Source: a virus (taxonomy: Duplodnaviria > Caudoviricetes). Taken from it: 49,452 nt of DNA. Shown piece after piece: positions 1-49,452 of the stretch. Positions within the stretch are counted from its first letter, which is position 1, and the number at the start of each line of letters is the position of its first letter. Under the pieces are notes generated by a model that was not told the origin of the DNA, did no database searches, and worked only from the letters and a program-made list of their open reading frames with translations. The position numbers were made by a program, and so were the translations under genes. The stretch covers positions 1 to 49,452 of the IMG/VR virus record IMGVR_UViG_3300011437_000004. The stretch is one strand, 5' to 3'.

Positions 1-123
1 TACTTTTCCCAGCCCCCTCGCCATACATCGCGTCCATCAACGACCGTACTTGCTTCTCAAATTTCGCATCTGTTTTGGCAGCGGCAGCGGTGCGTATCAG
101 TGCTGATTTGACTGCTCGCTGGA
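1..123. repeat. Terminal direct repeat (assembly overlap), left copy
   Basis: 1-123 is identical to 49330-49452, and an ORF reads through the junction in frame. Confidence 0.95.
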
Positions 124-337
124 TATTAGGATTAGCCGTACTGCGCGCGCCGCCAAACTGTACGCTGACACCAGCCGCGGGCGACGCAGCGCCAAGACTG
201 GCTGTGTCGTCACCGGCGCCAATGAGGGCGTCCAGCTCCTCCAACACGGGCTTGCCGCTTACTTTGGGGTCAGCGGCCGCGCTCTTGAACTTGTCAATGC
301 GCTTTTTGGTGCGGCGGACTTTGCGCTTTTTGGCCAC
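1..337 (-). CDS. N-terminal part of a 321-aa hypothetical virion protein spanning the circular junction (continues 49329->48701)
   Basis: Manual translation from GTG at 337, after GAAGGGGAG: MAKKRKVRRTKKRIDKFKSAAADPK...EKQVRSL, in frame with the 48701-49369 ORF. Confidence 0.8.
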   Translation of the reverse strand, partial: MAKKRKVRRTKKRIDKFKSAAADPKVSGKPVLEELDALIGAGDDTASLGAASPAAGVSVQFGGARSTANPNIQRAVKSALIRTAAAAKTDAKFEKQVRSLMDAMYGEGAGKS

Positions 338-344
338 TGGTCAG

Positions 345-1604
345 CTACTCCCCTTCGTCCGGCAACGCTTCAGTTAACGCCAACGGGGACGCCGCTGCCC
401 GCTCCTGAATCATAGACAGCAGTGAGCGACTGGCAGCCTTTGCGTACTGGTTCGGGTCGAACCGCTGCGCCAACCACGCATCCGTTTCCTGCAACGCCAA
501 CGATGACTGGTACGCCTCGCCGACGCGGCTATACTGCGAATCCCTCTGCGCGCGTTCGGCCTGCTGTTCGATGCTCTGAGAATTCTGCGCTGAACGGGGC
601 GGCGTAGAGCCCTCCCTGCCGTCTTTTGAGTCTGTGTCATCGCCTGACACCAGCTTTTTCAGTCGAGAGTTAAGACCAAGGATATCGCCCCACAAGTATG
701 CATTTAGCGCGAGACCGATGGCTTTGCCGCCTTTGGATCGCACGGCGTCGGCTGCCTTGCGCACCACGCTGCGCTGTTTTTCGGCGCGGACGCCTTTGCC
801 AGCGGCTTTGGCAAGGGCGGCCTCTTCGGCAGCGGTCATCGCGCCGGCGGCTTCGGACGCGGCAGCGGACTCGGCAGCTTTTTTGGACGCGGCCTCAGCA
901 GTTTCTTTGGACACGCGGGCGGCAGCCTCGCGGGCCGGCCCGGCCTTTGCGAATTCTTTCTGTCCTTTGCCTAATGCCTTGCGCGCTTTGACGATGGCGG
1001 CCTCGGCGTCGGCCACGGCGTCAGCGGACAGAACTACGGGCTTGCCCCCGCCCTTGCCCATCGTTACGGGCACCTCTTTGATGCGCTCCAGCATTTTTTT
1101 GGCTTGCACAACTTCCGCTTGTGCTTCGGCCAGCTTGCCCACAGATGCCAGCGAACGGACGCGACCCGTCAGTTTTGTAGTAATGTCACCCCATATCTTG
1201 GACACCGTGCGGCCTGCCAGCTTGGGGTCTTTACCTAGTTGTGACAGCGTACGGGCAGCAGCGGGTGCTTTGGCAGCGGCTTTGCCTACAATAATGGGAC
1301 CGGATGCCATCAGCTCCAATGGATTGAAGCCACGATTACTGTTGAGACCTATGATGTTGCTGGCGGTGGCGCCTGCAGTGTTGTAGAAACCGCGCCAGAA
1401 AGCGTTTTGCGTGTCGGACTCGCCCTGGCGTATTGAGGACTCCAGCTCGCGAAGACGGAGAGTGCGCATGGGGTTGGTGGTGTCGGAATCGGGTCCGAAG
1501 TGTGCGACGTCGGGCAGCGGATCTTCAGCGTCGATGCGACTGGTGTACGATGGCTCACCGGCCAGCATCGTGAGGCGGCTCAACAGAGAACTGTCTTCGT
1601 TCAT
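345..1604 (-). CDS. Hypothetical Ala/Lys-rich helical protein, probable internal virion (ejection) protein
   Basis: 419-aa ORF in the late arm downstream of the tail genes; function from position and composition only. Confidence 0.6.
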   Translation of the reverse strand: MNEDSSLLSRLTMLAGEPSYTSRIDAEDPLPDVAHFGPDSDTTNPMRTLRLRELESSIRQGESDTQNAFWRGFYNTAGATASNIIGLNSNRGFNPLELMASGPIIVGKAAAKAPAAARTLSQLGKDPKLAGRTVSKIWGDITTKLTGRVRSLASVGKLAEAQAEVVQAKKMLERIKEVPVTMGKGGGKPVVLSADAVADAEAAIVKARKALGKGQKEFAKAGPAREAAARVSKETAEAASKKAAESAAASEAAGAMTAAEEAALAKAAGKGVRAEKQRSVVRKAADAVRSKGGKAIGLALNAYLWGDILGLNSRLKKLVSGDDTDSKDGREGSTPPRSAQNSQSIEQQAERAQRDSQYSRVGEAYQSSLALQETDAWLAQRFDPNQYAKAASRSLLSMIQERAAASPLALTEALPDEGE

Positions 1605-1625
1605 AGCGGCAACTCTATAATTAGA

Positions 1626-1750
1626 GGGGCCGAGCTAACCCGCATCAGCCCGGCCCCCGCAATGCACCGTCACGCGGTCTAGCACACGCGACGGCTCCCA
1701 CACTCGCCGCGCCATCGATTACCTCAGCGTAGCGATTGAAGTGTAATCGA
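1626..1750 (-). ncRNA. Structured intergenic RNA (three hairpins)
   Basis: Minus-strand stems GGGGCCGGGCTGA/TTAGCTCGGCCCC, CCGTCGCGTG/CGCGTGACGG and TCGATTAC/GTAATCGA; mismatches resolve as G-U only on the minus strand. Confidence 0.45.
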
Positions 1751-1777
1751 CCCCGACCTGGAAGCAAATCGCAACTA

Positions 1778-3514
1778 TCATTCCACATCGAAGTCATCCA
1801 TGCTGTCCTGTGGCGCGGGGGGGCCGGCAGGAACCGATCGCATCCGAGGCAGTGCAGAGCCCATAGACTCTGTGGATTGCTGTGGTCCAGCAGGCGGACC
1901 GTACGGTGAACCACCAGCGGGGTTCATTGTGGCGGCGGCTGCGGCAGCGGGCGGACCCACGGCGGGACGGTCGCCCACGGTTACGTCCATGCCCAGTGTG
2001 TTGGCGATGCCGGCCTGTGATCCAGCCACCATGTTACCCAAGCGGGCGGCTGCCATCTGAAACAATGGATTATCACCATAGATGCTGGCAGAGATCATAT
2101 CCATCTGCTCGGGAGGCACCACGCCGTTTGGAGCCGATACGGCTGCGCTCTGCACGGCCATGACCCACTCGCGAATGACGCCCTTCTCTCCCATCGCTAA
2201 CTGTGACGTTGTAGCCGTCATGGCCTCATCAGTCTGGCTGAGCGTGTCCGACAGCATCGTTAACGCGGTCAGCATTTCACCTATTCGCTCACGCTGCGGC
2301 TCTGTCAAACCCGCGCCCATCTCGGTGAGGCCATCATACAACGGCACATCAATGAACTTCCCGTTTTCATCTTGCACCCGAGTAGTTACCTCGCCGGCGG
2401 CGCCAGCTTGAGCACCCAAGTAGATGCCTCGCATGGTGGGAATCAGCGACCCGTTCAGGTACGCCTGCAAAGCAGGTATTGTGATGTCGTTGCGGCCCGC
2501 TGCTGCGCCCTTCTTCAACACCATGCCGGGCGAGAACTCTTGAAGCATTTGACGGAGGGCGGGCACAGTTGCGGCAGATGAGCCCCCTGCTTGTTCTAGT
2601 AGATCAGCTACCAGCGTGATGGGGTTAGAGAAACTACGCTCCTCGCCCTTGGCCCACCCCGTTGTGATGCGACCGATCTGCTCTTGGCCGCGAATGTGTG
2701 ATCCAACGTCGGCAGCGCTGCGGGTATTTCGCATGGCGTTTACCATGCTCTGGGTGGTCCGCATCTTTATGCCTTGGTGGTGGTCCATCTCACTGATGAG
2801 CGAGCCAAACTTTCGCATATCCTGTTGGTTTTTGGCCATCATCTGACCAATGGAGTGCAGCGCTTGAGCGGGCGGCAACATGGACACAACGGCAGCGAGA
2901 CGCTGAGGGTTCACCGTGCCGTCAGGGTTCTGCACATCATCCACGGTGTGGGTCCACTCCGCGCTTTTCTTATAGTTTGTAATTGCGCTGTTGGCGTTCT
3001 CTAAACGCATAGCCAGCCGCTTTTGTGGGTTTTTCTCAGAGATCACAGCCGTGTAGCGGCTCAGGGCGGACGCTTCTAACTCAATGCCTTTTTGCCTCAG
3101 GTTGTCTCGTGCGATGCCAATCTGACGGGCCACGTTGTTCATATCCTTATTGGTCAAAAAATCAGGATCCTGTACCATTATGCTCAGGCCGGCGGTCATG
3201 GCGTCGGAATGCTCTTTGGTACCATTCATAATACCGCCGAATGCCGCGGCCTCTACTTCAGCAAGACCTTTTTCTTGTTCCCGGATGCGATCCTTCTTGC
3301 GGCGGTCGATGCGATCAAAGGCGTTGGCGAAAGAGTCACCGGCTGTCTCGATGCCTCGGCCAAGACCGTTTCCGCCCCCCGGAGGGGAAGGCGTACCGCC
3401 GCCGCCTCGCTGGATAGACTCAGGAGGCTGCACGGGACGAGGCGGCAGGACGGTGCGCTGACCCGGCTGCGTACGCTGCACGCCGCCCACTTCATTGGTT
3501 GGGACTACTGGCAT
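1778..3514 (-). CDS. Hypothetical protein, probable internal virion/ejection protein
   Basis: 578-aa Met/Ala/Gln-rich helical ORF following the nozzle, as in podovirus synteny. Confidence 0.6.
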   Translation of the reverse strand: MPVVPTNEVGGVQRTQPGQRTVLPPRPVQPPESIQRGGGGTPSPPGGGNGLGRGIETAGDSFANAFDRIDRRKKDRIREQEKGLAEVEAAAFGGIMNGTKEHSDAMTAGLSIMVQDPDFLTNKDMNNVARQIGIARDNLRQKGIELEASALSRYTAVISEKNPQKRLAMRLENANSAITNYKKSAEWTHTVDDVQNPDGTVNPQRLAAVVSMLPPAQALHSIGQMMAKNQQDMRKFGSLISEMDHHQGIKMRTTQSMVNAMRNTRSAADVGSHIRGQEQIGRITTGWAKGEERSFSNPITLVADLLEQAGGSSAATVPALRQMLQEFSPGMVLKKGAAAGRNDITIPALQAYLNGSLIPTMRGIYLGAQAGAAGEVTTRVQDENGKFIDVPLYDGLTEMGAGLTEPQRERIGEMLTALTMLSDTLSQTDEAMTATTSQLAMGEKGVIREWVMAVQSAAVSAPNGVVPPEQMDMISASIYGDNPLFQMAAARLGNMVAGSQAGIANTLGMDVTVGDRPAVGPPAAAAAATMNPAGGSPYGPPAGPQQSTESMGSALPRMRSVPAGPPAPQDSMDDFDVE

Positions 3515-3535
3515 AGGGGTTTCCTTAAAGAAAGG

Positions 3536-4879
3536 TTAGCCTTGGTCACGCCCGACGTAGCCGGCAGCAACCTGGGATCCGCCACCAATAGCGCTGCCGA
3601 TGAGGTTGTTGCGAGCGATGCGGTTCTGGAGGGCCATTTGCTGACGGAACTGCTCGTCTTCGCGGGAACCATTGATGGACGCCTGGATGGCCACGTTGAG
3701 CGGGTTGCTAATTGCGATCTCGTCTTGGAGGCGTTGGGACTCTGTAGCGTTGTGGAACGCGGTCACGTCCCATGCCACGTCAAAGAATCCCTGCATAATA
3801 TCTGAGAACACCAGCACGGGATACGTGGTCTCAGACGCCATTTTGAACAGTTGCGCATTGCCCTCTAATGCCATCTGGCCTGCGAACCGTTCAATTTCAC
3901 CACGTGCTATGGCGACGTTCTGGTTCAGCGTCGCCCGTGTCGTACGTAGGTTGGCCGCTAACTCAGTGCCCGCTTGCAAACCGCCAAGACCAAACCGCAG
4001 AGACTCTACGGCCTGCCCGCCAATGGCGCTCATTGCAGCCGCGGACGTGCTCTGTAACTGGGTTTCCAACTGTGATCGCAGCTCCATTGCGTTCTCATGG
4101 AGGCTACCCACCGCAATAGCCGTGTCCGCCGCGGCCTGCCGTTCGTACATGGCACGAACCGCGGTGCGCTCTTCGGGAGAAGTTGCCGACCCGCTGGCTT
4201 CCAACTCTGAAATATGTTGCGCATAGCGTTGCGCTGCTTGGGCGCGGATGCCGGTCTCTAGAGCACCAGCGCGACGGTACACGTCAGTGCCGAAGTCGGC
4301 CCGAATCTCATCGCGCTGGTACTTCAGTTCGCTGAGCATCTTGCGGCCAATGTCCACGCCCATCTTCGCGAACGACACGGAAGTAGTCTGCAACTGCCGA
4401 GCGCTTTGGATCCCGGCGGCGAGATCAGCATTGCCTTGCTGCTGTGCCTGGCCTAACTGACTGCTGACGCCGCTCAGGCGGCTTAGGCCAGTGCTCAGTG
4501 CGGATTCGGCTTGGCCCGCGATGCGCTGCTGGTTACCGCTGAGTTCACGCAACGCAGCATAGATAGACTCTCGCTCAGCGCCCTGCTGCTCGGCGATGCC
4601 CACAGGCGATGAATCCCGATTGCGTCCGCCCAACCGCAGGGACCCTGGTGACTGAGTTAACGATGGCTCATCATAGTTCGGGCGGTATCCCTGTAAGTTT
4701 TCGGTCTGGCTACGACCCTGCTGGGTGGTGAAAATGGCGCGACCGGCGGGTGACCGTACAATGTCACGCAGCCCCGGAATGAGCAACGCCGCCGGACCCA
4801 TCGCAAAATTCATAACACCCTCCCCAAACGAGGAGAGCACGTCCGTTGCAAGGTTGTAGCTGTTCGGACCCGTAGGCAT
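3536..4879 (-). CDS. Probable DNA-ejection/pilot-like virion protein
   Basis: Start moved to MPTGPNSY (GGAG upstream). Ala/Gln/Gly-rich coiled coil ending in a Gly-rich hydrophobic tail (LIGSAIGGGSQVAAG). Confidence 0.6.
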   Translation of the reverse strand: MPTGPNSYNLATDVLSSFGEGVMNFAMGPAALLIPGLRDIVRSPAGRAIFTTQQGRSQTENLQGYRPNYDEPSLTQSPGSLRLGGRNRDSSPVGIAEQQGAERESIYAALRELSGNQQRIAGQAESALSTGLSRLSGVSSQLGQAQQQGNADLAAGIQSARQLQTTSVSFAKMGVDIGRKMLSELKYQRDEIRADFGTDVYRRAGALETGIRAQAAQRYAQHISELEASGSATSPEERTAVRAMYERQAAADTAIAVGSLHENAMELRSQLETQLQSTSAAAMSAIGGQAVESLRFGLGGLQAGTELAANLRTTRATLNQNVAIARGEIERFAGQMALEGNAQLFKMASETTYPVLVFSDIMQGFFDVAWDVTAFHNATESQRLQDEIAISNPLNVAIQASINGSREDEQFRQQMALQNRIARNNLIGSAIGGGSQVAAGYVGRDQG

Positions 4880-4916
4880 GACCAAACTCCAAACCAGCAC
4901 GCAGCCCAGTATATAG

Positions 4917-7724
4917 CTAGGTACTGGTGCGGGATCGTTCGATTGTCCCATGAACCAACAGAGCGAGCAAATCCACGTCCAGATTGGATGACCAGCACTC
5001 TACGCCCGGACGAAGTATTGCGTCCTGTTCTTCAATTAATGCAAAGGTGTCATCGTTGGTCGTTTCGCTCATACCCGCTTCGGCGGTCACTTTTGCGGCG
5101 GTACGGTCGCGGCCCCATAACTGGTAGTACAATTTACGGTTTACGTTTCCGGAGCCGTCATCGCCGGCCATCTCGCCAATGGCAGCGCCCATCGCCGTCA
5201 CTTTGCGAAGCTGGAACAAGTCCAGCACTGGTGCGTTGGGCTGGGACGGATCCACCGACAGCGGCCACGCCGTCAGCCGCAGCGGAATGGCCGCGACCGT
5301 GAACCGATCCACACCCGCCTGGGGCCCGTCAGCGAAGCCCTGGCCAGCCCACGTAGAGAATGAGAATGTTAGAGTTACGTTGCCACCGCCCGACCCCGTG
5401 GACAATATGCGATACGGTCCACGCCACACCATAGCGCTCACATCATAGATGCGCACAAAGTGACCACTAATAGAGGAGTCCACAACTCCCGCGTATACGA
5501 TGTGACAGTTACCCTCAAGTGAGCTGAGAATGGTGCCGTTGAATGTCTGCGCGCCGGACGCTAGCTGGGCGGCGGTGGTGCGAGACGACCCTGCCCTCAG
5601 CGCGTCGGCTTCATAAACGGACAGCGAAGTCTCTAATAACAGAGCTACCCGCTTCACGCCGCCAAGCTGGATGTTAGTCGCCTGTGCCATCACGCTGAAC
5701 GGCACGTCAATCAAGCGGCTCCACACACCCTGGTTGACCCACAACAGCAGCATTTCGTTTTTGACAGGATTCAGAAACATCACAGCGCCCAGCGATGAGT
5801 CATACGCTGCATATACGGATGCGAGGTCGCTACGCCAGTTGTCGGTCTCGTCAAATACATGCTGGGTGGCGTTCAACAGGTCGATGGTGCCGTTAAGAAG
5901 ATCAATTGCGAGAATGCCCAGCGGCGATGCAGCGTATACGATGGAGCCCACGGAAACGGCTGCATAGCGGCCCAGCGCGCCGTGCTCGTTATGGATTACG
6001 TCGATGGCGAGACGGGAGCCGCTGCGATGAATGCGAAGCACCGCGTTCTGCATGATGGCCACGCCGAAAGTGCCCGCATTCAGCAGCGTAACGACGCGGT
6101 CGTTGAGGTCCGCGATGCGGCGGCGGTTCAGGACGGGCAGCACGCCACGACGGGGGATTTCCACAAAGTCCCACCGCACCACGTCAATCTCGGCACTGCC
6201 TTCCTTGGCCGATGCGGTCGTTACGCGAAGCAGAAGATCCTCATAAACAACGGCCAGCGACGTTCGGGGGTTGCCCCGCTGAAACACTGAAAACTCTTTG
6301 GCGTCCAGCGACGGCAGCAACGCTAGCGAGTCGTCTTGCAAGCCGGCGGGAATGTCATAGGTGAAGCGGGCCGTGGCCAGCGCGTTAAAGCCCGCACGCT
6401 CGAAGCCCCATCGCATACGGGCTTTGTCCACAATAAAGCTGCCGTTGGTTTCAGCTTCATTGCCTTTGCGGGACACGTTCCACTCCACCTGAACCACGAT
6501 GCTGCCCGATCCCAACAGTGGGTCCAAAATAGCTTCGTCCCACGTAAGCACGCCCGTAGCGCCGTCTTTGGCCGTGACCGTGCGGCGGAACGTTAGGCCG
6601 TCCATAAACTCATAATTAAGAGAGGCTGTATGGTATGTAAGATAAACGGTGTCGCCCACCGTAACATGCGTGACTTTGGAGGCAGCGCCAAGGGAGTCCG
6701 TCAGTGTTGTAGTGGTCAAAACCGTAGCGTTGCCGAAGAGAGCATTGCCACCCGTAGTAGTGCGACGGGGCACCTCCCATTCGGACTCCAGAACCAACAG
6801 ACCGCGGCTTTCCGTTGTATCATAGTCATTAACCACGGTGCGGAAACACTGTATAACAGCACGCGTGAACACGGCTGCATCAGTGTCTTTGATGCCCTTA
6901 GTTGGGCCGATCAAATTACTCATTAACTGGTGCAGATAGCCTGTACCGGAGTAGTTCGCGAGCGCGGCCGAATGCTCCACGGGTCCGCTGATGGCGCTGA
7001 CATAGCCCTGGTCGGGGAACACCACGCGGACCGCAAGCCCATAGCGTTTGTTGGCCTGAATATAAGACGGTGCTCCCCACACCACCGTGGCATTGTCGTC
7101 ACGCTGAAATGTGGGAGCTATGGCGTCAGCATTCTCAGCGGTGGGCACCCAGTCGATGGTTTGCCAACCCCCGGCGCTACCGGCGTACCGAGCAAGCTTT
7201 TCCACACGCATCGGTACGCCGGAACCCGAGTCCAGACGAGCCTCACCTACGACGATGAGCATCTGGTGATCTACGGCGACATCAATAAACTGGACTTCAT
7301 ATGCATCAGAGCCTACCGTGCCAAAGTCCACTACTACAGACGATTCCAGCGCGCCACCGTTCACGCTGAAGAAAGCAAACAGCTTATCCCGCAGTGTGCC
7401 CGGTCCCTGATTACCAAGTACCAAATAGCCCCGGATGATGCGATCGGAATCAGGACCCTGGGTGATTGCAAACGATTTGAAGAACTTCAGGCCTGTCAGA
7501 CCGTTCAAGCCCCACGCCGACCCCACTACGGTGTTGGGAAGCGCATGGGCCAGCTTGAAGCCTGGAAACCTACGAATGCGACGAGGATAACGGCCGTCGA
7601 CGCCGTCCAGCCGCGAGAACGTGCCCGGAATACCCACGCGGGGGTCCGTCTCCACGTCGAGGGCCGGCGACTCAAATAAGTACTGCCACGGCTGCTGATG
7701 CTGTGTCGCCGGCGCGTACGGCAC
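4917..7724 (-). CDS. Probable tail nozzle / tail tubular protein B-like protein
   Basis: 935-aa beta-rich ORF placed after the adaptor-like gene; size and position fit podovirus nozzles. Confidence 0.6.
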   Translation of the reverse strand: MPYAPATQHQQPWQYLFESPALDVETDPRVGIPGTFSRLDGVDGRYPRRIRRFPGFKLAHALPNTVVGSAWGLNGLTGLKFFKSFAITQGPDSDRIIRGYLVLGNQGPGTLRDKLFAFFSVNGGALESSVVVDFGTVGSDAYEVQFIDVAVDHQMLIVVGEARLDSGSGVPMRVEKLARYAGSAGGWQTIDWVPTAENADAIAPTFQRDDNATVVWGAPSYIQANKRYGLAVRVVFPDQGYVSAISGPVEHSAALANYSGTGYLHQLMSNLIGPTKGIKDTDAAVFTRAVIQCFRTVVNDYDTTESRGLLVLESEWEVPRRTTTGGNALFGNATVLTTTTLTDSLGAASKVTHVTVGDTVYLTYHTASLNYEFMDGLTFRRTVTAKDGATGVLTWDEAILDPLLGSGSIVVQVEWNVSRKGNEAETNGSFIVDKARMRWGFERAGFNALATARFTYDIPAGLQDDSLALLPSLDAKEFSVFQRGNPRTSLAVVYEDLLLRVTTASAKEGSAEIDVVRWDFVEIPRRGVLPVLNRRRIADLNDRVVTLLNAGTFGVAIMQNAVLRIHRSGSRLAIDVIHNEHGALGRYAAVSVGSIVYAASPLGILAIDLLNGTIDLLNATQHVFDETDNWRSDLASVYAAYDSSLGAVMFLNPVKNEMLLLWVNQGVWSRLIDVPFSVMAQATNIQLGGVKRVALLLETSLSVYEADALRAGSSRTTAAQLASGAQTFNGTILSSLEGNCHIVYAGVVDSSISGHFVRIYDVSAMVWRGPYRILSTGSGGGNVTLTFSFSTWAGQGFADGPQAGVDRFTVAAIPLRLTAWPLSVDPSQPNAPVLDLFQLRKVTAMGAAIGEMAGDDGSGNVNRKLYYQLWGRDRTAAKVTAEAGMSETTNDDTFALIEEQDAILRPGVECWSSNLDVDLLALLVHGTIERSRTST

Positions 7725-7726
7725 GA

Positions 7727-7960
7727 TTAACCCTCAACAGGTAGAAAGAACTCATCGCCTTGGGACGCACCACCGCCGAAGGCCACGGGCCCACTCGGTC
7801 GAATCGCATTTAGCGACCGCTTTACTTCAACCTCACGGGCCAGCCCAAGGCGGCGGCGACGAAATCCAAAAACAGCCGTGTTACCAATGAGCGGACCGCT
7901 GCCCGTGGGATTGTTCGACGGCTTGGTGTCCTTTGGTTTTACTAACGGAGACATAATCAT
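7727..7960 (-). CDS. Small hypothetical protein
   Basis: 77 aa; start overlaps the upstream stop and the ORF fills the gap in the operon. Confidence 0.55.
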   Translation of the reverse strand: MIMSPLVKPKDTKPSNNPTGSGPLIGNTAVFGFRRRRLGLAREVEVKRSLNAIRPSGPVAFGGGASQGDEFFLPVEG

Positions 7961-8817
7961 CGTGTTCTCAACCGGCCCCGTGTTTTGCGTTCAAACTTGC
8001 CACCGCGTCGCTGTTCGCCATTGTTGCGATCCAACCGATATCCCCGCATCGTATCTGTGTATTCGGCCATGATGGAGTTTCTTCGCGGTGTGTCCACGGT
8101 GATGGCTGCCAGGAACCACGCGGTCCGCAGCGCGATCAACTCCATAAACTGATACGCGCCGCTGGGCACCACCTCAAAGTTGCCGGTCACAATAGTTAAT
8201 GCCGGCTCTACCGCGAACTCCTGCGTCGCGGCGCCATACGTGACTACGTTGCGTTTTTCCCACGGCGCGCCCGTCAACGTGTGCAGCGTGTATCCCACAT
8301 ATGCATTGCGAGAACGATCCACAGTACCCGCCACTACGGTGTTCACAGTCACGCCGGCGGGGGACCACGCCGTCCCAACGGCCTCAAACGCGGTCACATC
8401 ACCACGCGGCACATACTTGAGATACAGCGGCCCCTCGGTGTAGCCCCACTTGGGTTCGGTCCGCAGAAAGTTTTCCTCAAATTCGATCATTGGCCCGCGC
8501 GGATGCAACGGGCTACGGGGGATGATTTCGCCCAAAACCTCGCCCGTTGTGGGATCCAAACGCTCCAACGCCAGGAATGTTCCAAAGTTGCCAGGCAACT
8601 CGTAGTACTGGACAGACTCAACAAAAGTAATGGGCACACGGGCTTTGGGCTTGAACTTGTCCGCCCGGTTCAGGTCCCCAAACACTGTGCCACACGCCTT
8701 CTGCACATAAGTAAGCAGTTCGGCATCGCTGAACTTCACAGACATGCCGCGATCATCGCAATACTTGCGTATGCGATTGGTCACTTGTGACAGGAAGCCC
8801 ACACCCGCGACAGCCAT
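7957..8817 (-). CDS. Probable head-tail adaptor (tail tubular protein A-like)
   Basis: 286 aa; N-terminal IRKYCDD...FSDAELLTYV helix and YYELPGNF resemble podovirus adaptors; located after the capsid gene. Confidence 0.6.
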   Translation of the reverse strand: MAVAGVGFLSQVTNRIRKYCDDRGMSVKFSDAELLTYVQKACGTVFGDLNRADKFKPKARVPITFVESVQYYELPGNFGTFLALERLDPTTGEVLGEIIPRSPLHPRGPMIEFEENFLRTEPKWGYTEGPLYLKYVPRGDVTAFEAVGTAWSPAGVTVNTVVAGTVDRSRNAYVGYTLHTLTGAPWEKRNVVTYGAATQEFAVEPALTIVTGNFEVVPSGAYQFMELIALRTAWFLAAITVDTPRRNSIMAEYTDTMRGYRLDRNNGEQRRGGKFERKTRGRLRTR

Positions 8818-8828
8818 CGTGCAACCCC

Positions 8829-9323
8829 CTAGACCGCGTTGGGCCCAAAGATGTCTTTCGCCGATGCATCGATTGCATCCTCAGCCGCCAGATTGCTGGT
8901 CTCTTTGAAGATGTCCGCCCGCACGCTGCCCATCCGTGCTTTAACGATACCCAGCATCTTACGCTGCCCCTCGGCGTACTCACGGGCCTCGGTGTTGATA
9001 GCGCCTAGCCGCTTACGCTGGCCCGCTCGCACCTGCCTCCGCGCTTCGGCCTTGGTTATCAGCCGCGTCATTCTGTTAATAATTGACTGCGCATTTTCTC
9101 GGGTGCAGAACGGGCCCTCACCTTTGCCATCGCCCAACTGTCCAATGTCCAGCATTGTCTTGCCGCCCCAGTTATCACCCGCGACCATCGCAACGGCCCA
9201 GTGGCCCGTAACTCTATTGCGAAAAGTAAATATGTATGGCCGTTTCAGCTCCCGCCTCAGATACGCTTGCACGGGTAGGTCCACGAACTCTATCAAGTCA
9301 GGATCATAACCGTATGAGAACAT
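8829..9323 (-). CDS. Hypothetical protein
   Basis: 164-aa ORF between capsid and adaptor. Confidence 0.7.
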   Translation of the reverse strand: MFSYGYDPDLIEFVDLPVQAYLRRELKRPYIFTFRNRVTGHWAVAMVAGDNWGGKTMLDIGQLGDGKGEGPFCTRENAQSIINRMTRLITKAEARRQVRAGQRKRLGAINTEAREYAEGQRKMLGIVKARMGSVRADIFKETSNLAAEDAIDASAKDIFGPNAV

Positions 9324-9332
9324 AGACTCTCA

Positions 9333-9386
9333 CAAAAGAAGGGGCCCCGCAGTGTTGGCGGTACTCAGATCAACTGCGGAGCCCCT
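9333..9386 (-). terminator. Intrinsic terminator after the major capsid gene
   Basis: Minus strand AGGGGCTCCGCAGT...ACTGCGGGGCCCCT followed by TCTTTTG. Confidence 0.65.
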
Positions 9387-9412
9387 AAAAAAACACTCAA
9401 ATCACGCTACAG

Positions 9413-10939
9413 CTACAGAGTCTCCGCAACGCCCGTCAGCTTGATGCCCGGCAGCCACTTCGGCATGATCGAAGTATGAATCTGCGCATTGGCTTCCACA
9501 TAGTTAGCCTGGCGTCCCGAACTTGCCTTGGTCGGCTGGAAAATCCCGTGCGAATGGCGATTGCCAAACGGGAATTCCACCTCCATACCGAACGGCCCGT
9601 TGCTACCCGATCCGCGAGTCTTGGGCGGCTGCAATCGCTGGATGTTTCCATCCCGCATCTTCAGGAACCACACCCGTCCGCCCACCTGCGACGCAGCATT
9701 CATAGCGCTCAGGCTCGGCATCATGTCCGAAACAGTCCACTTCATGGGCTGCCCCGCGAACAGGAACGGCGTGCTTCCCGTCTCATAGCCACCGGCAATC
9801 ACAAACGTCTGGCCTGTACGGTCAAAGCGGCCAAGACCGTCTGAATTCTCTACATATGCATTCTGAGCGCCCACGCTGGACAGGATGGTTTCCGGCATAT
9901 TCTCCATACCGTACGCCTTGCGGTAGCGGCCCGCGAACTTGCTGAAAATCTGCTCGCTCAACACCGCACCGCCCAAGGCTTCTACGACAGATTGCAACTG
10001 TTGGAACCGATCCACATCAGCCCCAAACACAATGCCGGAGTTGGCCAGCCACATATCCGGCCCAATGAAACCACGACCCGCAGTTCCAGCCGCAGTTGAT
10101 GTTTCCTCTCGCAGGATAACATCACCCGATGTAATTGCAGCGGGAAGGGTCTGGTTTAGATCCTCGTTTGGAACAGACTGAACAACAATAGAACCGTAAC
10201 CAGCATCACTGGACAGCGGGATGTACCGCACACTCTTCACGATCAACCGCGAGGTGTGCCTCTTTGCGCCCAGGGTAACACCAGAAATAGGCGCAAAGAC
10301 TTCAATAAACATACCGGCATAATAGTTTCGCGGTGAACCAGACGACAGAATGATTGTTGCTTGGTCCTCTGTTCCGTTGTGGTTCTGGAAAGTAACAGCA
10401 CCAACCGTTCCAATGTCCTGGTGGATGCTAGTACTATAGAAGCAGTTCAGCTTAGCCAGCGCAATGTTCTGCGCAGCCCGCTTCTGAATCAGCGCAAAGA
10501 TGTCCGTGATGGTAGCGTCCAGTTCGCCCGCCGTGAAGTATTCAATCGGAACGCTGATGGTATCCAACATGCGCGCCAATGACACTTCGCGACGGAAGAA
10601 ACCCGGCAGCGGGCTCTGCTCCGCGCCCGGCCACTCCAGATACGGAGTGGTCTGGTTTGTCATAATGCTTTGCCCATCATTAGCCGCACCCTCAAAATCA
10701 TGGATGCCTGTGCCTAACGGGTTCACCCACTTGGTGGCGCCCGTCACGCCGGTCTCAAACACCATGATCTTCTTGAAGTCACGTCCGATGCCTTTGCTGA
10801 CGCCCTCGGACGTAGTAAAGATGTCCATCGCCGCCCCGTCCAGCTTGGGCAACGAATCAAAAACGGAATCGCCTAAGTCTTCCTCAATGATATCCCCCAG
10901 CGCGGCGACCATGCTGGTGGCGGTATCCATAAACGGCAT
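9413..10939 (-). CDS. Major capsid protein (probable)
   Basis: 508 aa, strong AGGAG RBS, follows portal and scaffold and precedes a terminator. Confidence 0.7.
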   Translation of the reverse strand: MPFMDTATSMVAALGDIIEEDLGDSVFDSLPKLDGAAMDIFTTSEGVSKGIGRDFKKIMVFETGVTGATKWVNPLGTGIHDFEGAANDGQSIMTNQTTPYLEWPGAEQSPLPGFFRREVSLARMLDTISVPIEYFTAGELDATITDIFALIQKRAAQNIALAKLNCFYSTSIHQDIGTVGAVTFQNHNGTEDQATIILSSGSPRNYYAGMFIEVFAPISGVTLGAKRHTSRLIVKSVRYIPLSSDAGYGSIVVQSVPNEDLNQTLPAAITSGDVILREETSTAAGTAGRGFIGPDMWLANSGIVFGADVDRFQQLQSVVEALGGAVLSEQIFSKFAGRYRKAYGMENMPETILSSVGAQNAYVENSDGLGRFDRTGQTFVIAGGYETGSTPFLFAGQPMKWTVSDMMPSLSAMNAASQVGGRVWFLKMRDGNIQRLQPPKTRGSGSNGPFGMEVEFPFGNRHSHGIFQPTKASSGRQANYVEANAQIHTSIMPKWLPGIKLTGVAETL

Positions 10940-10983
10940 TACTTATCTCCTAAAGCCCAAACGGCCTCGCGTTGCGAGCTTCT

Positions 10984-12003
10984 TTATTGGCCCTCGCGGG
11001 CCTTGAATGCCTTCGCAATTCGGCCTAAGAGCTTCTGCGTATAACCCGGGACATATACAGACTGTCCCTTTCCCTCTCTGTTCGGGTATCCACTCGCGAC
11101 GTCTTGAGCCTCACGGGACAGTCCCCGCAACCGTGCTGCCGGCTGGTCCCCGTTACGGGATGCAGTCGGGTAGCCTCCGGTCGACCCATCATCATCGCGG
11201 TCATCATTGCTTTCGCTTCGCTGCGTCTTCCCCACACCTATCTTACTGAGCACTTTTTTCAACTTCTCAATTCCCGCCGGCATTGCCCGCTCCATCGGCA
11301 TCCGCTCCGCGGCCTCACCAATCTGGTCATACGATAATCGCCGTATCAACCGCACAGCATCGGGATCGTCCGACACACTCTTAAGTATACCCGCAAGCAC
11401 CTCATCTGCGTCAACCACAGAGTCCACCCGTCGCTCGGCCCGTGACTTCTTCTGCGCTTCTTCTACCTCCTGGTCCCGCTTCAGCAACGACTTCAGCACC
11501 TCCTCGGTGCGCTCCAGCCGGGCCGCAAGTTCGCTGTTCCCATCATCCGCATAACGGTCTTCCAACTCGTCATCGTCGTCTTCGTCTTCAGGATCCACCT
11601 TACGGGCTGGCTTCTTGCTCACCGGCTTCTTGCTCGGCTGCCGACTTCGCCCGTTGTTGTCATTGGCAGGCCCAAAGATGGTTTCCAACTGGTCCTCAGT
11701 GGCTCCCGACATAGCCAGCCCCCGCCTCAGCTTATCCAAGTCCTGATCCCGCAATCCCTCGCTCAGCATCTTCTGCACCGCGATGCCCAACTCACCCGTT
11801 TTGGCAAGCTCACTGGCCTCGTGAAAGCGCTTTTCTGCGACCTCACCCTTCTGTGCCAGCGCCAAAACCTCGCTTATCTTTCGGTGCTCTGTTTTACCGT
11901 CCTTCTGGATCGGCACCCGGTGGTCTAAAAATTCCTTGGGCAGTAGATCCGACCCCGCGCCCGAACCACCATCACCAACCACACCAATACTGTCTGCGGG
12001 CAT
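10984..12003 (-). CDS. Capsid scaffolding protein (probable)
   Basis: 339 aa, highly charged and helical with acidic runs; between portal and capsid. Confidence 0.6.
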   Translation of the reverse strand: MPADSIGVVGDGGSGAGSDLLPKEFLDHRVPIQKDGKTEHRKISEVLALAQKGEVAEKRFHEASELAKTGELGIAVQKMLSEGLRDQDLDKLRRGLAMSGATEDQLETIFGPANDNNGRSRQPSKKPVSKKPARKVDPEDEDDDDELEDRYADDGNSELAARLERTEEVLKSLLKRDQEVEEAQKKSRAERRVDSVVDADEVLAGILKSVSDDPDAVRLIRRLSYDQIGEAAERMPMERAMPAGIEKLKKVLSKIGVGKTQRSESNDDRDDDGSTGGYPTASRNGDQPAARLRGLSREAQDVASGYPNREGKGQSVYVPGYTQKLLGRIAKAFKAREGQ

Positions 12004-12017
12004 AATACGCTCCTATA

Positions 12018-14102
12018 TTATCTACGACCGCCCAGCCCCATGCCGTTCGGCCCCTGTTGTCCATTCTGTCCAGCCATCGCACCCATCATTTCGAGTGACG
12101 GCGCCTGCCTTGGCAACTGCATCCCCGCCATCATCCGCAGCTCCTCAATACGGAACTGGAACCCCGCACGCACCTTCTTGCTCGCCATCCTGAACTCTGT
12201 ACCGCTCACAAACTCTTTCACTGCAAACAACTGCACAAACACATCGTCCACCAGCTTATCCACAATAGGCGTCTGCTCCGTATTCTCCGTCAAGTACGGT
12301 TCATTCCCGTCCCCAAACATCAGCAAGTTAAGTAGTGACCCCTTTACATAGTTTTCCCACTTGTCCACCTGTCCCAGCGGCAGCCCCCAACCCCTCTGAT
12401 AATTAAGTATAACAAGCTCAAGGTCGGACAGCTTCCCAAGTTGATTAAGCTGAAGCGCTTCCCCCCGCTCCCGCTCCCTCTGCGATGGGTCCTTCGACCC
12501 AATATGCAGCTCAATCGCCCACGGGTCCGGTATCTTGCCCAGGCTCAGCCGCATCTGTCCCGTCGTCGCATCCAACTCCACGCCCGCAATACTGTTCCGC
12601 ACACGGGCCAGATCGATCGACACCGTGCCCGTACCCTTGTTCTGCATCCGCTCCCGTATCTGGAATAACACACTGCGAAACACCGTCACATATGATGCCT
12701 CTAAGCCCTCTGCTGTGGACACCAAATGTGTGGCCCCAATATTCTGTAGAGTTTGTATCCCCGACCCACTGTCAAAACGACCCGGCGGCATACCCGCATA
12801 CAGCGGCCCCTGCGCCGCGGACCGATCCAGCACCCCTACCCCAAACTGAAACAGCTTCGCCGGCACGTCCGTGGGCTGCCCCGGCTGGAACGTCTCCACC
12901 CCCAATTTTTCCGCCGCATAGTCCGGCTCATAGAACATGTACTTGGGCCAGCCCGTGTTCTCCATAGACTCTCGTGTGATACCCAGCGTGTTCGGGATCA
13001 TCACAAACGCAAAACGGTCCATATCACCCGCGTGCTCAACCAGTTTTTCCAAAAAGCGCTCAAGCTCCAGCGCCATGGGCATCAGCCGCCCCACGAACCC
13101 TCGCCCATAAAAGCTGCCCGTATCCTGATACCGTGACACGCCGATCGGCATCGGCACCCTGATGCCTTTGCCCCAGAAATCCACATCCTGCACTATGACC
13201 TTGCCAACCAATGCAACATATCGGGATACAGTGTTGTCCTCCCCAACCTCAAACACCTCTTTGAGCCGATAGAAGTCATCAACACCCGTCTGCGCATTCT
13301 GCGTTCGAGCTTTCTCTAAGTCCCGAGGCGTCCCACCCTTCGGCGCCATGTCCCCGCTGCGATCAAACAAGTCCCCAAACACCAAATCACCGTCGCCCAG
13401 GCCCCACAACCCATTCGCATCAACACCCTTCCGCACCTTCACGGGCTCCAAGTCCGCCTCTGCCGTATCGGACGGCACCTTGAACCCCGCCCTACTATGC
13501 AAATAGCTACGCCGTATCAGCCTTACCCTCGCCAACGCATCTGTGTCATTGTGGCAAACGGTCTTGGCCGGAACTCCCATCAACTGCCACGGTGGTATCA
13601 ACTCCCTCCGCACCCTCAGCAAGTCTTCCTCTCGCTCGCTGTCCAGCCCCCACGCCGCCTGCCCATACGTCCCATACTGTACCAACCCTCCCATCAACCG
13701 CGCCTTGAACAATGACTCCTGATCCGCACTCATCGCATAGTCCAACACGGCCTGTCCCGTACTCCCACTGCGCAAACTCTCCAAACTGTTTGCACGCTTC
13801 TTGGCAACGGGGCTTGTATCCAACGCCGCCAGCCGACCCTCCTCCGTCATGGTCTTAGTAAGAACTTCTTCCCACCGCAGCCGCAGATTGCCCTCGTCGT
13901 CCTCCCATCCCGGCTCCACCTCTACCTTGCCGCTATTCCAATCCGCAATCACCCCCCGTTCACCCGCGAGGTACGCCGACACATAACACCAACCCACAAC
14001 CTCCACATTGCGCTGATGCAGCGCGGGCCGCAGCATCTCCCGCACGGCCACCGCCAAATCATCCCGCTTATTCGGTAAATCCAGTCGTCCGATGCTTGCC
14101 AT
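12018..14102 (-). CDS. Portal protein
   Basis: 694 aa; GSFYGRGFVGRLMPM segment and Gln/Gly/Met C-terminal tail typical of podovirus portals; downstream of terminase. Confidence 0.75.
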   Translation of the reverse strand: MASIGRLDLPNKRDDLAVAVREMLRPALHQRNVEVVGWCYVSAYLAGERGVIADWNSGKVEVEPGWEDDEGNLRLRWEEVLTKTMTEEGRLAALDTSPVAKKRANSLESLRSGSTGQAVLDYAMSADQESLFKARLMGGLVQYGTYGQAAWGLDSEREEDLLRVRRELIPPWQLMGVPAKTVCHNDTDALARVRLIRRSYLHSRAGFKVPSDTAEADLEPVKVRKGVDANGLWGLGDGDLVFGDLFDRSGDMAPKGGTPRDLEKARTQNAQTGVDDFYRLKEVFEVGEDNTVSRYVALVGKVIVQDVDFWGKGIRVPMPIGVSRYQDTGSFYGRGFVGRLMPMALELERFLEKLVEHAGDMDRFAFVMIPNTLGITRESMENTGWPKYMFYEPDYAAEKLGVETFQPGQPTDVPAKLFQFGVGVLDRSAAQGPLYAGMPPGRFDSGSGIQTLQNIGATHLVSTAEGLEASYVTVFRSVLFQIRERMQNKGTGTVSIDLARVRNSIAGVELDATTGQMRLSLGKIPDPWAIELHIGSKDPSQRERERGEALQLNQLGKLSDLELVILNYQRGWGLPLGQVDKWENYVKGSLLNLLMFGDGNEPYLTENTEQTPIVDKLVDDVFVQLFAVKEFVSGTEFRMASKKVRAGFQFRIEELRMMAGMQLPRQAPSLEMMGAMAGQNGQQGPNGMGLGGRR

Positions 14103-14107
14103 ATGTG

Positions 14108-14171
14108 TCTTTCTTGGACCGCGCTACTTCTGCCTCAACGCGCGCTTGTCGGCTTAACCGAATCCGGCCCT
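14108..14171 (+). repeat. Dispersed repeat, copy A (fills the gap upstream of the portal gene)
   Basis: 14127-14171 is the exact reverse complement of 29166-29210 (45/45) and is similar to 28871-28935 and 41066-41111. Confidence 0.9.
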
Positions 14172-14427
14172 AGTCCCGTACCGTATCATCTTCCCATCCA
14201 TCAAGCACACAGGACCCGCGGAAGCCGCAGCTATCTCCTGGGCAATCAACGATGGGCAAAACACGCCCCTGCTTTCTAACTTCATGCTTGCTAAAAACGG
14301 ATCCCATCAGGCACACTTCCATACCACACTCTGGGCAGGTCATCGCCACGCGTTTCTGGCGCTTCGCTGTTTCGTACTTTCGCCAGTGTGTTCTCGAAAC
14401 TATGTACAGACAGACACTCCTGTTCAT
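14170..14427 (-). CDS. Small Zn-ribbon-like protein
   Basis: 85 aa with CPEC...CPGDSC cysteine pairs. Confidence 0.6.
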   Translation of the reverse strand: MNRSVCLYIVSRTHWRKYETAKRQKRVAMTCPECGMEVCLMGSVFSKHEVRKQGRVLPIVDCPGDSCGFRGSCVLDGWEDDTVRD

Positions 14428-14430
14428 TTT

Positions 14431-14799
14431 TTATGCCCCGTTTTGATTGCGGGGGTAGCCGCCTGCGCTGCTCTCTTTGATCTCTCGCTCAAAGTCCGCC
14501 ATTGAGATATCAGTAAAGAATTCTGTGTTCATCTGTGTTCTTGGTCTTTCTGCTCTCGCTTTGCGAAGCTGGCGCATGCGTTCTGCGACAAAACTCTGGG
14601 ACGCTTCAGCCCGTTCTTGTTGCTGCGAGGCCGCGGCCCGTTTCCAGCCGGCCATCGGCTGCTGGACCGTGCTGCCACTCTTGACCGTCATCCACAGCCC
14701 CAGCATCGCGCCGGCCACTACGCCAAACACCACGGCCAGCGATACCAGACCCGCACACACGATAACTACTTCGCCACTCACAAGGACCGTCCTTTCCAA
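14431..14799 (-). CDS. Membrane-anchored hypothetical protein
   Basis: 122 aa with a long N-terminal hydrophobic helix; start uncertain. Confidence 0.6.
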   Translation of the reverse strand: MERTVLVSGEVVIVCAGLVSLAVVFGVVAGAMLGLWMTVKSGSTVQQPMAGWKRAAASQQQERAEASQSFVAERMRQLRKARAERPRTQMNTEFFTDISMADFEREIKESSAGGYPRNQNGA

Positions 14800-16733
14800 C
14801 TGAGCCGGGACCGTTTGGGTCTTTGCGGTTTGACGGCACGGCCACGGCTGCGGGCATTCATTTCCGTCAACTTACTGATTGCGGCAGCGCTGACTCTACG
14901 GGGGTCCAAACACTGTACATATGAGATGCCCGTTTTGGGATCTCGCATTGTGCCCGCCGCTACGTGCTGGTCCGCTGTCTTTTCTTCCTCTGATCTGTCC
15001 TTCTGCCACTTCTTGGCGCCATGCACTGCGAACGGCACCATAGCCAGTGCGTCGATGGCGTCATCATTCTTCAGCAGCGACAGATCCATTGTGAACCCTT
15101 CAATCTGTTCGTGGAGCGTAGTCATAAACGGGTCGTTGTTCCAGTGCTCCGGCATCTTGATGGCATCCTGGTTGAACCTCCACTCCAGCCGTGATATGCG
15201 ATTGGGCTTTGCGTTGTCCCCTCGGCCACCAAAATCACCTTGGTAATGGACGGGCAGCACACGGGGCGTCCAGTCCAGACCGGATGCCTCTACATTCTGG
15301 CCAAACTCTGTTGCAATGCTGTCGGCTAGCTTCTTTTGAGAGGATATAGCTTCGACGCCCACCACCTTCGCGCGCCAGCGACGGCCCAGCAGCCACACCC
15401 ACGATATGAATAACGGGTCGGGCACGCGGCCAATGCGACCGTCCAGTATCCACCACACGTCACGGAACTGTGGATTCCGTTCGATACCCACCACGATGAC
15501 TGCGGCCCAGTCCGATTGGATTGACGGCTTGCGAATGGGGTCCGCCGTGATGATGCGGTACATGCCCGATACGGCGGGGCCAAACATGCGATCGACCACC
15601 TCAACCGTGCCGTTTCGTCGGACGTGCGTGCGCAATACGGCGCGGCTGTCCAACGGGCTTTTCATCGCGTCCTTGATGCCTTCATACGAATTAGCGGGCG
15701 TGATGATCTCGTAGTAGCCCAGCTTGGGACGCAACGGCAACAGACGTTCATCTTCGGCGCCGGGTGCGTTCATGATGTTGGCGGCGAACGAGGCGGGGCC
15801 ATATTCATCTTTTAGCTGTGCCAGTCGGATGTCATCCCACTTGTCTTTCCATAGGTAGCGATAGTTACCAGGGGTTCCGTCACGGGCCGCACGGACCACG
15901 CGGTTAAAATACTTAACGGTGGGGTCTACGTGCGGGGCGACGGTGGCCAAGTGGTAAGCGTACAGTTTACGGGAGTACAGAGTTGTAGTTATGGTAATAG
16001 ATGCGCCTTCTTCGAGCATTGGGAATATATGGTGCTTGCAGGTGTCTTGGAACTGTTGGGATAACACAGTTGGGGAAATGCGCATTTTGGCGTCAAACTC
16101 GGCGTCGTCAGTAAAGATGTAACGGGGTCGCATGCCGGGCAGCTTGGACATGATGGAACGTCCCACGACGCCCACGCCGTTCGCGAGGCGGATGCGGGTG
16201 GTGGACCATGCGCCACGGCCACGGATGGGACGGAGGTGACCGAAGTCCTCCAGCAGCATTTCGTTTTCTTCCAACTGGCGTTTGATGCGGTCAAACGTTT
16301 CTGTGACGAAGTCCTCCATTGACTTAAGCAATAGGATCTTAAAGTTAGGACGGGTCAGGGAAAGTAACAGTATCATTTCATCAATGAGCGTGCTTTTTGC
16401 GAAGCCGCGAGGGAAGCATTGCACGTTGCGTGGGTATAGAGCGCAGTCGTAAATGTAACGGTAGTGGGCGGGCGGGCTGGTCTTACGGTCACCGGAGTAC
16501 CACGTATTTTGCGGCAGCGGCTCCAGGTATAGAGATCGTAGCGCGGTCCATGCGTATACGAAGTCTTCGGCGGTCTCTTGCAGGCATAAAGCGTTGACGC
16601 GGGCGGCGGACTGGCCCACATCCGTTAACTCTTCATAGTCGGGCGGCAGCGGGTAGCACGGGCTGGCCCTGTGCCGTACGGCCTTGCGCCAGTCGGCATT
16701 TTGATTCCACGTGTCACTAGACTGGATCAACAT
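14778..16733 (-). CDS. terL: Terminase large subunit
   Basis: 651 aa; Walker A-like PRGFAKST, Walker B YIFTDDAE, nuclease acidic motifs ITADP and NDDAIDAL. Confidence 0.85.
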   Translation of the reverse strand: MLIQSSDTWNQNADWRKAVRHRASPCYPLPPDYEELTDVGQSAARVNALCLQETAEDFVYAWTALRSLYLEPLPQNTWYSGDRKTSPPAHYRYIYDCALYPRNVQCFPRGFAKSTLIDEMILLLSLTRPNFKILLLKSMEDFVTETFDRIKRQLEENEMLLEDFGHLRPIRGRGAWSTTRIRLANGVGVVGRSIMSKLPGMRPRYIFTDDAEFDAKMRISPTVLSQQFQDTCKHHIFPMLEEGASITITTTLYSRKLYAYHLATVAPHVDPTVKYFNRVVRAARDGTPGNYRYLWKDKWDDIRLAQLKDEYGPASFAANIMNAPGAEDERLLPLRPKLGYYEIITPANSYEGIKDAMKSPLDSRAVLRTHVRRNGTVEVVDRMFGPAVSGMYRIITADPIRKPSIQSDWAAVIVVGIERNPQFRDVWWILDGRIGRVPDPLFISWVWLLGRRWRAKVVGVEAISSQKKLADSIATEFGQNVEASGLDWTPRVLPVHYQGDFGGRGDNAKPNRISRLEWRFNQDAIKMPEHWNNDPFMTTLHEQIEGFTMDLSLLKNDDAIDALAMVPFAVHGAKKWQKDRSEEEKTADQHVAAGTMRDPKTGISYVQCLDPRRVSAAAISKLTEMNARSRGRAVKPQRPKRSRLSWKGRSL

Positions 16734-16735
16734 AA

Positions 16736-17476
16736 TTAGAACGACTGGCGGGGCATGGAGTCATCGTAACTAGCAATGATCTGCATGGCGACGCCCACCG
16801 CGATGGTGCCCGTCACAGCACGAAGTAGCTTTTCGACGCCATAGCCGCCGGCGGACGCTTTGTGGAGGGCGCGGGCCGCTTTGTGGGCTTCGGGCTCACC
16901 GGAACGCATGGCTTCTGCGACGGCTGTGAGGATGCGGGCTTGGACGGGCGGGGGTATGTTGACCAGGCGGACGCCCATAGCGGCGAACACGGCGGCGAGC
17001 ATGTTGCGCTGGAAGACGGGGTTGTGCATTCGGGCCACGAGGGCGGGTGCGAAAAACGGCGCGACGACGGCATCGCCCAGACCCAGACCGCTTTCGTTCA
17101 CGACGGGGTCGTCGGCCAGGCCGTTATCAGCAATCTGCACGGTGGGGGCCCCTAGTATGGACGCGGCGAATTCGGCGTCAGTAAGTGGGTCGGTCACCGA
17201 TGGCGCCGAAGCGGCAGAGACCGCCGCCGCGGGGAATTCGGACGGGCGGTACGTGGCCACTGTCAGCGGGGGGGCTGACGGGTCCAGCGGGTTCGGTACT
17301 GACACTTTCGGCAATGACGGGTTCGGGTCCTTCCCTGGGGGCCACTGAAACGGGGTCACTGCCCCCATCGGGTCCTCCCCCTCCACTGGGGCCACTACTG
17401 CGTCCGCCTTCCATTCCAGCTTGTGTTTCACGGCGTTCGGGAGGTCCGTTATTGGGGGCGTTTTCTGTTTGCTCAT
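16736..17476 (-). CDS. Pro-rich hypothetical protein
   Basis: Likely start MSKQKTPP at 17476 (GGAG upstream); stop abuts the terL start. Confidence 0.6.
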   Translation of the reverse strand: MSKQKTPPITDLPNAVKHKLEWKADAVVAPVEGEDPMGAVTPFQWPPGKDPNPSLPKVSVPNPLDPSAPPLTVATYRPSEFPAAAVSAASAPSVTDPLTDAEFAASILGAPTVQIADNGLADDPVVNESGLGLGDAVVAPFFAPALVARMHNPVFQRNMLAAVFAAMGVRLVNIPPPVQARILTAVAEAMRSGEPEAHKAARALHKASAGGYGVEKLLRAVTGTIAVGVAMQIIASYDDSMPRQSF

Positions 17477-18098
17477 TGTGATTGTCTGCTCCGAATGAGA
17501 GTCGCAGCTTGGCGGCTGCGCTCGAGGCACGGCCTCGCATATCGTCGGACCGTCCAACGCTGCGGGACTCAAACTCTATGGAGCCGTTGCCAACGGTGGT
17601 ACGGCCCCTGAAACGCTGATCTTGGACCATGCCGCTGAGACGGAGCGCACGCTGTACACGTTCGTCCAGCAGCTTGATTGCGGCCAGGGCAACTTTGGGG
17701 TCGCCGATGGAACGGGCATAGGTGGCCAGGATCTCCAGCTCTTCATGCGGTGACCAGTTCAGACTGCCCAGGGTGCGGGAGAATTCCAGCGGGTCGGCGA
17801 ATGCGCTTAGGGGGCGTAGGGCCAGATCGGTTTCGTCAGCAGCGGATAACGGGCTAGGCGTGGTCGGTGGGGTTAAAGGGAACTCTTGGGCTGCCATCTC
17901 CATCATTAATGATGGGCTGAATACGGTCAGAGGGTCTTGTGGGGTGGCTGGCGGTTCGGACGGCGGCTCGCATGGCGCCGTTGACGAGGCGGGTTCCGAC
18001 TCTGCGTAGGAGGGTATGGATACGGGCTCGGTGTTCGGTGGAGTACACAACATTAACGGTCTGAATGACTGCGAGTGTGGATTCAGCACTGAGTTCAT
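17178..18098 (-). CDS. Candidate terminase small subunit (true start possibly 17906 or 17897)
   Basis: Helical core GDPKVALAAIKLLDERV resembles TerS oligomerisation helices; upstream of terL; its C-terminal tail overlaps the next gene. Confidence 0.4.
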   Translation of the reverse strand: MNSVLNPHSQSFRPLMLCTPPNTEPVSIPSYAESEPASSTAPCEPPSEPPATPQDPLTVFSPSLMMEMAAQEFPLTPPTTPSPLSAADETDLALRPLSAFADPLEFSRTLGSLNWSPHEELEILATYARSIGDPKVALAAIKLLDERVQRALRLSGMVQDQRFRGRTTVGNGSIEFESRSVGRSDDMRGRASSAAAKLRLSFGADNHNEQTENAPNNGPPERRETQAGMEGGRSSGPSGGGGPDGGSDPVSVAPREGPEPVIAESVSTEPAGPVSPPADSGHVPPVRIPRGGGLCRFGAIGDRPTY

Positions 18099-18357
18099 GG
18101 AAAGCGTCCTCGGGCATCATACCTCGCCATAGTGAATACTCAAATGCGGCCAACAGCACGACCCAACGGTGAGCGTGGTCGCGTGGTGGGGGAGTCTCGT
18201 CGTTCTGTACAGTGTGGGGTGGCTCGGTGCACAGGATTGGGCAACGGAGCATGCGGAGGATGGCAACGGTGGAGGGCACGGACGGCGGCTCGGGGAACAG
18301 TTGCGCCAGTTGTAGAACGGTCACGACGGACGATGCGGGCGTGGATGCAAGAGCCAT
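17854..18357 (-). CDS. Hypothetical protein
   Basis: 167-aa ORF in the late-arm orientation. Confidence 0.55.
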   Translation of the reverse strand: MALASTPASSVVTVLQLAQLFPEPPSVPSTVAILRMLRCPILCTEPPHTVQNDETPPPRDHAHRWVVLLAAFEYSLWRGMMPEDAFHELSAESTLAVIQTVNVVYSTEHRARIHTLLRRVGTRLVNGAMRAAVRTASHPTRPSDRIQPIINDGDGSPRVPFNPTDHA

Positions 18358-18369
18358 AACGGTCGAGTC

Positions 18370-18648
18370 TCACGTGTCTAAGTTCTCGGACGGGTTACAG
18401 TCGTTGTCGGGGGCGTCCAAGCTTTCAATACAGTGGTGCTGAGCGTAAACGGCCAGCCCCAGCACGCTAGTCAAAGGTCCGTGGGAATAGATGGAATACA
18501 GCCAGCCGTCGCCCTTCTTTTCTGGTTGGCTGAATGCTAGCAAGACGGGGGAGAACCGTTTTTTGAGTTCATCCCACAGTTCTTCGGTGGGGGTGGACGA
18601 GAGGTCGATGGCTGGAAGGGGCGCGAGGTCGTCGGGATCCAGGGGCAT
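18370..18648 (-). CDS. Hypothetical protein
   Basis: Likely start MPLDPDD; DLSSTPTEELWDELKKR-type motif is common in small phage proteins. Confidence 0.6.
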   Translation of the reverse strand: MPLDPDDLAPLPAIDLSSTPTEELWDELKKRFSPVLLAFSQPEKKGDGWLYSIYSHGPLTSVLGLAVYAQHHCIESLDAPDNDCNPSENLDT

Positions 18649-18834
18649 GGCGGGTTTCCGGCGCTGATTGGGGGGCGGTAGGAAAGGGGTAGATTCCACC
18701 CGACTCCCCCTGTGAATCAGCAAGAGCTATTGTGACAGCGGAAACGGGCACGTCAAGGACTAAAAACGGGTCGAAGTGGCTGTAAATGGACGCTGCATTG
18801 AAGGGAGAGCGGACGCGGAATCGTGCCAACCTTG

Positions 18835-19212
18835 TGTCACCATTTTTGGAATGGCGCAGGGGGGTACCATAAACGGTTACGAGGTAAGTACTTAACGGAG
18901 GGGGGGGAGGGGGGGGATAAGCGGCAGGATGTCGCAGTGGGTGAACGCAGGTTGCCAGGGCCAGCTATATTAACGGCAAAACGGTAAGTGGAGGGGTTTA
19001 GGTTTTCGTACAGCGGAACTGTCGTATGTATCGATGTATGCTTAATATATAGTAGATAAGTACGTATTTTAATTTATATATATACAGTAGTGGTAAAACG
19101 GTGTAGCTAAAACGGGCGGGGTAGGACTGTCCCCCCCCTCCCCCCCCCTTGCTAAGTGGTTGCAGTAAAACGGGTTATGGGAGGACCCTGCGCAAATCCA
19201 AAAATGGTGACA
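18835..19212. repeat. Large imperfect inverted repeat around an AT-rich core (candidate origin, terminus or packaging site)
   Basis: TGTCACCATTTTTGGA (18835-18850) vs TCCAAAAATGGTGACA (19197-19212); inner ends G8AG8 (18900-18916) vs C8TC9 (19131-19148); several AAACGG copies. Confidence 0.8.
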
Positions 19213-19665
19213 GGGTAAATGACACTAAGCGTACGTGTAATTTATGGGATGTGTGGAAACGGGATTTGTGGGAGGGAGGGTATCCCCCCGCGCTTAGCCG
19301 CCGCTCCTGGGGGCCGACGGGGGGTCCGCCGCCTCCCGCGCCCCCCCTCCCGCATCGACGCCGCCCCCCTCCCGCCGCGCGACGCTGGCAGAGCCCGTGT
19401 GCCACGCCCGTGCCGTTTGCGCCATGGCCGTTGCAGCGCGCGCGTTTGTGCCGACGTGGCCGTTTCGACAGCCACTATGCCCTATGCCCGAGCTGCTGCG
19501 TCCGAGCTGCTAGAGTCTACGCCGCGTAGAGTCTATGGCGGTGGCGGTGGCAACGGCAACGGAGATGGGGAAACGGTTAGTTGAACGACCGACCAAGTGC
19601 ACAACCTCAATCCCAAAAAAATCCATTTTTTCCAACAATTGCGCAAATTATTTAGCGCTTTTCTC

Positions 19666-19695
19666 TTGACACGCCCCTACGCAAGCCGATAGAGT
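19666..19695 (+). promoter_or_regulatory. Sigma70-type early promoter with -10 overlapped by TAGAGTCTA
   Basis: TTGACA-18 nt-TAGAGT; A/T tracts upstream; shares GCGCAAATTATTT and GCCGATA with the 22.4-kb promoter. Confidence 0.65.
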
Positions 19696-19742
19696 CTACA
19701 TCGTACCGTTCTCTAACACTCTCTAACACAAAGGAATTGACA

Positions 19743-20786
19743 ATGAAAAAACCACTATTTGCCCCGACCGTACCGACCGTACCGTCCGAACCACCCCCTC
19801 CCCCCGTTGACCACATCCCGCTACCATGGCGTACCGGTCATGACATCGACGCCGCGCTCACCGCGCTCAGGTCCGTACTGTCCGCCCCCCCAGCCGCATC
19901 CGTTGACCGTGACACCGTATTATCACTCATACGCTCTGAGTTATCCGCCATATCGGCGCCCCGCTCCCTCACCGTGACCGTCAAAAACGCCCCCCCCGTC
20001 ACTGTCGAGTGTGCGCATCCCCTCCTACCCACACTGATTCGCGTCGCGTACGTGAAGCTGCCCGTTGGCCATTGCGCCAACATGCTGCTAATCGGCCCGT
20101 CCGGCTGCGGAAAAACCACAATTGTTGCTCACCTAGCGCAGGCGTTGGCGCGCCCGTTTACGTGTCTCTCCCTTAGTGGTGGTCGCTCCGAGGGATCATT
20201 GCTAGGCCGCTATCTCCCCATCGGCACTAGCGGCGCCGGCTCATGGGACTATGTCCGTGCTGCATTCGTTGCCGCCTACTCATCCGGCCATGTCATCCTA
20301 CTCGATGAGCTAGACGCAGCCGATGAAAATGTATTGCTGTGTCTAAATTCAGCGCTGTCCAACGGCTCACTGTACCTAACCGACGCTGCCGGCACCGCAA
20401 TCCCGCGCCATCCCGACACCGTCATCGTCGCCGCCGCTAACACGTACGGATCTGGCGCAGACCGCATCTATGTAGGCCGCAACCAATTGGACGGCGCTAC
20501 CCTTGACCGTTTCTCTGCCGCCACGTTCATCGTTGACTACTCCCCCGAAATAGAAACCGCTATCGGCAATCCGCAGCTATTACAGTGGGCATGGCCATTG
20601 CGCGCCAAAGTCGCATTGCACAAGATCCGCCAAGTCATTAGCACGCGCTACATCGCCGATGCATCGGCCCTGATGTCCGCCGAAGTCTACACTCTCGCCG
20701 ACGCTCAGCGCTCCCTACTCTGCCGCTGGTCCCCCGAGGAGCTGTCCACATTAGGCATCCAGTGCCCGGAGGCTGGTGCCGAATGA
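19743..20786 (+). CDS. MoxR/CbbQ-type AAA+ ATPase (phage CobS-like)
   Basis: GPSGCGKT, LLDELDAA, AANTYGSG, GRNQLDGATLDRF; ATG after AAGGAATTGAC. Confidence 0.85.
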   Translation: MKKPLFAPTVPTVPSEPPPPPVDHIPLPWRTGHDIDAALTALRSVLSAPPAASVDRDTVLSLIRSELSAISAPRSLTVTVKNAPPVTVECAHPLLPTLIRVAYVKLPVGHCANMLLIGPSGCGKTTIVAHLAQALARPFTCLSLSGGRSEGSLLGRYLPIGTSGAGSWDYVRAAFVAAYSSGHVILLDELDAADENVLLCLNSALSNGSLYLTDAAGTAIPRHPDTVIVAAANTYGSGADRIYVGRNQLDGATLDRFSAATFIVDYSPEIETAIGNPQLLQWAWPLRAKVALHKIRQVISTRYIADASALMSAEVYTLADAQRSLLCRWSPEELSTLGIQCPEAGAE

Positions 20787-21679
20787 GCCGAAAAAACACC
20801 ACAACGACCGAGTACGGTCTGCAATTCGCGCGCGTAGGTGGACGCATCGCCATAACGGGCGCATTTGATGCCGCGCTATCCTACGCGCAACACCACTACG
20901 CGATGCATCCTCGCCTAGACTCTGAATGTCCGTTCCGCCGGTACCGCTCTGGCGTCCCGCACGAACGCGATGCATTCTACGGCGGCCCCTACGCCGAAGC
21001 GCTCACCCGTACCGCATGGCCAGAAGGCTTGGAATTGCTAGCAAAAATGCCGCTCGTAGCGCCCGATGTGCCCGTATCTATCAGGCGCAAACCGCGCTAC
21101 GGCCCCGATGGTGACGAACTGTGTAGTGACAGACTCTATGATGGCCGTTTGGGCGCCGCATGGTCGTCCCTACACCGTGCTACTCGCGCCGGTTCCCCCA
21201 TCGTCACCCTGGCCATCGATCTATTCGCCGGTGCCACTCAACCCGCGTCGGAGCTGATTTATCGCGGCATCGCCGCCGTACGCGCCGTTGACGCATTGGA
21301 GACTGCCGGATACCGCGTCGAACTGTATGTGTGCAAGCACACTAACTTGGACCCGTGCGAAGTACCCACAACCGTTGTGCTCCGCGTCAAAGCCGCCAAC
21401 GAGTCGTTGAACGTTGACCGCGTACTATTCGCATGCGCGCACCCATCATCATTGCGATTCGTCATTTTCTCGCTGCTAACTTCCGTTTTCACGCCCGTAG
21501 ACTCCATTTCCGAACGCATCGGCATTCCCGACGAGTGTACCATCGACATGGTCGCCACCGCCTCCAGCGTCCGTCCCGATTACGTAGTTCCCGGTAGCAC
21601 ACTAGCCGTTCACGATGCAGTCATCGAAACCCAAAACATAGCCACCAGGATTACAGGAGTAACCCGCAATGCCCGCTAA
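20783..21679 (+). CDS. vWA-like (CobT-like) partner of the AAA ATPase
   Basis: ATGA-coupled to the ATPase; RGIAAVRAVDALETAGYRVEL motif of phage vWA partners; MIDAS looks degenerate. Confidence 0.6.
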   Translation: MSRKNTTTTEYGLQFARVGGRIAITGAFDAALSYAQHHYAMHPRLDSECPFRRYRSGVPHERDAFYGGPYAEALTRTAWPEGLELLAKMPLVAPDVPVSIRRKPRYGPDGDELCSDRLYDGRLGAAWSSLHRATRAGSPIVTLAIDLFAGATQPASELIYRGIAAVRAVDALETAGYRVELYVCKHTNLDPCEVPTTVVLRVKAANESLNVDRVLFACAHPSSLRFVIFSLLTSVFTPVDSISERIGIPDECTIDMVATASSVRPDYVVPGSTLAVHDAVIETQNIATRITGVTRNAR

Positions 21680-22301
21680 TACCACATTAGACCGACTACA
21701 GTCTCAGATCGACGCCCGCAAGGCCGTCGGATACCACAGTACCGAATGTGACTGCGCGCGCCGCGGCGAGTACGGTACATTCGATTTTTGGCTATCGCGC
21801 GGCCTATCTGTAATGCGCGGAAGCACATCCTTTTGCGTCCCCGGCTTGGTGCCTAACTCTGATTTTGTCTTCTGTCGCTGCCTAGTATCCGACCAGAGGC
21901 GCAACCCATGCCCGTGGCAACCGCCCCCCCAATGGATATCTGTAAACGAGCGCAACGGTCGCCCCGTCGTCAAGCGCTCTGGGTCCAATGGCCGTTCCCG
22001 CAAGCCCCACCCCGCCCCCACCACAGCCGGGCCAAGCCCCGTGCTTACCCCCATGCTTGCCGCCATCGCCAAAGCGCTGGGCAACGCCCATTGGTACAAC
22101 GGATATCTTGAAAGCCGCATCCTCCCGATGATTGAGGAAGCCTACCAGTCTCTATCACCCGGTGACGCGTCAACGTTCGTTTTCCGCCCGTCCCCCCCGT
22201 TGTCCATCATTCACGACCTAAAAAAGGCCAATGTTGCGCACCTGTTACTTAACGACGTTGAAAGTCCCGACAGCGTTTTGATCGCCAAAGTAATCGGCTA
22301 G
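21669..22301 (+). CDS. Hypothetical protein
   Basis: 210 aa, AGGAG RBS, Cys-containing N-terminal half. Confidence 0.7.
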   Translation: MPANTTLDRLQSQIDARKAVGYHSTECDCARRGEYGTFDFWLSRGLSVMRGSTSFCVPGLVPNSDFVFCRCLVSDQRRNPCPWQPPPQWISVNERNGRPVVKRSGSNGRSRKPHPAPTTAGPSPVLTPMLAAIAKALGNAHWYNGYLESRILPMIEEAYQSLSPGDASTFVFRPSPPLSIIHDLKKANVAHLLLNDVESPDSVLIAKVIG

Positions 22302-22332
22302 GTCCTTTGCCCAAAGCCGTTTACAAAAAATA

Positions 22333-22364
22333 GGGGCGTACCGTTGCTGGTCGCCCCATCTTTT
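22333..22364 (+). terminator. Probable intrinsic terminator
   Basis: GGGGCG..ACC/GGT..CGCCCC stem followed by ATCTTTT; an upstream A-run suggests bidirectional use. Confidence 0.55.
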
Positions 22365-22376
22365 AGCGCAAATTAT

Positions 22377-22405
22377 TTGACAGACCCTCCCCTTGCCGAT
22401 ATATT
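22377..22405 (+). promoter_or_regulatory. Sigma70-type promoter
   Basis: TTGACA-17 nt-TATATT. Confidence 0.75.
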
Positions 22406-22469
22406 ACTATTGTGGTAGTCGCGACCTACACAACATCGTAGGCCGCGCTACATCTTGGAGAATTGACCC

Positions 22470-23024
22470 ATGAAAGCCACCGAATTCCGTGACCTCCGAC
22501 TAAATAACTTAGTTCAATTCTTGTCCGAACGCTCCCCCACCAAAGAGCGCAAGGCACTTCAAAAAGCCTACGCCAAAAGCAAAAGCGCCAAGGGCAGTGC
22601 CACACACCGTCACACCGCATGGCCTAACTTCGCCTACCATCTACAGTTTGGCAAACACCTTGGCCCCTACGCTTCCGCATTCGCACCCGAAAGCCAATGC
22701 ATCGCCAACGTGCAAGCGCTGCTAGTGAATGTAATCCTTTGTGGCCATAGTGCTGTAAAGGTCGCTTCGTGGCGCGCCGCCCGCGGCCTAGCCAACACCA
22801 TATCCAAAAAGTATAATTGCGTCGGCGCCTCCACCGTCGCTGCCTACATCGCGCAATCCATGCTCAACCGCAAGGGTTATGAGTGTGAGTACATCAGCGT
22901 CGTTCACGCAGCCATGTGCTGCTATCCCCTGTCAGAGCGTGACACAACCGAAAAAATGCATGCCATTTACACTACGTTTGCAGTCATTCTCACGGAGTAT
23001 TTAACCGTTGCCCCCAAAAGATAA
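22470..23024 (+). CDS. Hypothetical protein
   Basis: 184 aa; ATG after GGAGAATTGAC. Confidence 0.75.
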   Translation: MKATEFRDLRLNNLVQFLSERSPTKERKALQKAYAKSKSAKGSATHRHTAWPNFAYHLQFGKHLGPYASAFAPESQCIANVQALLVNVILCGHSAVKVASWRAARGLANTISKKYNCVGASTVAAYIAQSMLNRKGYECEYISVVHAAMCCYPLSERDTTEKMHAIYTTFAVILTEYLTVAPKR

Positions 23025-23117
23025 GATATTCTCCGCTGCCGTTCTGTTACTATGTATAATTCTGTCCGCTGCCGTGTTGCTGTTCGCGCCCGGCTGCCTT
23101 TAGAAAGGAATTGACCC

Positions 23118-23582
23118 ATGTCCGTAGACAATTTTGACGGCCTTGACTCCCCCAATGAATCCGTTCGCAGAGCTGAGTTTGTTCGCCTATGTGAGGCCCG
23201 CGCCCAATGGCTGCTTGCACACCCTCATACTCTGGACATGTTCTCTCGCGCCCAAAACACTATCCGTTTACTGCGTGAAGCATTTCGCTCCCCCAACCCT
23301 CAACTGGAAGCAATCCCATTTGACGACCCATCATCCCCCGTTGGCGTCAGCATGCTGCTCACAGTCAACATCGAAAAAGAAAACTATATTGGCTGCATTT
23401 CCGTGGGCGTCATCCAATGCGAGCAGATGGACCGCGACTGCATGCAACGCGTCATGCCCGGCGCTGCCTGCTACAGCCCCGAGTCCGAGAAGCAACACCT
23501 ATTTTCAAACATCCTCAGCGAAGTACGCGACGCCGCCGCCCTTGCCCGCGACGCCGCCGCCTCCCGTTCCTCCTCCAACTGA
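23118..23582 (+). CDS. Hypothetical protein
   Basis: 154 aa; ATG after AAGGAATTGAC. Confidence 0.75.
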   Translation: MSVDNFDGLDSPNESVRRAEFVRLCEARAQWLLAHPHTLDMFSRAQNTIRLLREAFRSPNPQLEAIPFDDPSSPVGVSMLLTVNIEKENYIGCISVGVIQCEQMDRDCMQRVMPGAACYSPESEKQHLFSNILSEVRDAAALARDAAASRSSSN

Positions 23583-23596
23583 AAGGACCGATTACT

Positions 23597-24442
23597 ATGA
23601 TTATTCCACGATCCGTGTTGAACATCACCGCCATCGCCGCCAAAGAGCCGTCCCGCTACGCCGTCGACGCCGTCCAGTTCACCCGCGATGCCTATCACCC
23701 CGCCACCCCCACCGCTCACCCCCTCTGCCACGCCGCTACCACCAACGGCTACAGTGCAATAGAGGTTAGCTGGTGTGACCATGCCGCCCGTCAGTCCCCT
23801 TCCCACCACCCCGAGGGCGCCGGCAACATAATCGTTGTGCCAAACGCTTGCTTCCGCCCCCTCATCTCGGCCAAAGTCCTCAACGCTGTGAAAAAGCACA
23901 TCCCCAAGCGCCCGTTCCGTGACCACCTTCACCCCACCAACCCCGTCACCGTCGTCACCATCGATGAGCACTCGCTGTCCAATCCCAACGCCGATGGCGT
24001 CCACCTCCAAGCCGTCGTCTCTGACGGCAGCCTCTCTAATACCCATCAGCTCTACATACCAACAGAAGAGCCCGGCGCCACGTTCCCAAAGCTGGACGAT
24101 CTGTTTGATGCCGCGGCCCAGAACCAAACCGTATCGTTGTGTGTGAACGCCCGCCTGCTAAGCACACTATTAGACTCTATTGACAAAGTCGCTACCCAAG
24201 ATGGAGACTCCTCCGGCGCCGTCGTTGAACTGTGTGTCCCATTGGAATCGCCCTGCGGCGCCACCCGCGCCAAGAACACCACCATTGTCATCAATCTGTT
24301 AGGAATCAATGGCGACTCATACACTATGCAACCTCCGTCCGTGGCCGTCCGCGCTGCCATCATGCCCATAGATAGTCCACGCGGCTCCGGTCCGGCTGCC
24401 CCCGCATGTGCCTGTACCTGCCCGCCGGAGCCAACCAAATGA
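23597..24442 (+). CDS. Sliding-clamp (DnaN)-like protein, degenerate
   Basis: Start MIIPRS; AAKEPSRYAVDAVQF...ATTNG...FPKLDDL...VNARLL...AAIMPI mirrors beta-clamp motifs. Confidence 0.5.
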   Translation: MIIPRSVLNITAIAAKEPSRYAVDAVQFTRDAYHPATPTAHPLCHAATTNGYSAIEVSWCDHAARQSPSHHPEGAGNIIVVPNACFRPLISAKVLNAVKKHIPKRPFRDHLHPTNPVTVVTIDEHSLSNPNADGVHLQAVVSDGSLSNTHQLYIPTEEPGATFPKLDDLFDAAAQNQTVSLCVNARLLSTLLDSIDKVATQDGDSSGAVVELCVPLESPCGATRAKNTTIVINLLGINGDSYTMQPPSVAVRAAIMPIDSPRGSGPAAPACACTCPPEPTK

Positions 24443-24741
24443 GAGTTCCCAAAACCGCGCCCAACTCCGGCCTGCGAAAAAGCCAGTACAAAGCAACCAT
24501 CCGCTTTGACGTAACTGTTGAAATGATGGAAGCCACCAACCACTGCGCCGCCGCCCACGGCATAGAAGTGGCATCCCTAGTGCGCATCGCCCTCGCCCAA
24601 AAGCTGTACGACCACACGGGCAACGATGCGTTCCTACGTGAAAGCGTCGCCCATGCTCGCATCGGGTCCACCCCCGTCCCTACGCCCGACCCCGTCCGTT
24701 CCTGCCACCGCCGCACCTACCCGGAGACCCCAAATGCGTAA
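24439..24741 (+). CDS. Ribbon-helix-helix-like DNA-binding protein
   Basis: ATIRFDVT strand followed by two helices (VASLVRIAL); ATGA-coupled. Confidence 0.5.
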   Translation: MRVPKTAPNSGLRKSQYKATIRFDVTVEMMEATNHCAAAHGIEVASLVRIALAQKLYDHTGNDAFLRESVAHARIGSTPVPTPDPVRSCHRRTYPETPNA

Positions 24742-25162
24742 AGAAATCCCCCGCATGTCGCTCACCCTCAAAGCGCTGCGTGAATTTAATAATTTCGCAA
24801 TAGACTCTATGCGACGTCTCGCCGAACAGGACGGCCTGCCCATCACCCACATCCGCCCGATGATGTCCCCGCACGGCGTTCTAAAATTTGCCCAAGAAGT
24901 GTTTCTATCCTGGTCCCTACGCCGCAACGCCGATGGCTCATGTGAGCTAGTGCCTCGCCGCTACGACGGCGTCCCCTCCAACGTCACCCCCCTCACCGTC
25001 GCCGACCTGGGCTATCTCTGCGGCATACCCGCCGGCGTGGCCCGCAACGCCATCCGCACCCTCAGCAGCGGCTTCGCGCCGCTCCGTGACGCCGCCCCCA
25101 TCCCCACCCTCCACCCCCCCACTTTTCTAGCCGAAGGGAGCCCCACTAATGACAAAACCTAA
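24734..25162 (+). CDS. Hypothetical protein, possible C-terminal HTH
   Basis: Start MRKEIPR after GGAG; LTVADLGYLCGIPAGVARNAI. Confidence 0.55.
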   Translation: MRKEIPRMSLTLKALREFNNFAIDSMRRLAEQDGLPITHIRPMMSPHGVLKFAQEVFLSWSLRRNADGSCELVPRRYDGVPSNVTPLTVADLGYLCGIPAGVARNAIRTLSSGFAPLRDAAPIPTLHPPTFLAEGSPTNDKT

Positions 25163-25165
25163 CTT

Positions 25166-25516
25166 CTAGGCGTTATCTTTAGATTTTAGAAATGTCAGAA
25201 TTAAACCCGCTTCAGCCACAATGGCCTGATTTGTCGGGTACGTTGGGGGCGACAACAGCCGTTCTCTTGTCGTAGTATTATACAGTGCCTCCGTTATCGC
25301 CTTCACCCGCAGCGCCACCGCCGCGACAGTCAGCCCGTCCAGCACTGTCCAAGCCCAAAGCGCCTCAGCCATCGTCTCAACCACACTATGCGCCGGAATC
25401 GTCCCCTGTACCGGAAGCTCCCCTCCCGTGTACCTGGTGCGCTCCGTGGCCACCCGCTTTGCCATCTCGTAGCACCACACCGCATGGTCCCGCCTCACCG
25501 ACCCATACTTAATCAT
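25166..25516 (-). CDS. Hypothetical protein
   Basis: 116 aa; last gene of a tightly packed minus-strand island. Confidence 0.65.
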   Translation of the reverse strand: MIKYGSVRRDHAVWCYEMAKRVATERTRYTGGELPVQGTIPAHSVVETMAEALWAWTVLDGLTVAAVALRVKAITEALYNTTTRERLLSPPTYPTNQAIVAEAGLILTFLKSKDNA

Positions 25517-25519
25517 AAC

Positions 25520-26152
25520 TCAAACCTCAAAACCCAGCGTTGCGTAATACTTCGCGACCAACAGCTCATTTGTCCCCCACGTCTCCTCAAAAAACATCGA
25601 CATAGGGTAATACGCAAACGACGTACTCAGCTCGCTGCTATCCTCATAGTAAAGAAAGGTTTCCGTGCCGCCGGACGTCCGGTGATAAACCTTGACCCGT
25701 ATTTGATGGCCCGTTGGACCGTTATCAACCCCTTTTTTCGCTTCCACCTGCCACACCATTTCCGACGCCGCGGCCACTTCAACGCCGTCCAAATCGCCCG
25801 CGAGCGTCGCGAAGGAGCCAAGAAAGTGCTCACTGTAGCTCATGGGGGGATCAGTATACGGCCCGTAGCTCAGGTCCAGTCGCCGATCCGCCTGTGTGGT
25901 GGACAGCCGGCCATACGTTCCAATATCCGGATGTGTCTGCCCATGCGCCCATCGCCGGATCGTAGTCCCCGGATCACCGAGGTCTCCACCTCTCGCCACG
26001 GGAATGACCCCTCGCGGCGCGATGACACCGCCAACCCTCCCGCCGCCCGTCCCCGGCACCTCCCCATCAATGAGCACGGCATCCGTCTGACACGTATGCG
26101 CTACAGACCCCACATTCGTAACGAGTCTCAACGTAATAGAATTAGTAGCCAC
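25520..26152 (-). CDS. Probable virion structural (beta-rich) protein
   Basis: 210 aa, GTG start abutting the previous stop. Confidence 0.6.
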   Translation of the reverse strand: MATNSITLRLVTNVGSVAHTCQTDAVLIDGEVPGTGGGRVGGVIAPRGVIPVARGGDLGDPGTTIRRWAHGQTHPDIGTYGRLSTTQADRRLDLSYGPYTDPPMSYSEHFLGSFATLAGDLDGVEVAAASEMVWQVEAKKGVDNGPTGHQIRVKVYHRTSGGTETFLYYEDSSELSTSFAYYPMSMFFEETWGTNELLVAKYYATLGFEV

Positions 26153-27055
26153 TCACACCGCCTCTGTGTGATACTCGACGCTCACCGAAAGTGTGCCGTC
26201 CGGATCATCGCATGTCACCGTAATGTCATCGCCGTTGGCGCCCGCAACGCCCTGGAATGTCACCACAAGGCCGGAACTCGGCGCCAGACCCGGATGCTTC
26301 GCAAGCCGCAAGCTCCCAATTTTCACCTCAACACTAATATAGACAGGTGTCGCGGGGTCGCTCCCGGCACCCAGGGTTATCTCGACCGACTTGATAACGG
26401 CACGCGTGCCTGCGCTGATCGCTTGCAGCACGGCAGCCGATTGAGCAGCTGTGTAGTCATTTGAAACAAGTGTATTGTTGGGGTGCCCCGCAATAAGCGC
26501 AGCGCCATAGCGTGTCATCAACTGGTCGGTACGATCTCCAGTCGCCACGCTCGTCGGCGTCGCCGCCGTCGCCACCGCGCGTCCGCCCACCTTAATCGGG
26601 TTCCCGGCATCCGCCGCATCGTGCGCCGTGGCTCCCACCACCTGCGCATTAAAGTTGCTCGCTGTATCTTGAGTCACCTTCCCAATAGCGTTCGTGCCTG
26701 CCGGCAACGCCGCATCAGTGGCCAGCGTCACCCTCTGCGTGTTCCCCGTCACCACGCCCGACCCACCCTGCACACCCGCCTGCCCCACTATAATGTTCGC
26801 CTTCGCACGGTCGCTCTCGTCCCAATCATCAACCACACTCAGGCTGGCCGCCGCCGCTGCCGTCGCGCTCGCCGTCGCCGCAAGATTCCCCCCCGTCTCC
26901 TGCGCAATGTTCCCCGTCACCGCGACCGTGCCCGTCACAGGCTGCGGCGTTGTCCCTGTCGGATCATTCCGAATCGGATTCGTCGCCGTCCCCAGCGACA
27001 CGCCATTATCATCAGTCAGATGCACCAATGGCTCTATGTGTTCTATGTCACCCAT
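26153..27055 (-). CDS. Probable tail/head fibre protein
   Basis: 300 aa, Ala/Thr/Gly-rich (PVTGTV, LPAGTNAIGKV, GATAHDAADAGNPIKVGG) with a C-terminal beta-sandwich-like domain. Confidence 0.55.
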   Translation of the reverse strand: MGDIEHIEPLVHLTDDNGVSLGTATNPIRNDPTGTTPQPVTGTVAVTGNIAQETGGNLAATASATAAAAASLSVVDDWDESDRAKANIIVGQAGVQGGSGVVTGNTQRVTLATDAALPAGTNAIGKVTQDTASNFNAQVVGATAHDAADAGNPIKVGGRAVATAATPTSVATGDRTDQLMTRYGAALIAGHPNNTLVSNDYTAAQSAAVLQAISAGTRAVIKSVEITLGAGSDPATPVYISVEVKIGSLRLAKHPGLAPSSGLVVTFQGVAGANGDDITVTCDDPDGTLSVSVEYHTEAV

Positions 27056-27060
27056 TGTTG

Positions 27061-27414
27061 TTACCCGGTCACCTCGCCAAACGTCGTAACATTCAGCTCG
27101 TTCCCCCCGTCCTCTTTGACCCTAAGTTCTTGCCCCGGATATAGGTCCAATCGCAGGCTCGACACCAACGGATTGCCAGGCGGCACCCTCACCTTCGTGA
27201 GCAGCGCCACACCGTTCGCCGCGTTTCCACTCCCGTCGCTCACCAACACCAAGTGCACGTACCTCATTGTGGCGACCTCTGGGTTATCAATCACAATGCT
27301 ATTAATTCTGTATGTGACACCCCGACCGGCCAGCACTAGTGAGTTGAACCCATCCCCACCCGCGATCGGGCTGCTATTGGTCACAATCCCCGCAATCGCC
27401 CTCCCTCCAGGCAT
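27061..27414 (-). CDS. Small beta-sandwich-like structural protein
   Basis: 117 aa, GAGGGAGG RBS; INSIVIDN...LDLYPGQELRV pattern. Confidence 0.6.
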   Translation of the reverse strand: MPGGRAIAGIVTNSSPIAGGDGFNSLVLAGRGVTYRINSIVIDNPEVATMRYVHLVLVSDGSGNAANGVALLTKVRVPPGNPLVSSLRLDLYPGQELRVKEDGGNELNVTTFGEVTG

Positions 27415-27451
27415 GTATCACCGTCCTCCCTCAACGCTCATACCCAAGAGC

Positions 27452-27835
27452 CTACGCCGACCCGTGACACGGCAGCCCGCGGACTACAATGTTGGTCGTA
27501 GTCGGCGCTGCCGCCGCCGGCCTGATCGCAAACTTCCCAATCTGCCACGTCCCATCCATCGCAATATCCATCGTGGTGTTGTTAGCTATGATAAAGTCAA
27601 ACAGGATGTCCGTCAGCTCCGTCACCGCATCCCCAAACACCGCCGTATCCAACAGCACCGCCCTCACCCGTATAATGCTCCCGCTCGTATTGCTTACAAA
27701 AAGCATCCTGCACTTGCACGGCATCGTGATCAGGCTGCTCACGTTCTGTAAGTAGCCCGCCGCCCCCGTCGTGCCCCTCAACACACTCGTAGGCGCCACT
27801 GTTTTAGATGTACTCAAAAACCCACCTCTGCCCAT
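27452..27835 (-). CDS. Small beta-sandwich-like protein, paralog of 27860-28201
   Basis: FLST...RMLFVSNTSGSIIRV...TNIVVRGL. Confidence 0.7.
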   Translation of the reverse strand: MGRGGFLSTSKTVAPTSVLRGTTGAAGYLQNVSSLITMPCKCRMLFVSNTSGSIIRVRAVLLDTAVFGDAVTELTDILFDFIIANNTTMDIAMDGTWQIGKFAIRPAAAAPTTTNIVVRGLPCHGSA

Positions 27836-27859
27836 TGTCCGCTCCCTTCTGTGTAGACT

Positions 27860-28201
27860 CTACCCGCTGACGCCCAGACCCACCACTGCAATGTTAGTCT
27901 CCGCTCCGTTAGACGCCTCTGTAAAGATCGCAATCCGATCCGTCTGCCTCGCACCATCGTGGCAAACGTCCACCATTCCCCCCACCGGAATGATCTCGTC
28001 ATACACGTTAACATCCGGTTCAAAAGACCCAAAGTCCCCATGCACCAGCACCTTGAGGATCCCATCGCTGTTATTCGTAACAAACACGGACCTCTGATAT
28101 CCACTGAACCGAAAAAAAGCCCGGTCCGTCAGACCCAGCGAGCCACTAACTAAAGTACCCTGCTGCGTCCGCTTCGTGCTCAAAAACGCATCTCTTGACA
28201 T
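27860..28201 (-). CDS. Small beta-sandwich-like protein, paralog of 27452-27835
   Basis: FLST...RSVFVTNNSDGILKV...TNIAVVGL. Confidence 0.7.
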   Translation of the reverse strand: MSRDAFLSTKRTQQGTLVSGSLGLTDRAFFRFSGYQRSVFVTNNSDGILKVLVHGDFGSFEPDVNVYDEIIPVGGMVDVCHDGARQTDRIAIFTEASNGAETNIAVVGLGVSG

Positions 28202-28223
28202 ACTGTTTGGCCCTCTCTATCCT
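28195..28223 (+). promoter_or_regulatory. Sigma70-type promoter for the polymerase operon
   Basis: TTGACA-17 nt-TATCCT; the -35 overlaps the start codon of the divergent gene. Confidence 0.6.
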
Positions 28224-28255
28224 GCCCGCCTCAACAACTGAAAAAGGAATTGACC

Positions 28256-30973
28256 ATGAACTACCCGCTAGTGGTCCTCAGCCCGTCCGCCGTTTCCCGC
28301 GACGCCTCCTGCTCCCGCTGTGACCTCGGCATCGCATCCCAACCCACCCTGCACCGCCAATCACTGTGTATTCCACTCCATCGGCACGGCGACTACAAGC
28401 CCTCCTCCATCGCCCTCCTCTGCATCGGCGAGGCTCCCGGCTCTGAAGAAGACGCGCAATGTGCTCCCTTCGTAGGCCCCTCCGGCCAAATCCTCACCGA
28501 CTGGCTGTCCCAATTTGCATCCCTCCCCATCACCATCTACGCCACCAACGCCGTTCGCTGCCGCCTCCCCACCAAGGCCAAACCTCGCCGCCCCATGTTC
28601 GACGCCTGCAATGCGTTCCTGGTCAGTGACCTCAAGCTGCTCCTCAGCGCACACCCCTCCGTCACCCTGCTACTTCTCGGCGCCACCACCGTAGAGTCCC
28701 TCCGTCTCGGCACAATGAAGAAAGACGCATTCCGCCGCCAAGGCCAGCCCGTGCTGATAAACGGCCTAGGCCCGTTCCCCACATATGCCACCTACCACCC
28801 CGCCGCCACCCTCCCCTCCCGCTCCCCCCATCTAGTTCACGCCGTCGCCGACCACTTGTCGCTACTATTCTCTTCCTTGGACCGCGCCGCTTCTGCTCCG
28901 GTAAAGAACTTGTCGGCTGAACCGAGTCCGGCCCTGTTCACACCACCCCGTGCCGTGCCCGTTATAAATGCACTGGCCGACCTGCATGGGCCCGTGCCGT
29001 CTCCCGTCCCGTCTGTGCTCGCTCTCGACATTGAGACATACGGTCTACTCGACACCGAGCCCGTTCAAACGGTCTACCACCCCGTCAAGTCCACGGCCAT
29101 TGACCGCCCCCGTTCACTGCTATCCACCGTCGCCATCGCTTGGCATCAGTACACGGGTCGGGAACAGGGCCGGATTCGGTTAAGCCGACAAGCGCGCGTT
29201 GAGGCAGAAGGCAGTGCGCTCAAAGCCCGCGTGTATGTTTGGTCCAAGCCCGTTGACCGTGCATCTCTGTACCAAGTCCTGCACCGTTTGCGTGCCAACC
29301 ACGGCACGCTGGTGCTCAAGAACGCCCTCTTTGACTTCTCTTACCTCCGTGCGTATCCTGAGTTCCGCGAGGTGCTGTGTCCCCCGTTAGTAATAGAAGA
29401 CGTAGAGGCGTGGAACACGCTGGCCAGTGATGTTCGTCCTGAGCGATCTCTAGAGGCCATCGCCCGTTTGCTGGGCCTGCTGCCTGAGCTTACAGACTCT
29501 AATCCCAAGGCCCGTAAATTTAAGCGATACCCATCAGCCTTCGACGGCGCTGCCCACCGCTACAATGCCACCGATGCACTCGTTACTCTCGCTGCTCGTG
29601 ACATACTGCGCGGGCAGTGCGATCCATTAGCGTTGACAGAGTACGCCCGCCGTTGGTTCAGTGAATCCATCTATTCATTTCTGCACATGCAAGAGGCTGG
29701 CATCTGTGTAGACCGCCGTGCTGTTGCGACCTTGAACGCATCGCTGCTGCTCAGGATGGCTGCCCATGCCAACCGATTCAAAGCGCTCACCGGATGTGCG
29801 CTGGCGGGCACAGGCAGCCGAGATCCGTTGCGAACGTTGGTGGCCAACGCGACCGCCGAGGCGTGCCTGCTGCGTCATCCTCAACTGGCCCGTTCGGATG
29901 TGGGTGGCATCATCAGCACGGGCGAGGACAATATAAAGCTCATTCTGGAACACCTGCCATCCGAGTCCGCTTACTATGAGTCCCTTGGCCTGCTTACTGC
30001 CCACCGTGCGCTGCAGAAAACCGTTGGCACACTGAAGGCGATTGCGTCGCCGGAGTCCAAGCACCGTTCCATCCGTGGCATCGTCTACCCTCAGTGGTAT
30101 CCGTTCCCAGGCGAGTATGGCCGCGCTTCCAATGCGACGGGCGGCGGTACTGTCCAGGGCCGTGCAACCGCAAAGGATCCAGCTCCACAGACGTGGCCGG
30201 AGGAAGTGCATAACTGCGTCAGCTCCCGTCACGGACGCCACGGCGTCGTGCTCATGTGGGACTTATCACAGATAGAGGTACGCCTTGCGGCCATGCTGTC
30301 CCGCGACTCACGCATGATCCAAGAGTACCGCGACGGGGTGGACCGCCATACGATGCGAGCAGTGGAGCTGTTTGGTGCTGATATCATTAGTCACCCACAG
30401 TTCCGTAGAGTCTATAGGCACGCGGGCAAGACGATGAACTTTCTAATCATCTACCGCGGCGGCGCTCGCCAGTTCCGTTTCACATTGCGTCGCGATGTGG
30501 GCGTGGACTTCCCGCTGGAACGCTGCCAAGAGATGATTGCCCTGTCCCGTGCCGCGTATCCTGAGCTGGATGCGTATCAGCAGGCGCTCATACGGCAGGT
30601 GACGCGGGACGGCTTCTTGGTCGAGCCCGTGCTGGGCTTCCGCCGCTGGTTCATCCGGTCCCAAGCGCTCAACGAACACGAATACGAAAGCACCATCGCG
30701 AATTTCCTAGTTCAGTCCACTGCCGCGTTGCTAATGCGCGATGTGCAACGGCGTGTCATTACCATGCTGCCGCCCGGCGCGTGCGTTTTCTTCAACGGCT
30801 ATGACTCGCTTGGAATTGATTGCCTTATAAGAGATTATGACAAAGCGCTAAATTCTTTGCGCATTTGCTTGACGGAATCCGGCTACCTTGCTAGATTACG
30901 GGCAGTGACGGGCGTCCACGATGTACCGATATTGGCCGAAGCCAAGGCTCGTTGCGGCGTCGATCCGAGCTAG
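28256..30973 (+). CDS. polA: Family A DNA polymerase with N-terminal family-4 uracil-DNA glycosylase and 3'-5' exonuclease domains
   Basis: UDG: CSRC, GEAPG..ED...PFVGPSG, TNAVRC, HPAA. Exo: LDIET, NALFD, YNATD. Pol: DLSQIEVR, KTMNFLIIY, VQSTAA, GYDS. Confidence 0.9.
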   Translation: MNYPLVVLSPSAVSRDASCSRCDLGIASQPTLHRQSLCIPLHRHGDYKPSSIALLCIGEAPGSEEDAQCAPFVGPSGQILTDWLSQFASLPITIYATNAVRCRLPTKAKPRRPMFDACNAFLVSDLKLLLSAHPSVTLLLLGATTVESLRLGTMKKDAFRRQGQPVLINGLGPFPTYATYHPAATLPSRSPHLVHAVADHLSLLFSSLDRAASAPVKNLSAEPSPALFTPPRAVPVINALADLHGPVPSPVPSVLALDIETYGLLDTEPVQTVYHPVKSTAIDRPRSLLSTVAIAWHQYTGREQGRIRLSRQARVEAEGSALKARVYVWSKPVDRASLYQVLHRLRANHGTLVLKNALFDFSYLRAYPEFREVLCPPLVIEDVEAWNTLASDVRPERSLEAIARLLGLLPELTDSNPKARKFKRYPSAFDGAAHRYNATDALVTLAARDILRGQCDPLALTEYARRWFSESIYSFLHMQEAGICVDRRAVATLNASLLLRMAAHANRFKALTGCALAGTGSRDPLRTLVANATAEACLLRHPQLARSDVGGIISTGEDNIKLILEHLPSESAYYESLGLLTAHRALQKTVGTLKAIASPESKHRSIRGIVYPQWYPFPGEYGRASNATGGGTVQGRATAKDPAPQTWPEEVHNCVSSRHGRHGVVLMWDLSQIEVRLAAMLSRDSRMIQEYRDGVDRHTMRAVELFGADIISHPQFRRVYRHAGKTMNFLIIYRGGARQFRFTLRRDVGVDFPLERCQEMIALSRAAYPELDAYQQALIRQVTRDGFLVEPVLGFRRWFIRSQALNEHEYESTIANFLVQSTAALLMRDVQRRVITMLPPGACVFFNGYDSLGIDCLIRDYDKALNSLRICLTESGYLARLRAVTGVHDVPILAEAKARCGVDPS
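28871..28942 (+). repeat. Dispersed repeat, copy C (UDG-exo linker of the polymerase)
   Basis: CTTGGACCGCGC..CTTCTGC...CTTGTCGGCTGAACCGAGTCCGGCCCT aligns with copy A over ~65 bp. Confidence 0.85.
29162..29210 (-). repeat. Dispersed repeat, copy B (inverted, inside the exonuclease domain)
   Basis: 29166-29210 is the exact reverse complement of 14127-14171. Confidence 0.9.
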
Positions 30974-30975
30974 TT

Positions 30976-31452
30976 ATGCCGATTGATCCGAGCCGAGTGG
31001 TGATTACAAGGACGCGAGGCCGGTCGCCGCATATGCGGGGCACTGGGCCAGGCATGATGCGCACGCCCAAAACAGATGGGACTGAAGCCTATATGCTGCC
31101 AGGACTGGAGAATCTAGGGTCCGTGCTGAGGGAGACCCGCGTGGCCCGTGCTATCCCGCAGCGCATACTGGCTGACACCGCGGGGATGCCTGTATCCGTG
31201 CTCTCATTGGTCGAACAGGGATCGCGCCGCCTCACCCCTCGTATGTATACGTTGCTGTGCCAAACGCTGGATCTGCCGCCCGAGGTGCCCATCCTGATTA
31301 CGTTGGCCGTGGGGCCCGATTGGCCCGGCTTGCGTACTATTCAAAAGCAGTTGGTAAAAAAGTATATAGCGGCGGGGCTGGCGGTGGAGACGATGGCGTC
31401 CCACCCCGTCCGTCGCAAACACCCCAACAAACCCCGCAATGAGTTTTATTGA
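30976..31452 (+). CDS. XRE/Cro-C1 HTH transcriptional regulator
   Basis: LRETRVARAIPQRILADTAGMPVSVLSLVEQG. Confidence 0.75.
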   Translation: MPIDPSRVVITRTRGRSPHMRGTGPGMMRTPKTDGTEAYMLPGLENLGSVLRETRVARAIPQRILADTAGMPVSVLSLVEQGSRRLTPRMYTLLCQTLDLPPEVPILITLAVGPDWPGLRTIQKQLVKKYIAAGLAVETMASHPVRRKHPNKPRNEFY

Positions 31453-31500
31453 AAAGAAGAAGTGCTCTGCGTCAATGTGTCGCCGCGTTGCCGATGTTGA

Positions 31501-32172
31501 GTGTGTTGTTCTGAGCGCCAGCAGCCGCGATATAGACCTCTTATGAAAGAGCTGCCCCGTACAGTCACGATGCTCATAGATACGCGGGAGAAGACCCCGT
31601 TTGCTTTCCCTGACATCATCGCAGTGGAGTGGGGCGGCAAGGACTACCCGGTGACCGTACGATCCGAGAGGGCGAAGCTGGACTGCGGTGACTACACACT
31701 TAAAAGCTATGAGCACATTGCGGCGCTGGAACGTAAGAGTTCACTTGACGGCGAGCTGTCCGACAATATTACGACGGCGGACCGTGCCCGTTTTGTTCGT
31801 GCTCTGTCTCGGTTGGCGGGCAGCTGCCTGTACCCGTATCTGATGCTGGAGAGCGGGGGCGGGGCGTGGTGGACCGAGGGAAAAACCAATAGCGATGCCG
31901 GCATGACGATGGATCATCTGGGCCAATTGGTGTCGCAGCTAAGGCTGAACTTGATTTTCAACGCCAGCAGGCCCACGACCGTACACGCAAAGCGGCGCAT
32001 GGGCGAGTTCGTACTGCGGCTGATGATCGGCCACATGCTGGTGCTGAGTAACGAAGGAAAGGAATTGACCAATGTCAGAACACCCGACCAACCTCAACGG
32101 GCAAGAAACTGTCCCTCCCGTTACGGTGGCAAGCCCGTCGACCCCAAGCCGCTGGCGTCCGGCAACAGCTAA
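31501..32172 (+). CDS. ERCC4/XPF-family nuclease (start may be 31543)
   Basis: IDTREK, LDCGDY and ERKS motifs. Confidence 0.85.
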   Translation: MCCSERQQPRYRPLMKELPRTVTMLIDTREKTPFAFPDIIAVEWGGKDYPVTVRSERAKLDCGDYTLKSYEHIAALERKSSLDGELSDNITTADRARFVRALSRLAGSCLYPYLMLESGGGAWWTEGKTNSDAGMTMDHLGQLVSQLRLNLIFNASRPTTVHAKRRMGEFVLRLMIGHMLVLSNEGKELTNVRTPDQPQRARNCPSRYGGKPVDPKPLASGNS

Positions 32173-33415
32173 TCAGCTAGCGCCGTTGGGTTTCGTGCTG
32201 ACGCCGGCCCCGGATGCCCTGATGACATCCCCGTGCCCCACCGTGCCGTGCGATCGACCTGAACTGAAGCACCTGTTCAAGCACAGCCTACCAGTCATTA
32301 ACAACCCGCCTGTGCGGTCGTCCGCCGTCAAGACATACCACGAATGCACTCGCAGGTGGTTCTATGAGTACGGGCTGGGTCTTGTGCCGTTGGGCTATTG
32401 GTCCCCCGGTATGCGACAAGGCACGCTGTTCCACAAGGCGATGGAGTGGCTGTCCAAAGGCATGAGCACGGAACAAATCCACAATCACTTGCACGAATAC
32501 CAAAACAGCGTTGCGCTGCGGTTGATGGCCGCTCAGACACCCGATGGCCGTTTGCCTGACGGCACGTTTACGGAGACGCGGCTGGACCAATTAGAGGTAA
32601 TGACACATAAAGCTGCGGCGATGGCTGAGTACATCCGTGCCCGTGATGCGCTGCCCAAAGATATCATACCGCTGGCCGTTGAGAAACACACGGCGTGCGT
32701 GCTTTCCACTCCTTCGGGACGATCGGTTACGCTGGCGGGCCGTATTGACGTGCTAGGGCAGTCGGCCAACGACTCCAACGAGATCTGGCTGCTGGACTAC
32801 AAAACTACGGGCGAGTCCCCGTCCCTTGCTGCAAGGGCCTTGGAGTTCGATGCTCAGATACACCAGCACCGTTTGCTGGCGATGGCCGCATTCCCCGACA
32901 AGCATGTAATGGGGTCGTATCATCTGTTGGTCAAACCTGCTGGGATTAAGTATTGCCCAAAGACCAAAGACAAGGGCGGCATCCAAAGTTACTTTACCCG
33001 CGTGCTCGAATGGTACGCGCAGCGGGAGCTGGAGGGTCAGGCGGTGCCCGAAAAGGCACCCATCGCAACGTCAAAGATTACCTATACTGCGTCCGTGCCC
33101 GAGCCCGACATCCTTGACCGCATCATAGAGGTTTCACACCAGCCGCGCATGCATGGTACAAACGGGCACGAAGACATTCGACGCATGTTCCCCCGCGTAG
33201 CCAACCGTTACGTGTGCGGCGGCATTGCGGGACGCAAGGCGTGTCCGTTTCTAAAGATGTGCAACACCGAAGCGCCACACGAATGGGCGGCTTTGATTCG
33301 AGAAGAGGGAATGCAGCACGCTGCCCTGTATGAACGCTGCGACCCGTGGGTCAAGGCCCGCGGCGGCGACGACTCCGGCGACTCCGACGAACCCGAAAGC
33401 ATTGATGGTGAATAG
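32072..33415 (+). CDS. PD-(D/E)XK exonuclease (Cas4/RecB-like)
   Basis: SSAVKTYHEC, GTLFH, VEK, GRID, DYKT and C-terminal Cys cluster; ATG after AAGGAATTGAC. Confidence 0.8.
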   Translation: MSEHPTNLNGQETVPPVTVASPSTPSRWRPATANQLAPLGFVLTPAPDALMTSPCPTVPCDRPELKHLFKHSLPVINNPPVRSSAVKTYHECTRRWFYEYGLGLVPLGYWSPGMRQGTLFHKAMEWLSKGMSTEQIHNHLHEYQNSVALRLMAAQTPDGRLPDGTFTETRLDQLEVMTHKAAAMAEYIRARDALPKDIIPLAVEKHTACVLSTPSGRSVTLAGRIDVLGQSANDSNEIWLLDYKTTGESPSLAARALEFDAQIHQHRLLAMAAFPDKHVMGSYHLLVKPAGIKYCPKTKDKGGIQSYFTRVLEWYAQRELEGQAVPEKAPIATSKITYTASVPEPDILDRIIEVSHQPRMHGTNGHEDIRRMFPRVANRYVCGGIAGRKACPFLKMCNTEAPHEWAALIREEGMQHAALYERCDPWVKARGGDDSGDSDEPESIDGE

Positions 33416-33441
33416 TTCGTTTAACAAAAAGGAATTGACCA

Positions 33442-34449
33442 ATGACTCAAACAATCACTACCGGCAGCGCGCCCGCTGCACCCTCCGTGCGACCAGCTCT
33501 GCCTCCCCCCCAGCCCCGTCCACAACCGCTGCCGCAGCCGCCGTTGGCACAGCCACAACCGTCGATGCTGGACCCGTATGCATCACAGTTTGGGGAGGGT
33601 GTGCGAGTATTCGGACCGCCTCCCGCCGGACGTCTTAGAGTCTATCTTCGGGCCAAGGTCGGTGGCGGCAAAACCCACTTCTGCCTCTCGGCGCCGCGAT
33701 CGCTGGTGCTGGACTTTGAGAACAAAGCGCTGGCCATTCCATATCGCGGACCTGGCACATCTGTGTATTACTTTTCAGCATGGGAACGCTATGAAGAACT
33801 GCTGAACCGTGTCATTGCGGACGGGCTGGCCGGACGCCGCTACTTCGACACTGTGGTCTTTGACCCCATGCCATCCGTGGTCTCGCTGGTGCGGGCGTCG
33901 CTGACTGCCCAGTACCGTGCCATGAAGTACTTGGACGCCCACGAAGACATAACTAACTATGGACAAAAAGGGTCGGGGTGGGACATTGTCAACGGCAAAA
34001 TCAACAGACTTCTAACCGATGTGTACAATGCGGGGTATGGGTGGATCGCTACATCTCACATCATGCCCGTTTGGAAAAAGGGGTCCGATGGCCGCGACAC
34101 TGCCGTCCAGGATACCGTGCTCAATGCGGGCGTGGAGCGAAACCTATACAAAGATGCAGACTACACCGGCATCATTCTGAACGAAACGGACGTAACCACC
34201 ACGGGCGGCGGGGTTACAGGGACGCAGATGATACAGGGCCGGCCCGTGTCCATCCGCTCTCCAGTCAAGACCGAAATACGAAAACGGTTCACGCTAGGCT
34301 TCTTGCCCTCAGACCCAATGATACCTGTGCGGGTGTCGGTGCCGCTGAGCACCAACCCCATTGACATAACAGATCAACACGGAATGGATTTGTTTCACAG
34401 AGTCTACGATGACAGCGTTACAGCGTTTGTAGCTTCGTCACGGAGTTAA
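33442..34449 (+). CDS. Sak4-like/AAA_24 recombination ATPase
   Basis: GGGKT, LVLDFE, DTVVFD; located between exonuclease and SSB-like gene. Confidence 0.75.
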   Translation: MTQTITTGSAPAAPSVRPALPPPQPRPQPLPQPPLAQPQPSMLDPYASQFGEGVRVFGPPPAGRLRVYLRAKVGGGKTHFCLSAPRSLVLDFENKALAIPYRGPGTSVYYFSAWERYEELLNRVIADGLAGRRYFDTVVFDPMPSVVSLVRASLTAQYRAMKYLDAHEDITNYGQKGSGWDIVNGKINRLLTDVYNAGYGWIATSHIMPVWKKGSDGRDTAVQDTVLNAGVERNLYKDADYTGIILNETDVTTTGGGVTGTQMIQGRPVSIRSPVKTEIRKRFTLGFLPSDPMIPVRVSVPLSTNPIDITDQHGMDLFHRVYDDSVTAFVASSRS

Positions 34450-34489
34450 GTTAACCCGCTCTTACAAGAGCACAACAGAGGAGTGTTCT

Positions 34490-35020
34490 ATGCCAGTAAT
34501 ATTTGACCAAAACGCATTTATCGCAGCGGCGGCCCAACGCCACGAAGTCCTGGCCCAGGGCAAACGGGACGCCGTGCAATCATGGACGCCGCCTGAGGGC
34601 ACCTACATCGGCGAGTTGTTGGGCGGTCAGGTCGGCGTGATTACCAACGCAACGGGCGCATCGGACCCGGCCATCTGGCTGACGTTCCGCATTGGTGACG
34701 CCGGTCCCCACGAAGGCCGCACCGTTCGCATCATGTTCACGCTGGGCGAGATGGGCGCTGCCGGATTCGTGCGTGCTGCTAATGTAATTTTGGACAGCCA
34801 AGTGCCGGACGATCCGATTGCAGTAGCCAAAGCTATCCTGTCCCACTGTGAGCGTGGCGAGTGGTACGTGCTGGCGGCAGTGACCCGCAAGAAGGATCCA
34901 ACCCAGCGCAACGTGTACATCAACAAGAAGTGCGATATGCTGCCCCCTGGCAGCGAAGGCGAGCATCAGACTCTTACAGCCAACGACGTAGGCGCCATGC
35001 CCGCGGGCGTTCTCAAGTAG
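34490..35020 (+). CDS. Probable ssDNA-binding protein (DUF669/gp2.5-like)
   Basis: WTPPEGTY motif, OB-like beta pattern, synteny with Sak4; GAGGAG RBS. Confidence 0.55.
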
Positions 35021-35041
35021 CGTCCGCGGCTGACACGGAAT

Positions 35042-35182
35042 GGTCGCCCCAGGCATGCAGTGTTTGTCAATTCCGCTGTGTGTCCTGCGGGCGACCGGCC
35101 CTTGCTTCTTTTCTCCTCAGGGCGCGGGGGCGCTTCGGCCACCTTATGCTTGACAGCCGAGCGCTCCCCGCCGAGGAGCAAG
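35042..35182 (+). ncRNA. Two-hairpin structured RNA upstream of csrA (candidate sRNA)
   Basis: Hairpin 35042-35096 (~21 bp with G-U pairs, loop TTTGTCAATTC) and a second hairpin CTCCTC..TCGGC/GCCGA..GAGGAG. Confidence 0.55.
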
Positions 35183-35205
35183 TACACAATAACGAAAGGA
35201 TTCGT

Positions 35206-35397
35206 ATGTTAGTTCTGTCCCGGAAACGCAATGAAAGCATCCTCATCGACGGCGATATCAAAGTAGTGGTGCTTGGAATCCGCGGAGACAAAGTACGGCT
35301 GGGCATCACGGCCCCCCGCTCCATTCCCGTTGTTCGCAAGGAAATCACTGACGTCATGGCCGCCAAACCGAGGCCGGAAGGAAACATGCAACAATGA
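35206..35397 (+). CDS. csrA: Carbon storage regulator CsrA/RsmA
   Basis: [47 protein letters not shown], 63 aa. Confidence 0.92.
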
Positions 35398-36242
35398 CAA
35401 CAAAGCCAATAAGTGAAACGGGCCTGAGTCTATACGTAAAGCTGAACCAACTGCTGAACGATCCGTTGGAGTCCCACATCCGTATTAATGCTTTTGTGGA
35501 CGCTCTCATTGGTGCAACGCAGATTACCAACGTAATGCTGGTGCTGCCCGCCGAGCACGTACCCCCCCTCACCATCAGACATGCCGTGGACCGCATCAGA
35601 GACACGGGCCGAACCGTCACATACGGACGCAAAGCGTTCCTCAACAATGGCGCTGAATACAAGGAATCCCCCAGCAACCCCTTTGATCCCGGATTCTGGC
35701 AGAACGCTATATACCGGGTGCTCACAGAGGCTGCTCTGTTCGGGTGTACCGAAACGCTGTTGGATGCCGAGCCCGGCGCCAAGCACTCTACCTGCGGTTG
35801 GCTGCATGCCATCAGCACGGGCTACTCACTACCTTCCGATCGGTTCGAGCGACTAAAGCATGCCATCCTGCGCGCTATTGAGTTTTCATGCGACATAGAT
35901 GACATCTTCCCTGGCTGGTCTGCAAAGGAAAACAACTATGTGAACGCGACCCGCCATTTAGGCAACCGCATTATATTTACACCTTACGGTACGCCTGCCG
36001 GCCCCATCCCCGGCCTGCATCCTCCCCACCACAAGCCATCCATACATACGTGGGCCCTGAACGTGGACGTTGCGGCGGATCCAGCCAACAATGTAATCTC
36101 CGTCGCTGACGCCCTCCGATGGCGGTGGGACCTCTGCGAAGCCGCGTACCCAACACTGACGCCAAGCGGTCGCATCGTGTTCGTACGCTTTTCCCGCATC
36201 GTACCTGTCTTGAAGGCCTTCACCGCCCTGGCCCTCGATTAA
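35394..36242 (+). CDS. Hypothetical protein
   Basis: 282 aa, ATGA-coupled to csrA. Confidence 0.7.
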
Positions 36243-36270
36243 CCCACAACCCGCAAACTGGAGACCATTC

Positions 36271-36942
36271 ATGACCACAGAAAATATTGCATATCGCAAC
36301 TCAGAGCAGCTAAAGGCCGACACTCTGGCGCAATTGGACGCCCACCGGCGGGTCAACGAATTGGTTCGTGGAACATATTGGGACGGTCATCGCGGATGCG
36401 CGATCGGCTGCATGGCACACAGCGGCGACAGCCCGCATCCGGAGCTGGCCAACCGGCTTGGCATACCGGAGCAAATCCTGCATCTCATAGATGTCACATT
36501 CGAGCGGCTGCCTGCCAACTGGCTAGATTGGCCGACACGTGTGATGTCGGCAATACCGGTCGGAGCCGATCTGTCTCTCGCATGGCCGCGGATGGCCATA
36601 TGGATACTGGCCGACCCGGTGCATGGCGCGCGCCAACACGCTATCGGCGCTGGTGTGACCGTGATAGATGCGGTGGTGGCTCTATACAGTCTCGTGCTCG
36701 TCGGAGACATACCGACCCCAGATGAGTGGCATGCGGCGGCGAGTGCGGCGGATGCGGCGAGTGTGGCGGCGGATGCGGCGGATGCGGCGAGTGTGGCGGC
36801 GAGTGTGGCGGCGAGTGCGGCGGCGTGGGCTGCGGCCTGGGCGGCGGCGTGGGCTGCGGCGAGTGCCACATTTTGGGCTACGCTATCCGACGAAATTGTC
36901 CGCGTGTGTGAAGCGTGCCCGGTAACCGGAGACCGCTCATGA
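36271..36942 (+). CDS. Hypothetical phage protein with Ala/Trp repeats
   Basis: GCAIGC motif; AAWAAAW tail encoded by GCGGCGAGTG/GCGGCGGAT repeats at ~36733-36866. Confidence 0.75.
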   Translation: MTTENIAYRNSEQLKADTLAQLDAHRRVNELVRGTYWDGHRGCAIGCMAHSGDSPHPELANRLGIPEQILHLIDVTFERLPANWLDWPTRVMSAIPVGADLSLAWPRMAIWILADPVHGARQHAIGAGVTVIDAVVALYSLVLVGDIPTPDEWHAAASAADAASVAADAADAASVAASVAASAAAWAAAWAAAWAAASATFWATLSDEIVRVCEACPVTGDRS

Positions 36943-37121
36943 GCGAGCAGCGTCCGTTTAGCTTGAGCGAAGAACGTGAGATTGAGTCTGCAATCAACAG
37001 AACAGACAGTTGGGTCGAGGCACTAGACCACACTATAGGCATCCAAACCACAATGGAACTAGCTCTTGGATTCAAGTCCAGATTCGTTTCGTTTGGGAAG
37101 TGTGGTGTCTATGAAACTTGA
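36939..37121 (+). CDS. Small hypothetical protein
   Basis: MSEQRPF start, ATGA-coupled, GGAG RBS. Confidence 0.5.
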   Translation: MSEQRPFSLSEEREIESAINRTDSWVEALDHTIGIQTTMELALGFKSRFVSFGKCGVYET

Positions 37122-37992
37122 CGAAGTCATAACTGGCAACTGCATCGAGTGGATGGTACATGCGCCTCTTAGCTTCCAAGCTGACTTGGTGTTTGCGGAC
37201 CCACCATTCAACATTGGCTACGATTACGACCAGCACAAAGACAACATGCCGCCCGCTGAGTATATGGGTTGGTGCCGCCAATGGATGCTGGCGGCGTACA
37301 GTGTACTGCGTCCCGGCGGTTCCTTCTGGCTGGCCATCGGGGATGAGTACGCCGCGGAACTTAAGGTGCGCGCCCAGGAGTCAGGATTCACGTTCCGTAG
37401 CTGGGTCATCTGGCACTACACTTTCGGCGTGGCCCGCCAGAGCAGTTTCTCCCGCAGCCACACGCACCTGTTATATTTTGTAAAAGACGGAACGCCAACG
37501 AAACCTATTACGTGGAACGCTGATGCCATCCGCGTACCGTCCGCACGCATGACGACCTACGGGGACCCCCGCCAACGGCCTGGCGGCAAGGTGCCAGACA
37601 ACACATGGATTCTGCGTCCTGCCGACGTTCCCGACGCCTTCGCGCCTGACAGCGATACATGGTGTGTGTCCCGCGTGGCGGGCACCTTCGGCGAGCGCTG
37701 CCGTTGGCACCCATGCCAGATGCCCGAGCAGGTCCTTGGTCGCATCATCCGCGCCTGCACCAACCCCGGTGACATTGTGCTGGACCCGTTCGCCGGCAGC
37801 GGCGCCGCGCTTGCGGTTGCCAAAAAGCTGGACCGCCAATATGTGGGCATCGAAATCTCGCCCGACTACTGCACGGGCATCAAAAAAAGACTAGAGTCTA
37901 TCAACGCAGGCGACCCCCTGCACGGATCCGAATCGTTTGTCAGCGGCCCCATGCGTGCCCGCACCCGCTACTCAAAAGGAAACAACCCATGA
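37111..37992 (+). CDS. Orphan beta-class N6A/N4C DNA methyltransferase
   Basis: DPPF catalytic motif precedes LDPFAGSG SAM-binding motif; HPCQMP; no adjacent restriction enzyme recognised. Confidence 0.9.
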   Translation: MKLDEVITGNCIEWMVHAPLSFQADLVFADPPFNIGYDYDQHKDNMPPAEYMGWCRQWMLAAYSVLRPGGSFWLAIGDEYAAELKVRAQESGFTFRSWVIWHYTFGVARQSSFSRSHTHLLYFVKDGTPTKPITWNADAIRVPSARMTTYGDPRQRPGGKVPDNTWILRPADVPDAFAPDSDTWCVSRVAGTFGERCRWHPCQMPEQVLGRIIRACTNPGDIVLDPFAGSGAALAVAKKLDRQYVGIEISPDYCTGIKKRLESINAGDPLHGSESFVSGPMRARTRYSKGNNP

Positions 37993-38345
37993 CACTTGAA
38001 CAAAAACTGAGGGAGGTAGAGTCGATCGCACGGAAAGCACACTACAATAGCATGTCGCTGGCCGGATTCGTGTTTGCCTTGTCTACAGTAATGATTGTTT
38101 CCTGTATTGTAATGATCTTCAGAGATCCAAAGCCCGCCCCCAAGGCGACGCCGGACGTCCCCCGCATCGCCGGTGCAGCATTCGCGGCCATCGAAACCCA
38201 GAACCAGATTCGCGCCCGATGCCGCAAGCAGGCCCACTCAGCCAGTGACTACGACCACGAGATGGCAACCCGCGAAGTTGACGCAATGGCTGAACTGCAC
38301 GCAATGGCCATGCAGTCCCTACAAGATGCAATGGAGTCAAAATGA
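37989..38345 (+). CDS. Membrane-anchored hypothetical protein
   Basis: 118 aa with one hydrophobic helix. Confidence 0.65.
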   Translation: MTLEQKLREVESIARKAHYNSMSLAGFVFALSTVMIVSCIVMIFRDPKPAPKATPDVPRIAGAAFAAIETQNQIRARCRKQAHSASDYDHEMATREVDAMAELHAMAMQSLQDAMESK

Positions 38346-38749
38346 GCGAAACACAATACAAATGCTGCTGGTGCGGTGGGGGGCTTTCGGTGCCTCACGT
38401 CCTCAAGAACAAAAGACACGCGGTTTGTCAAAACGATTGGTGTTTCTCGGTTGGTCCATTCTGCGGGACGGACGAAGAGGCGCTCCGCGCGATGAATGAC
38501 GGGCCGAAGCGGAAGGAAGAGTTTGTCCGATACGAATTCGAGAAGTGCCACTGGCTGCGTGTCTCTGACATCGTAGCGGTGTGCAAAATGGATAATCACC
38601 CGCAGTGGTCCCACGAAGTTAGGCTGCGTGACAAGTCGCGGCTATACGTTTCACGGGATTGCAAGGATGCGCTCTTTGCAGCGCTCCCCGACGGCCTAGA
38701 GTCACAATGTGACAAGGCCCCAGGCAACGATTGGGTGGAGGTAGAATAA
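38342..38749 (+). CDS. Lar-like (restriction alleviation) Zn-finger protein
   Basis: KCCWCGG...VCQNDWC..VGPFCGTDEEALRAMN resembles the Lar pattern. Confidence 0.45.
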   Translation: MSETQYKCCWCGGGLSVPHVLKNKRHAVCQNDWCFSVGPFCGTDEEALRAMNDGPKRKEEFVRYEFEKCHWLRVSDIVAVCKMDNHPQWSHEVRLRDKSRLYVSRDCKDALFAALPDGLESQCDKAPGNDWVEVE

Positions 38750-38820
38750 TGGACATCGTTACGGTACTTTTAATCGTGCTTCTGGTCATAGTAGTTCTCC
38801 TCCTGATAAGGTGGATCTGA
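38749..38820 (+). CDS. 23-aa hydrophobic peptide MDIVTVLLIVLLVIVVLLLIRWI
   Basis: Manual translation; TAATG coupling; GGAGGT RBS. Confidence 0.6.
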   Translation: MDIVTVLLIVLLVIVVLLLIRWI

Positions 38821-38891
38821 TGATCTATGTGTGGATTTGGTGGCTGATAGAAGTGTGGGACAAGATGGTCACAATCGGTGGTGAGGGTTAG
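38820..38891 (+). CDS. 23-aa Trp-rich peptide MIYVWIWWLIEVWDKMVTIGGEG
   Basis: Manual translation; TGATG coupling; AAGGTGG RBS. Confidence 0.5.
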   Translation: MIYVWIWWLIEVWDKMVTIGGEG

Positions 38892-38911
38892 TTCTCTTTT
38901 AGGAGGAACCT

Positions 38912-38986
38912 ATGAGTTGGTATTACTGGTTTTTCGACTTCGTAGAAGGTATCGTCCCGCTCATTATCTTTGGGATGGAGGGCTGA
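38912..38986 (+). CDS. 24-aa aromatic peptide MSWYYWFFDFVEGIVPLIIFGMEG
   Basis: Manual translation; AGGAGG RBS 5 nt upstream. Confidence 0.6.
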   Translation: MSWYYWFFDFVEGIVPLIIFGMEG

Positions 38987-38988
38987 CG

Positions 38989-39105
38989 ATGTTTCCTCTG
39001 TCGCGCGCGGAGACTGTGGTCCTGCGGGTAGCCGTGGTGCTTTGTGCACTCCTTTCGGCCGCGGCCATCGTGTTCGTGGGCGCGGTCTCCGTCACGGCAG
39101 GGTAG
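38989..39105 (+). CDS. 38-aa single-TM peptide
   Basis: MFPLSRAETVVLRVAVVLCALLSAAAIVFVGAVSVTAG; GGAGG RBS. Confidence 0.6.
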   Translation: MFPLSRAETVVLRVAVVLCALLSAAAIVFVGAVSVTAG

Positions 39106-39187
39106 TAGGGCCGGAGCCTGTCGCAAATGACAGTCTCTTTCGGGGGGCTGCGGAGAGTTACACTCCGGAGCAGGCTCCGGCCACCTA
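39106..39187 (+). ncRNA. ~80-nt multibranch structured RNA (not a canonical tRNA)
   Basis: 12-bp closing stem GGCCGGAGCCTG/CAGGCTCCGGCC enclosing a TTCG-loop hairpin and a CGGAG/CTCCG hairpin. Confidence 0.5.
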
Positions 39188-39248
39188 TACTCACAACTAG
39201 CAGCGGGTGGTCCGTTGCTACAATAACAAAATAAGAAAGGTAAAAACA

Positions 39249-39662
39249 ATGGCAGTGTCAATTGAAACACCCGGCGTGTACAACGCCAACACCGACCACA
39301 TCGATATGTCTGTGGTTACTCCCGAAAGCCTGCTTCCCAAGTATGAGGCCAACTACAACGAGTTGGACAGCATCAAGGATAAGATCGCTCTCTACGCCGG
39401 AAAAATACAATCGGCCATCAGCAGCGCCCAAGGCAACTTCAGCTATGTACAGGGTGGCCGACAAGCGGACGATGACCGTGGACAGGATTTAACCCAAAGG
39501 TTCCGTGAGCCGTGGGCCGGCGCTCGCGCCATAAAGATGCGCATCTGGGACATCCGACAGCTTTGCAGCACGCTGCTCTCCATGACTCCCTACCCCGGCA
39601 ACACCCCCGAGGACATCCAAGGCACTATGGAACTCCAACAACAGAACTGGGTCAACCCGTGA
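39249..39662 (+). CDS. Hypothetical protein
   Basis: Start MAVSIET after AAGGT. Confidence 0.7.
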   Translation: MAVSIETPGVYNANTDHIDMSVVTPESLLPKYEANYNELDSIKDKIALYAGKIQSAISSAQGNFSYVQGGRQADDDRGQDLTQRFREPWAGARAIKMRIWDIRQLCSTLLSMTPYPGNTPEDIQGTMELQQQNWVNP

Positions 39663-40027
39663 CGTCGGAAGTATTCGGAGCGGTGTTCATCTTCATCCTT
39701 CTTCTGGCGGCATGTACCCCTGTGTTTTTATGTATTAGGGGGTTGTACCGTGCAGAAAAGGAAGAAGAAAAAACATGGAAGAGTTACAGTACAGCAGTCG
39801 ATAAGTGCGTGTTACTCTTAAGAAAAGGATACCAACCTATGGAAAGCAGCCCCGACCAAACCCAGGCGCCACTTGTGAAATCGTCATGTGATCCGACAGC
39901 CGTCAACACCGCCGCCATTGAAGATCTGATCCATGCGGTTGGAGCTTTGCAAAAACGACTGCGGCACGTCGAGTCTTTTCTGGGTCTGCCCGACGCTGCC
40001 GTTGAGCAAGAGAACCCGCAAGAGTAG
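39659..40027 (+). CDS. Membrane-anchored protein with coiled coil
   Basis: GTGA-coupled start; hydrophobic N-terminus containing LLLAAC. Confidence 0.6.
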   Translation: MTSEVFGAVFIFILLLAACTPVFLCIRGLYRAEKEEEKTWKSYSTAVDKCVLLLRKGYQPMESSPDQTQAPLVKSSCDPTAVNTAAIEDLIHAVGALQKRLRHVESFLGLPDAAVEQENPQE

Positions 40028-40085
40028 AGTCTAGTTCGTGGCCGCGCGTGGCGGCTGCCAGTCATAACCCCCCAGGGAGAAGTAT

Positions 40086-40940
40086 ATGCAAAACGGGTTC
40101 ATCATTACAGAGAAGCCATGCCTCCAGCCGGATGGCGCTAATGGCGTTCTTGTCAAAGGGGCGGTCTATGCCGCCAATCATGTAAGCCTCGGGGCCACAG
40201 CCCTCAGAGGCAACGCGGACATGCTGACATTCCACTGCGATGGCGTCTGCCTGTCCATCCCCACCGACTGTATTGAGTCAATAGAGTTGCAAGCGCCGGG
40301 TACTACGGTCCGCTGCGTCTACCCATGCCCGATCTCCGAAGAGGAAGCCCAGCGATCCGCTGACGTCGCCGCCTACAAAGCCCAGTATGGTGTCCCGCCA
40401 TACGCCAAGACCGCAGCCCAGGCCGCAGCCCACGCCGCCGCCCAGGCCGCAGCCCAGCTTGCACTCCAGAACGCAAGCAACAATCCCAATCAATTCGGGC
40501 AGTTCGGGTATGGGAACAACCCTCCGGGCTTCCAAGGCCAGCAGGGCTTCCAAAACCCCTACAACCCCAACCAACCCACACATTTTAGCGGCAACAATGC
40601 CCCGTATGGTCGCCCCAGCAACCAAGGCTACGGCCAGCAAGGTCAAGGCAACCAAGGGTACGGGTACGGTCGCGGTGGTAATCGGCCCGGCAACTATCCG
40701 GGGTCCGTCACCCCCAACAACCCGAACCCACAGGTTCAGCCCAACCAGGGTGGCCAATGGGTCCAAGGCAACCAGGGCCACGCCCACGCACCAACACCCC
40801 CGACGATGACGCCCGAGCAACTGCAGCTGTGGCAGTCGCAGCAAACGCAGCAGGGGCAGCAGCAGGGACCGCTAACGCCGCCGTTGGCGCCGGCGGGGCT
40901 TAGGAGCCATCCGGTGAGCAACCCATTGAGCAACCCGTAG
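40086..40940 (+). CDS. Protein with Gln/Asn/Gly/Pro-rich low-complexity C-terminus
   Basis: 284 aa, GGGAG RBS; repeated NQGYG/QGNQG units. Confidence 0.75.
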   Translation: MQNGFIITEKPCLQPDGANGVLVKGAVYAANHVSLGATALRGNADMLTFHCDGVCLSIPTDCIESIELQAPGTTVRCVYPCPISEEEAQRSADVAAYKAQYGVPPYAKTAAQAAAHAAAQAAAQLALQNASNNPNQFGQFGYGNNPPGFQGQQGFQNPYNPNQPTHFSGNNAPYGRPSNQGYGQQGQGNQGYGYGRGGNRPGNYPGSVTPNNPNPQVQPNQGGQWVQGNQGHAHAPTPPTMTPEQLQLWQSQQTQQGQQQGPLTPPLAPAGLRSHPVSNPLSNP

Positions 40941-41009
40941 TTCAAAACCAAGGGAACGCAGCGCCCGGACCCACCGGGCCTGCGACAACCCCCCAACCCG
41001 CGAGATCCC

Positions 41010-41615
41010 ATGACCAAAACACGCTTCAGCCCACTACCAAAAGACGCGGTCTTTTTGCAGCTCGCCTTCTGCCCCAGCGCGCGCTTGTCGGCTAAACCGC
41101 TGTCCGGCCCTGTTCACAAAGCAGTGGCCAGTCTCATGGGACTGAAGCCGTCCGCGTATGATTCCACCCCGTTGTCGTTTGTGAGGGGCCGTGGTCGTGA
41201 GGTCAGCCGTTGGCGTGCGTACTACGGTGACAGCAACTCTGTTGGGGGGGGCGGGGTGCGGTTGCCGCCGTATGTCAAAGCGGACTTCACGCCGATGGCC
41301 GTGGCCGTTATGCTGGCCGCTGATAAACGACTCTCTCTGATGCTGATGCCGACCGGACCGTTGGGAAACCCCCTGGCTTCCATCACTCGCTACGAACGAT
41401 ACTGCGCGTTTCAAATCCTGTGCAACGAATCCTTGTTTGACCCGGCCGTGTGGGGCAGCCACTCCGTGCTGGGATGGGCCGCAGCCTCAAAGCTGGGCCT
41501 CCGCTGGATCATGGACCGACCGGCGAGTGAATCGCTGGTGCGACTGGTGCATAACCTCAAGGATGGAACCCGACATGGCCAGCCCGTTAAGCATGGTGCG
41601 GGACCGTTACCGTGA
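41010..41615 (+). CDS. Hypothetical protein
   Basis: 201 aa upstream of the helicase-like gene. Confidence 0.55.
   Translation: MTKTRFSPLPKDAVFLQLAFCPSARLSAKPLSGPVHKAVASLMGLKPSAYDSTPLSFVRGRGREVSRWRAYYGDSNSVGGGGVRLPPYVKADFTPMAVAVMLAADKRLSLMLMPTGPLGNPLASITRYERYCAFQILCNESLFDPAVWGSHSVLGWAAASKLGLRWIMDRPASESLVRLVHNLKDGTRHGQPVKHGAGPLP
41066..41118 (+). repeat. Dispersed repeat, copy D
   Basis: CTTCTGCCCCAGCGCGCGCTTGTCGGCTAAACCGCTGTCCGGCCCTGTTCACA. Confidence 0.85.
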
Positions 41616-42792
41616 CATTTTTGACCTCAGCGGAACCAACCTCTTCGTGCCGGACATCCTCTGTGCTGCGTATCTTGCTAACTCCCTACACCGTGCTGTA
41701 GAGCGGACGTGGCTGTATGTGGTTGGCCGGCCCGGCAGCGGAAAAACGGAGATGGTCCGCCCGTTCATACCTCTTGCGGACACCGTTTTTCTTAACCGCA
41801 TTACCGACAAGACGCTCATCAGTGGATTCGTGACGGGCGGGTCCAAAGAGCCGTCCCTGCTGCCGCGTCTTGATGGCAAGGTGCTGCTCAGTACAGACTA
41901 CACTTCGCATATGGGCATTGATCCGCAGCAAGCGGCCAGCATCGACGCCGTTTTGCGGGAGGCGTACGACGGGGAGGCGGCGGGTGGGTTTGGCACGGGC
42001 GAGCACAAACACTTTACATCTCGTTTTGGAGTTGTGGCCTGCGTTACTACAGACATAGACTACTATGTACTTAGCAGGCGGTCGCTGGGAGAGCGTTTTG
42101 TGAATTTCTGGCTGTGCTCGCCGCAGAATGCATTGGAGCGGCGGCGAAGAGCGAATCACATAAACCACATATCTCAGACGATACATATATGGCGACCTGA
42201 ACTGCACGCCTTGATTCTGACCGCTATTGACTTCGCTAAAAAGTGCGTGCCTGCTGATCCCGCCTCGCAGTGCCCGGCTCTTCCGGAACCAACATACGAA
42301 CGGATGACGGCGTTGGCGGACTTGTGTGCGAGGTGTCGTACGATGCCACGGGCGACGCCTCAGAACCCATACCAGGCTGCTATGTATGTGGATGCGGAAG
42401 ACCCGTCCCGTTTGACCAAGCAGTTTGCGACCATTGCGTGGGCAAGGGCGTACTTTGACAACCGGGACGCGGTCGATGACTCTGACTTGGACCTCGTTGC
42501 GTACATTGCCCTGTCCAGTATGCCCCGGTTTGTCCAGATTGCGCTGGAGCTGATGGCGCCGCGGAGCTTTGCGTCGGCGTCGTCCATTGCGGAAACGAGC
42601 GGGTTGCCGCCGCAGTTCGTGACGACTGTGTTAACCCAGCTTCAGCGGTCCGAAATCACCCAGTGCGTTCACAAAGCGCCAGTGCAAATGTGGGCTCTCA
42701 CCCCCTACGCTAAGGCTCTTATCGGCGCCGGACGGCTGCCCCTGCCGCAGCCCGTTGCGTCCGCGGTCGTGACCGCCGTACAATCCGCGTGA
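41575..42792 (+). CDS. MCM-like AAA+ ATPase, probable replicative helicase
   Basis: GRPGSGKT, LISGF, LREAYDG, GERF and a C-terminal wHTH-like segment; start MASPLS. Confidence 0.7.
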   Translation: MASPLSMVRDRYRDIFDLSGTNLFVPDILCAAYLANSLHRAVERTWLYVVGRPGSGKTEMVRPFIPLADTVFLNRITDKTLISGFVTGGSKEPSLLPRLDGKVLLSTDYTSHMGIDPQQAASIDAVLREAYDGEAAGGFGTGEHKHFTSRFGVVACVTTDIDYYVLSRRSLGERFVNFWLCSPQNALERRRRANHINHISQTIHIWRPELHALILTAIDFAKKCVPADPASQCPALPEPTYERMTALADLCARCRTMPRATPQNPYQAAMYVDAEDPSRLTKQFATIAWARAYFDNRDAVDDSDLDLVAYIALSSMPRFVQIALELMAPRSFASASSIAETSGLPPQFVTTVLTQLQRSEITQCVHKAPVQMWALTPYAKALIGAGRLPLPQPVASAVVTAVQSA

Positions 42793-42810
42793 CCCGCCGG
42801 ACGCAAAGCT

Positions 42811-43230
42811 ATGAGTCCTCCTGTGGCAGCGAAGGTTGTGGTGGCGCCTGCGATTCCGCCCACCACCCCGCCCGTGTTCGGACGGGAGGTGGCCATAGCT
42901 GTCGCCAAGTGGGTTGCGTTGACTTTGTTTGCGATGGTGACGGCGTTTGGGGGCTTCCTGGCTCGCGGATGGCATGACAGAGTTAACTCAGAGCTGTTGT
43001 CACAGGGGGCGCAGGGGAACACCAACTCTGTGGATATTGGCAAGATAGAAGCTCACATCATGAACCATAATCAAATAAGCGAACGCATGATGGTGCGTCT
43101 GGACGGTATTGATTTGCGGCTGAACAACATGCAGGAATACCTAACCAACCACACGAAAGAGAACTCACAACATATTAGAGACCTGATTGAGTTGGTGCGG
43201 TCCGAGAGGCCCGGGGGCGGAGAAAAGTAA
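42811..43230 (+). CDS. TM plus coiled-coil protein (holin-like candidate)
   Basis: 139 aa; one TM helix followed by a heptad region. Confidence 0.5.
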   Translation: MSPPVAAKVVVAPAIPPTTPPVFGREVAIAVAKWVALTLFAMVTAFGGFLARGWHDRVNSELLSQGAQGNTNSVDIGKIEAHIMNHNQISERMMVRLDGIDLRLNNMQEYLTNHTKENSQHIRDLIELVRSERPGGGEK

Positions 43231-43231
43231 C

Positions 43232-43555
43232 GTGGCGTGCGGACCCGGCAACATTGGAGACCGTTTCGTACCGGACGGCATCCTGCGCGTGGCGTGTGAG
43301 GCCCATGACCGTTGCTACGCGCAGCCGCAGGCCATGACCCGTGCTGAGGTTGATCTGGCCTTTAGAAAAGAAATGATGATCTTGGCCGGCCAGCGGTCAA
43401 CGGCGTGGCGGCGCGCAGTTGCGAGAGGCGCGGCGATACTCTACTACTATATGGTTCGATGGTTTGGCGGTCCGTTCTGGAGGCGGCGCCGGCGACGGAG
43501 GCAGGTGGGGGGAACGCCGACCACCACAGAGCAGTGCGGTCCTTCCCCTACATAG
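43232..43555 (+). CDS. Phospholipase A2-like protein
   Basis: CGPG...VPD...ACEAHDRCY...D..F...YYYMVRWFG with a His-Asp dyad; start uncertain (GTG 43232). Confidence 0.65.
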   Translation: MACGPGNIGDRFVPDGILRVACEAHDRCYAQPQAMTRAEVDLAFRKEMMILAGQRSTAWRRAVARGAAILYYYMVRWFGGPFWRRRRRRRQVGGTPTTTEQCGPSPT

Positions 43556-43576
43556 TTTCTTTTTAGGAGGTTTGTG

Positions 43577-43690
43577 ATGTTTGCATGGATTTACGGTGCG
43601 GTGCTTCTTTTCGTGTTGGGTTTCAGCCCGGAAATCTTCGCGTTTTTCCAAAGCATTGCTGGCGGTTTTGGCGGACAGCCACAGCCCTAG
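43577..43690 (+). CDS. 37-aa hydrophobic peptide
   Basis: Manual translation MFAWIYGAVLLFVLGFSPEIFAFFQSIAGGFGGQPQP; AGGAGG RBS. Confidence 0.6.
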   Translation: MFAWIYGAVLLFVLGFSPEIFAFFQSIAGGFGGQPQP

Positions 43691-46600
43691 CGACTCACGC
43701 CGTTTCGCATTTGACGCTGACGCAGTAACTCTATGACGTTGCTGGGTTGACCCTGACGGTATGGGTCTCTTTCCGCTGCCGTATCCGTGATTGTCAGCAT
43801 CGCGGGATGGACGCCCAGCAGTGACTCACTCTCCTGCATCAATGCCTGCGCTACGATGCCCGAGTACTCATCACGCACATCGGCGGGCATAGAGTCCAGC
43901 ATCCGTTCCAACCGTGGAATCATGTGCCGTACGTGGGTGGCTTTCCAATCTTGGGGCTTCACGGCGATGGGGCCCATGCCCATTGCATTCTGATACTCCG
44001 CGTCAATAAACTCAGCCTTCCTGAAGTCGTTTCTGTAGAGGGCGTCCAAGAAGTTTCGCTTATAGCCCACAATGCGGTCCGTGTTGGCTTTAAGGAACTG
44101 TGTCAGCTCCCGTTCCTGTTGCAGCGTGGGGATGCCGCCGGGCACTACGCCCAGTGCGTCCAGCCACAACTGTGCGGGGGTTAGGTTGCCCTGCAGCGCG
44201 CCGGCGCCGGAGTAGACGGGAATGGTGCCGTCATCGCGGATGTTGTCATAGTCGGCGTATCGTCGACCCAGCGCTTTTGCGACGCTCGGGGCGACGGCTT
44301 CGGCTGCACGGGCAGCGGCCACACCGCCGGGAACCAACAGCGGCAACTGACGCAGCAAGGGCTGCGATTCGCCTTGTAGCACGGACTGAGCGGCGCCACC
44401 CAGAACACCCAGCACGGGGGGTACGAACGGCGACGGATAGAACGGCGAGCCTTCTACAGGCTGCGGTAGTGCGCCGAACATCAGGCCTTGGGACAGATCA
44501 GCGCCCAGGAACTCTTGGCCGGCTTCGTACGCGAGCCCGGACGCCAGCGCGGCGCGGCCCAGCGTGCCCCAGTTCTGACCGGCGAACGGACCCACACGGA
44601 ATGCGTCTGCGGCGCTGCCCAGTTCTCGGGCGGGACCAGCAAGAAAGCCGGCGTAGCGAGCTGCGAACGTGCCGAACTGGCGTAGCAGTGGGCCGCTGTT
44701 GAGGAGGGCCGCGGGCGTGGCGGCGGGTCCAGTGAGGAACTGGGTGGTCTCAGTCACGCGGCGTGCGATGGTTGCAGCCTCGGCACGGGAGAGGCCTTCA
44801 CCGATGCCCTTGGCCATTGCTCCCTCAAACGCCGTCAGTCGTACGACGGCCTCAGAGCTTTGGAACAGCGACATCAGTGCAGCACGGGCACGATCGTAGA
44901 CTCTACCGGGCGTGAGCTTTGCTTTGGATGTGCCCAGCCAGGCATCGTTCAGGGTGCGGCCCACAATGTCCTCAACCAACAGTGCTTCTTCGGTTAACGG
45001 CGCTGCGGTGAGGCCTTCGCGGGAGAACTCGGGGAACGCCAAGGCCATAGCCCGGTTGTGCTCGATGCCCCGATTGCGCGCGCTGAAGTAGCGGGGGGTT
45101 TTTTTGATGACCGCACTGAGGCCTTGGCCCGTGGCTTTGGCGCCGATGACGGGCGCCGTGGTGAGCACCGTCTGCATCAAGTTCATGGTGGCGGCGGGCA
45201 CGTTGGCTCCCAGCGCGCCGGTGAAGAACAGCGATGCGAGACGGCCCTGCACGTTGCGCAGGGTGAATAGGCCGCGATCTTCGATTAGTTTCTTTTCGAT
45301 CCAATCCCGTGCTTCGGTGGGCATCCACTTCTTGGCGGCGGGGCTTCGTACTGTGTTGATGGCTGCATATTTGAGGTCATCCCAGTAGGCGCCGGCGAGA
45401 AACTGACGGTATGTTTGGCGGCCCAGCGCGACGGGTATGAACGAGTCCCGCAGCATGGAGGCGCGGACGGCGTTGTGGGGCAGGCCGCTGCTCTCCAGCC
45501 GCGCGGCGGCGTCCAGTATTTTGTCCCCGTGGCCCCGGACCGTCCATCCGAACGCACGGGACATACTGTGTATATAGGACGGAACGGCTTTCTGTACCCG
45601 TAGCGAGTACGGGAGCACCGTGCCCGTCGTGGCCATGCGGGCCCGAATGCGGTCCGGCAGCGTAGGGTCTACCAACTGGTCTTTAATAAGTGATAAATCA
45701 TCGGGGTCGGGAAGCATGCGGCCACGGCGTTCGGCGGCGGCGCTGGGGGCTTTGGTTCCCGCTGCTGAAATCATTGCGCGGCCGTAGCTGGATTCGCCCT
45801 GCGATGACGCGAGGCGGGCCACTTCACGGTCCACATCCTGCCACGACCGTGACACCATCCACGGCCAGTAGTCTTTTTTGTACCCAACACGCGGGTACGT
45901 TTCGGAGACGCCGCCCCCGTTGCGTATCTGTTGCATTATTTGATTACGCAGTGCGGTGCGTTTGGCGAGCACGGAACGGGCCACGGAAGACGTAGCGCCT
46001 TGGGAGGACACGACGCGGCGGAACTCGTCCACGGATAGCTTGCGTTCAGCCAGCGCGCGTAGGAATGCGCTTTTGTCGGCGGCTGAGAATACCTCTTTGT
46101 GCATGGCGTCGAAGGACACGCGCATTTTAGAAGCTAACTCTATGGAGGCGGGATCCGCCAGCGGACGCACCACGCGGCCCTCCATGCCGTTCAGACGGGC
46201 GGCTATCAACACCTCATCGCGCGGCTTGAACAGCCGGCCCGTCTTGGCCTCCCACTGCGATATGGCTGTTTGTACGTTTTCGCTGTGCTTGCGATGGAAG
46301 CCGCTCACGTCGCGCAGCAGGGCTTTGTATACCTCGGGCAGCGTGGAGTCGCCGGCCTTGAGATCAGCATAGATATCATCGATGTTGCCGACGATGCGGG
46401 TGCGAAGAAAGCCCGTGCGACGTAGCAGGCCTTGGGGTCCTGTAAGCTTTTCGCTGAGTCTAAACAGATTCTTGGCGGACGGTAACGGGAACCGCAGCGC
46501 GAGCACGGCGCCGATGAGAACTAATGGGTTTTCAGCAGCCCGTAGGAACGTGCCGGTCCAGCCCTCGTTGAGGCCCCACCGTTCAGACAGAGTTTGGCGC

Positions 46601-46758
46601 TCGGGAACGGAGAGCGACGCGGGATCCAGCAGGGCGCGGCCGGCGACGGCGGGACGGCCCTGAAGCACGTTGGTGGCTGCGAGGCGGGCACGTTCGTAGG
46701 CGTTGGTGCTGGTGCGTGATCCGGACGGCAGCCCAAGGTCTAACGGTGTATTGGGCAT
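43687..46758 (-). CDS. Large helical protein, probable internal virion/ejection protein
   Basis: 1023 aa, last gene of the late arm, AAGGA RBS. Confidence 0.65.
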   Translation of the reverse strand: MPNTPLDLGLPSGSRTSTNAYERARLAATNVLQGRPAVAGRALLDPASLSVPERQTLSERWGLNEGWTGTFLRAAENPLVLIGAVLALRFPLPSAKNLFRLSEKLTGPQGLLRRTGFLRTRIVGNIDDIYADLKAGDSTLPEVYKALLRDVSGFHRKHSENVQTAISQWEAKTGRLFKPRDEVLIAARLNGMEGRVVRPLADPASIELASKMRVSFDAMHKEVFSAADKSAFLRALAERKLSVDEFRRVVSSQGATSSVARSVLAKRTALRNQIMQQIRNGGGVSETYPRVGYKKDYWPWMVSRSWQDVDREVARLASSQGESSYGRAMISAAGTKAPSAAAERRGRMLPDPDDLSLIKDQLVDPTLPDRIRARMATTGTVLPYSLRVQKAVPSYIHSMSRAFGWTVRGHGDKILDAAARLESSGLPHNAVRASMLRDSFIPVALGRQTYRQFLAGAYWDDLKYAAINTVRSPAAKKWMPTEARDWIEKKLIEDRGLFTLRNVQGRLASLFFTGALGANVPAATMNLMQTVLTTAPVIGAKATGQGLSAVIKKTPRYFSARNRGIEHNRAMALAFPEFSREGLTAAPLTEEALLVEDIVGRTLNDAWLGTSKAKLTPGRVYDRARAALMSLFQSSEAVVRLTAFEGAMAKGIGEGLSRAEAATIARRVTETTQFLTGPAATPAALLNSGPLLRQFGTFAARYAGFLAGPARELGSAADAFRVGPFAGQNWGTLGRAALASGLAYEAGQEFLGADLSQGLMFGALPQPVEGSPFYPSPFVPPVLGVLGGAAQSVLQGESQPLLRQLPLLVPGGVAAARAAEAVAPSVAKALGRRYADYDNIRDDGTIPVYSGAGALQGNLTPAQLWLDALGVVPGGIPTLQQERELTQFLKANTDRIVGYKRNFLDALYRNDFRKAEFIDAEYQNAMGMGPIAVKPQDWKATHVRHMIPRLERMLDSMPADVRDEYSGIVAQALMQESESLLGVHPAMLTITDTAAERDPYRQGQPSNVIELLRQRQMRNGVSR

Positions 46759-46779
46759 GAGCGTCCTTATTGTGGCGAA

Positions 46780-47598
46780 TTACACAATACCGCTGGCCTG
46801 AAAGTACATGGGGTTGACGGCCACGCCCCCGGCGTACACGGGCTGCGCGGCGGCCTGTGCGGTGTCGCCCGCCGTGTCGGATGCAAATCCTGCTTCGATG
46901 CTGGCAGCCAGGTCATCGATGAGGGATTGCAGTGACAGTACGGGGTCGTCACTGTCTGCCAGGAACGCGCTGGCCGACTTCAATTGTGACGTAAGAGACC
47001 CAGCGCCAGGAATGTAGCCGCCCACCTCCAGCAGTTGTTTTGTTCGAGGATCGTTGGGGCCTGGAATGGCGTCGGGCGGGAACCCGTCCTCAACCATTGG
47101 AGTATAAACGCTGTTGTACCATTCAGTGTAGTCAAGGTTGGATGCGCGGTGGGGGCCGCTGCCGGGGATACCCTCACGTCCGGCGCCGCCGAACCACGCT
47201 GTCTGACGCGCATAACCCGCGGGTGTGGGTCGACCGCCGGCGTCGAGGCTGCCGGGCTGAAACTTGAACTGCTTGTTATCCACGCTTTCGGACGACACAC
47301 CCCGTCCGCCCTGCGCTTGGATGCGGGACATGCCTTGGTCACGAGTGCTACCGCGGCCCGTGCTGGCAGCACCCATGCGGGGCTTGGGCCCGGGCGACGT
47401 CGGCTTGCTGAGGGCTCCGGCTGCGTCGGGAGGCCCCTTCATGGACGGCACGCCCGTCTTGGACCCCGCAGCGCCCTGGCCCATGCCCGTGCCCGTAGCG
47501 CCGGGTGCGCGGCCAAAAAGCTTTTGGACGCCTTCACCCATCGAACGCAGCTTGAGGAACGACGGCATGCCCGCCATGTCCGCCCAGTCAATCGCCAT
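46780..47598 (-). CDS. Gly/Pro-rich hypothetical virion protein
   Basis: 272 aa, AGGAG RBS. Confidence 0.65.
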   Translation of the reverse strand: MAIDWADMAGMPSFLKLRSMGEGVQKLFGRAPGATGTGMGQGAAGSKTGVPSMKGPPDAAGALSKPTSPGPKPRMGAASTGRGSTRDQGMSRIQAQGGRGVSSESVDNKQFKFQPGSLDAGGRPTPAGYARQTAWFGGAGREGIPGSGPHRASNLDYTEWYNSVYTPMVEDGFPPDAIPGPNDPRTKQLLEVGGYIPGAGSLTSQLKSASAFLADSDDPVLSLQSLIDDLAASIEAGFASDTAGDTAQAAAQPVYAGGVAVNPMYFQASGIV

Positions 47599-47613
47599 AC
47601 GCTACGCTCCTAA

Positions 47614-48186
47614 TTACACCAACGTTACAAGCTCATCTTCCAGAGGCAGGAGTTCGTATGACACGCACATACCGCCGAAGTTGTTCATTTGCGCGGCGGT
47701 GTGGACGTCGCCAAAATCTATTACCAGCTTATCAAAGCGATTGAATGTCAGGGCTGCTTCGTCCGTGACCAGCCGCAATTGCCTACTCGCATATTGTGAG
47801 AACTCCAAGCCACCGTTTGCAAAGTTGTTGAGGCTTACCAGTCCGCCGGCCTGCTCAATTGTGCGCTCCACCGCTGGGTTCGGCCCAATGGTCGCATCAG
47901 TCAGCAGCATGTTGATGGTATCGCCCGTGTCACCTGGGTTGTCATCGGGGAACGCTTTGCGAATCGAAAAAGTGACCGCATCCAGACCGTTGAAGTCAAA
48001 CCCCGCCAGAAGCGACAGCAGGCGGCATCTACGATTGGCGATGTAGATCACACCGTCCCGAAGGGATACCACGCCGGACCCCGCCACCTGGCCGTCCATG
48101 ATTTTGTGAACATAGTACGTGCTGGTGATGATGCCGAGGCGGGCGCCGGTCCTCGCACCCAGCAGCTTTCTATTAACTCGTCCCAT
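47614..48186 (-). CDS. Beta-rich structural protein, paralog of 48200-48688
   Basis: Start MGRVNRKLLGARTGARLGII. Confidence 0.65.
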   Translation of the reverse strand: MGRVNRKLLGARTGARLGIITSTYYVHKIMDGQVAGSGVVSLRDGVIYIANRRCRLLSLLAGFDFNGLDAVTFSIRKAFPDDNPGDTGDTINMLLTDATIGPNPAVERTIEQAGGLVSLNNFANGGLEFSQYASRQLRLVTDEAALTFNRFDKLVIDFGDVHTAAQMNNFGGMCVSYELLPLEDELVTLV

Positions 48187-48199
48187 TACGCCCTGCTTT

Positions 48200-48688
48200 C
48201 TACTCTTGCAGTGAGGACTGCTCGTCACTCAACGGAAGTAGTTTCAAAGTAACGGTTGGATGGGAGAATGCGCCGAAGGTCATGCCCACCAGATCCATGA
48301 AGACGAGGTCTCCCCGCGCAAGGCGTAGAATAGACTCTGTTGCTACTAACGGAAAAACCTTCAGAACACCATGTGCTGTATCCAGAGAAAGAGATCCTGT
48401 TAGGTTCTGAGACATTTTCGTGGAGTTAGTCACAGCAGTTCCATCTACTACGGGGACGCCCGCGGCGGATTTCCGCAAAAACCCCAAATTTACGGCGGCG
48501 GTGGCTGGACTTTCGTGTCGAATGGTTGCTTCTATGAGGCGATAAGGGGCATCAGCGACAAAAACGCTGAATATGTCCAGGTTTGGTCTGACGGTGGCCA
48601 CAGCATGGGGGTAGGACTGGGTCATCACGATGATACCCTTACGAGCGCCGGCTTTGCCGCCCAGTGATCTAGTTATGACGCGTGACAT
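48200..48688 (-). CDS. Beta-rich structural protein
   Basis: MSRVITRSLGGKAGARKGII; GGGAG RBS. Confidence 0.7.
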   Translation of the reverse strand: MSRVITRSLGGKAGARKGIIVMTQSYPHAVATVRPNLDIFSVFVADAPYRLIEATIRHESPATAAVNLGFLRKSAAGVPVVDGTAVTNSTKMSQNLTGSLSLDTAHGVLKVFPLVATESILRLARGDLVFMDLVGMTFGAFSHPTVTLKLLPLSDEQSSLQE

Positions 48689-48700
48689 ATTGTGTACTCC

Positions 48701-49329
48701 CTATCGAATGCCGGCTCTAGCAAGTAGCTCGGGCGGCAGTCCAACTTCAGAATCCGTCAAACCCGCGAAGCCGCGGCGGTCCACGCGCGGCAGAAACTCC
48801 GAAAGCGCCTGGCTGGCCTCGGACGGCGGCAGCCCGCCAATCAGCGCGCCCATCGACGCTGTGGGTACGCCGCGGGTATCCCTTAACCGCTCCAGCATAG
48901 CAGCGTCTTCTATTTCTTGCGACGGCTGCTGTGGTTCTTCGTTGCCCCCCGCCAGCTTTGAGATACCGTACGCTGCAGCGCCCAGGGCGTACGGCCAGCG
49001 GCCCTTCCGAAACGGCGCGCCGGCGACGCGGGCAATCTTGCCGCCCGTGCTCAACGACGAGAACGGAGCGGGGGCGGGGGTGCCGCCGACAGCGGTGGGC
49101 TTCAACTTTTCGGCCTGCTTCATTACGTCCGCAGACACGCGGGACACAACGCCCTTGGCCTGCTCGCGGATGGCACGGCCCACTGCGGCGCCTGCGGCGC
49201 CTTCGGCTCCCACGGTGCTCTCGATGGTCGCCGCCAGCAGCAGCCCGGCTTCGGACGGCTTGAACCCGCTCTTGCGCGCTTTGTTTGCGATCTCACGCAT
49301 CTGCCGCAGCGTGTCCCGCGGCAACGCTG
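48701..49329 (-). CDS. C-terminal part of the junction-spanning 321-aa protein (starts at 337)
   Basis: Continuous reading frame across the circular junction. Confidence 0.8.
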
Positions 49330-49452
49330 TACTTTTCCCAGCCCCCTCGCCATACATCGCGTCCATCAACGACCGTACTTGCTTCTCAAATTTCGCATCT
49401 GTTTTGGCAGCGGCAGCGGTGCGTATCAGTGCTGATTTGACTGCTCGCTGGA
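49330..49452. repeat. Terminal direct repeat (assembly overlap), right copy
   Basis: Identical to 1-123. Confidence 0.95.

Follow-up and report, generated by a model that had tools for sequence, protein, structure and literature searches.

The 49,452-nt stretch of viral DNA analysed here (Caudoviricetes; IMGVR_UViG_3300011437_000004), hereafter the window, raises the question of why one 8-nt box should stand immediately before the start codons of six early genes, and what reads it. The original prediction proposed a shared RNA operator, recognised by an antisense RNA, by CsrA or by a RegA/RegB-like factor. The operator idea holds in the analysis below, and the antisense RNA finds a candidate in the hairpin loop at 35042-35096; CsrA and a RegA/RegB-like factor are the less probable partners.

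Box copies and spacing

An exact count of GAATTGAC over both strands gives seven matches against 1.10 expected, a number reached by none of 100 shuffles. As originally described, the six plus-strand copies all stand 1-2 nt before an ATG (1 nt at 19734 and 28247, 2 nt at the other four), a type of spacing at which an ATG follows a random position with probability 0.03, and five of them share the longer reading AGGAATTGAC, with AAAGGAATTGAC as their context (Table 1). The seventh copy, absent from the original list, lies on the minus strand at 35066-35073. The box is not equally common away from starts, as it might have been: none of the 15 copies with one mismatch has an ATG within 4 nt. Boxes precede 6 of the 29 plus-strand starts and none of the 15 late-strand starts, and AAGGAA starts without a box are also present in the phage. 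The invariant part of the box is AUUGAC after GA.

Table 1. Boxes, genes, promoter-like sites and predicted RNA structures, in window coordinates
Feature	Position	Strand	Basis
P1 sigma70-like site, TTGACA-18-TAGAGT	19666..19695	+	consensus match only
Box 1, AAAG-GAATTGAC-A-ATG; 11 bp to loop	19734..19741	+	motif count, pairing
AAA_5 ATPase gene behind box 1, first after P1	19743-20786	+	
P2 sigma70-like site, TTGACA-17-TATATT	22377..22405	+	consensus match only
Box 2, GGA-GAATTGAC-CC-ATG; 8 bp to loop	22460..22467	+	motif count, pairing
ORF behind box 2, first gene after P2	22470-23024	+	
Box 3; 9 bp to loop	23108..23115	+	motif count, pairing
ORF behind box 3	23118-23582	+	
P3 sigma70-like site, TTGACA-17-TATCCT	28195..28223	+	consensus match only
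Box 4; 9 bp to loop	28247..28254	+	motif count, pairing
UDG-PolA gene behind box 4, first after P3	28256-30973	+	
HTH protein	30976-31452		Pfam/PHROGs scan
Box 5; 9 bp to loop	32062..32069	+	motif count, pairing
PD-(D/E)XK exonuclease gene behind box 5	32072-33415	+	
Box 6; 9 bp to loop	33432..33439	+	motif count, pairing
Sak4-like ATPase (AAA_24/Sak4-like) gene behind box 6	33442-34449	+	
SSB-like ORF, after Sak4	34490..35020	+	label inferred from position
22-bp RNA hairpin, three G-U pairs in upper stem	35042..35096	+	predicted fold
11-nt loop UUUGUCAAUUC	35063..35073	+	predicted fold
Second folded domain	35101..35182	+	predicted fold
csrA ribosome-binding site in small hairpin ACGAA-AGGA-UUCGU	35192..35205	+	predicted fold
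Phage csrA, 63 aa	35206..35397	+	Pfam CsrA E 1.5e-21

The labels given earlier to four of the box genes agree with their family matches (AAA_5, UDG plus PolA, PD-(D/E)XK and AAA_24/Sak4-like). The positions also bear out that three of the box genes come first after promoter-like sites, these being consensus matches only, in a pattern scan that returned 13 sites overall against 7.8 expected. The distance from site to box is 39 nt for P1, 55 nt for P2 and 24 nt for P3; P3 is the likely promoter of the operon in which the hairpin lies, the extent of this operon being taken from gene order. No integrase or repressor-immunity module was recognised.

A predicted hairpin loop complementary to the boxes

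The minus-strand copy falls within a predicted hairpin just after the SSB-like gene (an ORF with no Pfam or PHROG match) and before the phage csrA, where loop positions 35066-35073 are the exact complement of the box. The hairpin folds at -36.6 kcal/mol (z -5.69; 0 of 200 shuffles as good), is more stable on the plus than on the minus strand (-35.1 against -27.9 in genome-wide 64-nt windows) and has a loop with a predicted unpaired probability of 0.87-1.0; in the same genome-wide scan, the two most stable plus-strand hairpins both fall within the element at 35042-35182. The stretch of 8 nt that never varies among the boxes corresponds exactly to the last 8 nt (3' side) of the loop, and the match of box 2 ends exactly at the loop edge, identity being lost at the first base outside. 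The probability that the box 8-mer would by chance be enclosed completely in a strong loop, both strands counted, is about 1e-4 to 4e-3, based on 10 slots (hairpins <= -30) or 302 slots (<= -18), each multiplied by ~1.3e-5. Of 32 candidate starts in its own region, 6 match the loop; each of 82 other loci has 0 or 1 such match. The loop-box duplexes of 8-11 bp are calculated at -9.7 to -14.7 kcal/mol before the loop-closure cost; a predicted duplex of 8-9 bp is short, which counts against an antisense reading.

The second domain carries at its apex UUGACA (35150-35155), a 6-bp internal partner for the loop (-6.4 kcal/mol), and also a UUCUCCUC / GAGGAG pair; none of its sequences has a repeated complement at the six starts. 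The sigma70-like scan found no promoter belonging to the element, nor was a terminator of its own found. Rfam gave no match at E<=1 over the whole window or at E<=10 in 34900-35300, and a tRNA search of the window found none. No RNA sequencing run was listed as containing this DNA.

On this basis we consider it reasonably probable that a C4-like loop-antisense RNA represses an early-gene regulon, with CsrA at most a helper. One phage RNA would likely pair with all six start sites and lower the six genes together; repression as the direction of effect we infer from position only. The ~140-nt folded element (35042-35182) would be made within the P3 early operon and persist as a stable piece, and as its level rises the loop would pair with the boxes between ribosome-binding site and AUG, and translation of all six genes would likely be prevented. 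The mRNAs of the P1 and P2 operons would be met in trans, those of PolA, the exonuclease and Sak4 in cis or trans. The outcome would be a delayed negative feedback that reaches the lead genes of the three early operons as well as the replication/recombination core. The neighbouring CsrA may aid pairing or co-repress at the AGGA half, whilst specificity would not come from it. What the sequence itself provides is the set of boxes with their spacing, the complementary stretch and its predicted fold; the steps proposed here build on these. If the proposal is true, a phage can set the timing of an entire early regulon by means of a single RNA loop and an 8-nt tag, without a protein repressor.

Known systems and relatives

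Among the closest known systems are the C4 antisense RNA of phages P1 and P7 and the CI RNA of phage P4. In C4, base pairing of the loops with their targets conceals part of the ribosome-binding site (PMC5320573). The element described here resembles C4 in its short loop-exposed complement to repeated boxes overlapping the ribosome-binding site (here in a predicted fold) and, putatively, in being an RNA inside a longer transcript, from which C4 is cut by RNase P. It differs in having one loop and one box rather than a' and b' with two target boxes, in giving no Rfam match to the C4 covariance model, and in having six targets that span 13.7 kb in three operons and include replication genes, whereas C4 acts on an antirepressor operon.

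Start-associated sequences (SAS) are known from mycobacteriophages of cluster K and Microbacterium phages of cluster EF (PMC3203893, PMC7302621, PMC11373665, PMC12699233); their role has been open since 2011 and is still termed unknown in 2024 and 2025 papers. Pope et al. describe a single reverse SAS copy away from any start in four K1 phages and list the reverse sites in their Fig. S3. As with SAS, the box is asymmetric, phage-private, a few nt before non-structural gene starts, in one orientation and with a single reverse copy. Unlike SAS, which are 13-bp sequences of the GGGATAGGAGCCC type at 3-7 nt spacing in 11-19 copies, it has 8 nt, 1-2 nt spacing, six copies and an unrelated sequence, lies mostly over the spacer, has csrA adjacent and belongs to a phage whose probable host phylum is Planctomycetota. 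ESAS inverted repeats upstream of the boxes were seen neither by eye in the flanks nor in the repeat list.

Among 14 cluster K phages aligned, the single reverse SAS copy forms a hairpin loop in three (Anaya, Angelica and LilPharaoh, the last with a different stem), three have a partial loop only and eight lack an anti-SAS loop; no reverse copy was found in TM4 (right arm only) or AnnaSerena. The SAS boxes are unchanged in the five further cluster K phages checked, so that such boxes can exist without a loop partner. In a search covering mainly the main texts of freely accessible papers, we found no published report of an anti-SAS hairpin or of a box/antisense-loop layout. A SAS-type layout with an antisense loop would, if true, offer an answer to the open role of SAS. 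The present phage is a clean case for that answer: its box is located largely in the spacer, and pairing with the ribosome cannot account for an unvarying sequence there. With it, the layout would no longer be confined to actinophages but would include a phage that probably infects planctomycetes.

Conservation of the box in homologous genomes, a check proposed with the original prediction, was not seen: no relative keeps GAATTGAC. Single-protein locus searches (Sak4, PolA) found no close relatives, the nearest proteins being 27-39% identical. The distant relative L334, which is not on the nearest branch, has a different loop at the same post-SSB place (hairpin z -3.84, followed by a U-tract), and this loop matches the exonuclease and Sak4 starts of its own genome by 10 and 9 nt. 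Runs of at least 9 nt for both starts occur in 2 of 47 loci and in 0 of 2162 cross pairs; the L334 loop is anti-SD-rich, with a cross maximum of 8 nt, and L334 had been noticed before this syntenic test was defined. As no relative keeps the box and 45 of the 47 loci fail the syntenic post-SSB test, covariation rests on one relative, and the post-SSB loop layout appears to be absent from most relatives. The first hairpin screen admitted loops of up to 16-18 nt and would therefore have missed the larger loop of L334; the later test set no loop limit and covered the post-SSB region only.

L027 is the nearest relative, and its post-SSB structure is predicted to bind, in cis, the ribosome-binding site of the gene that follows. 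An anti-SD loop in L058 that matches five of its own starts was rejected as unspecific (3-4 starts are matched in five other loci). A 'AGGAATCC' match in L056/L063 was rejected as a weak fold in apparent coding sequence. A contig 99.35% identical to the window has the same hairpin and the three boxes that it covers; such near-identical variants offered no usable variation. Other viral contigs carry the box before an ATG in single copy, in one search at 26 loci and in another, over 10 of the collection's 64 parts, at 118.

Other readings of the box

A planctomycete is the probable host. The box is not the generic start context there, the alternative left by the original prediction: five planctomycete genomes contain 5 copies of the pattern in 23.2 Mb, a density ~470-fold lower than in the phage. 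Planctomycete 16S tails are canonical, the match recurring among the matches listed (150 of 164; 121 genomes), and one genome with a GGATCAATTCC match has, among the matches listed, a canonical tail too; an altered host anti-SD is accordingly unsupported. Canonical tails fit a box read by the ribosome, as an extended Shine-Dalgarno or initiation enhancer in which the 16S tail is bound by AAAGGA and by UGA, with a 2-nt mismatch between them, the hairpin being a later addition or unrelated. Five boxes can pair in this way by 6+3 nt (-7.5 to -8.0 kcal/mol; three plain AAGGA starts reach -5.7 to -6.3), and the persistence of SAS boxes without an anti-loop in most cluster K phages points the same way. 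We nevertheless regard this reading as unlikely: three box letters that find no partner in the tail, namely A, U and the final C, are unchanged in 6 of 6 copies, near-miss copies do not occur, a GG where the box has AU would strengthen the pairing, planctomycetes rarely carry the pattern, and the exact complement in a strong loop is left unexplained.

A box that is an RNA operator for a protein, be it the CsrA of the phage or a RegA- or RegB-like factor that escaped recognition, with a hairpin that is incidental or regulates csrA only, seems to us quite improbable. It gains from the csrA gene directly downstream and from the ANGGAN in five of six boxes, GGA near SD sequences being a known place of CsrA binding; this is, however, all that the boxes have in common with the CsrA consensus (RUACARGGAUGU, GGA in a short hairpin loop). 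AUUGAC falls outside that consensus, AAGGAA starts without a box exist, a protein decoy would copy the box and not its complement, and CsrA is found in none of the genomes of L334, L027 and L058 (one incomplete), which speaks against CsrA as the operator factor even though the phage encodes it. No RegA- or RegB-like family was found among the 49 ORFs scanned against Pfam and PHROGs, most of them without any family, and this part of the original prediction finds no candidate. The predicted hairpin at the csrA ribosome-binding site is likely a CsrA-type site for autoregulation. As in the B. subtilis SR1/ahrC system, where CsrA is an sRNA chaperone (PMC6546359), GGA motifs occur on the candidate RNA (three) and its targets and CsrA is available; unlike there, CsrA is phage-encoded, its chaperone role putative, and L334 has the layout without CsrA.

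The element is also the 5' leader of csrA, and the direction might be reversed, the leader sensing untranslated early mRNAs through its loop and switching csrA; the off state would then be the one in which the loop binds its internal 6-bp partner. The complementarity of UUGACA to the loop agrees with this, as do the cis sequestration of the next ribosome-binding site in L027 and the U-tract in L334. However, the csrA SD is unpaired to either domain in the predicted folds, and nothing in a sensor would require triggers at a constant 1-2 nt from the AUG; we think such a leader about as improbable as a protein operator, and it is compatible with repression.

Two less likely readings bring in the ribosome itself. 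AAAGGAATTGAC is present in planctomycete 16S rRNA, 622 nt before the tail, and loop plus closing base could form 12 pairs there (3 G-U; -14.1 kcal/mol), better than with five of the six boxes. It is very doubtful that the RNA has two targets, silencing the six early mRNAs and pairing 12 nt with the universally conserved 916-927 of pre-16S, stalling 30S maturation, with boxes as rRNA mimics and the phage CsrA as chaperone. More doubtful still is host 16S rRNA (~916 to 927) in immature 30S as the main target, mimicked by the mRNA boxes: this region is paired in the mature 30S, L334 has a loop of another sequence, the match came to notice only afterwards, and 9 of the 12 letters common to box and 16S follow from complementarity to the 16S tail. 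The identity of the box with the 16S 12-mer is only partly explained; nt 921-923 themselves pair with 1532-1534 (PMC11182017). Finally, the boxes are asymmetric, co-oriented and beside starts and an HTH gene is present, but that they are oriented DNA operators for a phage repressor such as this HTH protein, like the cluster A stoperators (repressor-bound, oriented 13-bp DNA sites that act on transcription), is scarcely credible, since the boxes are not the -35 elements of P1, P2 and P3, and neither a fixed 1-2 nt spacing to ATG nor a reverse copy in a G-U-containing, strand-biased RNA loop would be expected of DNA sites.

Start-site box and host

The 8-nt box GAATTGAC occurs seven times in the window against 1.10 copies expected, a count reached in none of 100 shuffles, and an ATG lies 1-2 nt downstream of all six + strand copies (random-position probability 0.03), in agreement with the original prediction and not with a motif equally common away from starts; the seventh copy, which is reversed, had been missed. 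Three of the boxes stand at the head of operons that follow sigma70-like sites (P1-P3), also as predicted. Since all six exact + strand copies precede an ATG, and no ATG lies within 4 nt of any of the 15 copies with one mismatch, the box is all-or-none. Among starts listed by hand, a few of which are off by at least one base, it stands at 6 of 29 on the + strand and 0 of 15 on the - strand. AGGAATTGAC with an ATG 1-2 nt further on was found five times in 23.2 Mb (five planctomycete genomes) versus five times in the window's 49 kb, which, on sequence counts, sets the box apart from the generic start context of the probable host, the alternative named at the outset as fatal to the idea.

The window's 49,452 nt make up a complete phage genome, which has a terminal repeat of 123 nt; no other contig was found. 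Terminase and the likely structural genes are encoded on the - strand, the replication and recombination genes on the + strand. Planctomycetota names are carried by 72 of the best 80 of 138 confirmed genome matches to the phage CsrA, and from this one gene the host is probably a planctomycete. Freshwater-sediment metagenomes make up seven of the eight sequencing runs sharing window DNA, none of the eight is an RNA run, and more than half of the window's words are present in only two.

Features of the window discussed in the text
Feature	Position	Strand	Description
Boxes 1-6	19734, 22460, 23108, 28247, 32062, 33432	+	Before AAA ATPase, two ORFs, UDG-PolA, exonuclease, Sak4-like
Predicted hairpin	35042-35096	+	22 bp, -36.6 kcal/mol; GUCAAUUC (35066-35073) within 11-nt loop UUUGUCAAUUC
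csrA	35206-35397	+	CsrA encoded by phage
Hairpin before box 2	22426-22453		At P2 transcript 5' end, just before the box
Near-palindrome TAGAGTCT / AGACTCTA	4001, 19511, 19527, 19690, 21131, 24172, 24802, 27855, 29494, 30406, 33636, 37892, 40025, 44898		14 copies, one overlapping -10 of P1
Repeat family	14127-14184, 28909-28939, 29153-29210, 41044-41099	both	31-58 nt, 80-94% alike; upstream of putative portal gene, twice in PolA, in ORF 41010-41615
Inverted arms	18835-18917, 19130-19212		83 nt, 212-nt AT-rich core; gap between divergent halves
ORF block	25166-28201	-	Within + strand early region; begins just upstream of P3
Coding repeats	36727-36864, 40403-40468		Ala-rich, two genes; common 35-nt perfect inverted match

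A candidate antisense hairpin

The reversed copy, read as GUCAAUUC in the + transcript, sits in a 185-nt gap between csrA and the ORF after Sak4, which we read as SSB from its position. The hairpin predicted there has a z of -5.69 (0 of 200 shuffles), and in a 350-nt context its loop bases are predicted to be 87-100% unpaired. Because G-U pairs favour the + strand fold (-35.1 versus -27.9 on the - strand), the model points to an RNA rather than a DNA cruciform; a 64-nt window scan of both strands returned this hairpin and the domain after it as the two most stable on the + strand. The chance of the 8-mer falling in a loop, from counting loop positions able to hold one, is between ~4e-3 (hairpins of -18 or better) and 1e-4 (-30 or better). 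The 3' 8 nt of the loop correspond exactly to the invariant box, box 2 diverges at the first base beyond the loop, and the predicted loop-box duplexes span 8-11 bp. Of the 32 candidate starts around it the loop matches six, and in 82 other loci it finds at most one match per locus. Among 673 hairpins with loops of at least 7 nt in 82 loci, only this one and two cluster K loops matched at least six starts.

From the observed boxes and complement and the computed fold we infer that the element would most likely be made as part of the P3 operon, released and then persist, its loop base-pairing to each box in the stretch that separates SD from AUG. The exonuclease and Sak4 genes, and those leading the three early operons, would then be translated less, which would amount to a delayed negative feedback. 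The shared RNA operator first proposed, for an antisense RNA or CsrA among other factors, thus gains a candidate antisense loop (35063-35073), and CsrA becomes a possible chaperone. CsrA probably autoregulates through a small hairpin over its own SD; by analogy it might chaperone loop-box pairing as in B. subtilis, where it does so for an sRNA (excerpt of PMC6546359; the CsrA comparison is drawn from an excerpt of PMC7652899).

The box-hairpin feature is real. The element would work like the C4 antisense RNA of phages P1/P7 (excerpt of PMC5320573) but is not a member, because it has no Rfam match, a single loop and dispersed targets; a regulon of this kind is absent from the excerpted text of a 2025 phage sRNA review (PMC12197685).

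Parallels in cluster K phages and in relatives

The box behaves like the start-associated sequences (SAS) of cluster K and EF actinophages, but differs from them in sequence and spacing (the EF comparison is drawn from an excerpt of PMC7302621). Pope et al. 2011 describe SAS boxes and a single reverse copy away from starts in four K1 phages (PMC3203893, in excerpt). In Anaya and Angelica this copy forms the 10-nt loop of a ~20-bp hairpin, intergenic in the former and overlapping an annotated hypothetical gene in the latter. The locus is present in 193 Mycobacterium phage records; 14 aligned phages comprise three with the exact anti-SAS loop, three with a pyrimidine-rich variant and eight with neither. 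LilPharaoh carries the exact loop on a different stem. Ekdilam, Phrank, Yuna, TM4 and Pixie retain their SAS boxes without change, and no reverse copy within two mismatches was found in AnnaSerena. With exact loops in 3 of 14 and SAS unchanged in these five phages, the layout, judged by sequence, is recurrent yet not obligatory for SAS. Papers from 2024 and 2025, as excerpted, call the SAS role unknown or unverified, and 'antisense' and 'hairpin' are absent from the text of the 2025 paper.

All 14 aligned cluster K phages show an intergenic element made of several hairpins, which follows a promoter-like site, TTGACG...TAGACT (locus L106:34740-34990 and cluster K homologues). An annotated hypothetical gene often overlaps this element, which is likely an unannotated ncRNA. 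In AnnaSerena, the exonuclease, recombinase and gp46 genes are followed by a gap of 487 nt (L212:22061-22548) that contains very long hairpins but no anti-SAS copy.

The comparison covered 80 fetched loci in which PolA or Sak4 is related at 25-35% protein identity; many keep the order PolA, ERCC4, exonuclease, Sak4, SSB, and some share nothing but PolA. Conservation in homologous genomes, suggested originally as a check, was not found: GAATTGAC stands at several starts in 0 of 79 screened loci, nor does it in locus L334. Hairpins directly after SSB are common, and in 46 relatives no such loop of 6-18 nt matched more than two starts. L334, fetched after that screen, has a post-SSB hairpin (z -3.84) whose larger loop is complementary to its own exonuclease and Sak4 starts over 10 and 9 nt, continuing after one mismatch with three further pairs. 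A syntenic test, defined after L334 was noticed and prompted by it, measured, for the exonuclease and the Sak4 start alike, the longest stretch complementary to accessible sequence after SSB; 47 of 81 loci, window included, had all parts (L103, not syntenic, was omitted by hand). Runs of at least 9 nt occurred in two of the 47, the window and L334, versus 0 of 2162 cross pairs, and 45 were negative. The L334 loop overlaps the generic SD (cross maximum 8), and L334 is not on the branch nearest to the window.

The nearest relative, L027 (support 0.91-0.92, ~3 substitutions per site distant), carries a strong structure after SSB; the arm with the anti-SD sequence pairs in cis with the ribosome-binding site of the next gene, which suggests that the window's element derived from a cis anti-RBS structure. 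The same pairing keeps alive a rival reading, in which the element senses box mRNAs and switches the downstream gene. CsrA was found in none of L334, L027 and L058.

Locus L058 has a 550-nt non-coding stretch after SSB (15914-16470), at the end of which stands a 13-bp hairpin whose loop is an anti-SD sequence. In one clade (L083, L085, L087, L088, L092, L095, L099, L104) the SSB stop is directly followed by a conserved structured element, a candidate ncRNA motif, that includes a hairpin with a CCACAA loop; the members whose sequence was inspected also have a GGGTGCATC block.

A 16S rRNA match and further repeats

AAAGGAATTGAC, found in five boxes, also occurs in planctomycete 16S rRNA 622 nt before the 3' tail, at E. 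coli positions 913-924, and 12 nt of loop and 16S stretch are predicted to pair (-14.1 kcal/mol). That the loop targets host 16S rRNA is nevertheless improbable: planctomycete tails are canonical, and the box is predicted to pair with the tail through AAAGGA plus UGA, an interaction also made by 16S 921-923 in inactive 30S (excerpt of PMC11182017), so that tail pairing would explain nine of the 12 shared letters, provided that the box arose from an extended SD, and the other three may be chance.

Several further features of the window were recorded (table). The near-palindrome is a candidate operator or modification site. The 31-58 nt repeats, whose two PolA copies form an inverted pair 222 nt apart, may represent late-promoter or protein-binding sites lying within coding DNA, and the inverted arms with their AT-rich core are origin- or packaging-site-like. 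At the hairpin before box 2, the variants in runs X2-X4 are 28 letters longer, and in X2 and X3 ORF 22470 has lost 261 nt in frame.

Follow-up and report, generated by a model that had tools for sequence, protein, structure and literature searches.

Since 2011 no explanation has been found for the start-associated sequences (SAS) of cluster K mycobacteriophages, which papers from 2024-2025 still call ill-defined (PMC11373665, PMC12699233). One reverse copy, away from gene starts, is described for each of the K1 phages Anaya, Adephagia, Angelica, and CrimD (PMC3203893). RNA loops that act at ribosome-binding sites are known from the C4 RNA of P1 and P7, which is cut from a longer transcript and occludes such sites with its loops (PMC5320573). 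E. coli CsrA represses its own leader (PMC7652899), and in B. subtilis CsrA promotes SR1-ahrC pairing (PMC6546359). Phage sRNAs, as summarized in one section of a review, act mainly on host genes or lysogeny (PMC12197685). Here we describe an uncultured phage in which a tag shared by six gene starts has its sole reverse copy in the predicted loop of a hairpin. An earlier note, made from the sequence alone, had proposed that this hairpin is an antisense RNA acting together with the phage's own CsrA.

Genome and host context

The window is the whole phage record IMGVR_UViG_3300011437_000004 (49,452 nucleotides), a complete genome of about 49 kb with 123-nt direct terminal repeats at its ends. 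A plus-strand gene arm (about 19,700-43,600) encodes an AAA_5 ATPase, a UDG-PolA fusion, an HTH protein, ERCC4 and PD-(D/E)XK nucleases, a Sak4-like protein, CsrA, and a methylase, and the terminase gene lies on the minus strand. A domain search of 48 ORFs gave no integrase match. The host is probably a member of Planctomycetota, based on the CsrA relatives found in genomes (mostly Planctomycetota among the best 80 of 138), which are the sole host evidence. The hairpin region is also present within one contig of a freshwater-sediment sequencing run.

Several further features were seen along the genome. A dispersed repeat of 30-58 nt (70-94% identity) occurs at 14127-14184, 28909-28939, 29153-29210 (reverse), and 41066-41110; two of its copies are inverted, 222 nt apart, within the DNA polymerase gene. 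At 38749-39105, four ORFs of just 23-38 aa follow one another; they encode hydrophobic products, have SD-like sites, and may give small membrane peptides. The 12-nt tandem arrays at 36727-36864 and 40403-40468 encode alanine-rich repeats and are mutually complementary, and their length differs in the twin contig L268.

Start tags on six non-structural genes

The tags and the genes that they precede are as follows.

19730..19741, plus strand: start tag 1, before the AAA_5 ATPase gene (19743); complementary to the loop over 11 nt
22460..22467, plus strand: start tag 2 (8-mer only), before a 184-aa ORF (22470)
23104..23115, plus strand: start tag 3, before a 154-aa ORF (23118)
28243..28254, plus strand: start tag 4, before the UDG-DNA polymerase A fusion gene (28256)
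32058..32069, plus strand: start tag 5, before the PD-(D/E)XK exonuclease gene (32072)
33428..33439, plus strand: start tag 6, before the Sak4-like AAA_24 gene (33442)

The 8-mer GAATTGAC has six plus-strand copies (19734, 22460, 23108, 28247, 32062, and 33432) and one minus-strand copy (35066-35073). Shuffled genomes held a mean of 1.10 copies and a maximum of 4, and none of 100 reached 7. All six plus-strand copies end 1-3 nt 5' of an ATG, and all of the tagged genes are non-structural genes of the plus-strand replication arm. Five of the tags read AAAGGAATTGAC, the copy at 22460 being the 8-mer only. Beyond the SD core, ATTGAC follows AAGGA in five copies and GAATTGAC is kept in six. The set thus agrees with SAS in its asymmetric motif near starts, its restriction to non-structural genes, its single orientation with at most one reverse copy, and its conservation beyond the SD.

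Pairs of TTGACA and -10 elements, read by eye, lie 5' of three tagged genes (19666, 22377, and 28195). As a separate observation, 19639-19658, 22364-22376, and 30842-30866 share a GCGCAAAT-type imperfect palindrome directly 5' of TTGAC -35 boxes, which is a candidate operator of early promoters, ESAS-like by position. The tag-plus-ATG pattern elsewhere was set aside, as about 1900 viral stretches match it, close to a rough chance estimate; G001, the sole record with two tag-plus-ATG copies, has no reverse copy.

The reverse copy fills the predicted loop of hairpin 1

The reverse copy lies between a DUF669-like gene and csrA, in a region with the following features.

34490..35020, plus strand: DUF669-like gene (ESM Atlas 0.95, DUF669 clusters), untagged, with the hairpins in its 3' flank
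35042..35096, plus strand: hairpin 1, predicted 21 bp (14 GC, 4 AU, 3 GU)
35063..35074, plus strand: 11-nt loop (35063-35073) and closing C; within it, the tag core has its exact complement at 35066-35074
35101..35182, no strand assigned: hairpin 2, which folds equally on both strands (-44.8 / -44.6) and for which no specific target was found
35192..35205, plus strand: csrA ribosome-binding hairpin with an AAGGAU loop, a candidate CsrA autoregulation site
35206..35397, plus strand: csrA (63 aa), PF02599 (E 1.4e-22; 79.8 bits against a cutoff of 27)

The product of the DUF669-like gene, which has no Pfam match, presumably plays an SSB-like role. The hairpin of about 21 bp that the earlier note had seen 5' of csrA was recovered at 35042-35096, with a loop predicted to be unpaired at 0.87-1.0 (35063-35073) and a regional fold that none of 200 shuffles equaled (z = -5.4). 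We likewise found the plus-strand preference that had been read from its G-U pairs, as the predicted energies are -36.6 kcal/mol for the plus strand and -29.4 kcal/mol for the minus strand, about 7 kcal/mol in favor of plus. The genome-wide expectation for the anti-box 8-mer in any long-hairpin loop is 0.0011-0.0013, or 0.007 over five registers, given 118 possible 8-mer start positions in such loops and a test devised after the match was seen.

We considered tRNA and Rfam families as the identity of the hairpin region and rejected both, as there was no match (Rfam at the gathering score or at E <= 10). In the DNA contigs of eight sequencing runs the hairpins showed no variant where they were covered, with four of the runs barely covering them; no RNA run was among the matches listed. 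A scan of 30000-40000 found no promoter-like site next to hairpin 1, so the hairpin RNA would come from the replication-module mRNA, either as a segment of it or as a processing product.

Predicted pairing with gene starts

The claim that the loop is antisense to six starts stands for the 8-mer (six of six) and narrows to five of six for the 9-nt match, since the copy at 22460 holds only the 8-mer; the 11-nt match at the AAA gene was found as described. The arrangement has what an sRNA-type seed offers, a predicted accessible loop with 8-11 nt of complementarity to six starts. By duplex energy of loop 1 against 56 hand-picked starts, five tagged genes rank 1-5 and the 8-mer gene 10th. With accessibility counted for the whole 35021-35205 RNA, the six tagged starts give modest predicted energies (-4.5 to -8.3 kcal/mol). 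They then rank 1, 2, 4, about 9-10, and 12 among the 56 starts; like scores are reached by untagged starts through other parts of the RNA.

A 9-nt match of hairpin 2 to the start at 38806-38814, put forward as possibly a second target, is present in the sequence. Loop 2 alone places this start third among the 56; with accessibility it drops out of the top 16. The match is probably chance. We rejected hairpin 2 as a second seed, as it has neither strand bias nor a specific target.

Relatives in the phage's own lineage

Neither Sak4 nor terminase retrieved close relatives in IMG/VR, the DUF669-like protein retrieved only this phage, and annotated phages held nothing close. Metagenomes yielded two near-identical contigs. 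The sole close sequence, a 99% twin, shows no difference across 35021-35205 or at the four tags checked; beyond it, Sak4 identity does not exceed 43%. To look further out, we used a polymerase-domain profile (best 80 of 270) plus L272, L274, and L367, giving 83 clade loci. Of these, 57 had a Sak4 match, and we excluded 20 (13 truncated, 3 mis-called, 3 duplicates, and 1 other gene), leaving 37 Sak4-DUF669 relatives, many of them near-duplicates.

The loop is specific to this phage's tag, because it matched no start in the 37 syntenic relatives. Single tag copies occurred in only 3 of 80 distant clade loci. None of the 80 clade loci had a private tag of its own (at least four starts) with a copy in a loop: a start 8-mer was repeated in 10, an antisense copy was present in 7, and 0 had a copy in a loop. 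When three starts sufficed, the counts were 51, 35, and 1, the last a generic SD. Structure at this place is another matter. With near-duplicates removed (six of the 37) and 25 shuffles each, 16 of 31 relatives have a strong fold 3' of the DUF669-like stop at z <= -3 and 21 at z <= -2, often a hairpin with a pyrimidine tail, and the tag is absent from them. Because strong structure is common in relatives, a hairpin at this place is expected, and the tag-matching loop is the unusual part.

Unpaired pyrimidine tracts after the SSB-like gene in 5 of the 37 relatives were considered as covariation and rejected as generic anti-SD runs; they are complementary to 3-7 own starts (best L274, 7 starts), lie outside long-hairpin loops, and match up to 6 starts of other phages. 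In distant relatives, the same position has tRNA-like RNAs with long extra stems directly 3' of the DUF669-like gene (L274:18298-18378, and L483 after 17739) and ordinary tRNAs in L473 and L535. In G002, a 47-kb phage represented by L448-L450 (pieces that overlap by 200 nt), the 9-mer CCCCGACAG occurs 52 times on both strands, mostly within genes.

A parallel in cluster K mycobacteriophages

We screened 164 phage loci of at least 10 kb (3.0 Mb, mostly partial genomes) blind for the same layout. A repeated start 8-mer was found at 31 loci, an antisense copy at 18, and a copy in a long-hairpin loop at 3: this phage, Anaya, and Pixie. The Pixie match was rejected as support, as it lies within the primase gene. 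In Anaya, the predicted fold is an intergenic plus-strand hairpin whose 10-nt loop contains the reverse SAS.

The Anaya hairpin region is found in 150 phage records, from which we sampled 14 across the identity range and added Anaya and Pixie. The exact loop 10-mer is present in 7 of these 16 phages (predicted 0.80-0.91 unpaired); in 3, a pyrimidine loop allows partial pairing (-15.6 to -20.6, against -22.3 kcal/mol), and 6 have other loops. In ten comparable hairpins, which are related sequences set against the structure taken from Anaya, the stem covaries, with 94.6% pairing and two-sided changes at 6 of 17 pairs. Five of the nine loop-lacking phages were searched genome-wide, and each keeps 17-20 SAS; the same holds for Pixie and TM4. 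Thus, in cluster K the SAS are invariant while the loop varies, and the loop is not needed to retain SAS. No reverse copy was found in the compared parts of TM4 or in 49.9 of the 56.7 kb of Microbacterium phage AnnaSerena. A conserved multi-hairpin non-coding region lies near the right end of cluster K genomes (L269:39780-39960 and L352-L365; the 150 records); no Rfam family reaches threshold there, and some records annotate a hypothetical ORF across it.

A proposed loop-seed antisense RNA and its strongest rival

Our tentative best explanation, which we hold as quite possible though short of probable, is that a loop-seed antisense RNA from the 3' untranslated region of the SSB-like gene damps translation of the tagged genes. 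Six non-structural genes carry a private tag across the SD-to-ATG spacer, and the predicted open loop likely pairs over 8-11 nt with these tags, which would block ribosome loading. The hairpin would be made within, or processed from, the replication-module mRNA. As that transcript accumulates, so would the hairpin, and the resulting negative feedback, in cis or in trans, would act on the early and replication genes; the untagged SSB-like gene and csrA would escape repression. The tag, its position, its mirror copy, and the gene identities are observed; the fold and the pairing are predicted. The low chance expectation of the loop match (0.001-0.007), the tag count and placement, the plus-strand G-U bias, the duplex ranking of the tagged starts, the specificity of the loop for this phage's tag, the outcome of the blind screen, the Anaya parallel with its covarying stem, and the C4 precedent speak for this reading. 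Against it speak that the sole close relative is a 99% twin, that the exact loop is missing from 9 of the 16 sampled cluster K phages, that none of 80 clade loci pairs a tag with a loop copy, that relatives often have strong folds at this place without a tag, that the accessibility-weighted interactions are modest, and that no promoter-like site adjoins the hairpin. The putative antisense RNA of the earlier note survives as plausible, with outside support from cluster K.

The strongest rival, which we rate as less likely though a real possibility, holds that the tag is a favored ribosome-binding site or protein site, that hairpin 1 is a terminator, a processing site, or an mRNA stabilizer, and that the loop match is chance or a relic. 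The strong folds that 16 of 31 relatives have 3' of the DUF669-like gene, a U-rich run 3' of hairpin 1 at about 35102-35113, and the persistence of cluster K SAS without the loop are all consistent with it. Hairpin 1, however, departs from an intrinsic terminator (short GC stem, 3-8 nt loop, adjacent U-run): with its 21-bp stem, 11-nt loop, and offset U-run, it drew no terminator call in the scan of 30000-40000. The small chance expectation and the repetition of the layout in Anaya also argue against this rival. The two roles of hairpin 1 are not exclusive, and partial termination at it may occur alongside an antisense role.

csrA as a probable separate neighbor

The identification of csrA was borne out by its PF02599 match. 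We judge it improbable that CsrA and the loop RNA act jointly on the six leaders, with CsrA binding AAGGA and promoting pairing by analogy with SR1/ahrC (PMC6546359). This partnership would fit the place of csrA directly 3' of the hairpins, the AAGGA in five of six tags, correctly reported earlier, and an ANGGA at 35035-35039 that adjoins hairpin 1. AAGGA, however, also precedes 8 of 50 untagged starts (ANGGA, 12 of 50), and it is therefore this phage's ordinary Shine-Dalgarno; we saw no sign that CsrA would target the tagged leaders in particular. Nor do the six leaders fit the pattern expected of a CsrA regulon, GGA in hairpin loops with enrichment over other leaders; they fold weakly (-1.1 to -8.4 kcal/mol), and only two (23118 and 33442) have the SD in or at a small predicted hairpin. 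The loop and CsrA would also compete for the same GGA.

csrA is absent from all 83 clade loci (7-22 kb per locus), and none of 27 other phage csrA loci has an upstream 8-mer complementary to more than two starts, a comparison in which this phage scored three starts by the same crude gene caller. Among 119 viral loci that have the anti-box ahead of a CsrA-like start, none encodes CsrA (20-kb loci were covered for genomes G001-G005). CsrA co-repression of the tagged leaders, as first proposed, is thus unsupported. We also rejected a CsrB-like sponge, as 35021-35208 holds 3 GGA rather than many GGA hairpins and has no Rfam match. The phage CsrA more likely binds its own leader than the six tagged leaders, even though the GGA of the csrA leader is only 0.39 unpaired in a long-context fold, and csrA is probably a separate, lineage-specific neighbor of the tag/loop pair that represses its own leader.

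Protein sites and a minus-strand ORF

We give little credence to the idea that a phage protein recognizes the tag, either in DNA (stoperator-like) or in RNA, the seventh copy being an inverted operator or a minus-strand hairpin that shows the tag as a decoy. The minus strand does fold with the tag in an 11-nt loop (-29.4), a domain search placed an HTH gene at 30952-31452, and cluster A phages are described as having asymmetric, oriented stoperators (PMC4351075). Against this, the fixed 1-3 nt to the ATG and the included SD point to translation, the G-U pairs favor the plus strand, and 30000-40000 holds no minus-strand promoter-like site. It is very improbable that the reverse copy is the start tag of a minus-strand ORF (35056-34580, 158 aa): its 9-mer lies 5' of the ATG, but at 9 nt rather than 1-3 nt and without the upstream AAA, and the ORF shadows the DUF669-like gene, is one of 14 antisense ORFs of at least 130 aa in the arm, and has a best Atlas score of 0.85, a low recognition.

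Comparison with known systems

The phage protein is a true PF02599 CsrA, and its gene resembles E. coli csrA in that the SD sits in a hairpin with an ARGGAU loop (PMC7652899), although the leader here lacks the invariant ACA of the SELEX consensus given there. Compared with CsrB/C, the RNA here has 3 GGA rather than 13-22. csrA-associated TldR loci also place csrA beside a non-coding RNA, but those described are chromosomal (PMC13418256); we rejected a TldR linkage, as the 48 ORFs scanned gave no TnpB/TldR or flagellin match.

The likeness to the SAS/ESAS of cluster K (PMC3203893) and Microbacterium cluster EF (PMC7302621) lies in an asymmetric SD-containing motif near the ATG, conserved beyond rRNA pairing, confined to non-structural genes, and in one orientation with a single reverse copy, as far as these systems are described. 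ESAS of Adephagia contain promoters, and three tagged genes here follow sigma70-like promoters. The tag here is unrelated in sequence to the cluster K SAS, is 8-12 nt long with 6 rather than 11-19 copies, and lies 1-3 nt rather than 3-7 nt from the ATG, so it differs from the strict SAS (13-bp consensus, 11-19 copies). The 17-bp inverted ESAS repeat was not found in this phage, and the probable Planctomycetota host sets it apart from SAS phages. A reverse SAS as a hairpin loop is absent from the descriptions accessible in PMC3203893 and PMC7302621, and our literature search, thin for subscription journals, found no antisense loop proposed for start tags.

We regard it as conceivable, with more doubt than conviction, that phages of unrelated phyla brake early-gene sets by one mirror-loop RNA, the K1 reverse SAS being the same device. 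Equally conjectural within that reading, a loop from the tail of a replication mRNA would serve as a feedback brake, and the loop would be the missing SAS trans factor. The mirror loop offers a concrete mechanism for SAS that can be put to the test now in K1 phages grown on M. smegmatis; were it true, phages would control sets of their own genes through multi-target antisense regulons built on a portable tag/loop pair.

With no Rfam match and no three-stem fold, the RNA here is not a C4 family member. It has one loop and six scattered targets in an apparently lytic genome, whereas C4 has two loops on an immunity transcript. In its exposed loop that would pair with short sites, it nevertheless resembles C4, the closest working precedent among the systems compared (PMC5320573).
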